Source of the DNA: Azolla caroliniana
Lineage: Eukaryota > Plantae > Polypodiophyta
NCBI GenBank assembly: GCA_043228905.1
Contig: JBHGNT010000002.1
Span: 26,040,001-26,104,000, forward strand
Reading direction: 5' to 3'
Length of the DNA: 64,000 bases
This document shows, piece by piece, positions 1 through 64,000 of the stretch. Positions within the stretch are counted from its first letter, which is position 1. Every line of letters starts with the position of its first letter. Made by a program: the position numbers and the translations under genes. The notes beneath the pieces are model-generated. The model was given only the letters and a program-made list of their open reading frames with translations, had not been told where the DNA came from and did no database searches.

Positions 1-3000
1 TGGCGATGATGATGACGATGAAGGCGAAGGCGAAGGAGACGGAGGAGAAGGAACCTCTGATTTTTCTGATGAAACCCCTCCTTCTCCTTCTTGTAATCGT
101 CTCCCTCTCAATGGAAACCCCTCTCTCGCTCATCCTCCCTGTCTTCATTCGCTGCAACAATCAGAACTCTCTTCATCTGAAGGTTAGTAATTCCGTTGGA
201 GATTCCTTGAGTTCTTGACTTCATCTGCACTCCCTGATGATTGTCTGATTGTGAAGACGTTATTCGTGGAAACGAAATGCTAGTATTAGTTTTTCGGAGA
301 AGACTTAAGTTTCAGATTCCGTGATGTTTGTCTGATTGAGAAGATTATGCCATTGGAAATAGAAGGTTGGTACTAATCTTTTCAAACGGCGTGAAGCTCT
401 GGTTTTAATTTCACGCTCTGACAGTTGTTTGATCGTAAATGTTTGTTCTTGGAAATATACAGAAGGAATATTTTCGTTCTTGAAAGGAAAATTGTTTTCT
501 TGAAAAGAATATGTGTTTCATTGAAAATAATTGTTTTTGGAAAGATGAATATAATAGGCAGATTTTCTTTATCAGGAGGAAATGGGAATTTAGTAGGCAT
601 ATTTTGTTCTAGGAAAGAAATAGAAGATTCTATTCTCTGAAGGAAATTGTATTCAGATATTTTGCTTCCTTAAGGAAATAATATAATATGCTGTTTTTGA
701 TGCGTCCTTGCTATATAGATCTGTAAAATCGCTTCAGGACCTTCAATGGTTGTATGCAACAAATAATATTATAAACGATCTGTATGTGCTCACTATCAAA
801 CTTCCAATGCATTTTTGAAATTAGACACTTCCTTCCACGCCAAAAGGAAGCTATTCTTGAGGCTGTTAATACATGTTAATCCATGTGATGAACCATCTAT
901 AAAAAGTCCATGTGTGCACACCATACTGTTGGTCTTATTTTGATATGAAATCACATATATTGGATCCATGTTAAAATGAATTCATTATAGAGGTGTTAAC
1001 AGTCAGCCTCAAAACAACTAAGAGGGATCCTTCTGATGAACCATCAATCAAGGATTCATATGCATTCATGAGGTGCAGTTTGTCTGATTGTAACGATTTG
1101 TATTCTCGGAAAGAAACATTTCTAACAGACACTCCTCCACTATTTCAAGTTGTATGCCACTATATTGTAAGGGATCTGTATGTGATTACTGTATGATTGC
1201 AATGAACTCATGGAACAAAATCTAATGGCTTTGATCCATGCCCATAGAAGTTCATCTAGTGGTGCTGTCTCTGATCAATCATCTACAAGGGTTCCATATG
1301 CAGTGTGTGAAATCTGACCCTATAGTAACTGGTTTTACGGATCGATTAAATGCATCAAAATATATGTATGTACGCATGTATATGCATTCAAATTTCCCGA
1401 AAAATCTCCAGTTTAGTTCTCCAGACAAAACTACTAATGTTTAGGTGGGGGACAGGCAAAATACTTTAAGAGGAGCAACATTAAGTACATATCTTGCCTT
1501 GTATGCACTTAGCTTTCAGAAATCCTTTTGTTAAGTGTGGTACTGTGTATTATTCCAGATGTTTTTTGAGGATGTCTCTGTCTGTAGCACTTAACTTTAG
1601 GTTGTTATGAAAGCTTGATGACATCCTTATTAATTTTGGCACTATTATATGCAATAGATGTTTTTCAACCGTGTATCACGTCCAATTTATCAGCGATGAA
1701 AATTCATCAATTTTTAACTTAGGGCAGAATCTGATTTTATTTTATTTTTGACCCAACGTTTTTTCTCACTGCTAGTCTTCTTCACTATTGTCTGATTTTG
1801 AGCTAAATCTGGCACAGTTAGATGTCTTGAAATAACAGTTTAGGGTCAGTTACTGCTATTTAATATCTGTATTGAATTCCTCATTTATATATTCTACACA
1901 GTTAGCATGAAAAAATTGAGAGATCCTTTCCACTTTTGTATATCCAGCAAGCTTGGAAACTCGTTTATGTTTCAATTCTCCGTGAGTCCTATATTATTGG
2001 TGATGATGTTTCCATAAATGGCCAAAATGATCCATGGGAAATAAAGAGGGATTATTAACCTTTTCCTGTAATTAAATTTTGCTTGTGGAACAAATCAAAT
2101 GTACAGTCTGTCTTCTGGATATTGTTAAAGGAAAAAGTTCTATTTCTAGATACAAAGGAAGTCTAGAAGAGTTAACCATCTATTCCCATCCTCAAAAAAT
2201 TGATGTTTACCTCTTCCAATTCATGTAAATGCAGATAATGATGCACAACTTTAATTTACCCATATTGTAATATACACTCCTAAGTTCTCTGAAGGAATGT
2301 TACTGTGATTTATAGTATACTTTTGATTGAATGTAACTGTTTTAAGAAAAGCATTAACACTGCAGACTTGATTGCATACAGGAATACAGGTTGGTACTGT
2401 ATCAGGCCTACCTATGACTGGAATTGTTGAAATGGGTTTGCCTATAGCTGGAGGGCAATCAACGGTTCATACACAACTTGATCCAATGGTGAGCATGATT
2501 TCTCAATCACCAAATACCAAAAATCTGTCATTATGGATGAGATATGAAAGAAAACCATGTTGTAACTCATTTTGCATTGTTTTGGGCGAGGAGTTTTGTA
2601 CAGTCTTTCTCTGTCTGTCACTCTTCCAAGGACACTTAGGTATGTGTATGGCTAATGAAATCTTGTATTTGTTTTCAGGCTCATATGGCATATCCGATCC
2701 TTGATCCCTATTACTGTGGGCTTGTGGCTTCATATGGATCACCTATGGTTGGTTCTCTCTGTCTCTCTCTCATGCATGCTTAGGCATACTCATAGAAGAA
2801 ATACTATCTTTGGCTATAATCACCTGTCAAAATTAATGTGTTTGTGTTTCTACATCAGTGAATATAACAACATAGAAGTGAACATATGTGGAAAAAATGG
2901 AAGTATTCCATGTATAAACTTCCAAAGCATAGAATGTTTTTACTTTTAGAGACATTCCATTATTTCTGTATGTGAAGTGTCACCAATCAGAGATTTGGGT

Positions 3001-3764
3001 TGTACCCTAGTGAGCATCATCATCCCATGTTGGACATGTTGGGGTGATGTTTGCATTTTAGATATGTTATATGCCCCTCTCCCTAGATTTATTTTGTCTC
3101 TTATAGCATAAAGTTTCTTCTGTAATATTTCTCGATACTGCAGTAGCTCTTTCATTTACATCCTACATTACAGTCTAGATTTAGTTTTTAGTTCGCATCA
3201 CATTATGATTTTAACATTTTTGGGTCTCAGGATTCATACTCCAATTCGGCCTCTATAAAGACATTAATAAAGTCTTTCTTTCTCTCCTTTATCTTAACAG
3301 TTTCTATGAATTCTGACGGGTTATGGGGGCTCAGTTTTATCAACAGATGCTTGGAGTTCAGCAAGTTCGTCGGCTCCTACCATCAGATATGATAGAAGAA
3401 GAGCCAGTATATGTGAATGCTAAACAATATCATGGAATCATGAGAAGACGCCAATCTAGAGCAAAAGCAGAAATGGAGAACAAACTTGTCAAATCTAGAA
3501 AGGTTTGTTATGTTATGTGCCCAAGATAGATGCATCATGTGTTTTTCTTATAAAAACAGAGAAAATAAAGGATTGTTAAGATATGAAGTTCGTTTTCCAC
3601 ATTAGACAAAATAATTCTATTCATATTCAGAATAAAACTTCTTGTTTCAGCCTTATTTGCATGAATCTCGCCATCTCCATGCAAAGAGAAGAGCAAGGGG
3701 TTGCGGTGGAAGATTTTTAAAAGTAAAATCAGATGATGATTCCAAGACCAGCTCCAGAGAGTAG
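1..3764 (+). CDS. NF-YA: Nuclear transcription factor Y subunit A (CBF-B/HAP2), 5' end outside window; exons <1-182, 2382-2488, 2679-2747, 3335-3502, 3651-3764
   Basis: Spliced translation with phase-compatible GT-AG introns gives an acidic N-terminus, [17 protein letters not shown], then the CBFB core [26 protein letters not shown]|[23 protein letters not shown], and a stop at 3762-3764. The exon-4 acceptor could be 3334 or 3346. Confidence 0.93.
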
Positions 3765-4829
3765 AGGAGGAAAAGCTCATGAAAGGAACGTTACTTTCGA
3801 TGAGCAAACTGAACAAGGGATACTACAGAATAAGTAATGAGGAATGCGGAAACTAAATTGAACTTTCATGAAAGTGCCATTGTGATAAGACCACCTAGTT
3901 GTAGAATTGTAGTATAGTTTTTAGTAGCCTGGTAGATAACTCTATTGTAAGGTAAAAGCTCATTCATCAGAAAATGTGTGATGATGCAAGGTAGTTCAGT
4001 ATTGTAAAAAAGAAAAAAGAGAGCATAGTACTACAAACCTATCATATTTTTCTCCTCTTCCATGTGTACATTAGGCTTAGGTTTGCAACATGTCACCAAA
4101 TGCATAATTGTACCTACATAACTTTTGTACATGAGGATATGGTTGGATTTTAACTTCTGAACGTGAAGTCCTGCATCTTGCAGCAGAGGGTTATCTAATT
4201 CTCACTCATTTAACTGTGTTATGTAGAATGCTCATGAGATAGTGACAGTAATGATAGGTCAGGGTTTCAATTGATCTTCAAAAACTAGAGCCCTTGGTCT
4301 ATCTAATCTATGGTGAATAAATAGTATGAACTAACATGTAGAAGTGACTATAATCATCTAATTTATTGGCAAAGTACAACAATATAGCTGCTACTTGACA
4401 TTGAGTAGTTGAGAAATACTGTCCACATTACCCAATTTATCAGTGCACGTTCATGGAGGTAGTTACAAAAGACATAGGACTGCCTTCCTAAAAAATGTTT
4501 ATTCACTAAATGTATCACAGATTTCAACTACTTTATTAATAGTTCAACAATAAGTACTTTATCTATACCAATATGTATACAATGTAGACTTGTAATGCAA
4601 TAAAAATGCAGGATCTATATGTTCTGTGTTTCCTTCTTAGTAAACAAAATATATTGTAAACAGGATCTTATGTTCACCATTTCACTCTTGATCAACTATC
4701 AACTTTAGTCACTCAAACGGTCTTGTTTGTACTAAAGTAGCATGTGTAAAACATTTTCTATGAAAATACCCAATTGACGTTGCCTAAACATGGCTAAAGA
4801 GTATCATGGGAATTACAGCATTTACTCTA

Positions 4830-5500
4830 GCAATGCAATCTATCCTGGAGTGCTCTCAAGGTATATGACTGCCCTCTCTTGCAAGCACTGAGTACGTCAT
4901 TTCCCTGGTTCCATTGGCATGCATTCCAAGTCCACCAACCATTTAAAATGTATGGCCAATAATATGCATCCAAGACAGACTCAAGCTTGGAATACTGCAC
5001 CGAATCATAAATAAGTCCAAATAACACAATAAAAGCCACATCCTTGCTCATCCATTGATTCAAACTCAAACAAAATTTTATCTTTTAGTCATTTATACAA
5101 CATGGATTGGAATGATCCAGGAAGCTTCCAAGGTTTTTCAAATTTATATACTCGGTTAAGCTCCTTCAGAGAAACAACTTGAACAATTTGTTGCTCAGCA
5201 AACCATCAATTTTGACCCATGGTGAGCGAAGGCAACTATGCACAGAATAATTTGAGTGAAACAATATAGAATCAACCATCTGCTAATGGAGCAATCCCCA
5301 GTTTGACCTATCAGTGAAATTAAATGAACAAGAGGATCAGTGATCAGATATTTCCAGACTATCCTGTATACTATGCCATTTGCATAGATACAAAAGCACT
5401 ATGGCCGATTTCTTATCTTCACATCCTACTGGTTTGAAATTCCTTAAATGCATTATTTCACCCATTACTTTGTTGGACGAGGATGGATAAGCATTATCTC
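4830..5500 (-). pseudogene. Heavily decayed PLS-type pentatricopeptide-repeat (PPR) gene fragment
   Basis: Minus-strand fragments across frameshifts and stops resemble PPR motifs: YA(K)WHSIQDSLEISD (cf. YAKCGSLEDA..FD), FESMDEQG, ECMPMEPG and LSACKRG (cf. MPMEPD..W..LLSACK of the E motif). Confidence 0.35.
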
Positions 5501-6244
5501 ATCCATCACATTATTCTAATTAAGAGGACACAAACACACAACATCAAGTAACAAGTCCTTGCATATCCTTGAAAATTGATGTGTGGAAGTTCTCAATACC
5601 AAAAACACAATACAAAATGTTGACGGGTCAAATTCCATCCCAAAAATATCTGCATCCATCCAAATGAAGACCTTTGTATGTACTTCAAATGCCGATAAGT
5701 TGATGTTCTCATCTCAGAAACACACATGCATCAAACAAATGCACCCACTTTCACTTGCACTGAAACATTAGGTAAAGTTTTTTTCAAGGAAAATTACAGT
5801 ATTACCAAAGTGTGCTTGGAATCACATGACTTTGACTTCCATTACTAAGTAGGCTTCTAGTTATATGCTCATTATGCATTAATTATGAAAACCAGAAATA
5901 ACTTCCATTACTTATTACTCTTATTAGAAGCCGTTGCCATCAGATACTTTACGAATTGATTTATTGTGGCACATTCAGGTGAAATGATAATCCTTGAATA
6001 TGACATTAAGATAATATAAATCCTCGTCCCCTTTTCCGTATGTGCTTAATCAGAAAATTTTAATACAGTTATAGGCTCCAACTTTGACTAAGCTTATTTA
6101 GATAATTTCGAAAATGACAAAAGGTAAATATCATCTAATCAATTCATCTAATCACGAAAGGTAAATATCACTGTAAAATTCCTCAAATTTATATTTATTT
6201 ATGTAAAACCAAAACTGAAATTGAAAAGGGAATAGGGAACTTAC

Positions 6245-6403
6245 GGCATACATACCAACAGGTAACACGGTAGTAGCTGTGGCTGGTGCCTCAAAACAAA
6301 TTTTGCTATAAGGATGTCCACTTCGCTCGTAATCAGGATTACCAATCCCAGTCATAATCCCAGGCCGACAATGCTTTTGCTTTTGCTTCTGCAATACCTC
6401 TGG
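6245..6403 (-). pseudogene. Degenerate exon of the kinesin-7 C-terminal RING (zf-C3HC4_3) domain
   Basis: Reads HPYSKICFEAPATATTVLP, similar to the HxCKxCFExPTAAxLLPCRHFC exon of KIN7D-type kinesins. The first Cys is lost and there is an apparent 1-nt deletion before the GTAAG donor at 6244. Confidence 0.6.
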
Positions 6404-6752
6404 CTGGCAAGAAAATAAATACATTCATCAACCACCATATTAAAAGCTAACATGTTCTATAGACTGTTTTTTGTTCACAACTAGACCAAAACACTTCACT
6501 TATATACACATATATGTACTTATTACATAGCACAATGCATATACCAAATGCTAACTCATACAGAAATAAGGCGTCTTTCACATATCATTGAAGGGGTTTT
6601 TGCAATCAAGATGAAGGAGGTTTCATTTTCATATTCTGTTCGGACTCATGTTCCAGATCTTTGTTTGTATAAGTGAGACATAAGCGATCCAATATTGATA
6701 TAAAACAATATTTTCATGGTGATGCCCATGATATATAATATTCGTGGGCATT

Positions 6753-9700
6753 TCAATGCAGGAGAAATATCGTGTGTAGGATTGGCATCGAGATGCATCT
6801 TTTCTGAAAAACGTTTGGTAAAATCATCGGCATCATCATCATAAACATATCCTCATTATTTTAATTTCGTCACTGATTCTCTATTCTAGATTGTCAAGAA
6901 CATACCATACGTTGAGAGAAACTCAACTCTTTATTTCTTCTATGCTCCATCTCAAGGCATGCTATGAGACCATCAACCACCCAATCGTTCCCATTGATCA
7001 CCTGAATCTTCACATGATTTTTCAGCAATACTTGTTTTTGATCTCCCTCAACAAGATTTTTTTGGCATTCAACATGATCATGCTCCATGCGTTCAGTATC
7101 ACTCTTGTCTTTAAGCTTTGAGATGAAGATCCACAGCCCTTTCAAGTCTTTCTCCACCTCTTCCTCTCTCTTCTTTGCTTCCTCAAGCTTCCATTGAAGA
7201 TGCATCATCTCCATGTATTCATCATCCTTGTCACCAAGGGCTCCTTCTAAGCCTATCTGACTCTCTGCTCTTGAATGAAACGAAACAATTATTCAAGTTC
7301 TTCAGAACAAAAATATTAGGTATAAAATCATTTAGGACTACTTAAATAAAAACATCTTGAGCCTTAAACACTACCACTCACTCACAAACAACAGATATAC
7401 ATCATTCCAGTATTAGAAGATACATAAGACTAAAAATAATACATCCTGAAGCATTAGTAACTCACCTGCAAAGCATGGCTTGATGAGTACTCTAGCACAC
7501 ATTGATTCTTGGGAAGCAATAAGGTCTTTTTCAACATTTTCATTCTCATCAGAAAGCCTTGACACATCCTTGCCTTCCATGAAATCGAGTTTGTCTTGCT
7601 TCAACTTCTCAATGTCAGCTTCCTAATTGCATTTAAAAGACGAAGAAAAAACCTAAGTCTATAACTAAAACTTGTTTAAAAAACATGTGCGATTGATAAA
7701 TGAGAGATAGAAATCACTGACAGCACCTGAGGTTGCAACACAAGCTTCGAAATACTCTCTTGAGAACAGGTTTTGTTTAAGAAATTGTAACCTGAAGTTT
7801 CATGATTATTTATACTTTCCTTCCCTTCCGACCTTTGGTTTTCCATGCAAATCTCACAGTCTTTGTACTTAACACCAGTCTTTGTTTTCTTCTCACTCTC
7901 TATACTCTTCTCCTCTGTCAGTGTGGCAATCTGGCTTCTCAATTTCTCTATAATTTCCTCAAGTTGTTTATTTGCAGTTACTTTCTCTTGAAGCTTTTCT
8001 TGGAGCACCCGATTGTCGGCAGTTTTTATCTGAAAAAACAGAAAAAACGAAACAATTTAACACTTTGACATAATAATGAATATTAACGACATAAGAGATG
8101 ATGATAGTGCACTCTTATGGATACCTCTAACTCAAACTTCATTTCATTTAATTGATCCATTAGCAGCTTCTCCATCTACACAATAAATGCATAACAAAAC
8201 ATCACCAGGAAAACAACAATCATATACTCAGACATATTTATCCAATACATATATGATGTGACAAACATGAAAAATCCAAGCGAAGAGTAAGTATCACCTG
8301 TGACATTGTTTCAGGAGTGTTAGCACTAGGAAAGAGAGATTCCCCTGTCTCTATGATACGCTTCTCAAGCCTGTCCATCCGCAAGTTTTTCTCTTCAATC
8401 TCATCTTTCAACGTTTGGATCCGGACCTTTGGTAAAGGATTTTTCATTGCAGGTTATATTCAATTTTAAATTTCATTGAAGAAGAAAAAAAAACCATGGA
8501 AAAAATAAATTTGAATAGTCATAACAAAGAAAATAACATTCTGAAGAGATAGCAGAGAAATTAAAAGAAATTGAGGATAAATAAATAGCTTTGACCATAC
8601 AGAAGACACTGTTTTGTTTGATTTTTCAGGAACACTAGACGCCATTTGTTTTTAAGCACAATAATACCACATGGCTCTACTTAAAATGTTTTCATATGGC
8701 TCATTTCTTTTTTAATTAAGTCTTTTATCTGGTTGTAGTTGATCTCTTTTTTTAAAATCTTATGTATGTAGCTGAAGATCATTGAAGCTAACATTAACTA
8801 TTTCCTCACATTTCTTGCTTAATTTAAAGCTCATGTTAAGTTTTAAAACATGATTAGGGTGTTTTCTCTGAAGGAATTACGCATATAAAAACTCAGAAAT
8901 TCAACAGAAATCCCATCATGAGAAACAACCTGTAAAGCACTGTCATCGGGGTTCCTTGCAGCCTCCTTGAGCATCCTCTTCAATGAACTAGTATTTAAAG
9001 CAACATCACCAGTAAGCATCTTAATTTGTTCTCTTAACAAATCTATTTGGTCTGTCATTGTTTCCTCAGTCTGTCAAATCATATATTATTAAAGTTGTTA
9101 AGATGAAAGTTTTTAAAATACAAATCAGCCATATAGCACATAACAAAGTTATAGAACTCACCGGTGTCGGTCTCCATCCATGAGAAGTTGTAATAAATAG
9201 TTCACCTGCTTGTGTGCGGTGTAACTGATTTTTAGAATCAGAAGAAAACTCACTGGACCAAGAAATAAGCTGTTGTTGCTCTTTCGTTTCCAGTAAGGTT
9301 TCAGGCTGTCCAGTTACCGACATGACAGAACTAGAACTGCTGTCCGAGCGCTCTAACCGTATACTTGAGGCTGAACTTCCTAACATGCTATATTCAGCTC
9401 TCTCAAGTCTCTGCAACTAATAGGACAGGTCATCTCTCATACAAGGGATTCAAATGATAGCTAGTTATGTTCATTGATGCATTCATTCCTTCATTTCTTA
9501 CAAGAAACTGAAATGCTAGAATGTTTCCTTCTTTATTGACACGTTCACTGATTCATATCTAGCAAGGAATACAAATCCTTGCAAGTTTCCTTCATTTATC
9601 CATTCCTTTTAATGCAATGCATTATAATACTGGTGGGAAACTTCAACACGTGATGAAAACCCACAAAACGTTATTATATTGAATGATTCCCTAGCTGAGT

Positions 9701-12510
9701 CACTCGCACATTCACATAGTCTCCTGACGTTTCTGTCTCTATTCCATGAGAGATGACATATGAGACAGCTATCTCTACAAATGCGAGATGAGAGGTGACC
9801 TATGAGAGATGAGATAATTGTGGCTCATCATAAATATATAGAATTATTAAAAACTAAAAAAAATAAGACAAAACTACTGTCAATTCTTACATCATCTTCT
9901 CCAAAACTGTGTCGTCTTATTCTGGTTACAGATAATGGCTCAGCTATCGGAGCCGCCACGCTTGTCTTACTTGATACAAGTATCAGCTTTGTCAGCCTTT
10001 GGATGCGTGCCATCAAAGCTGTTTTAGCTTTCTCCTCTTCTTCTAACCTGGACTGCAATTTAACTTGCCCGGCCTCCAGCTACACATGAAATAAGAACCT
10101 CTACTACATATATCGGCATCGATTGTGTATTTGTTTTCTATATTTTTAAGGACTTATTTGGGTTTCCATTCTAGAATAGAGACAAACCTGTTGACGTAGA
10201 ATGATGATATCCTTTTGTTGACCATCACTACTAAGGTTAGCGTGATTTTTATTAATCATACCTTGCTTCAAATGGTCTAGCTCTTCCTTCAAAGTTATGA
10301 TCTCTTTTTGATATTTCTTTATCAATGACTTCTCATCCAATATCTATAGATAAAAGAAACAAAAGCAAGAAAAGGAAAAAGGAGACACGTTTCTCACTAT
10401 GATTCTGACTTAATCCTTAAGCTATCTTAAATATAACGAAAATAAACATACATACAGTATTGGTAGCTGCCTGCATTTCTACTCGTTTGGCTCTTTGAGC
10501 AAATTTGAGGGTATTGTGTGTCTCTTCGAAGTAGCTTGATGCTGGTGTTATTGTGCAGATTAGCTACAAAACCCACAATCATTACAAACAATGTCAGTTA
10601 CACACAAATGAATTCCACTTCCATTACAAAAAACAATGAAGTGAAAAAACATACAGAAACGCGACCACGGCCGCTTAAAGAAGATTGCAGCAGGCGGGTT
10701 AGTTTTGAATCCCGGAATGGAACATGTGTTGGTTTCCCCTCACTTAGCTTCCCAATAACGGTTCCCAAGGTCAACAAACTTTTATTGATGTATGAACCCT
10801 CTTTTCTCCTGACTCCTGTAGTTTCAGTCTTAGAGCTCTCTGATCCAGCTAAATCAATTAAATTCTGCCACATCATTTTAAGTGTTCATCATAAAAAATA
10901 CACCTAAGCTCTGACATTCAGTATTAAAGTCCTCTAATCCAGATAATCTAATATACATATGCATATGAGCACGTGAAAATAACATTGCTTGCATCCAGAA
11001 ACGGATGCTCTGTCTATACACACAAATATTTATATATAAAAGAATTTAGTAGGAATCTAGATGTTTCTATAATTTAAACTACAACTGCACATGATGCATA
11101 CTTACCAGCAGTGATAATGTTACATTTTTATCGTCAACATCAGATGAATGAGGGCTGCTTTCAATAGTCTGACCAAAACGAGGTTGATTGATAAGCCATC
11201 AAGAATAATATTGCCAATTTATTAGAGATACACACTAAACTACTGTGAAATATCACCAGTGTGAAAATTGTATGGCTTCTACTGCTAAACATATTGAAGT
11301 TGTTTGATCCCACATGCCGATGTTCTGATTGGAAGAGTAAACACATCTTTAGGCACATGAACGTTCATGAACTTCCTTTTTTGTTTGAAATTTACATTAC
11401 CTTCTCCAGCTGCAATAAGGGAAAGGGCGTGGGCAGGTGACAAAACAACTTCTTCTTTCACACCTTCAACATATGTTCCCTGCATTAATCATGAAATATA
11501 TAAAATTCATCAAACATTATCACTGAAAAGCACCAACTCCAACATGTACCAGAACACCCAAAAGTTTCCGGTACATGTACCAGAACACCCTTAAGTTTCC
11601 AAAATATTTAACAGAATACCCCTTTGCAATGGTCAAATCATTGTGGAAATTTCGTAAGGGTATTGTGATGATTTTCAGAGGGGTATTCTGGTAATTTCTT
11701 AGGTGTGTTCTGGGGGTATTAATAGATGCAAACAAAGATGGGGGTAATTTTTGTTGTGTATGATTTGCCATTCCTACCTGGGAATCTTCCCTAATCCTTA
11801 AGTTTTGTTGAGATGGATTTAGCAAGTCATTGATGACCTGGAACACTACATCACTTTGTTTATAACCATTAACCAAAGAGAGCCTCTTTAATCCACTGCC
11901 CTCAATACTATAGACGTGCTTACTCTATTAAAATCAAGTCCTCACCTCATTATAGATCTCGACATATGAAACACGAAGAAGATATTCACGACCTGGAGTC
12001 TAAATAATATTACATATATATAGAAAAGGACATTCAAACTCAGAAGTACTTGTATTTTTTTTAATGATGAGATAGAAGCATTGATGATTCGGAGGCATTG
12101 TGAGAATTAAATAAAAAAGCCTTACATCTTGAATATAGCTAAATACATCCTCCACTGCCAAAGGTATAATTCCTGGAGAGTTTTGATCACCCTGCAGGGC
12201 CAGGCCATTCACATTACCCATTACACCACAAAGGAAAATTTAACACTAAACATTTATGACATGTTTTTTGTGTGCATAATAGAGAAGGTCACATGATAAA
12301 ACTCTTCAGAGTATAACATAAACCACAAAGTGTTTATTTCATCACTGATGTGATCAGGTTCAGAATAAAATGGCTAATTAGTGCATAATTAAGAAATATA
12401 AACGCTTACATGCATAGTGTATGTTTTTCCACTGCTTGTCACTCCATATGCGAATACTGTACCTATTCATACAAATTTCCATGTAACATTTCTGAACGGT
12501 TATATCATAT

Positions 12511-12559
<49 letters not shown>

Positions 12560-14677
12560 ATCAACTTCTCACAAAACTGTGCATAATTCATTCACTCTGA
12601 TAATGGTTCTTGATGCTTTATACGAGCACAAGTTATACAATTAATGACACAAACATTGCATAATTCATCCACTCTGATAACGGTTTATACAAGCACAAGT
12701 TATACAATTAATAACACAAGCAATTTATATGTCAAGCACAAGTTATACAATTGTACGACACACTTAGCAAAATTTCAATAATCTCAGCTTTTCAATTAAA
12801 TGTACTTAAATGTACTGCATGATTCAAGGCTAATACTTGGCATTAATTAGCACAGTATACAAAACTATTTAATGCTCTCTGATAAGCATGCAAAACCCAG
12901 CATATAACTTGACCAAAAAATACAAGTTTGCAACTATTTTTGCGTCACACTAACTTCATTAATGCATGAAATCTGTAAATCATGTAATACCATTAATTCC
13001 TTCCATTGCTCCTTGAATGACATGCCGGGCAGCTGAATCATATACCAATTTGGTTGTCGTGGCAGGACCAAATACAGTATCTTCAAGTAGAAACAAAAGA
13101 AAAACATATATAGCAACTTATACGAACATCCAGATTTGTACCTGCATTACAAGTTTACTTATCATACAAAATCTCTTCAATTTTACCAAAAGCATAAGCT
13201 GTTTCATGATTGAATTTGCTCCGAACGATCATTTCACCATCTGGATACCACGAGATGTCATCCCCTCTCTGGATCTCTCTTCCACTAATATAAACAGAAA
13301 AATGATTCAAAACTTTTTCCTAACCCACAAGATTAATTGCACTAATATTGCAATTTGATACTTAATCCAGAGCCGAGAGTATTAATTGCATTCCAAGGGT
13401 TATAAAAACCTTCACATCGCAATGACCTTACGTTCAAATTATTTTCATTTTCCATGATATATCATCAAATTAAAATGCATTGTTAACACCAATCAAACTA
13501 ACGATTAACAATAAGATCTCTTATTAGTAATATGGCCCATAACATTGCTAATTTGTGTTTCCAATGACCATTCTCATTCTTTTCTTCCATAACTGCTGCC
13601 CACAATATATATGCCATGTTAACTGTTTGAAGCTTAATGGGTTGATTTTCTGGCAGATTGTTTATCAGGAAAGATTAACCCAATGACTATATGCAAAATG
13701 TGCCTTGGGCAATACTACCTTCATCACTAATTATGTAAATGATGTTTGAATGGTACATTTTTTGCTTTGAATAATAGGTGGTATTACTCCTATGGTATGT
13801 AATATTCTCATTTATCTAGAGTGTTGTACCTTTTATTTGCTAAGAGTGAATAATTTTCTGGATTTGATCTCATGGTTTTTATCCCTCCTAGATGGTTTTC
13901 CACGTTGAAAGTTATGGTGTATTATGCATTCTTTTCATTGTTGTTTATCTTAAATAACTTGCATCCGTTTATCTGGTGGTCTTCATGAATTTGATCAACA
14001 ATATGTATAATTGATCTTGATAAGGTATATTATCTCATTAGCACGAAAAATCTCAAATCAATGAAATGTTTTGCACGTATGTATCTAGTATGTATCTACA
14101 TCCATGTACACATATATGCATATAAATGCACATAAGACGTAGACACAAGCATGCAATATACACATATCTATAATTTTTTTCCCAACAGAACAGCATTGTA
14201 TATATACACATATCATATATAGTTGTCAAATTCAAATGATTTGTGAAATTGAGGTTTATGATAGTTTTGTCACATTGATGGGGTCCTTTGTATATATAAC
14301 AAGTATTATCAATTGTGATTCAAATGTGTGTGTGCACATAACTACCATACCCGGAATCTAACTATACACACATAATTACCGTACTAATACAATCATATTT
14401 GTATTGTGGAACTATTATTAAAATCCAATGAAAAGCAATGGATCAAATTTGCGGAATGAGTCAATGAATAGAATCAATCAAAGAAAGAATGGGGCTGATT
14501 GAAAGTAAAGGTTATAAATTTACTTACTAACCTTATTGGTCTAAATCGAATGATGACTGAGATGCACTCTCTACCCTTCATTACAGAATCCGCATCGCTA
14601 ATCATTAGTTTCTGATGACGATAATGGATACTAAAGATATGATTATCATGATTATGTCCTGGACCATGGTTTCTCAT
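6753..14677 (-). CDS. KIN7: Kinesin-7 (CENP-E-related, KIN7C/D/E / MKRP subgroup); exons 14677-14532, 13284-13187, 13080-12991, 12462-12410, 12191-12126, 11999-11946, 11837-11778, 11479-11401, 11324-11257, 11168-11106, 10864-10655, 10563-10456, 10343-10188, 10079-9891, 9416-9162, 9070-8930, 8426-8298, 8175-8125, 8029-7727, 7622-7466, 7264-6906, uncertain last exon 6803-6753
   Basis: All listed junctions are GT-AG and phase-compatible. Motor motifs: IRFRP, P-loop [16 protein letters not shown], switch I SSRSH, switch [43 protein letters not shown]. Subfamily motifs: [64 protein letters not shown]. Start codon and terminal exon are less certain. Confidence 0.92.
11530..11730. mobile_element. 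Fold-back MITE-like insertion in a kinesin intron
   Basis: Inverted arms cagaacaccc...cagaatacccct / aggggtattctg...gtgtgttctg plus an internal ~30-bp tandem duplication. Similar aaatacccct/aagggtatt motifs occur at ~40080-40330 and ~41035-41280. Confidence 0.5.
12514..12556. repeat. (CT)n microsatellite, kinesin intron
   Basis: Perfect dinucleotide run. Confidence 0.95.
12580..12765. repeat. Degenerate tandem repeat (2-3 units, ~60-75 bp) in a kinesin intron
   Basis: tgcataattcat(t/c)cactctgataa occurs twice and agcacaagttatacaatt three times. Confidence 0.8.
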
Positions 14678-14781
14678 GAGGTATGAAGGGCCTCAACATG
14701 CTAGCTGCCATGGAGAAGATGAAGAAGAGGAAAACATGAGACGCAGAAAACGGAGCAACAGAGAAAGAACTAGTGTCCAGA

Positions 14782-14848
14782 AGAGAGAGAGAGAGAGAGA
14801 GAGAGAAATGGAGATCGTGAAGAGAGATGGTATGAAGGTGAAGAAGGT

Positions 14849-14899
<51 letters not shown>

Positions 14900-14950
14900 G
14901 TATTCGTATTCGTATTCGTATTGTGTATTTGTATTTGTATTTTGTATTTT
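14782..14950. repeat. (GA)n, (TC)n and (TCGTAT/TGTATT)n microsatellite cluster in the kinesin 5' UTR/promoter
   Basis: GA run at ~14782-14806, TC run at ~14851-14896, hexamer run to ~14950. Confidence 0.9.
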
Positions 14951-16380
14951 TGAGTAGGTTTTTAATTTGTACTCGTATTTATATGTATTTTTGCATTTTC
15001 TTTTTCTATGCATTTTTTATTTTAATATTTTGCAATTATATATATATATATATATATTGAATTTTTTCTATTTTTGTATTTTATGTTGATTTTATTTGCA
15101 TTTTATAATTGATTTTTTTTTTATATTCTTCTTTGTTATTTTTGTAGTTCACAATATTCTCTATTAATCATGTTTAATAACAACATATTGTGTTTTTATT
15201 TGAATTGCGTATCTTTATTACTGGTCTTAATTGATATTTATTGTTTTTAATATGTGTATTTATTCGTTTTAATGATTTTTGCATCATGATTGTGCTATGT
15301 GTGTGCTTATGTGTGTGCTATGTGTGTGTGTGTGTATTTTTTTTCAATTGAATTGTTGCCCCCCCCCCCCAATCTTTGTTCATTCATGTAATAGACATGA
15401 TGATTCTTTTCTTATTACCATAAATACCCTTCCAATGACATACATAAATCTTGCACGAAATAAACCAAATTAAGAATTTTGAAATTCCCTAGATGCCCTC
15501 CTAATCACTCTTAAGGTTTTGCTTGTTAGTTAGCTAATAACTGGTTAATCATTAGCAAACAAAAAAACCCCAGCAAAACATAAACCAAGATTCAACATAA
15601 ACACTGAGAATCCAAAAGTAAGCACCCACAATTTCCGAATGTGGCCAATGCAAGCCCCCAAAAGTTTGGCCAAATCGAGTAATGAATGTGTTTTCGCACC
15701 CATGAAGGAGGATTGAAAGTTTTGTAAATCTGTCATGGGCTCTATAAGCAGCCAACATCCACACATATGCGTTTTTCTCCGACACGTTATAAGGAGAAAA
15801 ACCTCTTAGCCATCTGTAACATACTTCTTTGTTTCCCCAAACACCCTGGGTCAAACCCCCAAATGAGAGAAATGGGGGACCCTGTAATTCCTTTGACACG
15901 CATTGGAAGGAAGGGCACTCAGGGAAATAAAGAAGAAGTGGGGAGGACCATTTGGATAATTAAAGGTCTTTGGGGTATTCATATGTACTTCACTAGATTA
16001 AGACGAGGCAAGCTTCATGAAGTGTTTACATCAATTAATGACATTTATGATTTATTATTCTCTCTCTGATTTCGATTTCTTTGTCACTATTTTCGGGGCG
16101 AAGTCATCAAAATGAGGAGAGGTTTGGTGATCTACGACCAAAAATAAAGTGTTGTTCTCTAAAAGAGTTTAGCAATTGCATGTCGAGCCACACCAAAAAG
16201 TATTGATGTGAACTAAATCGATAACTTGGTCTTTGCCATTTATAATCACATAAGATCAACATTTGAGATAAATTATGTGAGAATTGAGAAGAGCTCAAAC
16301 CATCCCATCCATACGAGAAGGGGACATCATTTCATAGTGTTTTTCTAAATGGAATTAGTTGAATCCTTATGGTAACCAAT

Positions 16381-16653
16381 AGGCACTTGTCTATTTGTAG
16401 GTTGTTGGCAAAGCAATTAAGAAGCCCCCCATTGTTGATGAAGTATCACCATATGATCCAAAATACAATGTTTGCGCATTGATAACAAAGTGACTCAAAA
16501 TGCAACATAAATTGTATAGGCACTTGTCTATTTGTAGGTTGTTGAGAAAGCAACTAAGAATCCCCCCATTGTTGATGAAGTATCACCATATGATCCAAAA
16601 TACAATGTTTGCGCATTGATAAAGAGTGACTCAAAATGCAACATAAATTGTAT
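16381..16653. repeat. Direct tandem duplication, 2 x ~137 bp
   Basis: aggcacttgtctatttgtagg...acataaattgtat starts at 16381 and again at 16518, with a few substitutions. Confidence 0.92.
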
Positions 16654-19600
16654 GTTGTGGAGATTAAAGGCATGTGGTTTATAATAAACTTTGGAGTGGG
16701 AGATGTTATAATGATTTTGAAACGTATGCCTATAGGCACCACACTAATCAAACCATTATGACATGAATATCTCCAGAAAGGCAAACATTTGTGGATAACT
16801 CTACTTAATTGAGAAGGTTCAAAAGGATGAGTTTGATTAAACACATTGCAGACAAATATTTACTTGTTAAATTGATAACAATATGTAGGGTTTCTTGGGT
16901 TTAATAGTCATTGACACACTAATTGTGTTAATAATTTGATACTATAACCAGATTTTATTGATCTTAATATGAAATTAGGAAAGGCATCCTCAGTTCAAAG
17001 GTGGATATTGTTATCTCGATAACAATCTTTTCCTGACTCAAGGCAAATTACCAACATTTACAAATCCAAACCAGGTTTATTTATGTTTGCGCCTTCTCAA
17101 CTTTATCTAAATAAAGAAACTTAAGTTGGGTGTGTTGGGAGATGTTGGCCATGATGGATGGCTTGAGATTCTTCTCAATTCAAACCCAAGGGAACAATGA
17201 CACATGTCGAAATGTTTGGTGATTTATGTAGTTGACTTTGGACCATTTGATTAATCTTAGCATCGTGCTTGACCAAGTGTTTATTCTCTCGGAGTGATGG
17301 AATTGGTGAATGGGATTATGTGAAGGCAAGCAAGATGACTCCATCATACAATTTTCAGGATAGATCCCATCATACAATTTTCAAGATAGATCCAATATTG
17401 CGAGTTTATTGTTACAAATATTACTTAAGGCTTATGGTTCATGGGCATTTGGATCTATGGTTATTTTATACTTTTTGAGTCTTCATGTGCAACTATTTGC
17501 GTGTACAAGTATGTGTGATTCCTAAGACGAGTTATTCTTCCTTGGTTGTCATTGTTCGTCCTTCAGTTGTACATCAACATCACACCACATCTAAGTTCTT
17601 TGTATCATATATTTTCGTACATATAAACTTGTTGTGTGTTGTTGTTCATCATTGTGCTCACCGTCTCACACTAATGATGTGGTTTAGTACGGTATGATAC
17701 ATGAAATATTTCAATTAAGTACTTTTTCATAATATGATGAGCATTGTGCTAAAAATAATGGTGTAAATAACCATAAAATTATCAATTCTAATTTTTTCAT
17801 TAAAAATGTAAGAAGTACTATGCTACTAAGATGACGTTTGATTTTGTCAAACTGTTGTTTTTCTAGAAGAATCCATGTGTTTTAGGCATGGTATATGCAC
17901 ATTGTCTACTTATATCTAATTAGATTCATATTAATATTGTCTTGCATGAGTGTACAATCCACAATAAAGTGTCAAGAATTTACCATAAGAGATGTAGTGA
18001 GACTCTTAATAGACAATGCATGCAAAAATTGAAGTACATAGATACAATAGCTCATCAATCTACAACTCTCGAACTTTGATTTCATTTAACAATAGTTTAA
18101 CAAATTGCTTATTTGTAGCTCATCCCTATTCATGTAAGAGCATTTTCAAATATGTATGAATGTATGCTACTAAGAGAGAAGCCTACTTTAGAAGTGTGAG
18201 TCAACTCATAGGTTTTGGGTTCAAATTTGTTTTTTTCCAAAACAAAATATCCTTCCATTAGTTTTAAAAAACCTATCAAGTGCAAACTACAAAAGAGATG
18301 AAAAAGAAGAGGAAAAAGGACTATCCCAATGACTAGCCATGGATCCTGCCGCCTACTTTCATCATACCAGAAAATGACATCATAATAATTAGAAACCTTA
18401 CACAGGCCTTCAAGGATACAGTTGTATAGCATCCTCATTCTTATCCTACTCAATATATCCCAATAACATGGCAAGCCGTTGTATCATATCTCCTCGAATC
18501 ATATGTGATAAATGGCGACCTTCAACTTGCCTTCATTACATAAGACTTTGCAAGTATAATTATTCGTGATCGCTCCAACATGTATGCTATCATCTCAAAA
18601 CCGTAGGTCCAATCGAAGCTTCAACCATTGTTTCACAACGTCTTGTATATCCTAAGTAAACAAGCTTCCAACCTGGTTCTATATTCCCTCCATTCTCTTG
18701 AAACTACCTCGTATACATGAAGACAATAAACCACTACACACTTAGCAAAGGTTTTGCGAACTCGCAACTTGTGAGTTTGAGCTTTTGCATTTCTTCATTT
18801 AGCATTGCCTTAAAGAAGACAATTGTGTTGTTTTCAACCATTGCCCTTGTGTTTTGGGAAATGATTTGGGAAATGATTTGAAAAGTCATCTTTCAAGGAG
18901 CTAGCTATAAGTAGGCATAACCTCAAACAAAAAATACACAGACGTCTTTTAAAGAACACAAACATCAACTAATAATTAAATTAACTTTTTTATTGTTATA
19001 ATAATTATGCCATTAAACTCGCACTAAAAACATGAATCATTATTGTAATGAACGGAACATCAACAATATAAGATTAATGATATAAGGAACAAGCTTTACA
19101 CTATAGTTCACATTGGTAGAATGGTTATATTTCAAATTGGACTAGCCTTCCAAACACATAATGTACGAGGGTGAGCTTTGTGGCATGAAAACTCTATAGT
19201 ATGGTAAACTCTTGAATCTATAAATGTTTAAATTGATAGGTGATAAGAAATCATGTTTGTATTTGGTAAATTGGTAAACTCATTACAAACACTAAATCAT
19301 GATTTAGTGTTTGTTATGAGCTTGTGATCCATGTATAGCTCAAATATTGTTGATCCACGCCGTCTCTTAAATATGATTTATACGTTTTGGTTGCAAACTA
19401 GAACAAATGCCATATGTTTTGAGGACTCTTAACATGATATGGTTGCTTGGCCTTATCCCTATACTTGTCAATTCATATTGCTTACATGGTGAAATTTAGT
19501 GTGGTCTGATTTTGTTACGTCTTATTGTCTAGAAAGTCATCAAAGAACCCTTGTTTTTTTTTAATGCATCACACTTGCTTACTAAGACTCGCTACTTAAG

Positions 19601-19689
19601 TGGTTTGGTATTCACTTGGATACCAAGTTTTGCTCTGTATTCAGTGATACCTTTCATTGTTTTGAATAAACAAAACCTAAAAAAGAGTT

Positions 19690-22156
19690 TTTTGGAGGCA
19701 ATTGGCCGATGGCTTGCCGACTGCAGATGCGTGGATCCTCGCAGGGGATTTTAACATGACTTTGTACACAGAGGACAAGGTGGGGGGCATGCATACGGTG
19801 GTGCAAGGGTTAGAGTTAGTTGCATGGAATTTGCTTGATGGGCAGAATGGGGGTGAAAGATGCTTGGTATGTACTAAAAAAGCCTCGAAGCTCACTAAGC
19901 TTCTCAAGAGCAGGCTGCAATATCAATGGCTTTTGTATGTCTCGCATAGACAAAATACACATAACCTCGGAACTGGAAAAATATGGCAGTTGTTAGAGTT
20001 ATGATCTAACGTAAGCATATGATAAGGATAAAACATATATTAAATAAGAAAGGAGAGAGAGAAAGAAGGGTGTTGATCCACCCGACCACCCCTGAGCGAA
20101 GGGATCGAGACGGACTCGAGCCTTGATCGGCGTCCCATACCATCGTCATGGCGTCGAGTTGTACATGGTGCTGGTGCACTTGCTACAAGAGTTTACCCAC
20201 CACGAAACAGAGTCTCGTCGAAATCAAGAGATGATGAAATGAGGTTAGCTAAGCCTCATATTTATAGCGAGACCCAAGACCCCCATGCAAATTCACACTT
20301 GGCCTAATGGGTTGTCTCAATCCCGAGGATTAAAAGTAATCCTCCCCTTCTTTACACTCTCGTTTAACCCTAACACTTATCCACGTGTATAGAATACTAC
20401 GGTAAATTCTCACCACAGGATATTATATGTTCATGCCCGTAACAACATCCTTGTTGAAATCATCATAGGTTCGGCTTACTCTGATCATATGTTGGTTAAG
20501 ATTACATTGGTCAATGAGAGGAGGCACAAAAGGGACTGCAACCTGAGGATTAGAAGTAAACTTTTTGAGGATGCAGAGGTGGGAAGGAAGATAAGGAGAA
20601 TATGGGAAAATAATCCAGCTAGTTGTGGTGCACTGGATAATCTTCGAGGAAAGATTATTGAAACTTCAATGTATTTGCCTGAAGAGACTAAAAATAGAAT
20701 TGTGAGGTCTAAGGAAAGAGAGGTGAGATTAAGAAGATCGATAGCGGTTGCCAAAAGAATGCTTCAGAAAAATCCCAAGTGTCAATGGTCTAGATCAAGT
20801 CTTGAGGTTGCTAAAGAAACACTACAACGGTTGATCGCATCTAGAAACAAGATGGTATTCAGGAGTTCGACAACATGGTGGAGCGCGAATGGGGACAAGT
20901 TGAACCAACACTTTTTTAAGTATAAAAAACCGAGAACAACAATAGCTACAATCCTAAGCTGGTTAAGGAGGATGGTTCACTGTCGGAGGATGTATCAGAG
21001 ATCATGGAGGCGGTCACAACACACTATAGTGGGCTACTCTCATCTAGTTATAGTATCCCCGACCAGCCTTCATTGGCAAAACTTGTACTGGAGGGAATGC
21101 AACCAGGAATTTCAGTTGATGCACAAGTTAATTTGTCCGGGCCATTCTTGGAAGAGGAGGTGTCAGACGCTTTGGCAAGTATATGTAGCACGTCTATTCC
21201 ATGCTTTGACGGATTATCAAAAGTTTTTTTTGAATTTTTTTGGGAAGTGATTAAAGTTGACTTGGTTGCTGGTCTAAACGAGGCATGGGATATTGGGTAC
21301 TTACTTGAGCATTTTAAGGAGGGGCTGATATTTCTAATTCCTAAGGTACATGGTATAATAACGGATGTGAGGCAATGGAGACCGATTACGTTGATCAACA
21401 CAATCTATAAGATTTTTGCTAATATTCTGGCCAAGAGGGTCAAACCCCACTTGCATGCGCTAATTAATGTTGGACAAACAGGAAATTTCATGAAAAATAG
21501 ATGTATAATTGATAATGTGTTGAACTTTAGGTGGCGATTGCCTTGGGAAAGACATATTGCATGTCTCATGCTTGACTTCGAGAAGGCATATGACAAAATA
21601 CAGTGGCCTTTTTTAGACAAAGTCATGGAGAGGTTGGGACTACCCTCAAAATGGATATCGGCAGCGTTGGCCCTTTACAAAGGAAGCTTGAGTAGGGTGT
21701 TGGTGTTAGGGCATCGGGGCCCACCAATTCCATTATGTAGGTCTATCATGTAAGGGTGCCCGTTGGCCCCCTATCTTTATTTATTTATTTCAGAGGCATT
21801 CTCTTTCTTTTTAAATAGACTGGATGCAGGAATACAGGGATTAGTTGTCCCACATGCGTGCACGGATTTGCTGGACTCAATGTATGTAGATGACACTATG
21901 CTCTATCTGCAAGGCAACGACGGATTGAATTGTTTTGTAAAGCATCAGGAGGGAAAAATTAATTGGAACAAAAGTAGAGGGTTCTATGTAAGTCCAAACC
22001 CATGGTCGCTTTGGCGCGCTAATGTTGATTTTCAATGGGTCCCTAATGGAATGGCTGTTAAATATTTGGGCTTTTTGGTGGGAGTTGAGATTCACAAAAA
22101 TCACCAGCTAAATCAAGTGAAAGACAAAATTAGAAAAAATCTTCGGTTATGGGCAT
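19690..22156 (+). mobile_element. Decayed L1-like LINE ORF2 (APE endonuclease + reverse transcriptase), interrupted at 19991-20444 and truncated at 22156
   Basis: Endonuclease motifs WILAGDFN, SRIDKI and SDH. RT motifs WRPITLIN..YKIFA..LAKR, LDFEKAYDKIQW, SIM*GCPLAPYLY, YVDDT and KYLG. Contains frameshifts and stops. Confidence 0.9.
19991..20444 (-). mobile_element. Probable solo LTR (454 bp) inserted in the LINE endonuclease
   Basis: TGTTA...TAACA inverted termini and a minus-strand CTATAAATA box near 20260. Removing it plus 5 bp restores the LINE frame (KYGS|LVEIIIGSAYSDH). The flanking 5-mers gcagt and acatc match only 2/5. Confidence 0.6.
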
Positions 22157-22537
22157 TGTTAAGAATCAAGCTCAACTTGGTCTAGTGTGTGAACTCACCT
22201 TGAGAGTGAATAGACACTCCAACGGTCAAGAGTCACCATTATGTCACCTCTTTGTATTCTAGCATTTAGTATGAGTCATAGAATCATATTCTATAACACA
22301 TAACTTATGAGCTTTCACATTCCCCATGCTCCACGAGTCTTGTAGTTAATAAAGAGAGAGGGTGACTATATAAAGCACCCTCCTCCCACCTTGTATAGTG
22401 TTAAGTATTTCTCCTTTGTTAATATACTTTTACCTTGCGTATTCTCTGTGTCTTACTCTCACTCTCTCTCCCTCTCTCATACACACACATAACTCACATC
22501 TCTTCCGCTTAACAAGAATCATATCCGATTCTTTACA
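22157..22537 (+). repeat. 5' LTR of Copia copy A (381 bp)
   Basis: tgttaagaatc...tctttaca with a TATATAAA box at ~22367. Reverse-complement homolog of 31053-31450. Confidence 0.92.
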
Positions 22538-22549
22538 TGGTATCAGAGC
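22538..22549 (+). other. Primer-binding site (initiator tRNA-Met)
   Basis: TGGTATCAGAGC immediately after the LTR. Confidence 0.92.
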
Positions 22550-25500
22550 GATTTGGTAGCTCGATCTAGCCCATTCGCCTCATCGTGATCGTGTGTTGTG
22601 CTCCACGCCGACGACCAAGAACCGGCTCATCGCTATCGTAGCTTCGCTACATAGCTCGCATTCGAAGAGAGAAGAAGAAGAAGAAGAATTGACATAATGA
22701 ATACTCAAATGGGGAGCGCTCTCCCTACCGAGAAGTTGGATCGAAACAACTTCGCATCTTGGGAGTACAAGATGCACCAATACCTTGTCGGACAAGGCTA
22801 TTGGAGCTACATCAAAGGAGCGCATGAAGACTGACCCGCCGAAGCGGCTCCCGGATACGCGACATGGGAGCAAGCCGCAAGCCGCGTGATGTATTTCTTG
22901 GCGACATGTGTTCACAATCACATGCTCGGATACATTCGTGAAGCCAAGACGCCGAAGGAGGCATGGGAAAATCTACGAAAGATTTTTGCGACAAACACAA
23001 CCGCAAGAAGGCTTCAACTCCACCAAGAGTTGAACAACATTCAACAAAGGGACATGTCCATTACGACATACACCTCGTAGATCAAGGAGCTTTGCGATTC
23101 TCTCGGCTCCATAAGCATAAATATCGATGATGATGACATGGTTCAAATATGCCTCGGTGGCCTCGCACCACGGTTCGGCACGATGCGAACCGCCGTTCTA
23201 GCACGAGAGAAATCTCCCTCCTTCTTCGAGCTCCAATCCATGCTATTGGTCAAAGGAAACCATGTGCGTACAAGGAGCAATGAGTCGGAAGACCACATGC
23301 TCTACACGCACTCGAATGGAGCAAGAGGACGCGGACGGTCGAGAGGCCGATTCGGCCGAGGACAAGGCGGATGAGGTCCGACCTACGATAACAACTCCCA
23401 ATTTCGGCCGGAAAACGGAAGCCAACGACGAACCTTCGCAAGAAGGGGGAGCGTCCACTCAGGCCCGAGCTCGGCCACCACAAAGAAGAGTGCCGAAAGA
23501 AGATGTGTTAATCGGCTTCCACAAGCCGACAACTCATGAATTACACGCACAATTCCGACTACGAAGAGTATAGCGAAATGTACGGGCACAAATACGACCA
23601 TGGCGCAATGTTCATGATGAAACATAGAGCAAACTCTATGTCGGCCTCTACCTCAACTAGTGCCCTATATCCTGAGGACGTATGGTTTGGTCTCTGTTCG
23701 GCCAAAGAGGTAAGCAAACATACATTAAAAATGTCTTGCATGTTACCACCATCACGAAGAATTTGGTCTTGGTCGGCCAAATGGTTGAGCAAGGGATGCA
23801 AGTACGATTCGACCAAGAAGAGTGCTTCATCGAAAAAGAAGGCCGAATCATCGCACGCGAAAAGCACGAAAGCTGACTCTAACATAGAGCTATGGCATAA
23901 GCGAATCGGCCACATCAAACTCAAAGCGATGAAAACGAATCATCGCACGCGGAAGAAGAGAGGGCCGGATGTTCATTCTCGATTCACACGAGATGACATC
24001 CGCCATGTTCGCGAAAAGCACAAAAGCTGACTCCGACATAGAGTTATGGCATAAGTGAATCGGCCACATCAATCTCAACAAACTCAAAGCAATGAAAACG
24101 AAAGGAGTTGTCATCGGACTCCCAACATTCAAAGAGAAGGAGATTGAAGGTGTATGCGAAGCGTGCCAATTCGGCAAGCAACACCGACACCCATTCCCGA
24201 AAGAGTGGAACGTAAGCAAAGGTCTACTCGACGTAGTTCATTCCGACGTATGGGGACCGGCGCAGACGGCTACATTCGGCGGATGCCGATATTACGTGCT
24301 CTTCATCAACGACTTTTCTAGGCACACTTGGATCTATCCGATGCGGCAAAAGAGCGAAGTGTTCAGACACTTCCAAAAATTCAAGAATGAAGTTGAGAAA
24401 GCCACGGGCCGACATGTACGATGTCTCCGATCGGATGGCGGCAAGGAGTACTTCTCGGACGATTTCACGGCATATCTCCGAAAGGAAGGAATTCGACGAG
24501 ACTTCACTTGCCGACACACTCCGCAACAAAACGGGGTAGCCGAGCGCAAAAATCGGCGCAAAAAGCTTGACCCGAAGTCGGAGAAATGTATTCTCGTAGG
24601 ATACTCATTGGAGCAAAAGGGGTACAAGTGCTACAACCCCTCAACTCGAAAATCTCAAGTAAGTCGAGACGTCATTTTTGATGAGTGCACATCTTGGTAC
24701 ACACCAGAGAAAATCTCAACTCTGACTCCGCTCGACCCGGAATCCACCGAACAAGAGATAGAGGATGAAGATTGCCTTACGCGCATGTTCGAAGAAAGTC
24801 CGATCACGACCCGACTAAGCGGACCACAAGAGCCTTTGAGCGATCAAAGCACATCACGGCCTAGCCTGGAGATGGACAAAGGCAAGGCGAAAATGCCGGA
24901 ATACGAAGACCATCGCTTCGACGATGATGATGAGTCGACTCACTCACTCGACAGTGAGTTCGGCGGCTTCGATGTACCAATCAGAGCAAAGAAAGCCCTC
25001 ATCTCTACAAATGAAAAGCTCCGTCGCTCCACTTGTGAAAAGAATCCAGTCAACCGATTCGGCTAGAACGACTACATGGCATATCATTATGCCTTTATGA
25101 TGAAGGTGGCGACAGTACGCGAGCCAGAAACATTTTTCGAAGCAGCCAAGGATTCGCGATGGATCAAACCATTAATGAGGAGATCCAGGCACTACGAAAG
25201 AATGAGACATGGGATCTCGTTCCCACCTCACCACACAAAAAGGCGATCAGATGCAGATGGATTTACAAAGTGAAGTACAACGCCGACGGTTCTGTCAACC
25301 GCTACAAAGCGTGACTCGTAGCGAAAGGCTACGCCCAAACGCACGGGGTTGACTACGAGGAGACCTTTGCCTCGGTGTGAAAGATGACGACGGTACGGAC
25401 CGTAATTGCGCTTGCCGCGGCGAAAGGGTGGCACCTCCATCAAATGGACGTCAAGAACGCTTTTCTACAAGGCGAATTAGAAGAGGAGGTGTACATGATA

Positions 25501-26690
25501 CAACCACCCGGCTTCGGATCACGCATTCATCCGAAAGTTGTGTGCTGACTCAAGAAGCCACTCTACGGCCTCAAGCAAGCACCGCGTGCTTGGCATTCGA
25601 AGATAACGCAATATCTTCATCAAATCGGCTTCCGTATGTCAAAATCGGACAACTCCCTCTACATACGAAGTGATTCCGCAAGTCTGATCGTCATCATCTT
25701 ATATGTGGATGATCTAGTCATTGGAGGTGAGCATCTCGTCGAAATCAATAAGGTCAAATTCCTCCTTTCCGACAAGTTTGAGATGACGGACATGAAGGAG
25801 CTCCACTACTTCCTCGGCATCGAGGTAATTCGGACTCCGGCCGGAATCATGATCTCTTAACAGCACTACATCCTCAACTTGTTATACAAGTTCGATATGG
25901 TTGAGTGCAAATTCACGGCAACCCCGCTCGATCGCAATCTCAAACTGGATGCGAACTCTGACACCAAAGCGTGTGAGCCGACTCAGTATCGGCAACTCAT
26001 CGGAAGTCTCATCTACCTCACGATCACTCGACCCGATCTCAGTTATTCGGTCCGTCTCCTTAGCCAATTCATGCAAACACCGCGTGATACTCACTTGGAT
26101 TGCACTAAGTGAGTTCTACAATATGTGAGCGGCACAATGGATTGGGGCATCCTCTACAAGACCGTGATGCCAATACAACTCGAGGGGTACACAGTCGCCG
26201 ATTGGGCTGGCTACAAAGCCGATAGCAGATCAACCTCCGTATTTGTTTTCTCCCTCGGCAGCGGAGCAATATCCTGGAGTAGCAAGAAGCAGCCTACCGT
26301 TGCTCTTTCAGTACGGAGGCGGAATACAAGGGCACAACCGTAGCCGTATGTGAAGTCGTATGGCTCAAAAGGATACTCAAGGATCTGGGCGTACCCATCA
26401 AGGATCCGACATCCCTTTACTACAACAACATGAGCAATATCTATCTGGCTCGGAACCCGATGTTCCACGCGCGGACAAAACACATTGAAGTGCACTATCA
26501 CTTCATCCGAGAGCGCGTTCTAGCTGGCGATGTAGACCTACAACACATTAGCACCAATCTTCAAACGACCGACATCTTCACTAAAGGCTTAGGAGCCGAC
26601 AAGCTATGACAATTCATGGCCGATGTCGGATTGACGATCCCTGACCTGCCAAGCTTGAGTGGGAGTACTGAAGATATTACGCAATAGCAC

Positions 26691-29600
26691 GTGGATTCCC
26701 AAGGCTTTAGTGAAGATGTCGGTCGTTTGGAGATTTGCGCTAATCTATTGTAGGTCGACATCGCCAGCTAGAACGCGCTCTCGGATGAAGTGATAGTGCA
26801 CTTTGATGTGCTTTGTCCGTGCGTGGAACACCGGGTTCCGAGCCAGATAGATATTGCTCATGTTGTCGCAGTAATGGGAAGTCGGATCCTTGATGGGTAC
26901 GCCCAGAACCTTAAGTATCCTTTTGAGCCATACGGCTTCACATGCGGCCATTGTTACTCCCCTGTATTCCGCCTCTATGCTTGAAAGAGCGACGGTTAGT
27001 TGCTTTTTGCTGCTCCAGGATATTGCTCCGCTACTGAGGGAAAAAACAAATACGGAGGTTGATCTTCTATCAGCTTTGTAGCCGGCCCAATCGACGTTTG
27101 TGTACCCCTCGAGTCGTATTGGCGTCGCGGTCTTGTAGAGGATGTCGCAATCCATTGTGCCGCTCACGTATCGTAGAACTCGATTAGCGCAATCCAAGTG
27201 AGTATCACGCGGTGTTTGCATGAATTGGCTAAGGAGACGGACCGGATAACTGAGATCGGGTCGAGTGATCGTGAGGTAGATGAGACTTCCGATGAGTTGC
27301 CGATACTGAGTCGGCTCACACGCTTTGGTGCCAGAGTTCACATCCAGTTTGAGATTGCGATCGAGCGGGGTTGCTGCGAATTTGCACTCAGCCATACCGA
27401 ACTTGTATAACAAGTTGAGGATGTAGTGTTGTTAAGAGATCATGATTCCGGCCGGAGTCCGAATTACCTCGATGCCGAGGAAGTAGTGGAGCTCCTTCAT
27501 GTCCGTCATCTCAAACTTGTCGGAAAGGAGGAATTTGACCTCATTGATTTCGACGAGATGCTCACCTCCAATGACTAGGTCATCCACATATAAGATGATG
27601 ACAATCAGACTTGCGGAATCGCTTCGTATGTAGAGGGAGATGTCCGATTTTGACATACGGAAGCCGATTTGATGAAGATATTGGGTTATCTTCGAATGCC
27701 AAGCACGTGGTGCTTGCTTGAGGCCGTAGAGTGGCTTCTTGAGTCGGCATACAAGTTTCGGATGGGTGCTCGAGTTGAAGCCGGGTGGTTGTCTCATGTA
27801 CACCTCCTCTTCTAATTTGCCTTATAGAAAGGCGTTCTTGACGTCCATTTAATGGAGGTGCCACCCTTTTGTCGTGGCAAGCGCAATTACGGTTCGTACC
27901 GTTGTCATCTTTGCGACCGGGGCAAAGGTCTCTTCATGGTCAACTCCGTGCGTTTGTGTGTAGCCTTTCGCTATGAGTCGCGCTTTGTAGCGGTTGACGG
28001 AACCGTCAGTGTTGTACTTCACTTTGTAAATCCATCTGCATCCGATCGCCTTTTTGTGTGGTGAGGTGGGAACGAGATCCCATGTCTCGTTCTTCCGTAG
28101 TGCCTGGATCTCCTCATTCATGGTTTTGATCCATCGCGGATCCTTGGTTGCTTCGGAAAATGTTTCCGGCTCGCATATTGTCGCCACCTTCATCATAAAG
28201 GCATAGTGATATGCCATGTAGTCGTTCTAGCCGAATCGGCTAACCGGATTCTTTTCACAGGTGGAGCGACGGAGCTTTTCATTTGTAGAGATGAGGGCTT
28301 TCTTTGCTCTGATTGGTACATCGAAGCCGTTGAACTCACTGTTGAGTGAGTGAGTCGACTCATCATCGTCGAAGCGATGATCTTCGTATTCCGGCATTTT
28401 CGCCTTGCCTTTGTCCATCTCCAGGCTAGGCCGTGATGTGCTTTGATCACTCAAAGGCTCTTGTGGTCCGCTCAATCGGGTCATGATCGCACTTTCTTCA
28501 AACATGCGCGTAAGGCGATCTTCATCCTCTATCTCTTGTTCGGCGGATTCCGGGTCGAGCAGAGTCGTAGTCGAAGTTGTCTCTGGTGCATACCAGGATG
28601 TGGACTCGTAAAAAACGACGTCTCGACTTACTTGAGATTTTCGAGTTGAGGGGTTGTAGCACTTGTACCCCTTTTGCTCCAGTGAGTATCCTACAAGGAT
28701 ACATTTCTCCAACTTCGGGTCAAGCTTTTGACTCTTCTCGTCGGGGATGTGCACGTACGCGCGCCGAATATCCGGGTGTGTGATAAGTCCGGCTTCTTTC
28801 CGAAGTATTTTTCCTGCGGAGTGACCTCGTGCACTCTAGATGTTGTGCACTGGTTCATTAGGTAGACAGCCGTATTTGCAGCTTCGGCCCAATGTGACTT
28901 GGGCATATGCTTCTCATTCATTATGGCCCGCACTACTTCGAGGATGTGCCGATTTTTGTGCTCAGCTACTCCGTTTTCTTGCGGAGTGTGTCGGCAAATG
29001 AATTCTCGCCGAATTCCTTCCTTTCATAGATACGTCGTGAAATCGTCCGAGAAGTACTCCTTGCCACCATCCGATCGAAGGCATCGCACATGACGACCAA
29101 TGGCGTTTTCGACTTCATTTTTAAACCTTTGGAAGTGTCTAAACACTTCGCTCTTTTGCCGCATCGAATAGAGCCACGTGTGCCTGGAGCAGTTGTCGAT
29201 GAAGAGCACGTAATATTGGTATACGCCGAATGTAGCCATCTGCGTCGGTCCCCATACGTCGGAATGGACTACGTCGAGTAGACCTTTGCTCACGTTCCGC
29301 TCTTTCAGGAATGGTTGTCGGTGTTGCTTGCCGAATTGGCACGCTTCGCATACACCTTCAATCTCATTCTCTTTGAATATCGGGAGTCCAATGACGACTC
29401 CTTTCGATTTCATTGCTTTGAGTTTGTTGAGATTGATGTGGCCGATTCGCTTGTGCCATAACTCTATGTCGGAGTCGGCTTTCATGCTTTTTGCAAACAT
29501 GGCGGATTTCATCTCGTGTGAATCGAGAATGAACATCCGGCCGTCTCTTCTTCCACGCACAATGATTCGGCCCTCTTTTTCGATGAAGCGCCCTTCTTGG

Positions 29601-31450
29601 TCGAATCGTATTTGAATCCCTTGCTCAACCATTTGGTCGACCAAGACCAAATTCTTTGTGATGGTGGGAACATGCAAGACATTCTTAATGTATGTTTGCT
29701 TACCTCTTTCGCCGAACAGAACATTGCCAATATGCCGAATCGGGTGCGTAGTGTCATCTTCGGTTTCGACATAACCCGGTCGCTTCGGCTCTCGAAGTTC
29801 GAGAACCCATTCTTTATGAGATGTCATATGGTTTGAGGCTCCGGAGTCAAAAAACCATATGTCCTCTGAATTGAGGGTACTAGTTGAGGTAGAGGCCGAC
29901 ATAGAGTTTGCTCTATGTTTCATCATGAACATTCCGCCACAGTCGGAGTTATGTGCATACATTCCGCCACGATCTTTGTAGTCGGAGTTGTGCCCGTACA
30001 TTCCGCTATACTCTTCGTAGTCAGAATTGTGCGCGTAGTTCGTGAGTTGTCGGCTTGTGGAAGCCGATTCGCGCATCTTCTTTCGGCACTCTTCTTCGTG
30101 GTGGCCGAGCTTTCTGCAATATCCGCATTTGGTTGCGTTTTGACGGCTCGGCCGAAGTGGAAACTCCCCCTTCTTGCGAAGGTTCCTCGTTGGCTTCCGT
30201 TTTACGGCCGAAATTGGGAGTTGTTGTCGTAGGTCGGACCTCGTCCGCCTTGTCCTTGGCCAAATCGGCCTCTCGCTCGTCTGCATCCTCTTCCTCTGTT
30301 CGAGTGTGTGTAGAGCATGTGGCCTTCCGACTCATTGCTCCTTGTACGCACGTGGTTTTCTTCGACCAATAGCATTGATTGGAGCTCGAAGAAGGAGGGA
30401 GATTTCTCCCTTGTTAAAACCGTGGTGCGAGGCCGTCGAGGCATACTTGCACCATCTCATCATCATTGATATTTACGCTTATCGAGCCGAACGAATCACA
30501 GAGCTCCTTGATCTTCAAGGTGTATGTCGTGATGGACATGTCCCTTTGTTGAATGTTGTTCAACTCTTGGTGGAGTTGAAGCCTTCTTGCGGTTGTGTTC
30601 GGCGCAAAAATCTTTCGTAGATTTTCCCATGCCTCCTTCGGCGTCTTGGCTTCGCGAATGTAGCCGAGCATGTGATCATGAACACATGTTGCCAAGCAAT
30701 ACATCACGCGGCTTGCGGCTTGCTCCCATGTCGTGTATTCGGGAGCCGTTTCGACGGGTCGGTCTTCATGCGCTCCTTTGATGTAGCTCCAATAGCCTTG
30801 TCCGACAAGGTATTGGTGCATCTTGTACTCCCAAGATGCGAAGTTATTTCGATCCAATTTCTCGGTAGGGAAAGTGCTCCCCATTTGAGTATTCATTATG
30901 TCGATTCTTCTTCTTCTTCTTCTTCTTCTTCTCTCTTCGAATGCGAGCTATGTAGTGACGCTACGATAGCGATGGGTCGGTTCTTGGTCGTTGACGTAGG
31001 ACACAACGCACGCAGATGGGCTAGATCGAGCTAGCAAGCCGCTCTGATACCATGTAAAGAATCAAGAGATGGATTCTGTGCAGCGGAATAGATATGAACT
31101 GTGTGTGTGTATGAGAGAGAGAGAGAGAGAGATAGTGAGAGAGACAAGGAGTAAGACACAGAGAATACACAAGGTAAAAGTATATTAACAAAGGAGAAAG
31201 ACTCAACATTTTACAAGGTGGGAGGAGGGTGCTTTATATAGTCACCCTCTCTCTTCATTAACTACAAGACTCATGGAGCATGGGGAATGTGAAAGCTCAT
31301 AAGTTATGTGTCATAGAATATGATTCTATGACTCATACTAAATGGTAGAATACAAAGTGGTGACATAATGGTGACTCTTGACCGTTGGAGTGTCTATTCA
31401 CTCTCAAGGTGAGTTCACACACTAGACCAAGTTGAGCTTGATTCTCAATA
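26691..31450 (-). mobile_element. Ty1/Copia LTR retrotransposon copy B (same family as A, opposite orientation; truncated at the RNaseH end, no 3' LTR)
   Basis: LTR 31450-31053 and PBS 31052-31041. Gag starts at 30896. Also zinc knuckle CGYCRKLGHHEEEC, protease WFFDSGAS, integrase, RT LYVDDL and RNaseH, ending at DIFTKALG (~26700). Frameshifted and contains stops. Confidence 0.95.
31053..31450 (-). repeat. 5' LTR of Copia copy B (398 bp)
   Basis: Reverse complement of the copy A LTR. The outer TG reads TA and the internal (CT)n is longer. Confidence 0.92.
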
Positions 31451-33639
31451 GTTTCAAAGCCAAGAAACTAAAACTGAAACAAGTCCATTGCCAATAAGAT
31501 GGACTATTGATGGGTTATGGAAAGGACATACATGGGTTATAGAGTGCCATACATTGGTCATGGATTTATGTAGTGTCATGCCTTCAATGGTAATGTGAGT
31601 CGTGTATGGGACATTGATCAATCTTCCCCCTCCCGTTAGGGCCCAATGTATGCCACTCTATAACCCACATACACATAGAAATGTATACATGTATAAACAT
31701 TGGCATGAATGTGGATATGCATTCAATATTTGCTTGTATAATTAATTACAATCCCCAAAACAACGTGTCATGGTTCAAAACAAAATGTAAGTAAGTGATT
31801 ATATTAATTAACCAATCAAATGGGATTGGTCAAGAAGCATTATCATACAAAAAAGGTCCTAAATTAAAAATAGACAAGTGATACAACAAAATACTTGTGC
31901 TTGTAAAGGTGGCAGCGAATGGATACTACCACTAGGTGGGTGAAAGATTTGCTTTAAATCTTAATACCTTTGTGGAAATTCCATTATCTTAACCCACAAT
32001 GAGCATTTGCAAATGTGTATTAAATGTCCATTCAATATTTATTAAAGAAAACGGAAGTGTCTTTTAACAACAAATATATGCATCGCTTCTTGCCTTGTAT
32101 TTGGAAATAGACTTAGTTTACGTACATACCGTAGGAAAGATAAATACAAAGGGTAAGCATGTTTGTCACCTATACATAATAGAACAAGATCCGTAGAACA
32201 TTGGTAGATCGCTTCTTTGTCTGAATTTCCAACATAGTTTGCACAATAAGAAATAAATCTTCAGATTTAATGAGGCTGAATTTCAGAAAACGATGTTGTA
32301 TTAGGCCAATGGTTGTAGAAATTGGAGTGGATATACGATGGCAGTACGTAGTTCCAAGATGGTTGTTCCCCCCTCCCATTAGATGATAGATGGTGTGAAT
32401 GACACGACAAACATGGAGAACAAACATGTGGGCTATTTAGTGTAAGATAAATAAGTGATGTAGCCCATATGGAAGTAGGTAATGTCTAAAGTTGTGTATT
32501 GTATGTCATTTTAACTAATGGAGTATATTCTTCTTTGGAAAAAATAAAATAAAATAAGAAATAAATCTTATTTCTAAGCAATTCCTTAGGTATTAATATT
32601 ATATCAATGAAGAGGGTTTTTCAATGTTATCACTATAAACCAAACCAAGCCATTAGAATGCACTATGAAGTTAATTATTTAGCAAATTGATACGATAAGT
32701 CATTTACGTGTGGGATTATGCGAAAATGAAAATTGGATGGCAAACTTGTGACTTGACCTCCAGAGTAATAACTTTATAATATGTGTGTGTTTATGTGAAT
32801 GTGAAGAAAGTGGAGGTAAGAGACACTGCCAACATCATGAATCTAAGTTAACCTTGAATGATTATCCCTCACATGTGATATATCACATCATGAAACAACC
32901 CTCAATTTGATTCTCTTGTGATATTTTCCCTAAAATGCTCTTACGTTATATATTTCTCTTCCTATTCACAATTGCAAGAGGGGGGTGACATTGGATCCAA
33001 TGGTTACAAAAGGAAGTAAATTTGTTTCACTAAATGCTTTCATACATGTGAACCAATAGACAAGAGTTGAAATTGAGGAAAAGACACGCATACACGATGT
33101 ATGCTTTGTGCATTATGAACAAAAATTTGGAACTATGGTACCGTGTGTTTAATTATAGCATCAGTATGGGCATATTTGATTATAGCCGTAAAATTGTTTC
33201 CAATTCAAAATTATGAGCAAGATTGATGCACACATGGGCCTTGTTTTGTACCACCATTTAGTTGGATGATGCATTGTATTTAACTTAAAGTTTAATTGTA
33301 ATAATTTCATTGACAAGCTAGAAATTTAGCTAAATGATGAAAACATTGTCTAGAAAATTTACCTAGTACAAGTATTTGCTCAAGTAGTTTTTTACTAGTA
33401 GTCTAACTTGATGTGATTTTAGTTCACTCACGACTAAAGGCATGCATAGTACGTATTAATGATCTCCCAAACTCTCTCACTTTATCTCTTTGTAATTTCT
33501 TAAAGAGGGTGGCTCTTGCCTACATTATGTATTGTAAATTGTTCCCTCTTTACATCATAAGTAATCTCCTTGTTTTGTGCTACATGATGGTATGGGAAAG
33601 AAGAACTAACAAGGAGATAAAAGTTTGTGGCACAAAATG

Positions 33640-34096
33640 CAATGAAGGTATGTAGGCACCTTGAACCTAGACAACCTACCTTTATGTAATGTGGTCGTCA
33701 ACACCTAAGAGGCTTTACTCTCGAGTCATGCCATAAAGATCCTCATGGTGGTTGTAGGGTCAACAAAAGATTTGCATATTGATATGTTTTTTCAATATAT
33801 ATGTAGATGGGTCTTCTCCAATCAAACTGTGCATCCAACAATGTTAATGCAAGACATATGGAGTGTAGTTGTAGCCACTCTAAAGAGCCAATGCGACGGC
33901 CTCACGAGCGGATTCGATGGAGTTGAAAGACAATGACCAACCTTCATCCAACAATGGTCTACCTCTCCCTTTCTTGAGTCAATGGGCATCCACATAAGAT
34001 AGAAGTGTCGTGTTCCTATAGGGATTTGTATATAACACTCTCATCTATATAAATTCTATAACTAATGGAAGGAGTTTTTTTTTGGGAAAAAAAAAA
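33640..34096 (+). mobile_element. LINE 3'-end remnant
   Basis: CRWVFSNQ...MQDIWSVVVATLKSQCD resembles the LINE C-terminus at 52888-53076 (CNRLYD...LEIWEKLLAVVRGQYD). An A-run follows at ~34087-34096. Confidence 0.4.
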
Positions 34097-34559
34097 TGTT
34101 ATTAGAGAGAGACAAATTAGAATGTGATTGAGGATCTAAGAGACAAATGATGACCAATATGAGACAAATAAAGCTAGAGGTTTTGGTCTCACAACATTTG
34201 TAATATAAAGTGTGTTGATCACCAATAAAGTTTACTCTAGAAAACGGTTCTTTGCCATATATTATATATTGTGTTTGTACGAGATATTGTAATGCTTTAG
34301 TAAAATTAATATTGAGTTAAGTTTTCGTGTAAATAAGATTTATCATTGAAGACTTGTTCTCCCTTTCACATCACATGCTTGTGCTTAGAATTGCAAATAG
34401 AACCCAAGTCCATCAATGTAGCATTGTGTATTAGCTCATTCATTATGTCAAACTATGACTTTGGAGTTTATTGAAATTGAGTTAATAATGAAACACAAAT
34501 TATATGTATTTCCCCCCAAACCTGAAGTTTAAGTGTGTCATCCATTAATGGATAAGCCA

Positions 34560-36230
34560 AAAGTTCTTTCTTAATGTTGTATGCCTTTAAGGTTGTTGCC
34601 AAGATTCCACTATTGCTTAATCTAAGTTTCTTGAAGATGATCCCAAACTCGATGTTGCCATTGAACTTTGGTAGTTGTCTTTTACACAGTGCCTTGCTTT
34701 ATCAATAAATAAGTGATAAGCTTTCTTATTTGCAAAGCAAGCATCTTTGCTAGACCCACTCCATAAGTAATGCTAGATACACTTTAATGCAATGGGAAGG
34801 CTACAAAAATACAACACCACTTTTAATGATATTTCTTTGAAGGCTACCTATCATACATATAAAACAAGAAGTGGCCAATTAGACTTCACGACATTTGAAC
34901 ACCCGGATGTTGAAGTTTAACCAAATATCATTTATTCTCATCATTGTGACACCCTCAAATTCAATTGTTCATTGAAATACTACAAAATTCCACCACTATT
35001 TGCTCACATGTCATTCATTCATGTATTAAATTACGAGGATGTGAACATGCAACTATGTGCCTCAACTAATACGATCATCAACTTGACAACATTTCCAATA
35101 AAGATCATAATAACATGATCCTTCAATCTAACTTCTGTGAAGCAAAACACGTAACTACGAAGAAATGGAATTGTGCAATGTCATTGGGATTGACTGTCGC
35201 CATCATTACTTATTGTCCTTAAACATTCTTGCTCCAAATGTGTACTAGAGAAGATATATTTTTATTACTTTGAAAATGTCATATTCATTGTTGTTCATAA
35301 ATGATGCCCTAATTTACAGTTGATGATTGTACTAGTCAAAATTGAAAACAACACCCAATGTTGACGGCAAGGACTGTTTTTGTATTACATAGGTCAAGCC
35401 ATGGAAATGCACATCGTAATGATGTGCGTTATGACAAGGGGAGGTACATGTTTGATGCATGCCTAATCTACAATGATTTCTTTAAATTTCCTCGATGATG
35501 TGATAAGATGATTACGTAAGAGAGTTGCCCATCAAGCAAAAAAGACATGGCACAATAACAATTTTTGTTGGTCTAACATTGAGCATAGAAATAAATGGTA
35601 AAAATGTACGGCACAATTGTTCCACACCTCCAATCGTATGAGGAAGCATGTTAATGGCAAGAATCCAAGAATGCAATGGTGAAAACGAGGGATTACACAT
35701 CCTAGTTATAGAAGGGCATAATTTGCCCCAAATAAAAGGCTTGTTTCCACATTGGACCTCCAATCTCTTAGTGTGACCCTTCATATACTACTTGAGCATT
35801 ACCTTGCTAATGAGTATGTGTCAGCTTCTTGGCTTAGAGGTGATTATGACATCTAACCATGCGGTATGCGAACATGGATTTTACAAATTGATTGCGTTGG
35901 ATCTTCTCCATTAATTCATGGACAAACGCTCGTGTTGAGGGTTGATTGGGCCCACATTGGCATTGCTGTTGATAGATGTCCTTATGAGCTAGTGTGTCGT
36001 GTGAACAATGGGTTCAATCGAGTTGGTCCTCTGTCCAAATTTGCATTATGAAGGTAGGAACTAACAAGCAGGATGAGCCCCCGAAACGGTGTAATGGTGG
36101 GGAGTTGCCAGTTCAATGTGTGTTACTGTCGATGTGAAGGGTGTCATGCGAAAGCATGTTAGTGAATGCCAGTGTGGAAAGCTCACTTAGGAGTGCAAAT
36201 AAGGCCCAAAGCATAAAGCCAAATATGATG
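34560..36230 (-). mobile_element. Possible highly decayed Helitron-like Rep/PIF1 helicase remnant
   Basis: Only scattered degenerate motif-like pieces: LFI..G(T)GK-like at ~34680-34715 and SGILATTL (PIF1 motif Ia-like) at ~34590-34615. No intact ORF. Confidence 0.25.
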
Positions 36231-36420
36231 GTTCATTTTATCTTATGTAAAAAGGCATCTCTCTCTCTCTCTCTCTCTAATATATACATATATATATATA
36301 TAATAGAAGTATACATACTGTCTCTCTAATATGTATATATAGATAGATTTATACAATATAACCATTGCTAGATATTCATTGTAGAGGAGTATATGTATCT
36401 ATCCATAGGAATTTACGAAG

Positions 36421-38130
36421 ATGGACATGAAGATGAACCTTGTTCTTCTTCTTCTTCACCTTACCATGCTCTGTTCCTTTCTTCTTACACCAATGATGAT
36501 GGTGCAGAATGCCATAGCTATAGCAGATGAAACAGAGCTTCTAGTTTCCCCTTTTCCAGAAGAAGAAGAAGAAGAATTGCTCCCCTCAGAAGATATGGTA
36601 GAGTGGGCAGAGAGCAAAGCAGATGATAAACAAGAGGTCCTTGTATTGAAGCTTATGCATAGAGATTCCCCTCTATCTCCATTGAAGAAACAGAGCAATG
36701 ATCATAAACAGGAGAAGAAGCCAGAAGAAGTGTTTGTAGATAGGCTACAGAGAGATGAAAACAGGGTGAAGCAGATAAATGGAAGGGTGAGGAGAGCAAC
36801 GAGGAGAGAGACCAAAGGGGCACACCCTCATGAAGCAGAGACCATAGGAACACACCCTTATGAAGCAGAGACCATAGGGACAATGCCTTATAGAGAGACC
36901 ATAGGAGGAGATCACCCTCCTCAAATCCCTCCTGTAGGAACACTCCCTTATGCAGAGACCATGGGGTATGAAGAGACCATCAAGGCACATGCCATAGGAA
37001 CACCCTCTTATGAAGACCAAAAGCCCATTCCAAGAGGGAGTGCACATCGCTCATTCGATGGTCCACTTATGTCTGGGCTCAACGATGGCAGTGGAGAGTA
37101 TTTCACGAGACTTGGCGTGGGAACCCCCCCTAAGCAAGCATTCATGGTCGTGGACACCGGTAGTGACATCATATGGATCCAATGCGAGCCTTGCATTGAT
37201 TGCTACACTCAAAGAGGACCCATCTTTAACCCTTCGACTTCTAGAACGTTCCGGAAACTCCCATGCACTTCCCCGACGTGTGCCCTCCTGGAGCTCCACG
37301 GATGCGAAGCCAAGACCAATCTTTGCCTCTATCAAGTGGCATATGGAGATGGTTCCTTCACACAAGGTGAGTTTTCCTCGGAAGCTTTGAGCTTCAAAGA
37401 GGCCACCATTAGGAATGTCGCCATTGGGTGTGGGCATGATAATGAGGGCTTATTTGCGGGTGCCTCTGGGCTATTCGGACTTGGAGGTGGAGGCTTGTCA
37501 TTTATATCTCAAGTAGGTAGAGTGTATAAAAAGATTTTCTCGTATTGCTTGATGGATAGAGATAAGGAAGGGTTATCCACTCTCACATTTGGGGGATTGC
37601 CTAGCGGAGTCAACAAGTTCACATCGTTGCTTAGAAACCCGAATTTGGACACATTTTACTATGTGGGCCTTAGTGGGATAAGTGTGGGTGGGATGTTGCT
37701 CCACACCATCCCTGCCACGGCATTTCAAATGGATAGTGTAAATGGGGATGGGGGTGTGATTGTCGACTCTGGAACCTCGGTGACACGTTTGGTTGAGGTT
37801 GCATATGGGCCCCTTCGCTCTGCATTTCGTGCTGCCACCCACACACTTCCTTTTGTAGGCGGTTTCTCACTCTTTGACACGTGCTTTGACCTATCTGGTC
37901 GAACAAGAGTCACTTTACCCACACTTTCCCTCCATTTTGAAGGTGGTGCCTTCATGGACCTTCCCCCCACTAATTATCTAGTCCCTGTCAACACCAAAGG
38001 TACCTATTGCTTTGCCTTCGCCTCCACCTCAGGCCAACTCTCCATCATTGGTAACATCCAACAACAAGGATTTCGCATTGTCTTTGACGTTGCCTCCGCT
38101 CGCTTTGGTTTTGCTCCTAATAGTTGTTAA
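36421..38130 (+). CDS. Secreted pepsin-like (A1) aspartic protease, nepenthesin/ASPG1/APF2-like, intronless, 569 aa
   Basis: Hydrophobic signal peptide, pro-segment LMHRDSP...RLQRDENRV, GSGEYFTRLGVGTP, catalytic DTGS and DSGT motifs, Cys-rich NAP-like insert, IGCGHDNEGLF, and IIGNIQQQGFRIVFD...FAPNSC. Confidence 0.96.
   Translation: MDMKMNLVLLLLHLTMLCSFLLTPMMMVQNAIAIADETELLVSPFPEEEEEELLPSEDMVEWAESKADDKQEVLVLKLMHRDSPLSPLKKQSNDHKQEKKPEEVFVDRLQRDENRVKQINGRVRRATRRETKGAHPHEAETIGTHPYEAETIGTMPYRETIGGDHPPQIPPVGTLPYAETMGYEETIKAHAIGTPSYEDQKPIPRGSAHRSFDGPLMSGLNDGSGEYFTRLGVGTPPKQAFMVVDTGSDIIWIQCEPCIDCYTQRGPIFNPSTSRTFRKLPCTSPTCALLELHGCEAKTNLCLYQVAYGDGSFTQGEFSSEALSFKEATIRNVAIGCGHDNEGLFAGASGLFGLGGGGLSFISQVGRVYKKIFSYCLMDRDKEGLSTLTFGGLPSGVNKFTSLLRNPNLDTFYYVGLSGISVGGMLLHTIPATAFQMDSVNGDGGVIVDSGTSVTRLVEVAYGPLRSAFRAATHTLPFVGGFSLFDTCFDLSGRTRVTLPTLSLHFEGGAFMDLPPTNYLVPVNTKGTYCFAFASTSGQLSIIGNIQQQGFRIVFDVASARFGFAPNSC
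36808..37017 (+). repeat. In-frame ~30-bp minisatellite (GAGACC-anchored, ~6 degenerate units) in the protease pro-segment
   Basis: Units start at 36808, 36838, 36868, 36895, 36955 and 36973. They encode ETKGAHPHEA / ETIGTHPYEA / ETIGTMPYR / ETIGGDHPPQIPPVGTLPYA / ETMGYE / ETIKAHAIGTPSYE. Confidence 0.9.
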
Positions 38131-41034
38131 CGTTCACGTTGTACGTCATTCTTCTTACAACTATGTATGTCTAGATACTCATTTTAGTTCTTTCCCTTTC
38201 CTCCCTTCTCTCCCATGGAAAAACACACTCCATTGAACATAACCCTATAAGTGTTAATGGAGAATCAATGGGTTGCAAATTATTTGTACTTTTGCTATTA
38301 TTCATGGTACATATGGACATCATATATTTTTTGTGTTCTGTAAGAATTGCAACACTAATTTCCTTTTGACATATATGAGGTGCATGTTACAGTATTTGAA
38401 ACAAACAAAACTTGCAACTATTTCACATAGGACATATCCATGTGAACATATATCTTCCCCGTTTGGTCCATCTAATGCAAACACTTGGCTTTTGTCATAA
38501 TTGTTTCAATGTAAAGTTGCTCTAATAATCAATGGGCGTCGAAAGGAAATAGAAATCCACCATATCTACACCAAGAACATTGTGATTTATTCAATTTAAA
38601 GAAAATAAATAAATACATTGTTGAATCATGCATGCCCTCTGGGTCTTTATCTTCATATTCGGAAGTTGAATCTTAGGCCAACAAGTTTGATATCAATGTT
38701 GAAAGTAGCTCACAAGGATCTCTTAGGGTGAAAGCATTTTGTTGTTGCTTTGCATGGAGTTTGTACAACATGGTGATTTGCACATGACAAATTACTAAGG
38801 TGTATGCATTAATGATGATCATAGCAGAAAAAATTAATCTTGGTTGAAACATGTTTATGAAGGGCGAGGATGTATAAGGTTGCTTTGTTGAATTGCAAAA
38901 CCTAGTCAATGAAGCATGATAAGGCCATACACAATAATCATGCTCGCGTTTTAAATGACCTCATTCTCAATGGCGTTGTGAAATGAAAATTACTTGGTTG
39001 ATTATAATTCTTTTACGAAGTTTACATAAAACCAAAGTAAATTGATGTCATGCATGTCGAATGTGATGATGATGGGACTATAGATGATTTATATATGTTG
39101 TATACTTTAGATAATATTGTAATATAGTTTAAATCAATGACAAGACATCCACATAACACAAATAGTGATAAAGGTTTGACTCTTATTTTGTCGTTTTTAT
39201 TTTCTGGAAAGGGGAGACAATCATCATCAAACTTTCTTATAAAAAAACAAAACACGGGATATATAGAACTAACCTACTCCTTGAAATTTTAATTGGAGCT
39301 TCTAAGACCAAAATTGACATGACATTGTACATGTAGTTAGCGTCAATCTCTAGATATGCAAATTGCCTAAACAATTAAAGATAGAGTCGACTTTGTTTTT
39401 TCGAATTCACATATCATACCTCTTTATTGTTTAGAATTCTACAACATACGTCATATTCTCTGATCATGCATGTTTTATAGGCTGGAAATTTATTTCCATG
39501 GGCACAAGTAAAAACATGAAATGTCACAAAATGTAGAATATGCAGTTGTAGCATTCTAAACTTGACCAAAAAAAAATCTCCTTTCAACAAGTCGAAAAGG
39601 AATCCATAGTTATTCACGTCTATCTTCGATGCTACAAAAAGCGGAATCAAATTTCCCTTTTTTGTACTTGAGTATTCATGCAACGAGTTTTAAATAATCT
39701 TGTATTCATCCTAAGTTTTTAGGGAGAATCTTTGATTTTCTAATACAGAATATCAAAGATTCTCCTTGTATAATCACGAACAATATAAAAAATTTGCTCT
39801 CATAATTAGTTTTCATAACAATATTACCCATACAAGTCAGAAGGCAACAACTAATATAGCTCAAGGATAATGCAATCTCTCTCCTTTGCTCTTTCCCGGC
39901 ATATTCTAAACTCATGGACTTGTATCATTGTATGTAACAATATTTCATTTTTTTCCTTCATTATTTGAGTATCCATGAAATGTTTTAAAAATATTCTTCT
40001 AGTATATGTCCCTTGGTGGTATCTAACCACGCATTTTGTACAAAGGCAACCCTCTTATTTAATACTTGAAGGTAAGATACAAATACCCCCTCCTTTAACT
40101 TTTAGAGGTATCAATGAGCTCATGACAAATGTCGTAAATACCGCCATGTTTTTCCTAATACCAAAATACCCCTCACCAAACTATTTTATTTAATACTTGA
40201 AGACTTTCTCGTTTCTCCTTTTGGTGAGATCTAAGGTTTGAGGAAAGTATTCTTACCATCCAAGGGAAGTTTTGGTGGTATCACCATTACTAGGGCAATA
40301 TGATAAATACTAGGGGTAGTTTTGGTGTTATGATAGATAATATCCCATATATGAGGCATATCTATGATATCATTCCATTGCAAGCCCATCAAACATTCAA
40401 AAGAAATTTGAGCACTATCAGTTCTCAACTCTTTCATCAACTGGAGGTTTGTTTGTTCTTTCTTGTAATGAATTTTGCCATTTTATCATTTCCTCTTTCT
40501 TATAATTTCTTCATCACATGGACATGAAACATCATCTATACATTTCGGCAATACAAATTTCAATAAATGTGTTGAGATGGTGTTTACATAGACATCAACT
40601 ACCATTTAATATTTGACCATTGGAAAGACATTTTATTGTACAATAACGCCTCAAAATAGAAGCAAGGAAGACATAATCGGGATTCATCTCTAATCTTAGT
40701 ATATCAATCTTTGATCTTAGTGTGTTGGCATATTACCATATTGAAAACCCAAATCAAAGAAAAGCCCATGTTGGCGTTACATGTGTTAGAATTAGATCCC
40801 CTTTGTATTTTGTTTGAAAAGGCAAGATGAAATCAAATTGTGGTGGAGGTTAACATGATACATGTTAATTAGTGAATTTTGATCACAAAGTATAATGATC
40901 CCTCTTCAAAATAATCGGCAAAAAGAATAATGCATGTTGTTGAGGACAATGATGACGAGAACCAACACAATGTGATGAGTCTTTAGATTTTGAGTTAGTG
41001 ACTTGTGCCATGGAATGGACATGAGAATACTAAT

Positions 41035-41280
41035 AAAAAATACCAAAATACCCCTAACGAACTCACGAAACACCCACTTGTATTTCCCATCATTCTTGAA
41101 CTCTTACCATTTATGTCTATAAACTAAAGAGCGAGAATGAGATACTCGAGACGTGGGGCACGTCTCATAATATCTTTAGTACCCTCTAGTTCTTCTGATA
41201 ATATTGACTGGAATTAATGCACGCATATATAAGGGTATGTGTGGTAATTTTTAAAACTGTAAGGGTATTCTTCCAAATAC
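41035..41280. mobile_element. MITE-like fold-back element
   Basis: taccaaaatacccct on the left and aagggtatg/aagggtattc on the right. Related to the 11530-11730 element. Confidence 0.4.
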
Positions 41281-41333
41281 CGTGTATACATGAGATTGCA
41301 CTTGTACATTTTTAACACTAGCCTAGTGTGAAA

Positions 41334-41966
41334 TATTAGAAATATTGAGAATCGAGTAGATAGGTATATAGAGTTACAACTGCAGAGATGGATATATGAA
41401 AACAGAATTTCTATTACATATGAGAGTAGTTCAAAATGGTAGTTTTCCCATGCGCTCACACCTTAGAGCTTAGATAGGATATGGACCGGCTCACTACAAA
41501 ATTAGTGGGGACTAATGATCAATCTGACCACTGTGTGAGAAAAATGACTTATAATCTATGTTTGGTCTTAGTATAAATGTGCAAGTCAGTTGACAATAGT
41601 AGAGATATTCCTTTTCTGTCAACTGACTTGTCATTTAATATGACCCAACTCCCTAGGTACAGGCTAGTGCTAGATAATACTTATCTTGAAGTCAATGACG
41701 CATACTTCAAGACTAAGTACATCGTAACTTGCCCACAAAATATTCTAGCTGACTTGATTAGCCAATCCTTTTATCTATTTCTCTCTTTCCTAAATATATT
41801 GTGTCCTACGCATCTACGGTTTCCTAGATTAACACCTTATCGACCCATATGGTCGAGTTGCACACTAGCCGCTCCTCATTTGGGGCGCTATCACAAAATG
41901 TGCACTCTAAGAGCACATATGGGGATAGATTTACAACTTGGGGCTGATCATTGATTATATCTAACA
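41334..41966 (-). repeat. 3' LTR (633 bp, TG...TA)
   Basis: Near-identical to 46057-46689. Confidence 0.97.
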
Positions 41967-44900
41967 CACCCCCTCAATGATCAACCCATTGAGTTCACTT
42001 GGAATTGGGCCAACACCTAGTCGTCGAAGGTGTTGTTGCAACTGTTCTGCTCCAAGCGCCTTTGTGAAGATATCTGCAGCATTTTCTGATGTTGGACAGT
42101 ACTCAAGCTCCACAATCTCATCATTTATTAGCTCCCGCACATAGTGATACTGAATCTCTATGTGTTTAGTACGTGCATGAAATACGGGGTTCTTGGCAAT
42201 GGCCATGCAACTCTGATTGTCACACCTCAATACCGTTGCCGTCCTTATTGGGACTGCCACATCCATAAGGATTCTTCTTAGCCAAACTACCTCGCATGCC
42301 GCTATGCATGCTGCTTTGTATTCTGCCTCCGTTGAAGATAGTGCCACTGTTGGTTGTTGTTTACTACTCCATGAAACAGCTCCAGATCCTATTGAAAAAC
42401 AATATCCAGAAACTGATTTTCTGGAATCACTATCTCCAGCCCAATCGGAGTCGCAATATCCACTAAGTTGGTCAATTGTTGGCTTGTAGAAGATTCCATA
42501 ATTTAAAGTACCCACAATGTACTTTAATACACGTAGAGCAGCTTTCCAATGAGTCTCCTTCGGCTTGTTGCTGAATCGACTCACCACATTGACTGCAAAA
42601 CAAATATCCGGCCTAGTGTTGCATAGGAAAATTAGACTTCCTACTAGTTGTCTATACTTCCTTATGTCAACCATTGGTGATGAGTCTTCTTGGGATAGCT
42701 TGCAGTTTGACTCCATTGGAGTCGACTTCGACTTGTTGTCCATCATCCCGAAGGTCTTCAAGATCTCTGTTGCATACTTTCTTTGTGACATGAAGATGCC
42801 GACCGAGGTTTGCCAAACCTCAATTCCAAGGAAGTAGTGTAGAATCCCCAAGTCTGTCATTTCAAACTCAGTTTTCAAACACTCTTGTGTTTGGCCAATG
42901 CACTCTTCATGGTCACCAGTAAGTACTAGATCATCCACGTAAATGATAATGATGACTTGTTTCCCGTCCTTCATTTTGACATACATACTTGCGTCCGAAG
43001 CACATTGCTTAAAGTCGATTGATCGTAAGAAGCTGTCTATCCTCTTGTTCCAAGCTCTTGGTGCTTGCTTTAGACCATATAGTGCCTTCTTCAGCTTGCA
43101 AACTTTGTTTTCTGAATTCGGTATCTCAAACCCCGGTGGTTGTGTCACATATACCTCCTCCTTGAGATGCCCATTCAGAAATGCTGATTTGACATCCATT
43201 TGATAAATCGGCCATCCTCTTGAAGCAGCCAACGCTATGACCATTCGAATTGTTGTCATGCGAGCTGTCGGGGCAAATGTTTCTTGTACATCGAACCCTT
43301 CAATTTGGGAGTATCCTTGCGCTACTAGCCTGGCCTTGAATTTCTCCAAAGAGCCATCAGCTTTATACTTTACTTTCCATACCCACTTCGTGCCTATCAC
43401 CTTCTTCTTTGTTGGCCTCTCTACCAACTCCCATGTGTCATTTTTCATGATGCTATCATATTCTGATATCATCGCCTCTTTCCACTTCGGGTCGGCCATA
43501 GCTTCCTCCACCGAGGTCGGCTCACTCACTGAGCCTATGATGTCCACCATCAGAGCCATGTTGACAATGTGGTCAGAGGTTCTTCCTTGCTCCTGTATTC
43601 TTCTTGATCTTCGTAATCCATCAGTTGAAGTTTCAGGAAACTCAACTTTAGGAGTATGATCATTGAAGAGTTGTTGAGCCCACTTAGGTATTTTCTTTAC
43701 ATGTGGGACTGGCATAGGCTGAACTAGTGAACCATTACCATTAGATGGTTCAGCTTCCTTTTTTGGATAATGGGTCGGGATTGGGTAAAATACTTCTTCA
43801 GTTGATGAGATAACTTGAGAATCGTTGTTCTCAGCTAGCTGTGGTTGTTCCTCATCGAACACCACATCGCGGCTTGTCAATATCTTTCTTGCCTCTGGAT
43901 CGTAGAGTCGATATGCCTTTGACTCTTCACTATATCCGAGAAAGATACACTTTTTGCTTTTAGCATCCAACTTCTTTCTGCTCACATCTGGAATATGTGC
44001 GTAGCACATACACCCAAAGGTTCTGAAGTGCAGCACTGAAGGTTTCTTGCCTGAATAAGCTTCTTGGGGTGTTTTCCCTTGAAGTGCCTTCGTGTAGCTC
44101 CGATTGAGGATGTAAACTGCTGTGTTCACTGCTTCAGCCTAGAATGGGTCGGGCAGCGCTTGTGCCTTCAACATACACCTAGCCATCTCGACAACTGTTC
44201 GATTTCGACGTTCGACAACGCCATTTTGTTGTGGGGTGTAGGCAGTTGTAAGTTGGCGCTTAATTCCATGCTCTTTGCAATACTCACAGAATTCTATTGA
44301 TAAGAATTCTCCACCTCGATCAGAGCGTAGCTCCTTCACTAACTTTCCAGACTCTCGCTCGACAAACTTATGCCATCTTTTGAAGATTTTAAAAGCTTCA
44401 GTCTTCTCCCGAAGGAAGTAAACCCACATCTTTCTACTGAAGTCGTCGACTATTAGCATATAGTAGAGAGATCCACCCATTGCAGGAGTCACCATTTTTC
44501 CAGAGAGGTCAATGTGTATTAGCTGTAGAGGAGTCTTTGCCCGATTTTGACTCTCTTTTGGAATGGCTGATCTTTGATGCTTGCCCATCATACAAGCATC
44601 ACAAACATGACTTAAGTCAGATAGGGTTGGCAACCCAACTACCATATTCGACTTCTTCATCTCCTTCAACACAGCAACGTTGAGATGCCCAAATCTCTCA
44701 TGCCATTGCTTTGTGTTGGTACTTGTGTTGTGGTCAGTAGAAATGGTAAACGTGCTCAGCTCATAGAGATTGTTGCGCCTCACCCCTATTCCTACAACCT
44801 TGCCAGCAGAATCTGTTATTTCTGCACCCGACTTCTTGAATCGAACATCAAGACCCTTGTCAGTCAGTGCAGAAATGGACAGTAGATTCTTCTTCAGATC

Positions 44901-45947
44901 TGGCACGTACAACACTTGAGAGAGATGCTTTGTCCCACCGGTCGTTGCTTTGAGGGAGACGGTTCCGGTTCCTTTGGCCGGACATCGAGCATTGTTCCCG
45001 ACCACAACATTGATGGGCTCTTGTAGAGGTGTCCAAGAACTGTACCAGTCACGATTACTGGTCATATGTCGGGATGCTCCACTATCGAGAATCCAAGACT
45101 CATCAACAACTTGAGTGTCAACTGAAGAACACACTTCTTCAGTTGCGACCCATAACTCAAGTTCATCTACGACATTGTTAGCGGACTCGGGCTCTCTCCA
45201 AGAAGTCTTATTAGAACCATTCTTCTCATCCGCCATCTTCTCACCCTTAGTCCTAGAGACAAATGCTGAATCTCCCCTTTCTTCTCTTGTCTTCAGCCGA
45301 AGCTCCTCTTCAAGCAGCATTGCACTTAGTTCATCAAATTTCAAAGGAGTGGGTCGAACCTGAGTGTTCAATGCTGTCACAATGCCATCATACTTGAAAG
45401 GAAGTACTCGAATGCACCGACGAGCCATATCCTCTTGAGAGACGACTACTCCAACAGCCGCCAGCTGATCTTGAAGATCCTTAATCCTTTTTACAAAGGA
45501 TTCTACTTTCTCTCCATCAGCGAGTTTCTCTGCAGCAAGCTGATTTTCGAGATTTTGTATCCTTGTATAGTTTCTGGTCTCATACTGGCTGGCCAATATG
45601 CTCCAAGCTTCATGTGCCCTAGTTGTATGTTGCACTAGTGTTAGTACAGAGTCACATACACCAGTGACTATGGTACATAGCGCATCAGCATTCCTTCTCT
45701 TCCAGGCTCGAAGTAGATCAGCATTTGGAGGAATTGATGTGGTAGGGTGTGCAGGGTCAAAGGTTGCCATGGGCTCAGGGTCTCCCCCTGTGGGTCCCAT
45801 GATTGTTTCCAACAACTCGTAGGAATCCAAAATGGCAGACATTTTGAACTTCCATAGAGTGTAGTTGGTTCCATCTAGCTTTCCATCAGACAATGGAGGT
45901 GGGCGAATGCGCAATGGAGCAGCTGCAACATTCGTGGACAAGGCCAT
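41961..45947 (-). pseudogene. Copia gag-pol polyprotein with one in-frame nonsense codon (44139-44141) and no gag zinc knuckle
   Basis: ORFs 45947-44139 and 44129-41961 are in the same frame, separated by TAG at the conserved Trp of F(W)AEAVNTA. Motifs: [58 protein letters not shown]. Confidence 0.95.
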
Positions 45948-45952
45948 TGATA

Positions 45953-45984
<32 letters not shown>

Positions 45985-46044
45985 ATTTCTCTCTGTTGCT
46001 AGACAGCAACTACCCGTATATACCTAATCTAGATCAACCGCTTG

Positions 46045-46056
46045 GCTCTGATACCA
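46045..46056 (-). other. Primer-binding site (initiator tRNA-Met)
   Basis: Minus-strand TGGTATCAGAGC directly after the 5' LTR. Confidence 0.95.
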
Positions 46057-46689
46057 TATTAGAAATATTGAGAATTGAGTAGATAGGTATATAGAGTTAC
46101 AACTGCAGAGATGGATATATGAAAACAGAATTTCTATTACATATGAGAGTAGTTCAAAATGGTAGTTTTCCCATGCGCTCACACCTTAGAGCTTAGATAG
46201 GATATGGACCGGCTCACTACAAAATTAGTGGGGACTAATGATCAATCTGACCACTGTGTGAGAAAAATGACTTATAATCTATGTTTGGTCTTAGTATAAA
46301 TGTGCAAGTCAGTTGACAATAGTGGAGATATTCCTTTTCTGTCAACTGACTTGTCATTTAATATGACCCAACTCCCTAGGTACAGGCTAGTGCTAGATAA
46401 TACTTATCTTGAAGTCAATGACGCATACTTCAAGACTAAGTACATCGTAACTTGCCCACAAAATATTCTAGCTGACTTGATTAGCCAATCCTTTTATCTA
46501 TTTCTCTCTTTCCTAAATATATTGTGTCCTACGCATCTACGGTTTCCTAGATTAACACCTTATCGACCCATATGGTCGAGTTGCACACTAGCCGCTCCTC
46601 ATTTGGGGCGCTATCACAAAATGTGCACTCTAAGAGCACATATGGGGATAGATTTACAACTTGGGGCTGATCATTGATTATATCTAACA
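46057..46689 (-). repeat. 5' LTR (633 bp, TG...TA)
   Basis: Near-identical to 41334-41966. Confidence 0.97.
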
Positions 46690-47257
46690 TGAAAGCCCTG
46701 TGAATTGGTTAGCTTAATAGGATAGACCCTCTCGTTTAGATTATTGAGCAATATGTGGTTGCATGTATGTATATGGCGTGAATATCAATTAATGGCACAG
46801 GATAAGATATCGGGCCTTCATTGCTTAGTAAATAGAACTCCTTAATGTCTCTTGACTTATGATGGGCATTGGGCACAATAGTAAGAATCCAAAGGGGTGA
46901 ACACTTAATGCTCAACATGAGGGCTCAGAAACAATGTTGTCCTTATCCTTGTTTGGATCATTGAGCAAGAATGTTTATGTCTATTATCTTGAATTAATGT
47001 CCTTTTAACTTTGGCCATGAATTCAACAAAAGCCTTAGTTACCTACCAAAGATAATTTGTGAGGCTCAACTGTACTCATATATTAACAAAATTTGAATTA
47101 ATGTTGTTTTAACTTTGGCCATGAAACAAACAATGCCTTAGTTCCATAAGTAATGCTTCAACTATTATGCCATGTGATCCTCCTAAACAATGTGTTGTGG
47201 TTGGAATTTAGCAAGGCAAGCTTCTATTTGCATTAGAAGAAAATGTGAGATTGTCAT

Positions 47258-47721
47258 TAACAATCGGCACCGGTTTGGTTTGAACCGAACCGAAATGCAA
47301 TTCCGCGGCTTAATGGCTTAAACGGTTCAGTTCGGGTTTCGGGTTTTTTTAACGGTTCGGTTTCAACAGTTAGAAACCGTGGTTTAAACGGTTTAATTAT
47401 TTTTATTTTTATTTTAAAATTGTAAAGAAAATTTTAAATTTTGTTTTTAAACAATCTTTTCATTTTCATGCCTTATTCTCACATTTTAGGAAAATCTTTA
47501 AAATTTTGAAAAATTAAATAATGAAATATTTTAACAATTTTTAATTTGACCTAAGCTGAAAACTGAAACCAAACCACAAAACTTCGGTTTTACCGGTTTA
47601 ACGGCTTGAAATTTTTTTAATGGTTCGGTTTAACAGTTTCGTGGTTCGGTTCGGTTCATGTTTCTAAAAATTTAAATGATTCAGTTTTAACCCTCTCGAA
47701 CTGAACGGTTGCCTATTGTTA
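47258..47721. mobile_element. Non-autonomous hAT-type MITE (464 bp)
   Basis: TIRs TAACAATCGGCACCGGTT / AACGGTTGCCTATTGTTA. 8-bp TSD attgtcat (47250-47257) / attgtcac (47722-47729). Subterminal AACCG/CGGTT repeats flank an AT-rich core. Confidence 0.85.
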
Positions 47722-47789
47722 ATTGTCACGTCAATTGATGTGCCTTGGAAATGAAGTGTTATGAACTGCTAATAGAGTGATGGCATAGC

Positions 47790-48800
47790 GATGAGCAACA
47801 CCTGATTCAACGTACACCGGGGGTTCCGATGCAACTCCCCCCGATTTGTGTTCCACCTCTCCCCATATTTCAGGTAAGGTCATCTCACTCTCCTTGTCAG
47901 ATAATGATAAGAACCTTGTCTTAGCAAAAGTACAACGACTAGAGGCGGTCTCTATAGTGGCGCATATGGAAGGATCAAGGCCAAAAAGGCATGAGTTGCA
48001 TCGTATGTTGTACGCAACCTTCCTAGAAGAAATCAACAATATTGTGTGGAATTCATAGGCAAAACATGTTATCATTTGGAGTTTACCGATCCTTCGTTTG
48101 TTGATCGTTTGTTGAAGATCAAACATACATTGTTGCAAGGCGCTTTGATATCTTTCTACAAGTAGACTCATAATGTGGTTGTAGAAGATATTTTGTTGCA
48201 CAAAGAAGCCCACATGATCTTTACAACAGTTTTTCCGGGATTGAAGAAAGAATGACGTCAAGTATATTATCCCAAATAGGCTCTCTTTTAGGTATTGTAA
48301 TAGTTATTAAAGACGAGGCTTCATAGGAGGAGGATCGTATACGAGGAGCACCAACTGTGAGGATTTTGGCACCCAGAAAAGCATCTTACCATCTTTAGTT
48401 TTGCTGCCAAATTTGCAAGAAAATAAAGAGTCGTTGCCCTAGAGGATTATGTATCAAGGGCTTATGGACCAATGTTTTATATGTAGACATTTTGGGCATT
48501 TAGGGAAGGATTGTCCTCGGAAATGCTATCGATCAGAGGAGGCCTCTAAATCAACTTCTAAGGTCGGGAGATGTGACTGGACTCCAGTAGCAGCTAAGCA
48601 TACTTTTAAACATTTTAACTCTATGGTCAATTCTATAGTTTTGTTTGGTTGTAATCCGTATAATACTTTAAATAGCGATGAAGGTAAGAATATCTTCTCG
48701 CAAAATATTGTAAGGGGGATGAATAAAGACGTTTAAATACATAGTTTATCAACCTCAAAGCAAGATCAAGAAGTCTTGACGATTAAAGAAAGTAAGGATA
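47790..48800 (+). mobile_element. Decayed L1-like LINE ORF1 (DUF4283-like region + CCHC zinc knuckle)
   Basis: CFICRHFGHLGKDC (CX2CX4HX4C), preceded by a frameshifted ORF1-like region (GSRPKRHELHRML..., GKTCYHLEF). Confidence 0.65.
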
Positions 48801-50109
48801 GCCATCATAAGTTAGAGGCTTCGTCTATTGGGCATCCCAAAGGTAATCAATTGGGGGATAAAGGGAAGCAGATCATCTAATCCTTGCCTCACCCGGTGCC
48901 TCAAGATAAGGGGTGACAAATTGATTGTTCAGGTGTTGCCATGGATTGTGAAAAGCAATTACCTTTAGTAATTTATGAGGAGGATCCATCAAAACAGAAG
49001 TCTCACTTGGTTTTGGAAACGATGGTTCCCCAAGACACTAACGATTTTTCTTTTTCGGCAGTAGCCTTAGTTACAATTGATAATTCTACATTGGAAAAAG
49101 TGACGCCAGTCTGTGCACATAAATACTCAGGTAAAGATATGATGACAACTAGAAGACAATTACGAGTTGCTGAGGAAGGAAAACGTAGAGGAGTAGTTTT
49201 GGCAAGAAAAAGGATATTTTCATAATAAGTAGAATTAGACCGCGTTTACCTTGGGGGAAAATGGACTCAGGACCAGCTACATCTGTGGCTGCTTGGGAGC
49301 AATTTCAACTGCTCGTGGAGGAGATAAAAAAACAAATCTTATCTTCATTGTGTGGGGGTTGTTTGATGTCCGCTCAAATTCAGCAAGCTTTTCAAACTTG
49401 TGAAAGACAAATCAATTTGGCTAATACTTATACATGGTATGGTCTTTTCTCTCCTTTGGGTGTTTTAATATGTGTAGAGCATATGTTAACCAAGGTCAAA
49501 TAAGATTTTATGAGGTTAGCGATGTTGATATTTTATATTTAGTACATGAAGAAGTATAAATTATGCAGTTAGCCTCCGAAAAACCCATTAGGGTTATTAC
49601 TCGATTAAAGAAGAAGATTTTGGCATACCATGCAATACAATTACGGTATTATGGTCATTCCAAAGTAATTCGGTGGCACATCTTAATTCGAACCTAGCTC
49701 ATTATGCATGGCGGTTGGCTGGACGGTCCTCGACAAATAAACAAGAGAGTAGGATTCTTCCCTTTTTCCAGTATTCAGTGGCATATGGGAGATGTTTTTT
49801 GATGCAACGGCATGGTGTAAATCCTATTGCACAAAGGAACAACGGAAAAGATGCATAAGAAAAGGTGGAAAATTCGTAAAATATGGTGGTCAATACCTCT
49901 TTGGTTGAATGAGCCACATGAAGATCGTTGGAATTATGCTCCACCACATAGGCTATTCCCTCTTCCTAATCCTTTCTTATTTCAAACATAATTGTGAGGT
50001 ATATAGTTTCTTCCTCCCTCTTTAACTTACAGGTTGACAGGAAGGACATAAAGGAGGCAGATGTGCTAGTGGCAGGCCTATGGAGTGACAAGGGGAAGAT
50101 GGTGGATGT

Positions 50110-50730
50110 GGAAAATGAAGCATATTCTTATTTTGGATAAGGATGAGTGACGATGGTGTTGAGGTATGTAGCATATATTTAATGAGGAGATGAGAAGAGT
50201 AGTGTCATTTTGTTTTTCATTGTGTTTGTGTATGTACAGAATTTTGGTGGTGAATCTGTGACAGTGAGATGGTTGATGTGGACTTAATGAAGCAGATTTT
50301 ATGTTTTTTGATAAGGATGAGAGATGATGGTGTGGGGGGCGAAGCATATTCTCATGAGGAGATGAGGAAACTAGACTCATTTTATTGTTGTATGTGCAGG
50401 ATTTTGGTGGTAATCGGCGAGATGGTTGATGCGGACTTAACAAAGTAGAGTTTATGTTTTTGATAAGGATGAGTGACGATTGTTGGGGAGCGAAGCATAT
50501 GCTTACGAGGAAACTAGACTCATTTTGTTGTTGTATGTACAGGATTTTGGCAGTAATTGGCGAGATGGTTGGTGTGGACTTAATGAAGTAGAATTTATGT
50601 TTTGATAAAGATGAGTGATGACGGTGTGGGGGGCGAAGCATAGTTTCATGAGGAGAGGAGTAAACTTGACTAAATTTATTGTTGTATGTGCAAGAATTTG
50701 GTGGTAACCGGGGACATGGTTGATTTGGAA
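50110..50730. repeat. Degenerate tandem repeat, ~4 units of ~140-175 bp
   Basis: The anchor gataa(g/a)gatgag recurs at ~50136, 50310, 50462 and 50604, each followed by related blocks such as gcgaagcata, gattttgg and gagatggttg. Confidence 0.8.
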
Positions 50731-51167
50731 AGACAAAGCATTCTTTTTGTGTTTACAAACATGTAGGGAATACATTGTTCTCTACCTTGAAAGCTTGTGG
50801 TAGCATTCATTTTCTTTTGGATAAAGGTAGATTGATTGGTATTGCATTGGTGCATATAGCATGTCGAAAAAGCATTGTAATGGTTCCAATCGATGAGTTG
50901 CGAGGGCTTGTCTCCGAATGCAACAGTTACTTTTGTTGTTGACTATATAATAGCTTGAAATGTGTCTATGGAATAGTTGGCAAATTAGTTGACTGTTTTC
51001 CTCTACTTTGGAGTACATAGATTTGTTTCCTCAACCATTGTCTTACACAAGGCGGGTTGGGAAAAAATATTTTGTATATTGGAGTTGTTATGACTTTTTT
51101 AAAACTAATGGAAGGATATTTTGTTTTGAAAAATAAATAAATTTGATGTGCCTCGCAATATGAAATA

Positions 51168-51215
51168 GTTTGTTTTTTTTGGGGGGGGGGGGGGGGGGGG
51201 GGGGAGGGGAGGGGG
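51168..51215. repeat. T-run followed by a ~35-bp poly-G tract
   Basis: Seen directly in the sequence. Confidence 0.9.
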
Positions 51216-52779
51216 CTGTATTTGATGTATCATGAGCGTATGTGAGATCATTTCTAAGTTATATGCATCACACATTGAAATACACTCATTAGGAGAAGTT
51301 TTAGTGACATTTAGTATGTGAATGCATCACTCATTGAAAATAGATGTTGTGTAATTCCATGAATAGTTTAGCATACACTAGGCCATCATTCTCATTGTGA
51401 AGAGATTGTCGTTCTTGGGTGAAGAGATCATCCTTCTCATTATGAAGACAACTAATGGAGACGCTTAATTAGGTTTGATTAAAGGGCGCCACTTTGCATG
51501 TAACACCATTTGCATATGCACATTAGGAGAGTAGGAATGAAAGTTCGCAAAAGGATCTCATGTAAGAGTCATGGGATCAATGTGTCAATAGCTAGTATAT
51601 GTGATCCTCTCTATTTCCTTAGGTGGAATGGATTAGTCACATTCAAATTATGTGACAATGGAAAGCATATGACTAGTCACCAATAGAATTACTTCCACAC
51701 GAGAAAATTGGAGCAATTTTTAAATTGTCTTCCATGCACTTGTCTTGGACCGTGCAAGTAAACAAATACATATGGGTTAGGACAATTATTTGGATTAGGT
51801 AAAGGCAATCAATTTTTAAGTGTCTACTGGCAATAGTCTTCATAAAACGTGCACATTTCAAATGGGACATAGACATTGCCAAAAAAAGTTACCTTAGGTT
51901 ATTTTATGCCTCAACAATTGCTTTCCAACATGCTAGGAACAATATATTTTCATCCCTATTTGGAAAAGTAGACAAAGATCATAATAGATCCATCTATTTA
52001 GAGGCAAACTTGTAATTACAATAATTTAACCTCGGTTTTATAAACATAAGTACCACCACTTCATCATTATGCCTATATTTTATTATGAATCGTTGTTATT
52101 ATAAGAAGCATAAAGGAAATTCCTTCACATTGTGCTTGTTATAAAACATGCAATATTTGTTGTCTTTGCATGTCACCTTACAATAATATCATCGGACAAT
52201 TGTCATTTATCAATGTGAAGTGCATCATCATTTCATCACGGTTGCACGATCGATGACACACAACATTAGTTATTGAAAATATAGTTGAGTGGTCAAGGAT
52301 CTTTACATCCTAGTAACTACAATATTGATTTATGTCAATCAATTTATGTAATTAAAATTACCTTTAGCAGATATTTAGGACGGCCCATTCCATTCGAGGC
52401 ATTTATATATATGTGTGACTAGTATATATATAATATGTACATTGAAGAAATTTACACACACGAAAGGGTACTCCCAATTTGTTATGTAGATCTTGTTAAA
52501 GTTTATGCCCTCGCAACTCATAAAACATCTAATAAGTATTCTAAAAGGTATTGTTCTTAATTTTTTTAGCAGGATTTCTAAGAATGTATGTGAGCAAGCT
52601 TTTTAATTCTTTTTTCCATCTCCAAATATCCTCTTTTTTTCCTTGAAAGATTTTCTTAAGTAATATTAAGAAAAAACGCATGAAGGCTACAACTTGAAGT
52701 TTACTCCTCTCTACAACGTTTATGCACAATGATGTACAATTATCATAAGGCCAAATATAGGAAGTTATAAAGGGGTTTT

Positions 52780-53480
52780 GAAACTTGATGAGGTACATTG
52801 TCATGGTGTACTGATATTCAAGGTCCATGGAAGTTGATAGTTCCATTGAGGCCCTAACGCTATAAAGAGGAGCAACTTTCTCCATAACTAAATAAGCTTA
52901 TTCCTTCTCTTAATAGCATTTTCTGGAGAACCATGCATATTATCATACTGACCACGGACTACTGCCAACAATTTCTCCCATATCTCGAGTAGTACATTTG
53001 AGAGATTGAGATTTGTTGCATCATAAAGTCGGTTACATCTACATTTCCATAATGCCCATAACGTTACTGTAGTCACTGTTTTCCAGACACAGACAAATTT
53101 CTTCTATTGTGTACCCTCATGGCCTCATGAACGTCATTTGCCTCATACAACATCAAGTTGGGATGTAAAACTCCCCACACCACCGCTCCCCATGAGAACA
53201 AGCAACCAACATTGATCGTTAGGAATAAAGAAATAACTTTATTCCATACTTTCGAGGTTGCTTGGTAGTCTCTCAAGCTGCTTAGCAAAAGCCACATTGC
53301 TTGAGATTGGGTGCTACATTCCCTTTCAATGAATGATCAACTGGTAATGTTGCATGCACTAATAGCCATATGAAGAGAATACATTTAGTGGGCCCATTGA
53401 ATGACTAGATACATCTCCAGTATGTTTTCAAATGCAAATTTGAAACACCCCAGTTAGTCCAATGTTGTTGAGTTGCTGGT
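52780..53480 (-). mobile_element. LINE 3' remnant (zf-RVT and C-terminal domain)
   Basis: KCILFIWLLVHATLPV...CGFC...ET...KVWNKV and TVTLWALWKCRCNRLYD, typical of the plant L1 zf-RVT/RNaseH-adjacent region. Frameshifted. Confidence 0.65.
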
Positions 53481-56400
53481 ACTGTTACATTACGAGACAT
53501 CAACAATGACCTTCCAAGTTTCACTAAATACTAAAAGAAGGGAACCTTTATGGCTTGTTCCCCCAAGGAGTGTAACCATAACCAACCCCCCAGATCTCAT
53601 AGTAACGTTTGCAACATGTTCTTTTGCATACAACCGCATAATATCACACATGTGAGCAATGGAAGGATAAAGATAAAGCAATCACTTCTTTCTAGTTTTA
53701 GCCACCACTCTTCCGCGAGTGTTGTAGATAGTTACAATCAAAGGCATAAGGTTGCAATCAATTGTTGTCGAGAACCTCAAAATAAGAAATGCACCCATTA
53801 GGTGACACACCCTTGACAACCAATAATGTGTCATTTATGAAGCATCCAAACCCTATTCATTGTAATAGTGGACTATTTTAATACCAATGGAGGATATTTT
53901 TATGTAAAAAAAACCATCTTGCATTTCATGATTACTAGTGACAAAAGAGGATACCCAAATAACATTTGACCTTGGGAGTTTTGATTCCAGATATGTTGGT
54001 CATCTGGGCCCTGTGGACAATTTTGATTCTTATGAAGATGGAGAATTGATTGGTTATGAAGGGGGAAATCTACTTGGAAAATAACACAATCGATCAGAAG
54101 ACGGAGAAGGATGGAAAGGGTTGGCATATAGAAAGTTAGATGAAAAAAGAAACATAGAATATTTGCCCATCGTCATCACTATCATCATTGCTTTTTTCTT
54201 TATAATGGACATCATCATGTGTTCTCTCCATTAATATCATCATGATGTAAGTTACACTTTCACAATACTTCAAGTTCGAGGATTATGAGCTCTTAAAAAA
54301 TATGTAGTTTATCCATGCAGTACTATGCATACATGAATTGATCAATTTGTGTGACTTGGGATTGGTTACAATCTAATTTATTAGCAAACAATTGTTGAGA
54401 TTGGTTCCCTTAACATGGAAATAATTTATTGTCTGCCTATTCTTGAATTTATCGTCTCATGGGTTTGAGTGGGATTAGGATCATCTTCTGATCTCCACAA
54501 AAATACTTAAATGTATACACAAAGTTGACAGTAAATGTGGCTCAATGATTGAAGTGTAATGTAAATTGCAATCATCAAATCAGTAACTAAAATTGCTATT
54601 ATTTATTCCTTGAATATGCCTAAAGTTTTGAGATTATAAATCATGATAGTGTCTCATATATTGTGGACATCAAGCACAATTTACAAATTTGCTTTTATTT
54701 TGTCAATGAAACTTGAAACCATATAATTACAGTAAAAGTTTAAGTAGAGTATCATTAAGCATATATTATTGTATTCTGATCAATATAAGCATCCTTAATG
54801 TTGAATAGGTTAATTTTTTAATACATACAATTTGTGGTATAAGGACAATAATTTCTTCATATTAAGGTCACTATGATAGCTTGATAAGTCGTAGAAAAAT
54901 TTTACTACTGTATACATGGCATTAGCTTTCTCGAAGTTAATTTTGAGGGAAAATAATTGTATTGTTTTCCTAATGCTGAATGAATAACGCATGTTGATTT
55001 TGCAGATAAACAACTACATTCTTTGCATCCCAATACAACACAAAAAGTGTGAAATAATATTCAATACCAATGATGTATATGCTAATATACATGTGACCAG
55101 CGATGATATTTTGCTATTACCGATGGTTATGGTATCATTGAAGTCATAATGTTAGGAGTTAATGTCCATGCCAAGTGCATTGCGTCAATCTCATGATCAA
55201 CGTGTGTTAAGTTTTAACCCCAATGATAAAAGAACCTATTATGGATGTATCTTTATATCAACAAGGCAACAACTCGCAAGTTAAGCATGAAATGTACATC
55301 ATTAAGGGTACAAAGGGCAAACTTCTCTTTGGCAAGAACATTACTATAATACATTTGTAAATGTCCTTTTACTAGTACTTCGTAACATTGTTGTTGAAGT
55401 TGTTTTTAATATCAACAATGACAATGCCATTATCAAAATAATATACGAAGGTATTGCATACATAAAAGGTGTCATGAACAATATGTGATGATTGATAAAT
55501 TATTAGTGGGTTGGTTGATTCAAGATATCACACCAAGCATGACGGGTCATGAAATACGTATTCGTTTGCACTTGGATAATGATGTTATTGTTGTAAATGT
55601 GCAAAGTTTATTGACAACTTTAACTCAACCCTCGATGTACTTTGGCGTCAAAAGTAAGAAAACAACAAGAAGTAGATATTTGCAAAAATTAATAAGTATC
55701 TTTATCTCTGTCTCTACCTATGCGAAGGTGTTAACTATGAGATATTTGATTTTAGGTCGTGGCTTCAGATTCCATTTTCCTTCTTCAGATATACTAATCC
55801 TCGTTGTTGAAGAGAGACAAAAAACACTAGCCCAATAAAAAAATCAAGTTTCCCTACACAAATATAACTTCTTTTTTCTCATTGATGGAACAAGGGTGCA
55901 CAAGTGGGAGTGGGAGTGGGAGTGGGAGTTATTATAACTACGAATTTTAGTGTTCCGAAGATTTGTTTGTGTGCCTTAACCTCACAAAAAATATCACTAG
56001 GACATAAATATCAAATTATCAATATCAAGAACACGTCCATGAAATAGAATTTTGTTACCGCAATCATCATCCATTGCAATAATTGATAATCAAATGCTCC
56101 AATCAATTGAGTGATATGGTTGTTTGCATGTCACACTACAATAACCATAAAATATTGAAGGCAATTGTTCTCCAATTTAAGCCTCTAGTGTATTTATTTT
56201 TAGGTAGTGAACATTTGATATCAAAGTTCCTATATGATGTCAAAATAGAGAGCAACATTAGCATGATGTAGACTATTATTTTTGACAAATTTGGCATGTA
56301 TTTACTCAAACATGATGTATTAGCAATGACCTTTATTCATTAAGGACACTAGAAAAGGTTGCGTGATGGATCATTCTTGTAGGGAGTTTGATTGTTGCCG

Positions 56401-57851
56401 TTCGTAAAGGGTGATGTACAATGATAGACCACATTGACAACGTCATTGTAAGCTCTGAAATGACAATGAATCCTTGAGTGATATAATATGCCATCTTGTC
56501 GAGGAGGTCGATTCTTGATAATCTCATAGTAGACGAAATGTGTGGATATCCACGGACCACAGGCAGATTGTTAAGACAACCTTGGTGACATTTTTATGGG
56601 AGGTTGATTCTAGCCAATCTTGATAAAGACATGATGTGTAAATATGCATTTATACAATGATAATGCCATATTGGCAATATCAATTAAAGTTTAAAGAAAA
56701 TGAGTGTAAAAATGGCGTTGGTTGGAGGGATACATTTAGTACCAAGGTAGTTGGGTGGGATATATTTGAAGAAGATGAAGGTCATAAATATCTTGAGCTA
56801 TCTTTTTAGCATTTATCGTCGATAAAAAATCACACACACGCACATATGTATGTATGTATATATATTGTATTGGATTCAAAATGATAAAAAATACATTGGT
56901 ATTGAATGGAACCTACCAAACACAACATTGCTTATTCTTGAGTATGAACTATCAAGCAACCATTACAAGTCACTAATTGGTACCATAGAAATGTTCCATT
57001 GAATTTAACCATTGATGAAAGTCTAAAGTTTCTTATCAATAATAAACTAAATAAGGACATAGACCTGAAAAATGATGAGAGTTAGCATTTAAATATATAT
57101 AGATAGATTGTGGATTACATTTGTGGATTTGCAAATTCCTTGTATAACATGCTTCTTTGACTCTTAGTTTTCTCCAATTGTTTTGCATTCAATTGGTTGC
57201 AACATGCAAATGTCAAGTATTGCTAACTCAATACATATAGTTCTTGGCTATATATTTGCACATGTACCATTATGTTCGTTATACAAATGTGCAATGTATG
57301 CTTTCATGTTGATATTGTTCACAACACCATCTAACTCAAACCAATTATTAATCAAATGATTTTTTTTTTCTTAATTGTTAATTGTTCGCTCTACTTGAAG
57401 TACAATTACGTACAAACTAAATACTTGTGCAAACATACATTAGAGTGAAAACACAATGTATCAAATAAAGGATATTGTTTGAAAAGAAACTCCATTCTTT
57501 AAAACATACGTAAACATCTAATAATGAGAGATTTTGCTCTAGTTTTAACCACTTTAGTACTACTATTGGTGACTTCTAAGAGTTCGTCGTCCAACATTTG
57601 GTATCATAATGAGGATGAATGTTTAACCATTAATCATTGTGTTTATAAGTCTAAGGTGTTATGCCTCTAAGCCCGGCATAAACCACCCTCCATGAAAGAG
57701 GATGAATTTGGTATGCCCATGCCTTTGAGTCAATTTGAGAGTTAAACCTCCATGCCATGCATTTGCGCAACCTTGTGAAAGAGGGCAATTTCGGCATATA
57801 AGAGGATGTTGTAAGGCAATATTCATATTAGGTCAAGTTGGCTACATCAAA

Positions 57852-58304
57852 GATCCTTAACACCTTCAAGTTCTAGGTCTAGTCCTCGATATGTTTGTCC
57901 CCGACAACAATAACAAAAATGTTCCATGTTCATTGGATAACGTGTAGACAAGTAAACAAACCATTGTTAGAACCAAAGATCAACATATGGAGAGCAAGCC
58001 AAAGTGACAAATACACGAGCCTTGCAAATTAGTAGCATCCCAACATGTTCACAATTGAAAACATATTATATTGACCACGATCCTTAACACCTTCAAGTTC
58101 TAGGTCTAGTCCTCAATATGTTTGTCCCCGACAACAATAACAAAAATGTTCCATGTTCATTGGATAACATGTAGACAAGTGAACAAACCATTGTCAGAAC
58201 CAAAGATCAACATATGGAGAGCAAGCCAAAGTGACAAATACACGAGCCTTGCAAATTAGTAGCATCCCAATATGTTCACAATTGAAAACATATTACATTG
58301 ACCA
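57852..58304. repeat. Direct tandem duplication, 2 x ~227 bp
   Basis: gatccttaacaccttcaagttc...ttgacca starts at 57852 and 58079, with a handful of transitions. Confidence 0.93.
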
Positions 58305-60424
58305 TAGACGTTCCAATGAAAAGCACAATGATTTGTATGATATTTGTGAAATGCGTGCACAATGACACTTGCTTATTTAAGAGTGTGGGTTGCTAGATGT
58401 GAGAAGAGGTAAGGAAAGCAAAATCTAATTAGTAGGAAATTTGTTGGTCAAGAATAACAGTAACTACAAATGATAAGTAAGATATAATCATGGAAAGAGT
58501 AACACTTGCCTTACGAGTTATATGAACCTAGTCATGCTATGTCAATAACCCATCATTGATATCAATTTCACATCTCGAATATCGCCAAGTAAGCTACAAT
58601 GAAAAAGTGTACAAAGTTCAATGCACTATCGGGTACTAAATCCCCTTCAAGTGTACCATGATAAGCAATTACAAAGAAACAACTTTGATTTGATAATTGC
58701 AACAACGCATAGTTATATTACCTAAAGCCTTTGGATGTTGACCATTATAGCTATACAATCCTCACAATACTTATACTATGACGCAAATGAATCATTATTA
58801 TTGATTATTAGCATAATATGATAGTGAAGGGAGGATTCTCGCAAATTCGTATCGAAAGATAATGTTGAAAGTCTTAATGCTTATAATCTAGAGATGAGCA
58901 CACTTCGCCTCCCCTTCAGCTATGGTAAGATATTGTAATTTACTGTAGGTATTTATTTCCTCTTTTCCAAAATGTGAACAACACAATTAAGTACCTTACC
59001 AAGGTGATAATATATGCGAACATATTGTTGTCTCATTAGAATAAAGGTAATGGCTACCTTGGTAGGTGTTATAAACTTACAAGTCATTAGTAGTATGTCA
59101 GCTCTTTGTGGTGGTTATGTCGACATACGGTGAGGTTATTAAAAGCAAGGTGTGTAGGCAAGAATAGTGTCATTGGAAAAGTGTGCAGGGCTTATGGAAA
59201 TTGTGTAAGGTATAGCGAATTTTTAACAAGTTTGTCCAAAGTATTTGATAAATCTAACATCAAAACAATAACCATTTCAAACCCAAATGGAAAGAATTGA
59301 AGGAAACATGTTATGTTGATGTCTACATGTCTCGTTCTAAGATTAGCCACCATAAAATTGCCATAGGAAAGAATCAACCAAAGGAGCCCCCAACTTTGTA
59401 AGGAAGGGGCAAATAGCCCAATAGGCTTGCATTTACATGGGTCATTAAGATTTAAATTTGGTAACCTTCACAAAATTTAAGGAAAAAATTCCATACTATG
59501 ATATGGACACCATTGGAATGATTGGGAATATTCAAACCAACCGAAAAGAACTTGATAATTCCACTCTACAACTCGACAATAAACCCTCAAAATCCCTAAT
59601 TGCTACAAATATTGCACCATAGAACAATATGGGAAACGAGCTTTGTTGCTTCATAAGAACAAACTCTTCCCATGAGCTAGCATGTAAACATTTAGTTATG
59701 GTAAAGTTGAAGCCATGCACATGCTATTACAGTCGCACATGAATACATGGTTAAGTTACCCACACCAGTACGAGTTTATTTACCCCCTACGACAAACAAT
59801 TAATTTACATATGTCCTCTTGACTAACTTCCACCACCTCTTCCACAACATGATTATATTTGTCCTTAGATAAGAAATTGGCCAATGATAGTTTACACTCT
59901 CTTTGATTACATTTCCATGATGCGGGGATTTGTATCAGGCTAAGCTACAATGGCCTATTCAGAGAGTGTCAATGCATGCAATGCACCCTATAAAGAAGAT
60001 GCCAAATCTCTCTACTTTTGCATTCACCTATAATAGTACGAATGCATTATTCTTTCTTTGTGACCGTGCGTTCTCTCTTGGTCCCAACTTGAATGCCGCC
60101 CCCACAATAGTTATAGTACATCTTGCTAATCACACTCTCTATGCAATGACAACAACACTAAGGCATAAACACAATGTTGACATGGCAAAAACCGACACTT
60201 CGGTCAGGTTTGCAAGGAATGCTTATAGAGAAACCGCCCGTTTTGGAATGTCCCACACCGGGACACCAGCTCGGTAGGAAGCTTGAAACCACTTGGGGGA
60301 GGAAGATAAAAATGGGCACAGGTTTCGTGAACAATGAAGAGCTATCGGTGGGAAACAACATTGGGAGCTCTCGAGTGACTCTGGAGCATGATATGATATG
60401 ATAATGATGTGATCACATGGCATA

Positions 60425-60668
60425 CATCATCTATGTATCTATGTATCTAATATGTATGTCTCTCAGTCTATCTATCTATTATACCTATGTATGCATGCAT
60501 GCATGCATGCATGTATATATGTCTGTATGTATGTATGTAAGTATGTATCAGTATGTATGTATGTATCAGTATGTATGTATGTATGTATGGGATGGCCCCA
60601 TTCCTTTTCCTCCTCTTTCATACTGTGAGTGTGAATTGCCTCCCTCCTCTCTAGTCAGACAGAGCATC

Positions 60669-60712
<44 letters not shown>
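60425..60712. repeat. (ATGT/ATGC)n and (CT)n microsatellites upstream of the SEC14 gene
   Basis: Tetranucleotide runs at 60485-60590 and a CT run at 60673-60712. Confidence 0.9.
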
Positions 60713-60713
<1 letters not shown>

Positions 60714-60796
60714 ACCCAGTAAGCCTCTGTTAAGCTCTGTCGGCGAAACTCTCTCCCATCCATTTCAAGTTTTTTAGGGTTCCATCCTTCCCCCGC

Positions 60797-60954
60797 TATA
60801 AATTTAGGGTTTCCCATGTGCCGTTGATCCTTCTTACCCTCCCCTGCTTCTCGAAATCTGTCAATCTTTTACATTCACCACACCAGCACTTAACAACAAA
60901 CACAGACAAACAACAAAGACAACAACACAAACAGGTTTGAATCATAAAACCCTA
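60797..60954 (+). promoter_or_regulatory. Putative core promoter and first non-coding exon of the SEC14 gene (TATA box, telo-boxes, donor at 60935)
   Basis: TATAAAT at 60797, TAGGGTTT at 60805, a CA-rich leader ending CAG|GTTTG at 60934/5, AAACCCTA at 60947, then T-rich intron-like sequence. Confidence 0.4.
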
Positions 60955-62903
60955 TTCCTATTCTCTCTCTCTCGTTCTCTCTCTGAAAGAAACGAAACAG
61001 TTTCGCATCATGCAACCATTTTCTCATTTTTCTCTTTCTCTGAAAACATCAGTTTTGCATCCGAAAATTCCAAATATCTGTATTCCTCATATCATCATCT
61101 CTTTTTTTCCCCTCTCTTTCGTTTTTTTTACTGCCTCATTTTAGATGTTTTGACGCTTAGGGTTTTGTTTTTGTTCTTTTGATCTTTGAAAGCTATCTTT
61201 ATGATAGCTATGACCAAGCAGTAACGATTTTATCTATGTTTGAAAAATGTTGCTTTAAACTGTAGCTATCTCTGTGATATAATCTATCATTAAGTATTTT
61301 GGGCCATTCAATTAGTCTATTGAGATTTGAATTAGCATTCTAGAGATCTGTTAGTACCGTGTTAACTTTTTCAGCTATTCAAAAAGACATTTTTATCTTT
61401 GTATTAGCATTGGAGGGTATATAGGTCTATATTAGCATTTGGTAGATCTAAGTTATTATTATTTATCTTTGTATTAACGTTGTGGGTGATCTAATTATAC
61501 ATTCTAGCATTATATAAGCTTCGGAGGAGATCTAATTACCCATTAGCTTTTTAGTAGTATTGTATATATTAGCTCGACATCAGCATCCTTGGCGATATAA
61601 GTAAGGATTTTAAGAATTTGATCGATTTTAGGTCTTAACATTATATTAGCATCGTGGACAATGTGATGAATATATGTTAGTTTTATGTTATCATTCTTAT
61701 AGCATTTTTGGAAATTTAATTAGTTACATTTAACATCACATTAACATTCAGGCCATTACATTGTTATATCAACATTTCATTAGCACTATATTAGCATTTT
61801 GGAGAAACGTGCACTAAGCTCCGCATTAGAGAGCTTTATTGGCACGTGCATATAACCTTTCCAAATACCCATACATATATGCATGAATGCAGATACCTAC
61901 ACCTATATGGCCTATAACTGCATGCATAAATGCTTATACATACATTTATCTATACATAAATATATATTCATACATCTATCTATACATAAATATATATGCA
62001 TACTCAGACACACCCATGCGCATATGAACTCACACACATGTGCACGCACATACATATAGATACTATTATGTTTTTCTCCTTCTATTGATTTCCTTATTCA
62101 CAACATCGACGATTTCCCGTTTTAACTGCATTTGGTCATTTAATGCTTTCTTTTCGTGTTTGTGTTCCTTGAAGGGATTCTCTGCTTTTCTCATGAGATA
62201 TTTTTTTAATCAGATTAGATCTGATTTCATTATTCCCGAAACATTTTATCTTTTTCAAGTTCAATGCTAGATAATGGAAACAAAATCTCATTATTATTTA
62301 AGGATTTAGAGAGAACTGATGCCTATTTCTAATTGATTTATATTGGATTATAGATTAGCTACTCTGAAAGAATTGATTACCCTACTCTATCAATGCATCA
62401 CTTGAGTAGCTATAAACAATCTAATAAAAAAGGATTATTTTTACTGTATTCTGTGATCTTCAATGTTTTACGTAATCTAGTATCGGCATATTTAAAAGGT
62501 AAAAACACTGAAGTTCGTTCTTATTTGTTTCCCACAATTCCTTGAGTTTTCATTATTTCCCCAACTGTCCTCAATCAATCCTCCTGAAGAGAGAGAAATG
62601 ATTATCCAATTACTCAAGTAGCACATCTAACTGAAGAAGTGGATGAATTGGCCATATGATTGCCCAAATAGCAGGTATCATTTTCTTGAGTGGGGGCTGT
62701 CAAATGCATTTGGGGAAATAATGGAAGGGCGTTTGGGGAAATAAATAAAACTGAGAATTTATGTAGTTAACATGCTCTGACTGTTGGCACATTGTTTCCC
62801 ATAAGATATATTGATATGGTAAATGTGGTCATGTGATTGAGTATATATCTTACTAATCTTGAAAAATTATGTTTGTATTATGTAGCATCCAAGTTTGCTT
62901 AGT

Positions 62904-64000
62904 ATGGCATCTGAAGGAAGGGATGGGAAATCTGATGTGGAGCGAGACACTGATGATGAAAGAAGGGGCAAGACAAAAATAGGTGCACTGAGAGCGATAG
63001 CAAAGATGAATTCAAAGAAGCTAAGAAACTCATTGACAAGGCGACGAAGGAAACATGTTGGCACACTTGAAATTAGAGACATAAGGGATGAGCAAGACCA
63101 GATAGCAGTTGAGGGGTTTCGCCAAATACTTCTGGAAGAGAATCTGCTACCAGCTCGACATGATGATTATCACATTCTCCTAAGGTTAGCTTTCTACCAT
63201 GAATATTAGCCAAAGAAGAGAATTAAGATATTTGCGATGACTTTAATTGCTGCTTATTGTTCTGATCTCGTTCTAAGAGGTTCAATGTATCATGTCCTTA
63301 CCGTATTATTGTTATTTTTACATGGAAGGTTAGCTTTCTACCATGAATATTAGCCAAAGAAGAGAATTAAGATATTTGCGATGACTTTAATTGCTGCTTA
63401 TTGTTCTGATCTCGTTCTAAGAGGTTCAATGTATCATGTCCTTACCGTATTATTGTTATTTTTACATGGAAGGTTAGCTTTCTACCATGAATATTAGCCA
63501 AAGAAGAGAATTAAGATATTTGCGATGACTTTAATTGCTGCTTATTGTTCTGATCTCGTTCTAAGAGGTTCAATGTTTCATGTCCTTACCGTATTATAGT
63601 TATTTTTACATGGGATTGATTGTTTATGTGAAAGTGTGGAAGGAACAATATGAGATGCATATATAGGCATTGCTGTTGAATATTTTTAGTCAAATTTTGT
63701 ACGTATGGTTTGATGCAATGTGCAAGGTATAAATGAACAATTTTTCATCTGTATATAGAGAGTTAGCCCGTGCTCCATTTTGCAAAGTATTTGTTCTATG
63801 AAATTAGTTTAGTGCTTTTGATGCAATGCAGCTGATGCTTTTGAATTTATTGGACTATTATTGGTTTTATTATTTAAGCAAAGCTTTTCTAAGATATTTT
63901 ATTTTTCTAATGTTTTAATTCAGGTTTTTGAAAGCTCGCAAATTTGATATCTTAAAAACCAAAAAAATGTGGGTTGATATGCTTCAATGGAGAATGGAGT
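62904..64000 (+). CDS. SFH: SEC14-like phosphatidylinositol/phosphatidylcholine transfer protein (SFH family), 5' part; exons 62904-63184 and 63924->64000
   Basis: DDERRGKTKIGALR...SKKLRNSLTRR...IRDIRDEQDQIAVEGFRQILLEENLLPARHDDYHILLR|FLKARKFDILKTKKMWVDMLQWR is the CRAL-TRIO N domain of plant SFH proteins. The intron is a phase-2 GT-AG. Confidence 0.92.
63182..63613 (+). repeat. 3 x 144-bp near-perfect tandem repeat beginning at the SEC14 exon/intron boundary
   Basis: Units start at 63182, 63326 and 63470, each beginning AAG|GTTAGC. Copy 3 has ~2 differences. Confidence 0.95.

What the first reader, a model, noticed from the sequence alone, without database searches (positions are those of the whole stretch)
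22157..31450. Giant tail-to-tail Copia inverted repeat between two convergent LTR promoters: candidate natural 'Copia-killer' hairpin locus
Seen: two copies of one Copia family each keep a 5' LTR, PBS and near-complete gag-pol. They are fused at their RNaseH ends (~26690) with almost no spacer, and neither has a 3' LTR, so ~4.5-kb homologous arms point toward each other. Known: the 3' LTR normally supplies termination and poly(A), and inverted-repeat TE derivatives such as maize Mu killer make hairpin RNA and siRNAs that silence their family in trans. Inference: transcription from either LTR would run into the antisense copy and give multi-kb dsRNA spanning gag to RNaseH, a possible family-wide silencing trigger. 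The outer flanks (ggcat / gtttc) are not a TSD and the LINE does not resume on the right. This favours two insertions joined by a deletion over a single composite insertion.
Basis: partly seen in the sequence, partly recalled or inferred. Interest (0 to 1): 0.8.

Follow-up and report, generated by a model that had tools for sequence, protein, structure and literature searches.

The report
Two dead retrotransposons fused tail-to-tail
Two broken copies of a very common fern jumping gene face each other with no DNA between them, likely joined by an old deletion and likely swapping stretches of sequence later; their RNA would fold into a long hairpin, but nothing shows that it is made or silences anything.

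Summary
The structure is real. Copia copy A (22157-26699, +) and copy B (31450-26697, -) each keep a 5' LTR, TATA box and PBS, lack the 3' LTR, and match at 92% over 4,308 columns. Family copies show that A ends 12 bp into the 3' UTR, B ends inside RNase H, and they overlap by a 3-bp microhomology with no filler. There is no TSD. Third-position excess (87 of 162 differences) shows two independent lineages, so two insertions joined by a deletion is the likeliest origin. New here: a 400-bp tract differs by only 2.5% (10 differences, 31 expected, p=0.007), and the arms share two premature stops, which points to gene conversion between them. The 'Copia-killer' role is untested and has points against it. 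Both copies are dead and show CG/CHG methylation decay. Both neighbouring genes (kinesin, aspartic protease; the host is a fern) point away. The family is very high-copy. No RNA data were available, and the junction was not bridged independently. This scan has noted similar untested 'killer' candidates on other genomes.

The parts
19681..22156 (+). Broken LINE (non-LTR retrotransposon), cut off by copy A after the RT domain; no 3' part found to the right
   Evidence: Pfam RVT_1 at 20926-21750, E 6e-13; translations; the left limit is approximate
22157..22537 (+). 5' LTR of copy A (TG...CA, TATA box at 22367)
22538..22549 (+). Primer-binding site of A (match to initiator tRNA-Met is recalled, not tested)
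22698..26687 (+). Dead gag-pol of A to its natural stop: 11 in-frame stops, frameshifts, 215-bp integrase deletion, protease-region deletions, ~90-bp local duplication near 23856
24784..25283 (+). Weaker candidate exchange region in A (partner in B about 28020-28510): 26 differences in 497 columns, one shared stop (25064 / B 28229), three shared rare letters; not significant as a tract alone
25704..26103 (+). Likely gene-conversion tract in A (partner in B 27189-27588): 10 differences in 400 columns, 112-bp perfect run, shared stop (25858 / B 27434)
26595..26696 (+). 102-nt unpaired centre: end of A's RNase H and start of its 3' UTR
26697..26699 (.). Junction: 3-bp microhomology shared by A's 3' UTR and B's RNase H, no inserted bases
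26697..30900 (-). Dead gag-pol of B, cut inside RNase H: 6 well-supported in-frame stops and frameshifts
31041..31052 (-). Primer-binding site of B
31053..31450 (-). 5' LTR of copy B (first two letters TA instead of TG, TATA box at 31240)
   Evidence: an 863-bp contig starting 25 bp inside this LTR and running into the flank is in runs X1 and X2

Best explanation
This is a pair of dead copies of a high-copy fern Copia family, facing each other and overlapping by 3 bp, likely joined when a microhomology-mediated deletion removed both 3' LTRs and the DNA between two separate insertions; the arms likely exchanged tracts by gene conversion, and the locus is likely methylated and mostly silent. Shown: orientation, missing 3' ends, 3-bp overlap, no TSD, independent lineages (third-position excess), a low-divergence tract and two shared stops, CG/CHG-biased differences, and outward-facing neighbour genes. 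Inferred: the deletion (at least about 1.2 kb of element sequence plus the rest of the LINE), conversion as the cause of the tract, and silence today. Any read-through from an LTR would form a multi-kb imperfect hairpin and add siRNAs to a family pool, but as a by-product, not as a dedicated trigger.
For: Junction: 9 of 17 family loci align to A through 26699 or beyond, and 9 of 17 align to B down to 26697 or 26696. In 5 of 17 a family LTR starts 193-284 bp after the pol-end motif, with a second purine tract before it in 4. Independent origin: outside the main tract 87 of 162 coding differences are at third positions (p 8e-8), and the copies carry different large indels. Exchange: 10 differences against 31 expected in A 25704-26103 (scan p 0.007; heterogeneity along the arms p 0.0015). 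In that tract A-B distance is 0.02-0.03 while distance to outgroup loci stays at 0.13-0.16, against 0.11 and 0.15-0.19 in the next 490 bp (Fisher p 1e-4, 5e-5, 7e-4 and 0.01 for four loci; 0.24 for a fifth that covers only 43 columns; the loci are not independent tests). Synonymous differences fall to 2 of 133 codons against 60 of 543 (p 2e-4). Two of B's 6 stops are shared with A and absent from the outgroup loci covering them. A shares 5 of 23 letters that are rare in the family but present in B, all within 9 consecutive sites (p 0.03). Methylation-type decay: C-T differences at 116 of 1117 CG, 49 of 449 CHG and 95 of 2605 CHH sites; in the tract all 10 differences are such transitions, 7 of them at CG/CHG. 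High copy: 32,059 contigs of run X1 lay on the 5.9-kb stretch, at summed depth near 1e5 on the element against 55 on the flank (not a copy number). Neighbours: kinesin gene on the minus strand, exons about 14560-6300, and aspartic protease on the plus strand, 36409-38130.
Against: No listed contig bridged the junction in 4 runs, and none laid in X1 or X2 carried the window's letter at 26625, 26738 or 26745. The same gap appears at 27542, 27640 and 27755 in X1, far from the junction, so this is inconclusive. A deletion cannot be told from one end of an inversion without the genome. A protein-level test with mostly distant homologues showed no clustering of shared changes (10 sites, p 0.25). After masking the main tract, no second tract was significant (p 0.09). 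The tract was chosen by a scan of the same data that the Fisher tests use. Both TATA boxes and PBS are intact and neither antisense arm holds AATAAA, so read-through is not excluded.
Confidence: 0.68

Rival explanations
1. A working Mu-killer-like locus: one or both LTRs are transcribed, the RNA folds back, and Dicer products silence or once silenced the family in trans.
For: Two inward-facing LTRs with intact TATA boxes; no 3' LTR; no AATAAA in either antisense arm; very stable fold; 57 perfect runs of 21 nt or more between the arms. An antisense nested EVD insertion was proposed as such a trigger in Arabidopsis (PMC11624286, passages). Ferns have RdDM genes (PMC5569507, passages).
Against: Only 18% of arm-to-arm 24-mers pair perfectly by Watson-Crick identity. 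No host gene faces into the repeat, whereas Mu killer is described as driven by read-through from flanking genes (PMC3440606, passages). The LTR promoters are themselves part of the repeat. The arms show CG/CHG decay, also after the exchange. The family is very high-copy. Many ferns outside Polypodiales lack a prominent 24-nt peak (PMC5569507), and the host's order is not known.
Confidence: 0.1
2. One end of an inversion: two copies in the same orientation were broken in A's 3' UTR and B's RNase H and rejoined, so the missing 3' halves sit together at a second breakpoint.
For: Gives the same junction, the same missing TSD and the same missing LINE remainder.
Against: Needs two breaks in two members of one family at nearly homologous places. 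No reciprocal junction lies in the window. Arm-to-arm exchange fits either history.
Confidence: 0.1
3. One integration of two cDNAs joined tail-to-tail outside the chromosome, or a fold-back copy of a single element, followed by loss of one flank.
For: Both outer ends are 5' LTR ends, which integrase can use. An earlier unchecked note in this genome describes a copy-back Copia with a TSD (e1-10619871).
Against: No TSD and no LINE remainder, so a second event is needed. A fold-back of one element would not give third-position excess.
Confidence: 0.06
4. Assembly artefact: two unlinked copies mis-joined, or arms mixed during polishing.
For: Very high-copy family; junction not bridged in 4 runs of contigs.
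Against: A mis-join through a repeat would join homologous positions in the same orientation, not a 3' UTR to RNase H in reverse. Fold-back reads would give near-identical arms, not 92% with separate indels. Mixing of arms would give perfect tracts, while the tract holds 10 methylation-type transitions. Shared rare letters and stops tie the two copies to each other.
Confidence: 0.06

Closest known systems
Mu killer (Muk) of maize (PMC1563492, PMC3440606, PMC8224964 and bioRxiv 10.1101/2020.01.09.900282; passages read)
   Same: Inverted arrangement of transposon 5' ends plus coding sequence; a transcript across it would form a long hairpin.
   Different: Muk is an inverted duplication of one DNA transposon, its transcript is identical to part of mudrA, read-through from flanking genes is reported, and small RNAs and trans-silencing are shown. 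Here there are two old, separate retrotransposon insertions, 92% alike, with no inward-facing gene and no RNA evidence.
Antisense nested EVD (Copia) insertion in Arabidopsis rdr6 lines (PMC11624286, passages)
   Same: Two Copia copies in opposite orientation; hairpin or convergent transcription from the 5' LTRs proposed as a silencing trigger.
   Different: New, identical copies of an active element, nested with LTRs kept; the authors did not test siRNA output. Here the copies are not nested, both 3' LTRs are gone and both are dead.
Inverted tandems of transposons in Drosophila (PMC5932611, passages)
   Same: Head-to-head and tail-to-tail pairs, including LTR elements and junctions in internal sequence, arise in repeat-rich DNA.
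   Different: Their clear cases keep a target-site motif at the junction; none is present here.
Intra-element gene conversion in plant LTR retrotransposons (PMC5751070, abstract); palindrome-arm conversion (PMC7023750, search listing only)
   Same: Nearby repeats exchange sequence without loss of DNA.
   Different: Those concern the two LTRs of one element, or gene-bearing sex-chromosome palindromes; here it is the pol regions of two inverted dead copies.

Membership tests
Ty1/Copia LTR retrotransposon | Domain order gag, protease, integrase, RT, RNase H | tested here: met
   Pfam Retrotran_gag_2, Pol_BBD, gag_pre-integrs, rve, SH3_retrovirus and RVT_2 in that order in B; homologues align to both copies
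Ty1/Copia LTR retrotransposon | 5' LTR with TG...CA ends followed by a PBS | tested here: met
   A: TG...CA. B: TA...CA, one change at the end. PBS in both
Intact or single-event LTR insertion | Two direct LTRs, polypurine tract, TSD, open gag-pol | tested here: not met
   No 3' LTR, no TSD, 11 and 6 stops
Mu-killer-type silencing locus | Inverted repeat of transposon sequence able to fold back | tested here: met
Mu-killer-type silencing locus | Arms identical or nearly identical to each other and to the target element | tested here: not met
   Arms 92% alike; of 32,059 X1 contigs laid, 3,517 were 99% or more like the stretch and 20,093 under 95%; an active family member was not identified
Mu-killer-type silencing locus | Transcription from a promoter outside the repeat | tested here: inconclusive
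   Both neighbouring genes found point away; 143 of 207 non-element ORFs of 55 aa or more were scanned; non-coding promoters and distant untranslated exons are not excluded
Mu-killer-type silencing locus | Hairpin transcript and derived small RNAs | not testable with these tools
   No RNA holder listed
Mu-killer-type silencing locus | Dominant, heritable silencing of active family members in trans | not testable with these tools
   Needs lines with and without the locus

The most novel reading that the evidence does not exclude
A long-lived, LTR-driven hairpin locus in a fern that makes siRNAs against a whole high-copy Copia family, with arm-to-arm gene conversion keeping the reverse-transcriptase part of the stem well paired: a natural retrotransposon counterpart of Mu killer outside flowering plants.
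Probability: 0.08. Interest if true: 0.7.

Novelty: new member of a known kind. Interest (0 to 1): 0.3.

Why it matters
As it most likely stands, this is a clean record of how plant genomes decay transposon DNA: a microhomology join of two insertions, with signs of later exchange between the inverted arms. Such exchange would also make the copies look younger than they are. If RNA data showed locus-specific siRNAs, it would be a natural test of whether hairpins from rearranged copies start or hold silencing of LTR retrotransposon families, which has been proposed for EVD but, in the passages read, not tested. The 8% of differences between the arms makes that test easy, since reads can be assigned to A or B.

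Tried and rejected
No whole genome is held for this window, so the reciprocal junction, the partner TSDs and the frequency of such pairs could not be searched. Run search: no RNA holder listed among 22 runs; this is no evidence on expression. Contigs of 4 runs laid on 26595-32480: no listed piece bridged the junction, the 863-bp contig at B's outer end has only 25 letters inside the LTR (under the tool's 31-letter rule), and the lack of cover on part of the flank in X3 and X8 is not read as an empty site. Viral contigs: no relative. Protein-level clustering test of shared changes: not significant, p 0.25; most homologues are too distant to separate family traits from decay. Second tract scan: p 0.09. 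Nested insertion of B into A rejected: no LTR or 3' UTR sequence follows 31450. Chromosomal fold-back rejected: the inverted match stops at the LTR ends. Location inside a host intron: not supported. 24-mer matching to L001-L017 was low (0-6% perfect in pol), but these loci are only 73-85% like the arms there and may come from another species or subfamily, so this was not used against the silencing idea. The Copia lineage was not assigned; no lineage library was at hand. No absolute age is given, as no fern rate came from any call. Literature searches listed no paper on a deletion-fused tail-to-tail Copia pair with arm conversion or on such a locus in a fern; the library lacks most subscription papers, and no supplements were read.
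Full report
Observation. Self-comparison of the window shows one long inverted repeat between 22159 and 31448. Copy A lies on the plus strand from 22157, copy B on the minus strand from 31450. They match at 92.1% over 4,308 columns, with K2P distances of 0.06-0.12 by region and separate large indels. Each starts with an LTR (381 and 398 bp), a TATA box at LTR position 211 and the same PBS. Pfam domains run gag, protease, integrase, RT, the Copia order. No other copy of the LTR is in the window. The flanks GGCAT and GTTTC are not a TSD, and the LINE that A interrupts was not found to resume. Both copies are dead: 11 in-frame stops in A and 6 in B that 5 or more of 10 homologues support (1 and 5 weaker calls dropped), plus frameshifts.

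Host and family. The neighbouring aspartic protease has its best named hits in the ferns Adiantum and Ceratopteris (68-70%), so the host is inferred to be a fern; its order is unknown. Of 22 runs listed, 20 hold part of the stretch, from 10 studies, none on record as RNA. On 26595-32480, 19,017 to 32,059 contigs per run were laid, at summed depth near 1e5 on the element against 55 on the unique flank in X1. This is no copy number, but it marks a very abundant family, present in the three coded organisms laid.

The junction. A motif scan gave 17 family loci. They show that pol is followed by a 3' UTR and then the LTR, which starts 193-284 bp after the motif in 5 of 17. Nine of 17 align to A through 26699 or beyond, and 9 of 17 align to B down to 26697 or 26696. 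So A keeps its natural pol stop (26685-26687; relative P0109 ends at the same place) and 12 bp of UTR, B is cut about 100 bp before the end of RNase H, and the two overlap by 3 bp with no filler. At least about 1.2 kb of element sequence is missing, plus the LINE's 3' part. A short overlap without filler is what microhomology-mediated end joining leaves (established knowledge; PMC4806543, passages, describes such repair in maize centromere repeats). Independent confirmation failed: no listed contig bridged the join, but the same tables miss the window's private letters at three places far from it in X1, so this is inconclusive. An 863-bp contig from 25 bp inside B's LTR into the flank is in X1 (0 differences; may be the source sample) and X2 (3 differences, another study).

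Two insertions, not one copy folded back. Outside one tract, 87 of 162 coding differences between the arms fall on third codon positions (p 8e-8). The two lineages therefore diverged under selection while active, before inserting (inference). The inverted match stops at the LTR ends, and nothing of A follows B's LTR, which rejects chromosomal fold-back and nesting. A deletion between two nearby opposite insertions is the simplest history; one end of an inversion cannot be excluded without the genome.

Exchange between the arms. Divergence is uneven (chi-square p 0.0015). A 25704-26103, facing B 27588-27189, has 10 differences where 31 are expected from its sequence contexts (scan p 0.007). Distances to outgroup loci drop only slightly there (0.13-0.16 against 0.15-0.19) while A-B distance drops from 0.11 to 0.02-0.03, and synonymous differences nearly vanish (2 of 133 codons against 60 of 543), so protein conservation does not explain it. 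Two of B's six stops are shared with A (25858/27434 and 25064/28229) and are absent from the outgroup loci that cover them (2 loci and 1 locus). One search showed 40 of 736 variant rows; 31 lie in B's arm; 3 were dropped as not private to B and 5 as lying in gaps of A. Of the other 23, A shares B's rare letter at 5, all within 9 consecutive sites (p 0.03). Gene conversion between the neighbouring inverted arms is the best reading (about 0.7). The alternative is a segment taken from a common defective donor during reverse transcription. Against: a protein-level test was not significant (p 0.25), and no second tract passed a scan (p 0.09). The 490 bp next to the centre are not homogenised (0.11). 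Conversion within plant LTR elements is known (PMC5751070, abstract).

Could it silence its family? Shown: 991 nt around the centre fold into one stem at -788 kcal/mol (z -83 against 20 shuffles), the TATA boxes are intact, and neither antisense arm holds AATAAA. Against: differences between the arms are about three times denser at CG (116 of 1117) and CHG (49 of 449) than at CHH (95 of 2605), and all 10 in the converted tract are such transitions, 7 at CG/CHG, which fits lasting methylation, also after the exchange. The kinesin gene about 7 kb to the left and the protease gene 5 kb to the right both point away, so the only inward promoters found lie inside the repeat. Mu killer, by contrast, is reported to be read from flanking genes (PMC3440606, passages) and to be identical to its target (bioRxiv 10.1101/2020.01.09.900282, passages). 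Only 18% of arm-to-arm 24-mers are perfect, 57% within two mismatches. Ferns have RdDM genes, but many outside Polypodiales lack a strong 24-nt peak (PMC5569507, passages). High-copy families are expected to make antisense RNA from read-through and nested copies anyway (PMC3316501, passages). A role in the past, soon after the join, cannot be excluded.

Relation to what is known. It works, at most, like a Mu-killer-type hairpin source, but fails the near-identity feature, and the RNA and genetic features could not be tested, so it is not filed as one. Inverted pairs of transposons, including LTR elements, are described in Drosophila (PMC5932611, passages), and an antisense nested Copia was proposed, untested, as a trigger in Arabidopsis (PMC11624286, passages). 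Six searches listed no report of a deletion-fused Copia pair with arm conversion. Earlier notes of this scan describe similar untested candidates in other genomes; none matched this sequence or place.

Verdict. Observation confirmed, origin supported, silencing function untested and unlikely (about 0.1). New member of a known kind; interest 0.3. The likely conversion between the arms is the one addition of substance.

Noticed in passing
window 41334-46689 (-): Young full-length Copia of another family (about 66% like A in RT): LTRs differ at 2 of 634 bp, TSD TGAAA, ends TG...TA rather than TG...CA, and a single stop between two long ORFs, inside integrase.
   Followed up: partly
window about 6300-14900 (-): Multi-exon kinesin gene, transcribed away from the repeat; CT/GA microsatellites near its likely 5' end. 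The kinesin-7 label is recalled from motifs, not from a call.
   Followed up: partly
window 36409-38130 (+): Single long ORF for an A1 aspartic protease with a short repeated peptide in its N-terminal part; best named hits are fern proteins.
   Followed up: partly
window 3317-3526 (+): NF-YA (CBF-B) domain exon, converging on the kinesin gene.
   Followed up: no
L001-L017: The family's 3' UTR is built of short tandem units and, in 4 of the 5 loci where the LTR start was found nearby, ends in a near copy of the purine tract at the end of pol, so two such tracts lie about 200-280 bp apart.
   Followed up: partly
L014:791-908: A gag-like piece follows a 3' LTR in the same orientation, suggesting a tandem or rearranged copy.
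   Followed up: no
window 63182-63613, 57852-58304, 50097-50729, 16379-16653: Short tandem duplications (about 144, 227, 160 and 137 bp units), 75-99% alike.
   Followed up: no
window 31731-32205: Run X3 (organism B) holds two versions of this flank, one nearly identical to the window and one about 8% different, as in a hybrid, polyploid or paralogue.
   Followed up: no
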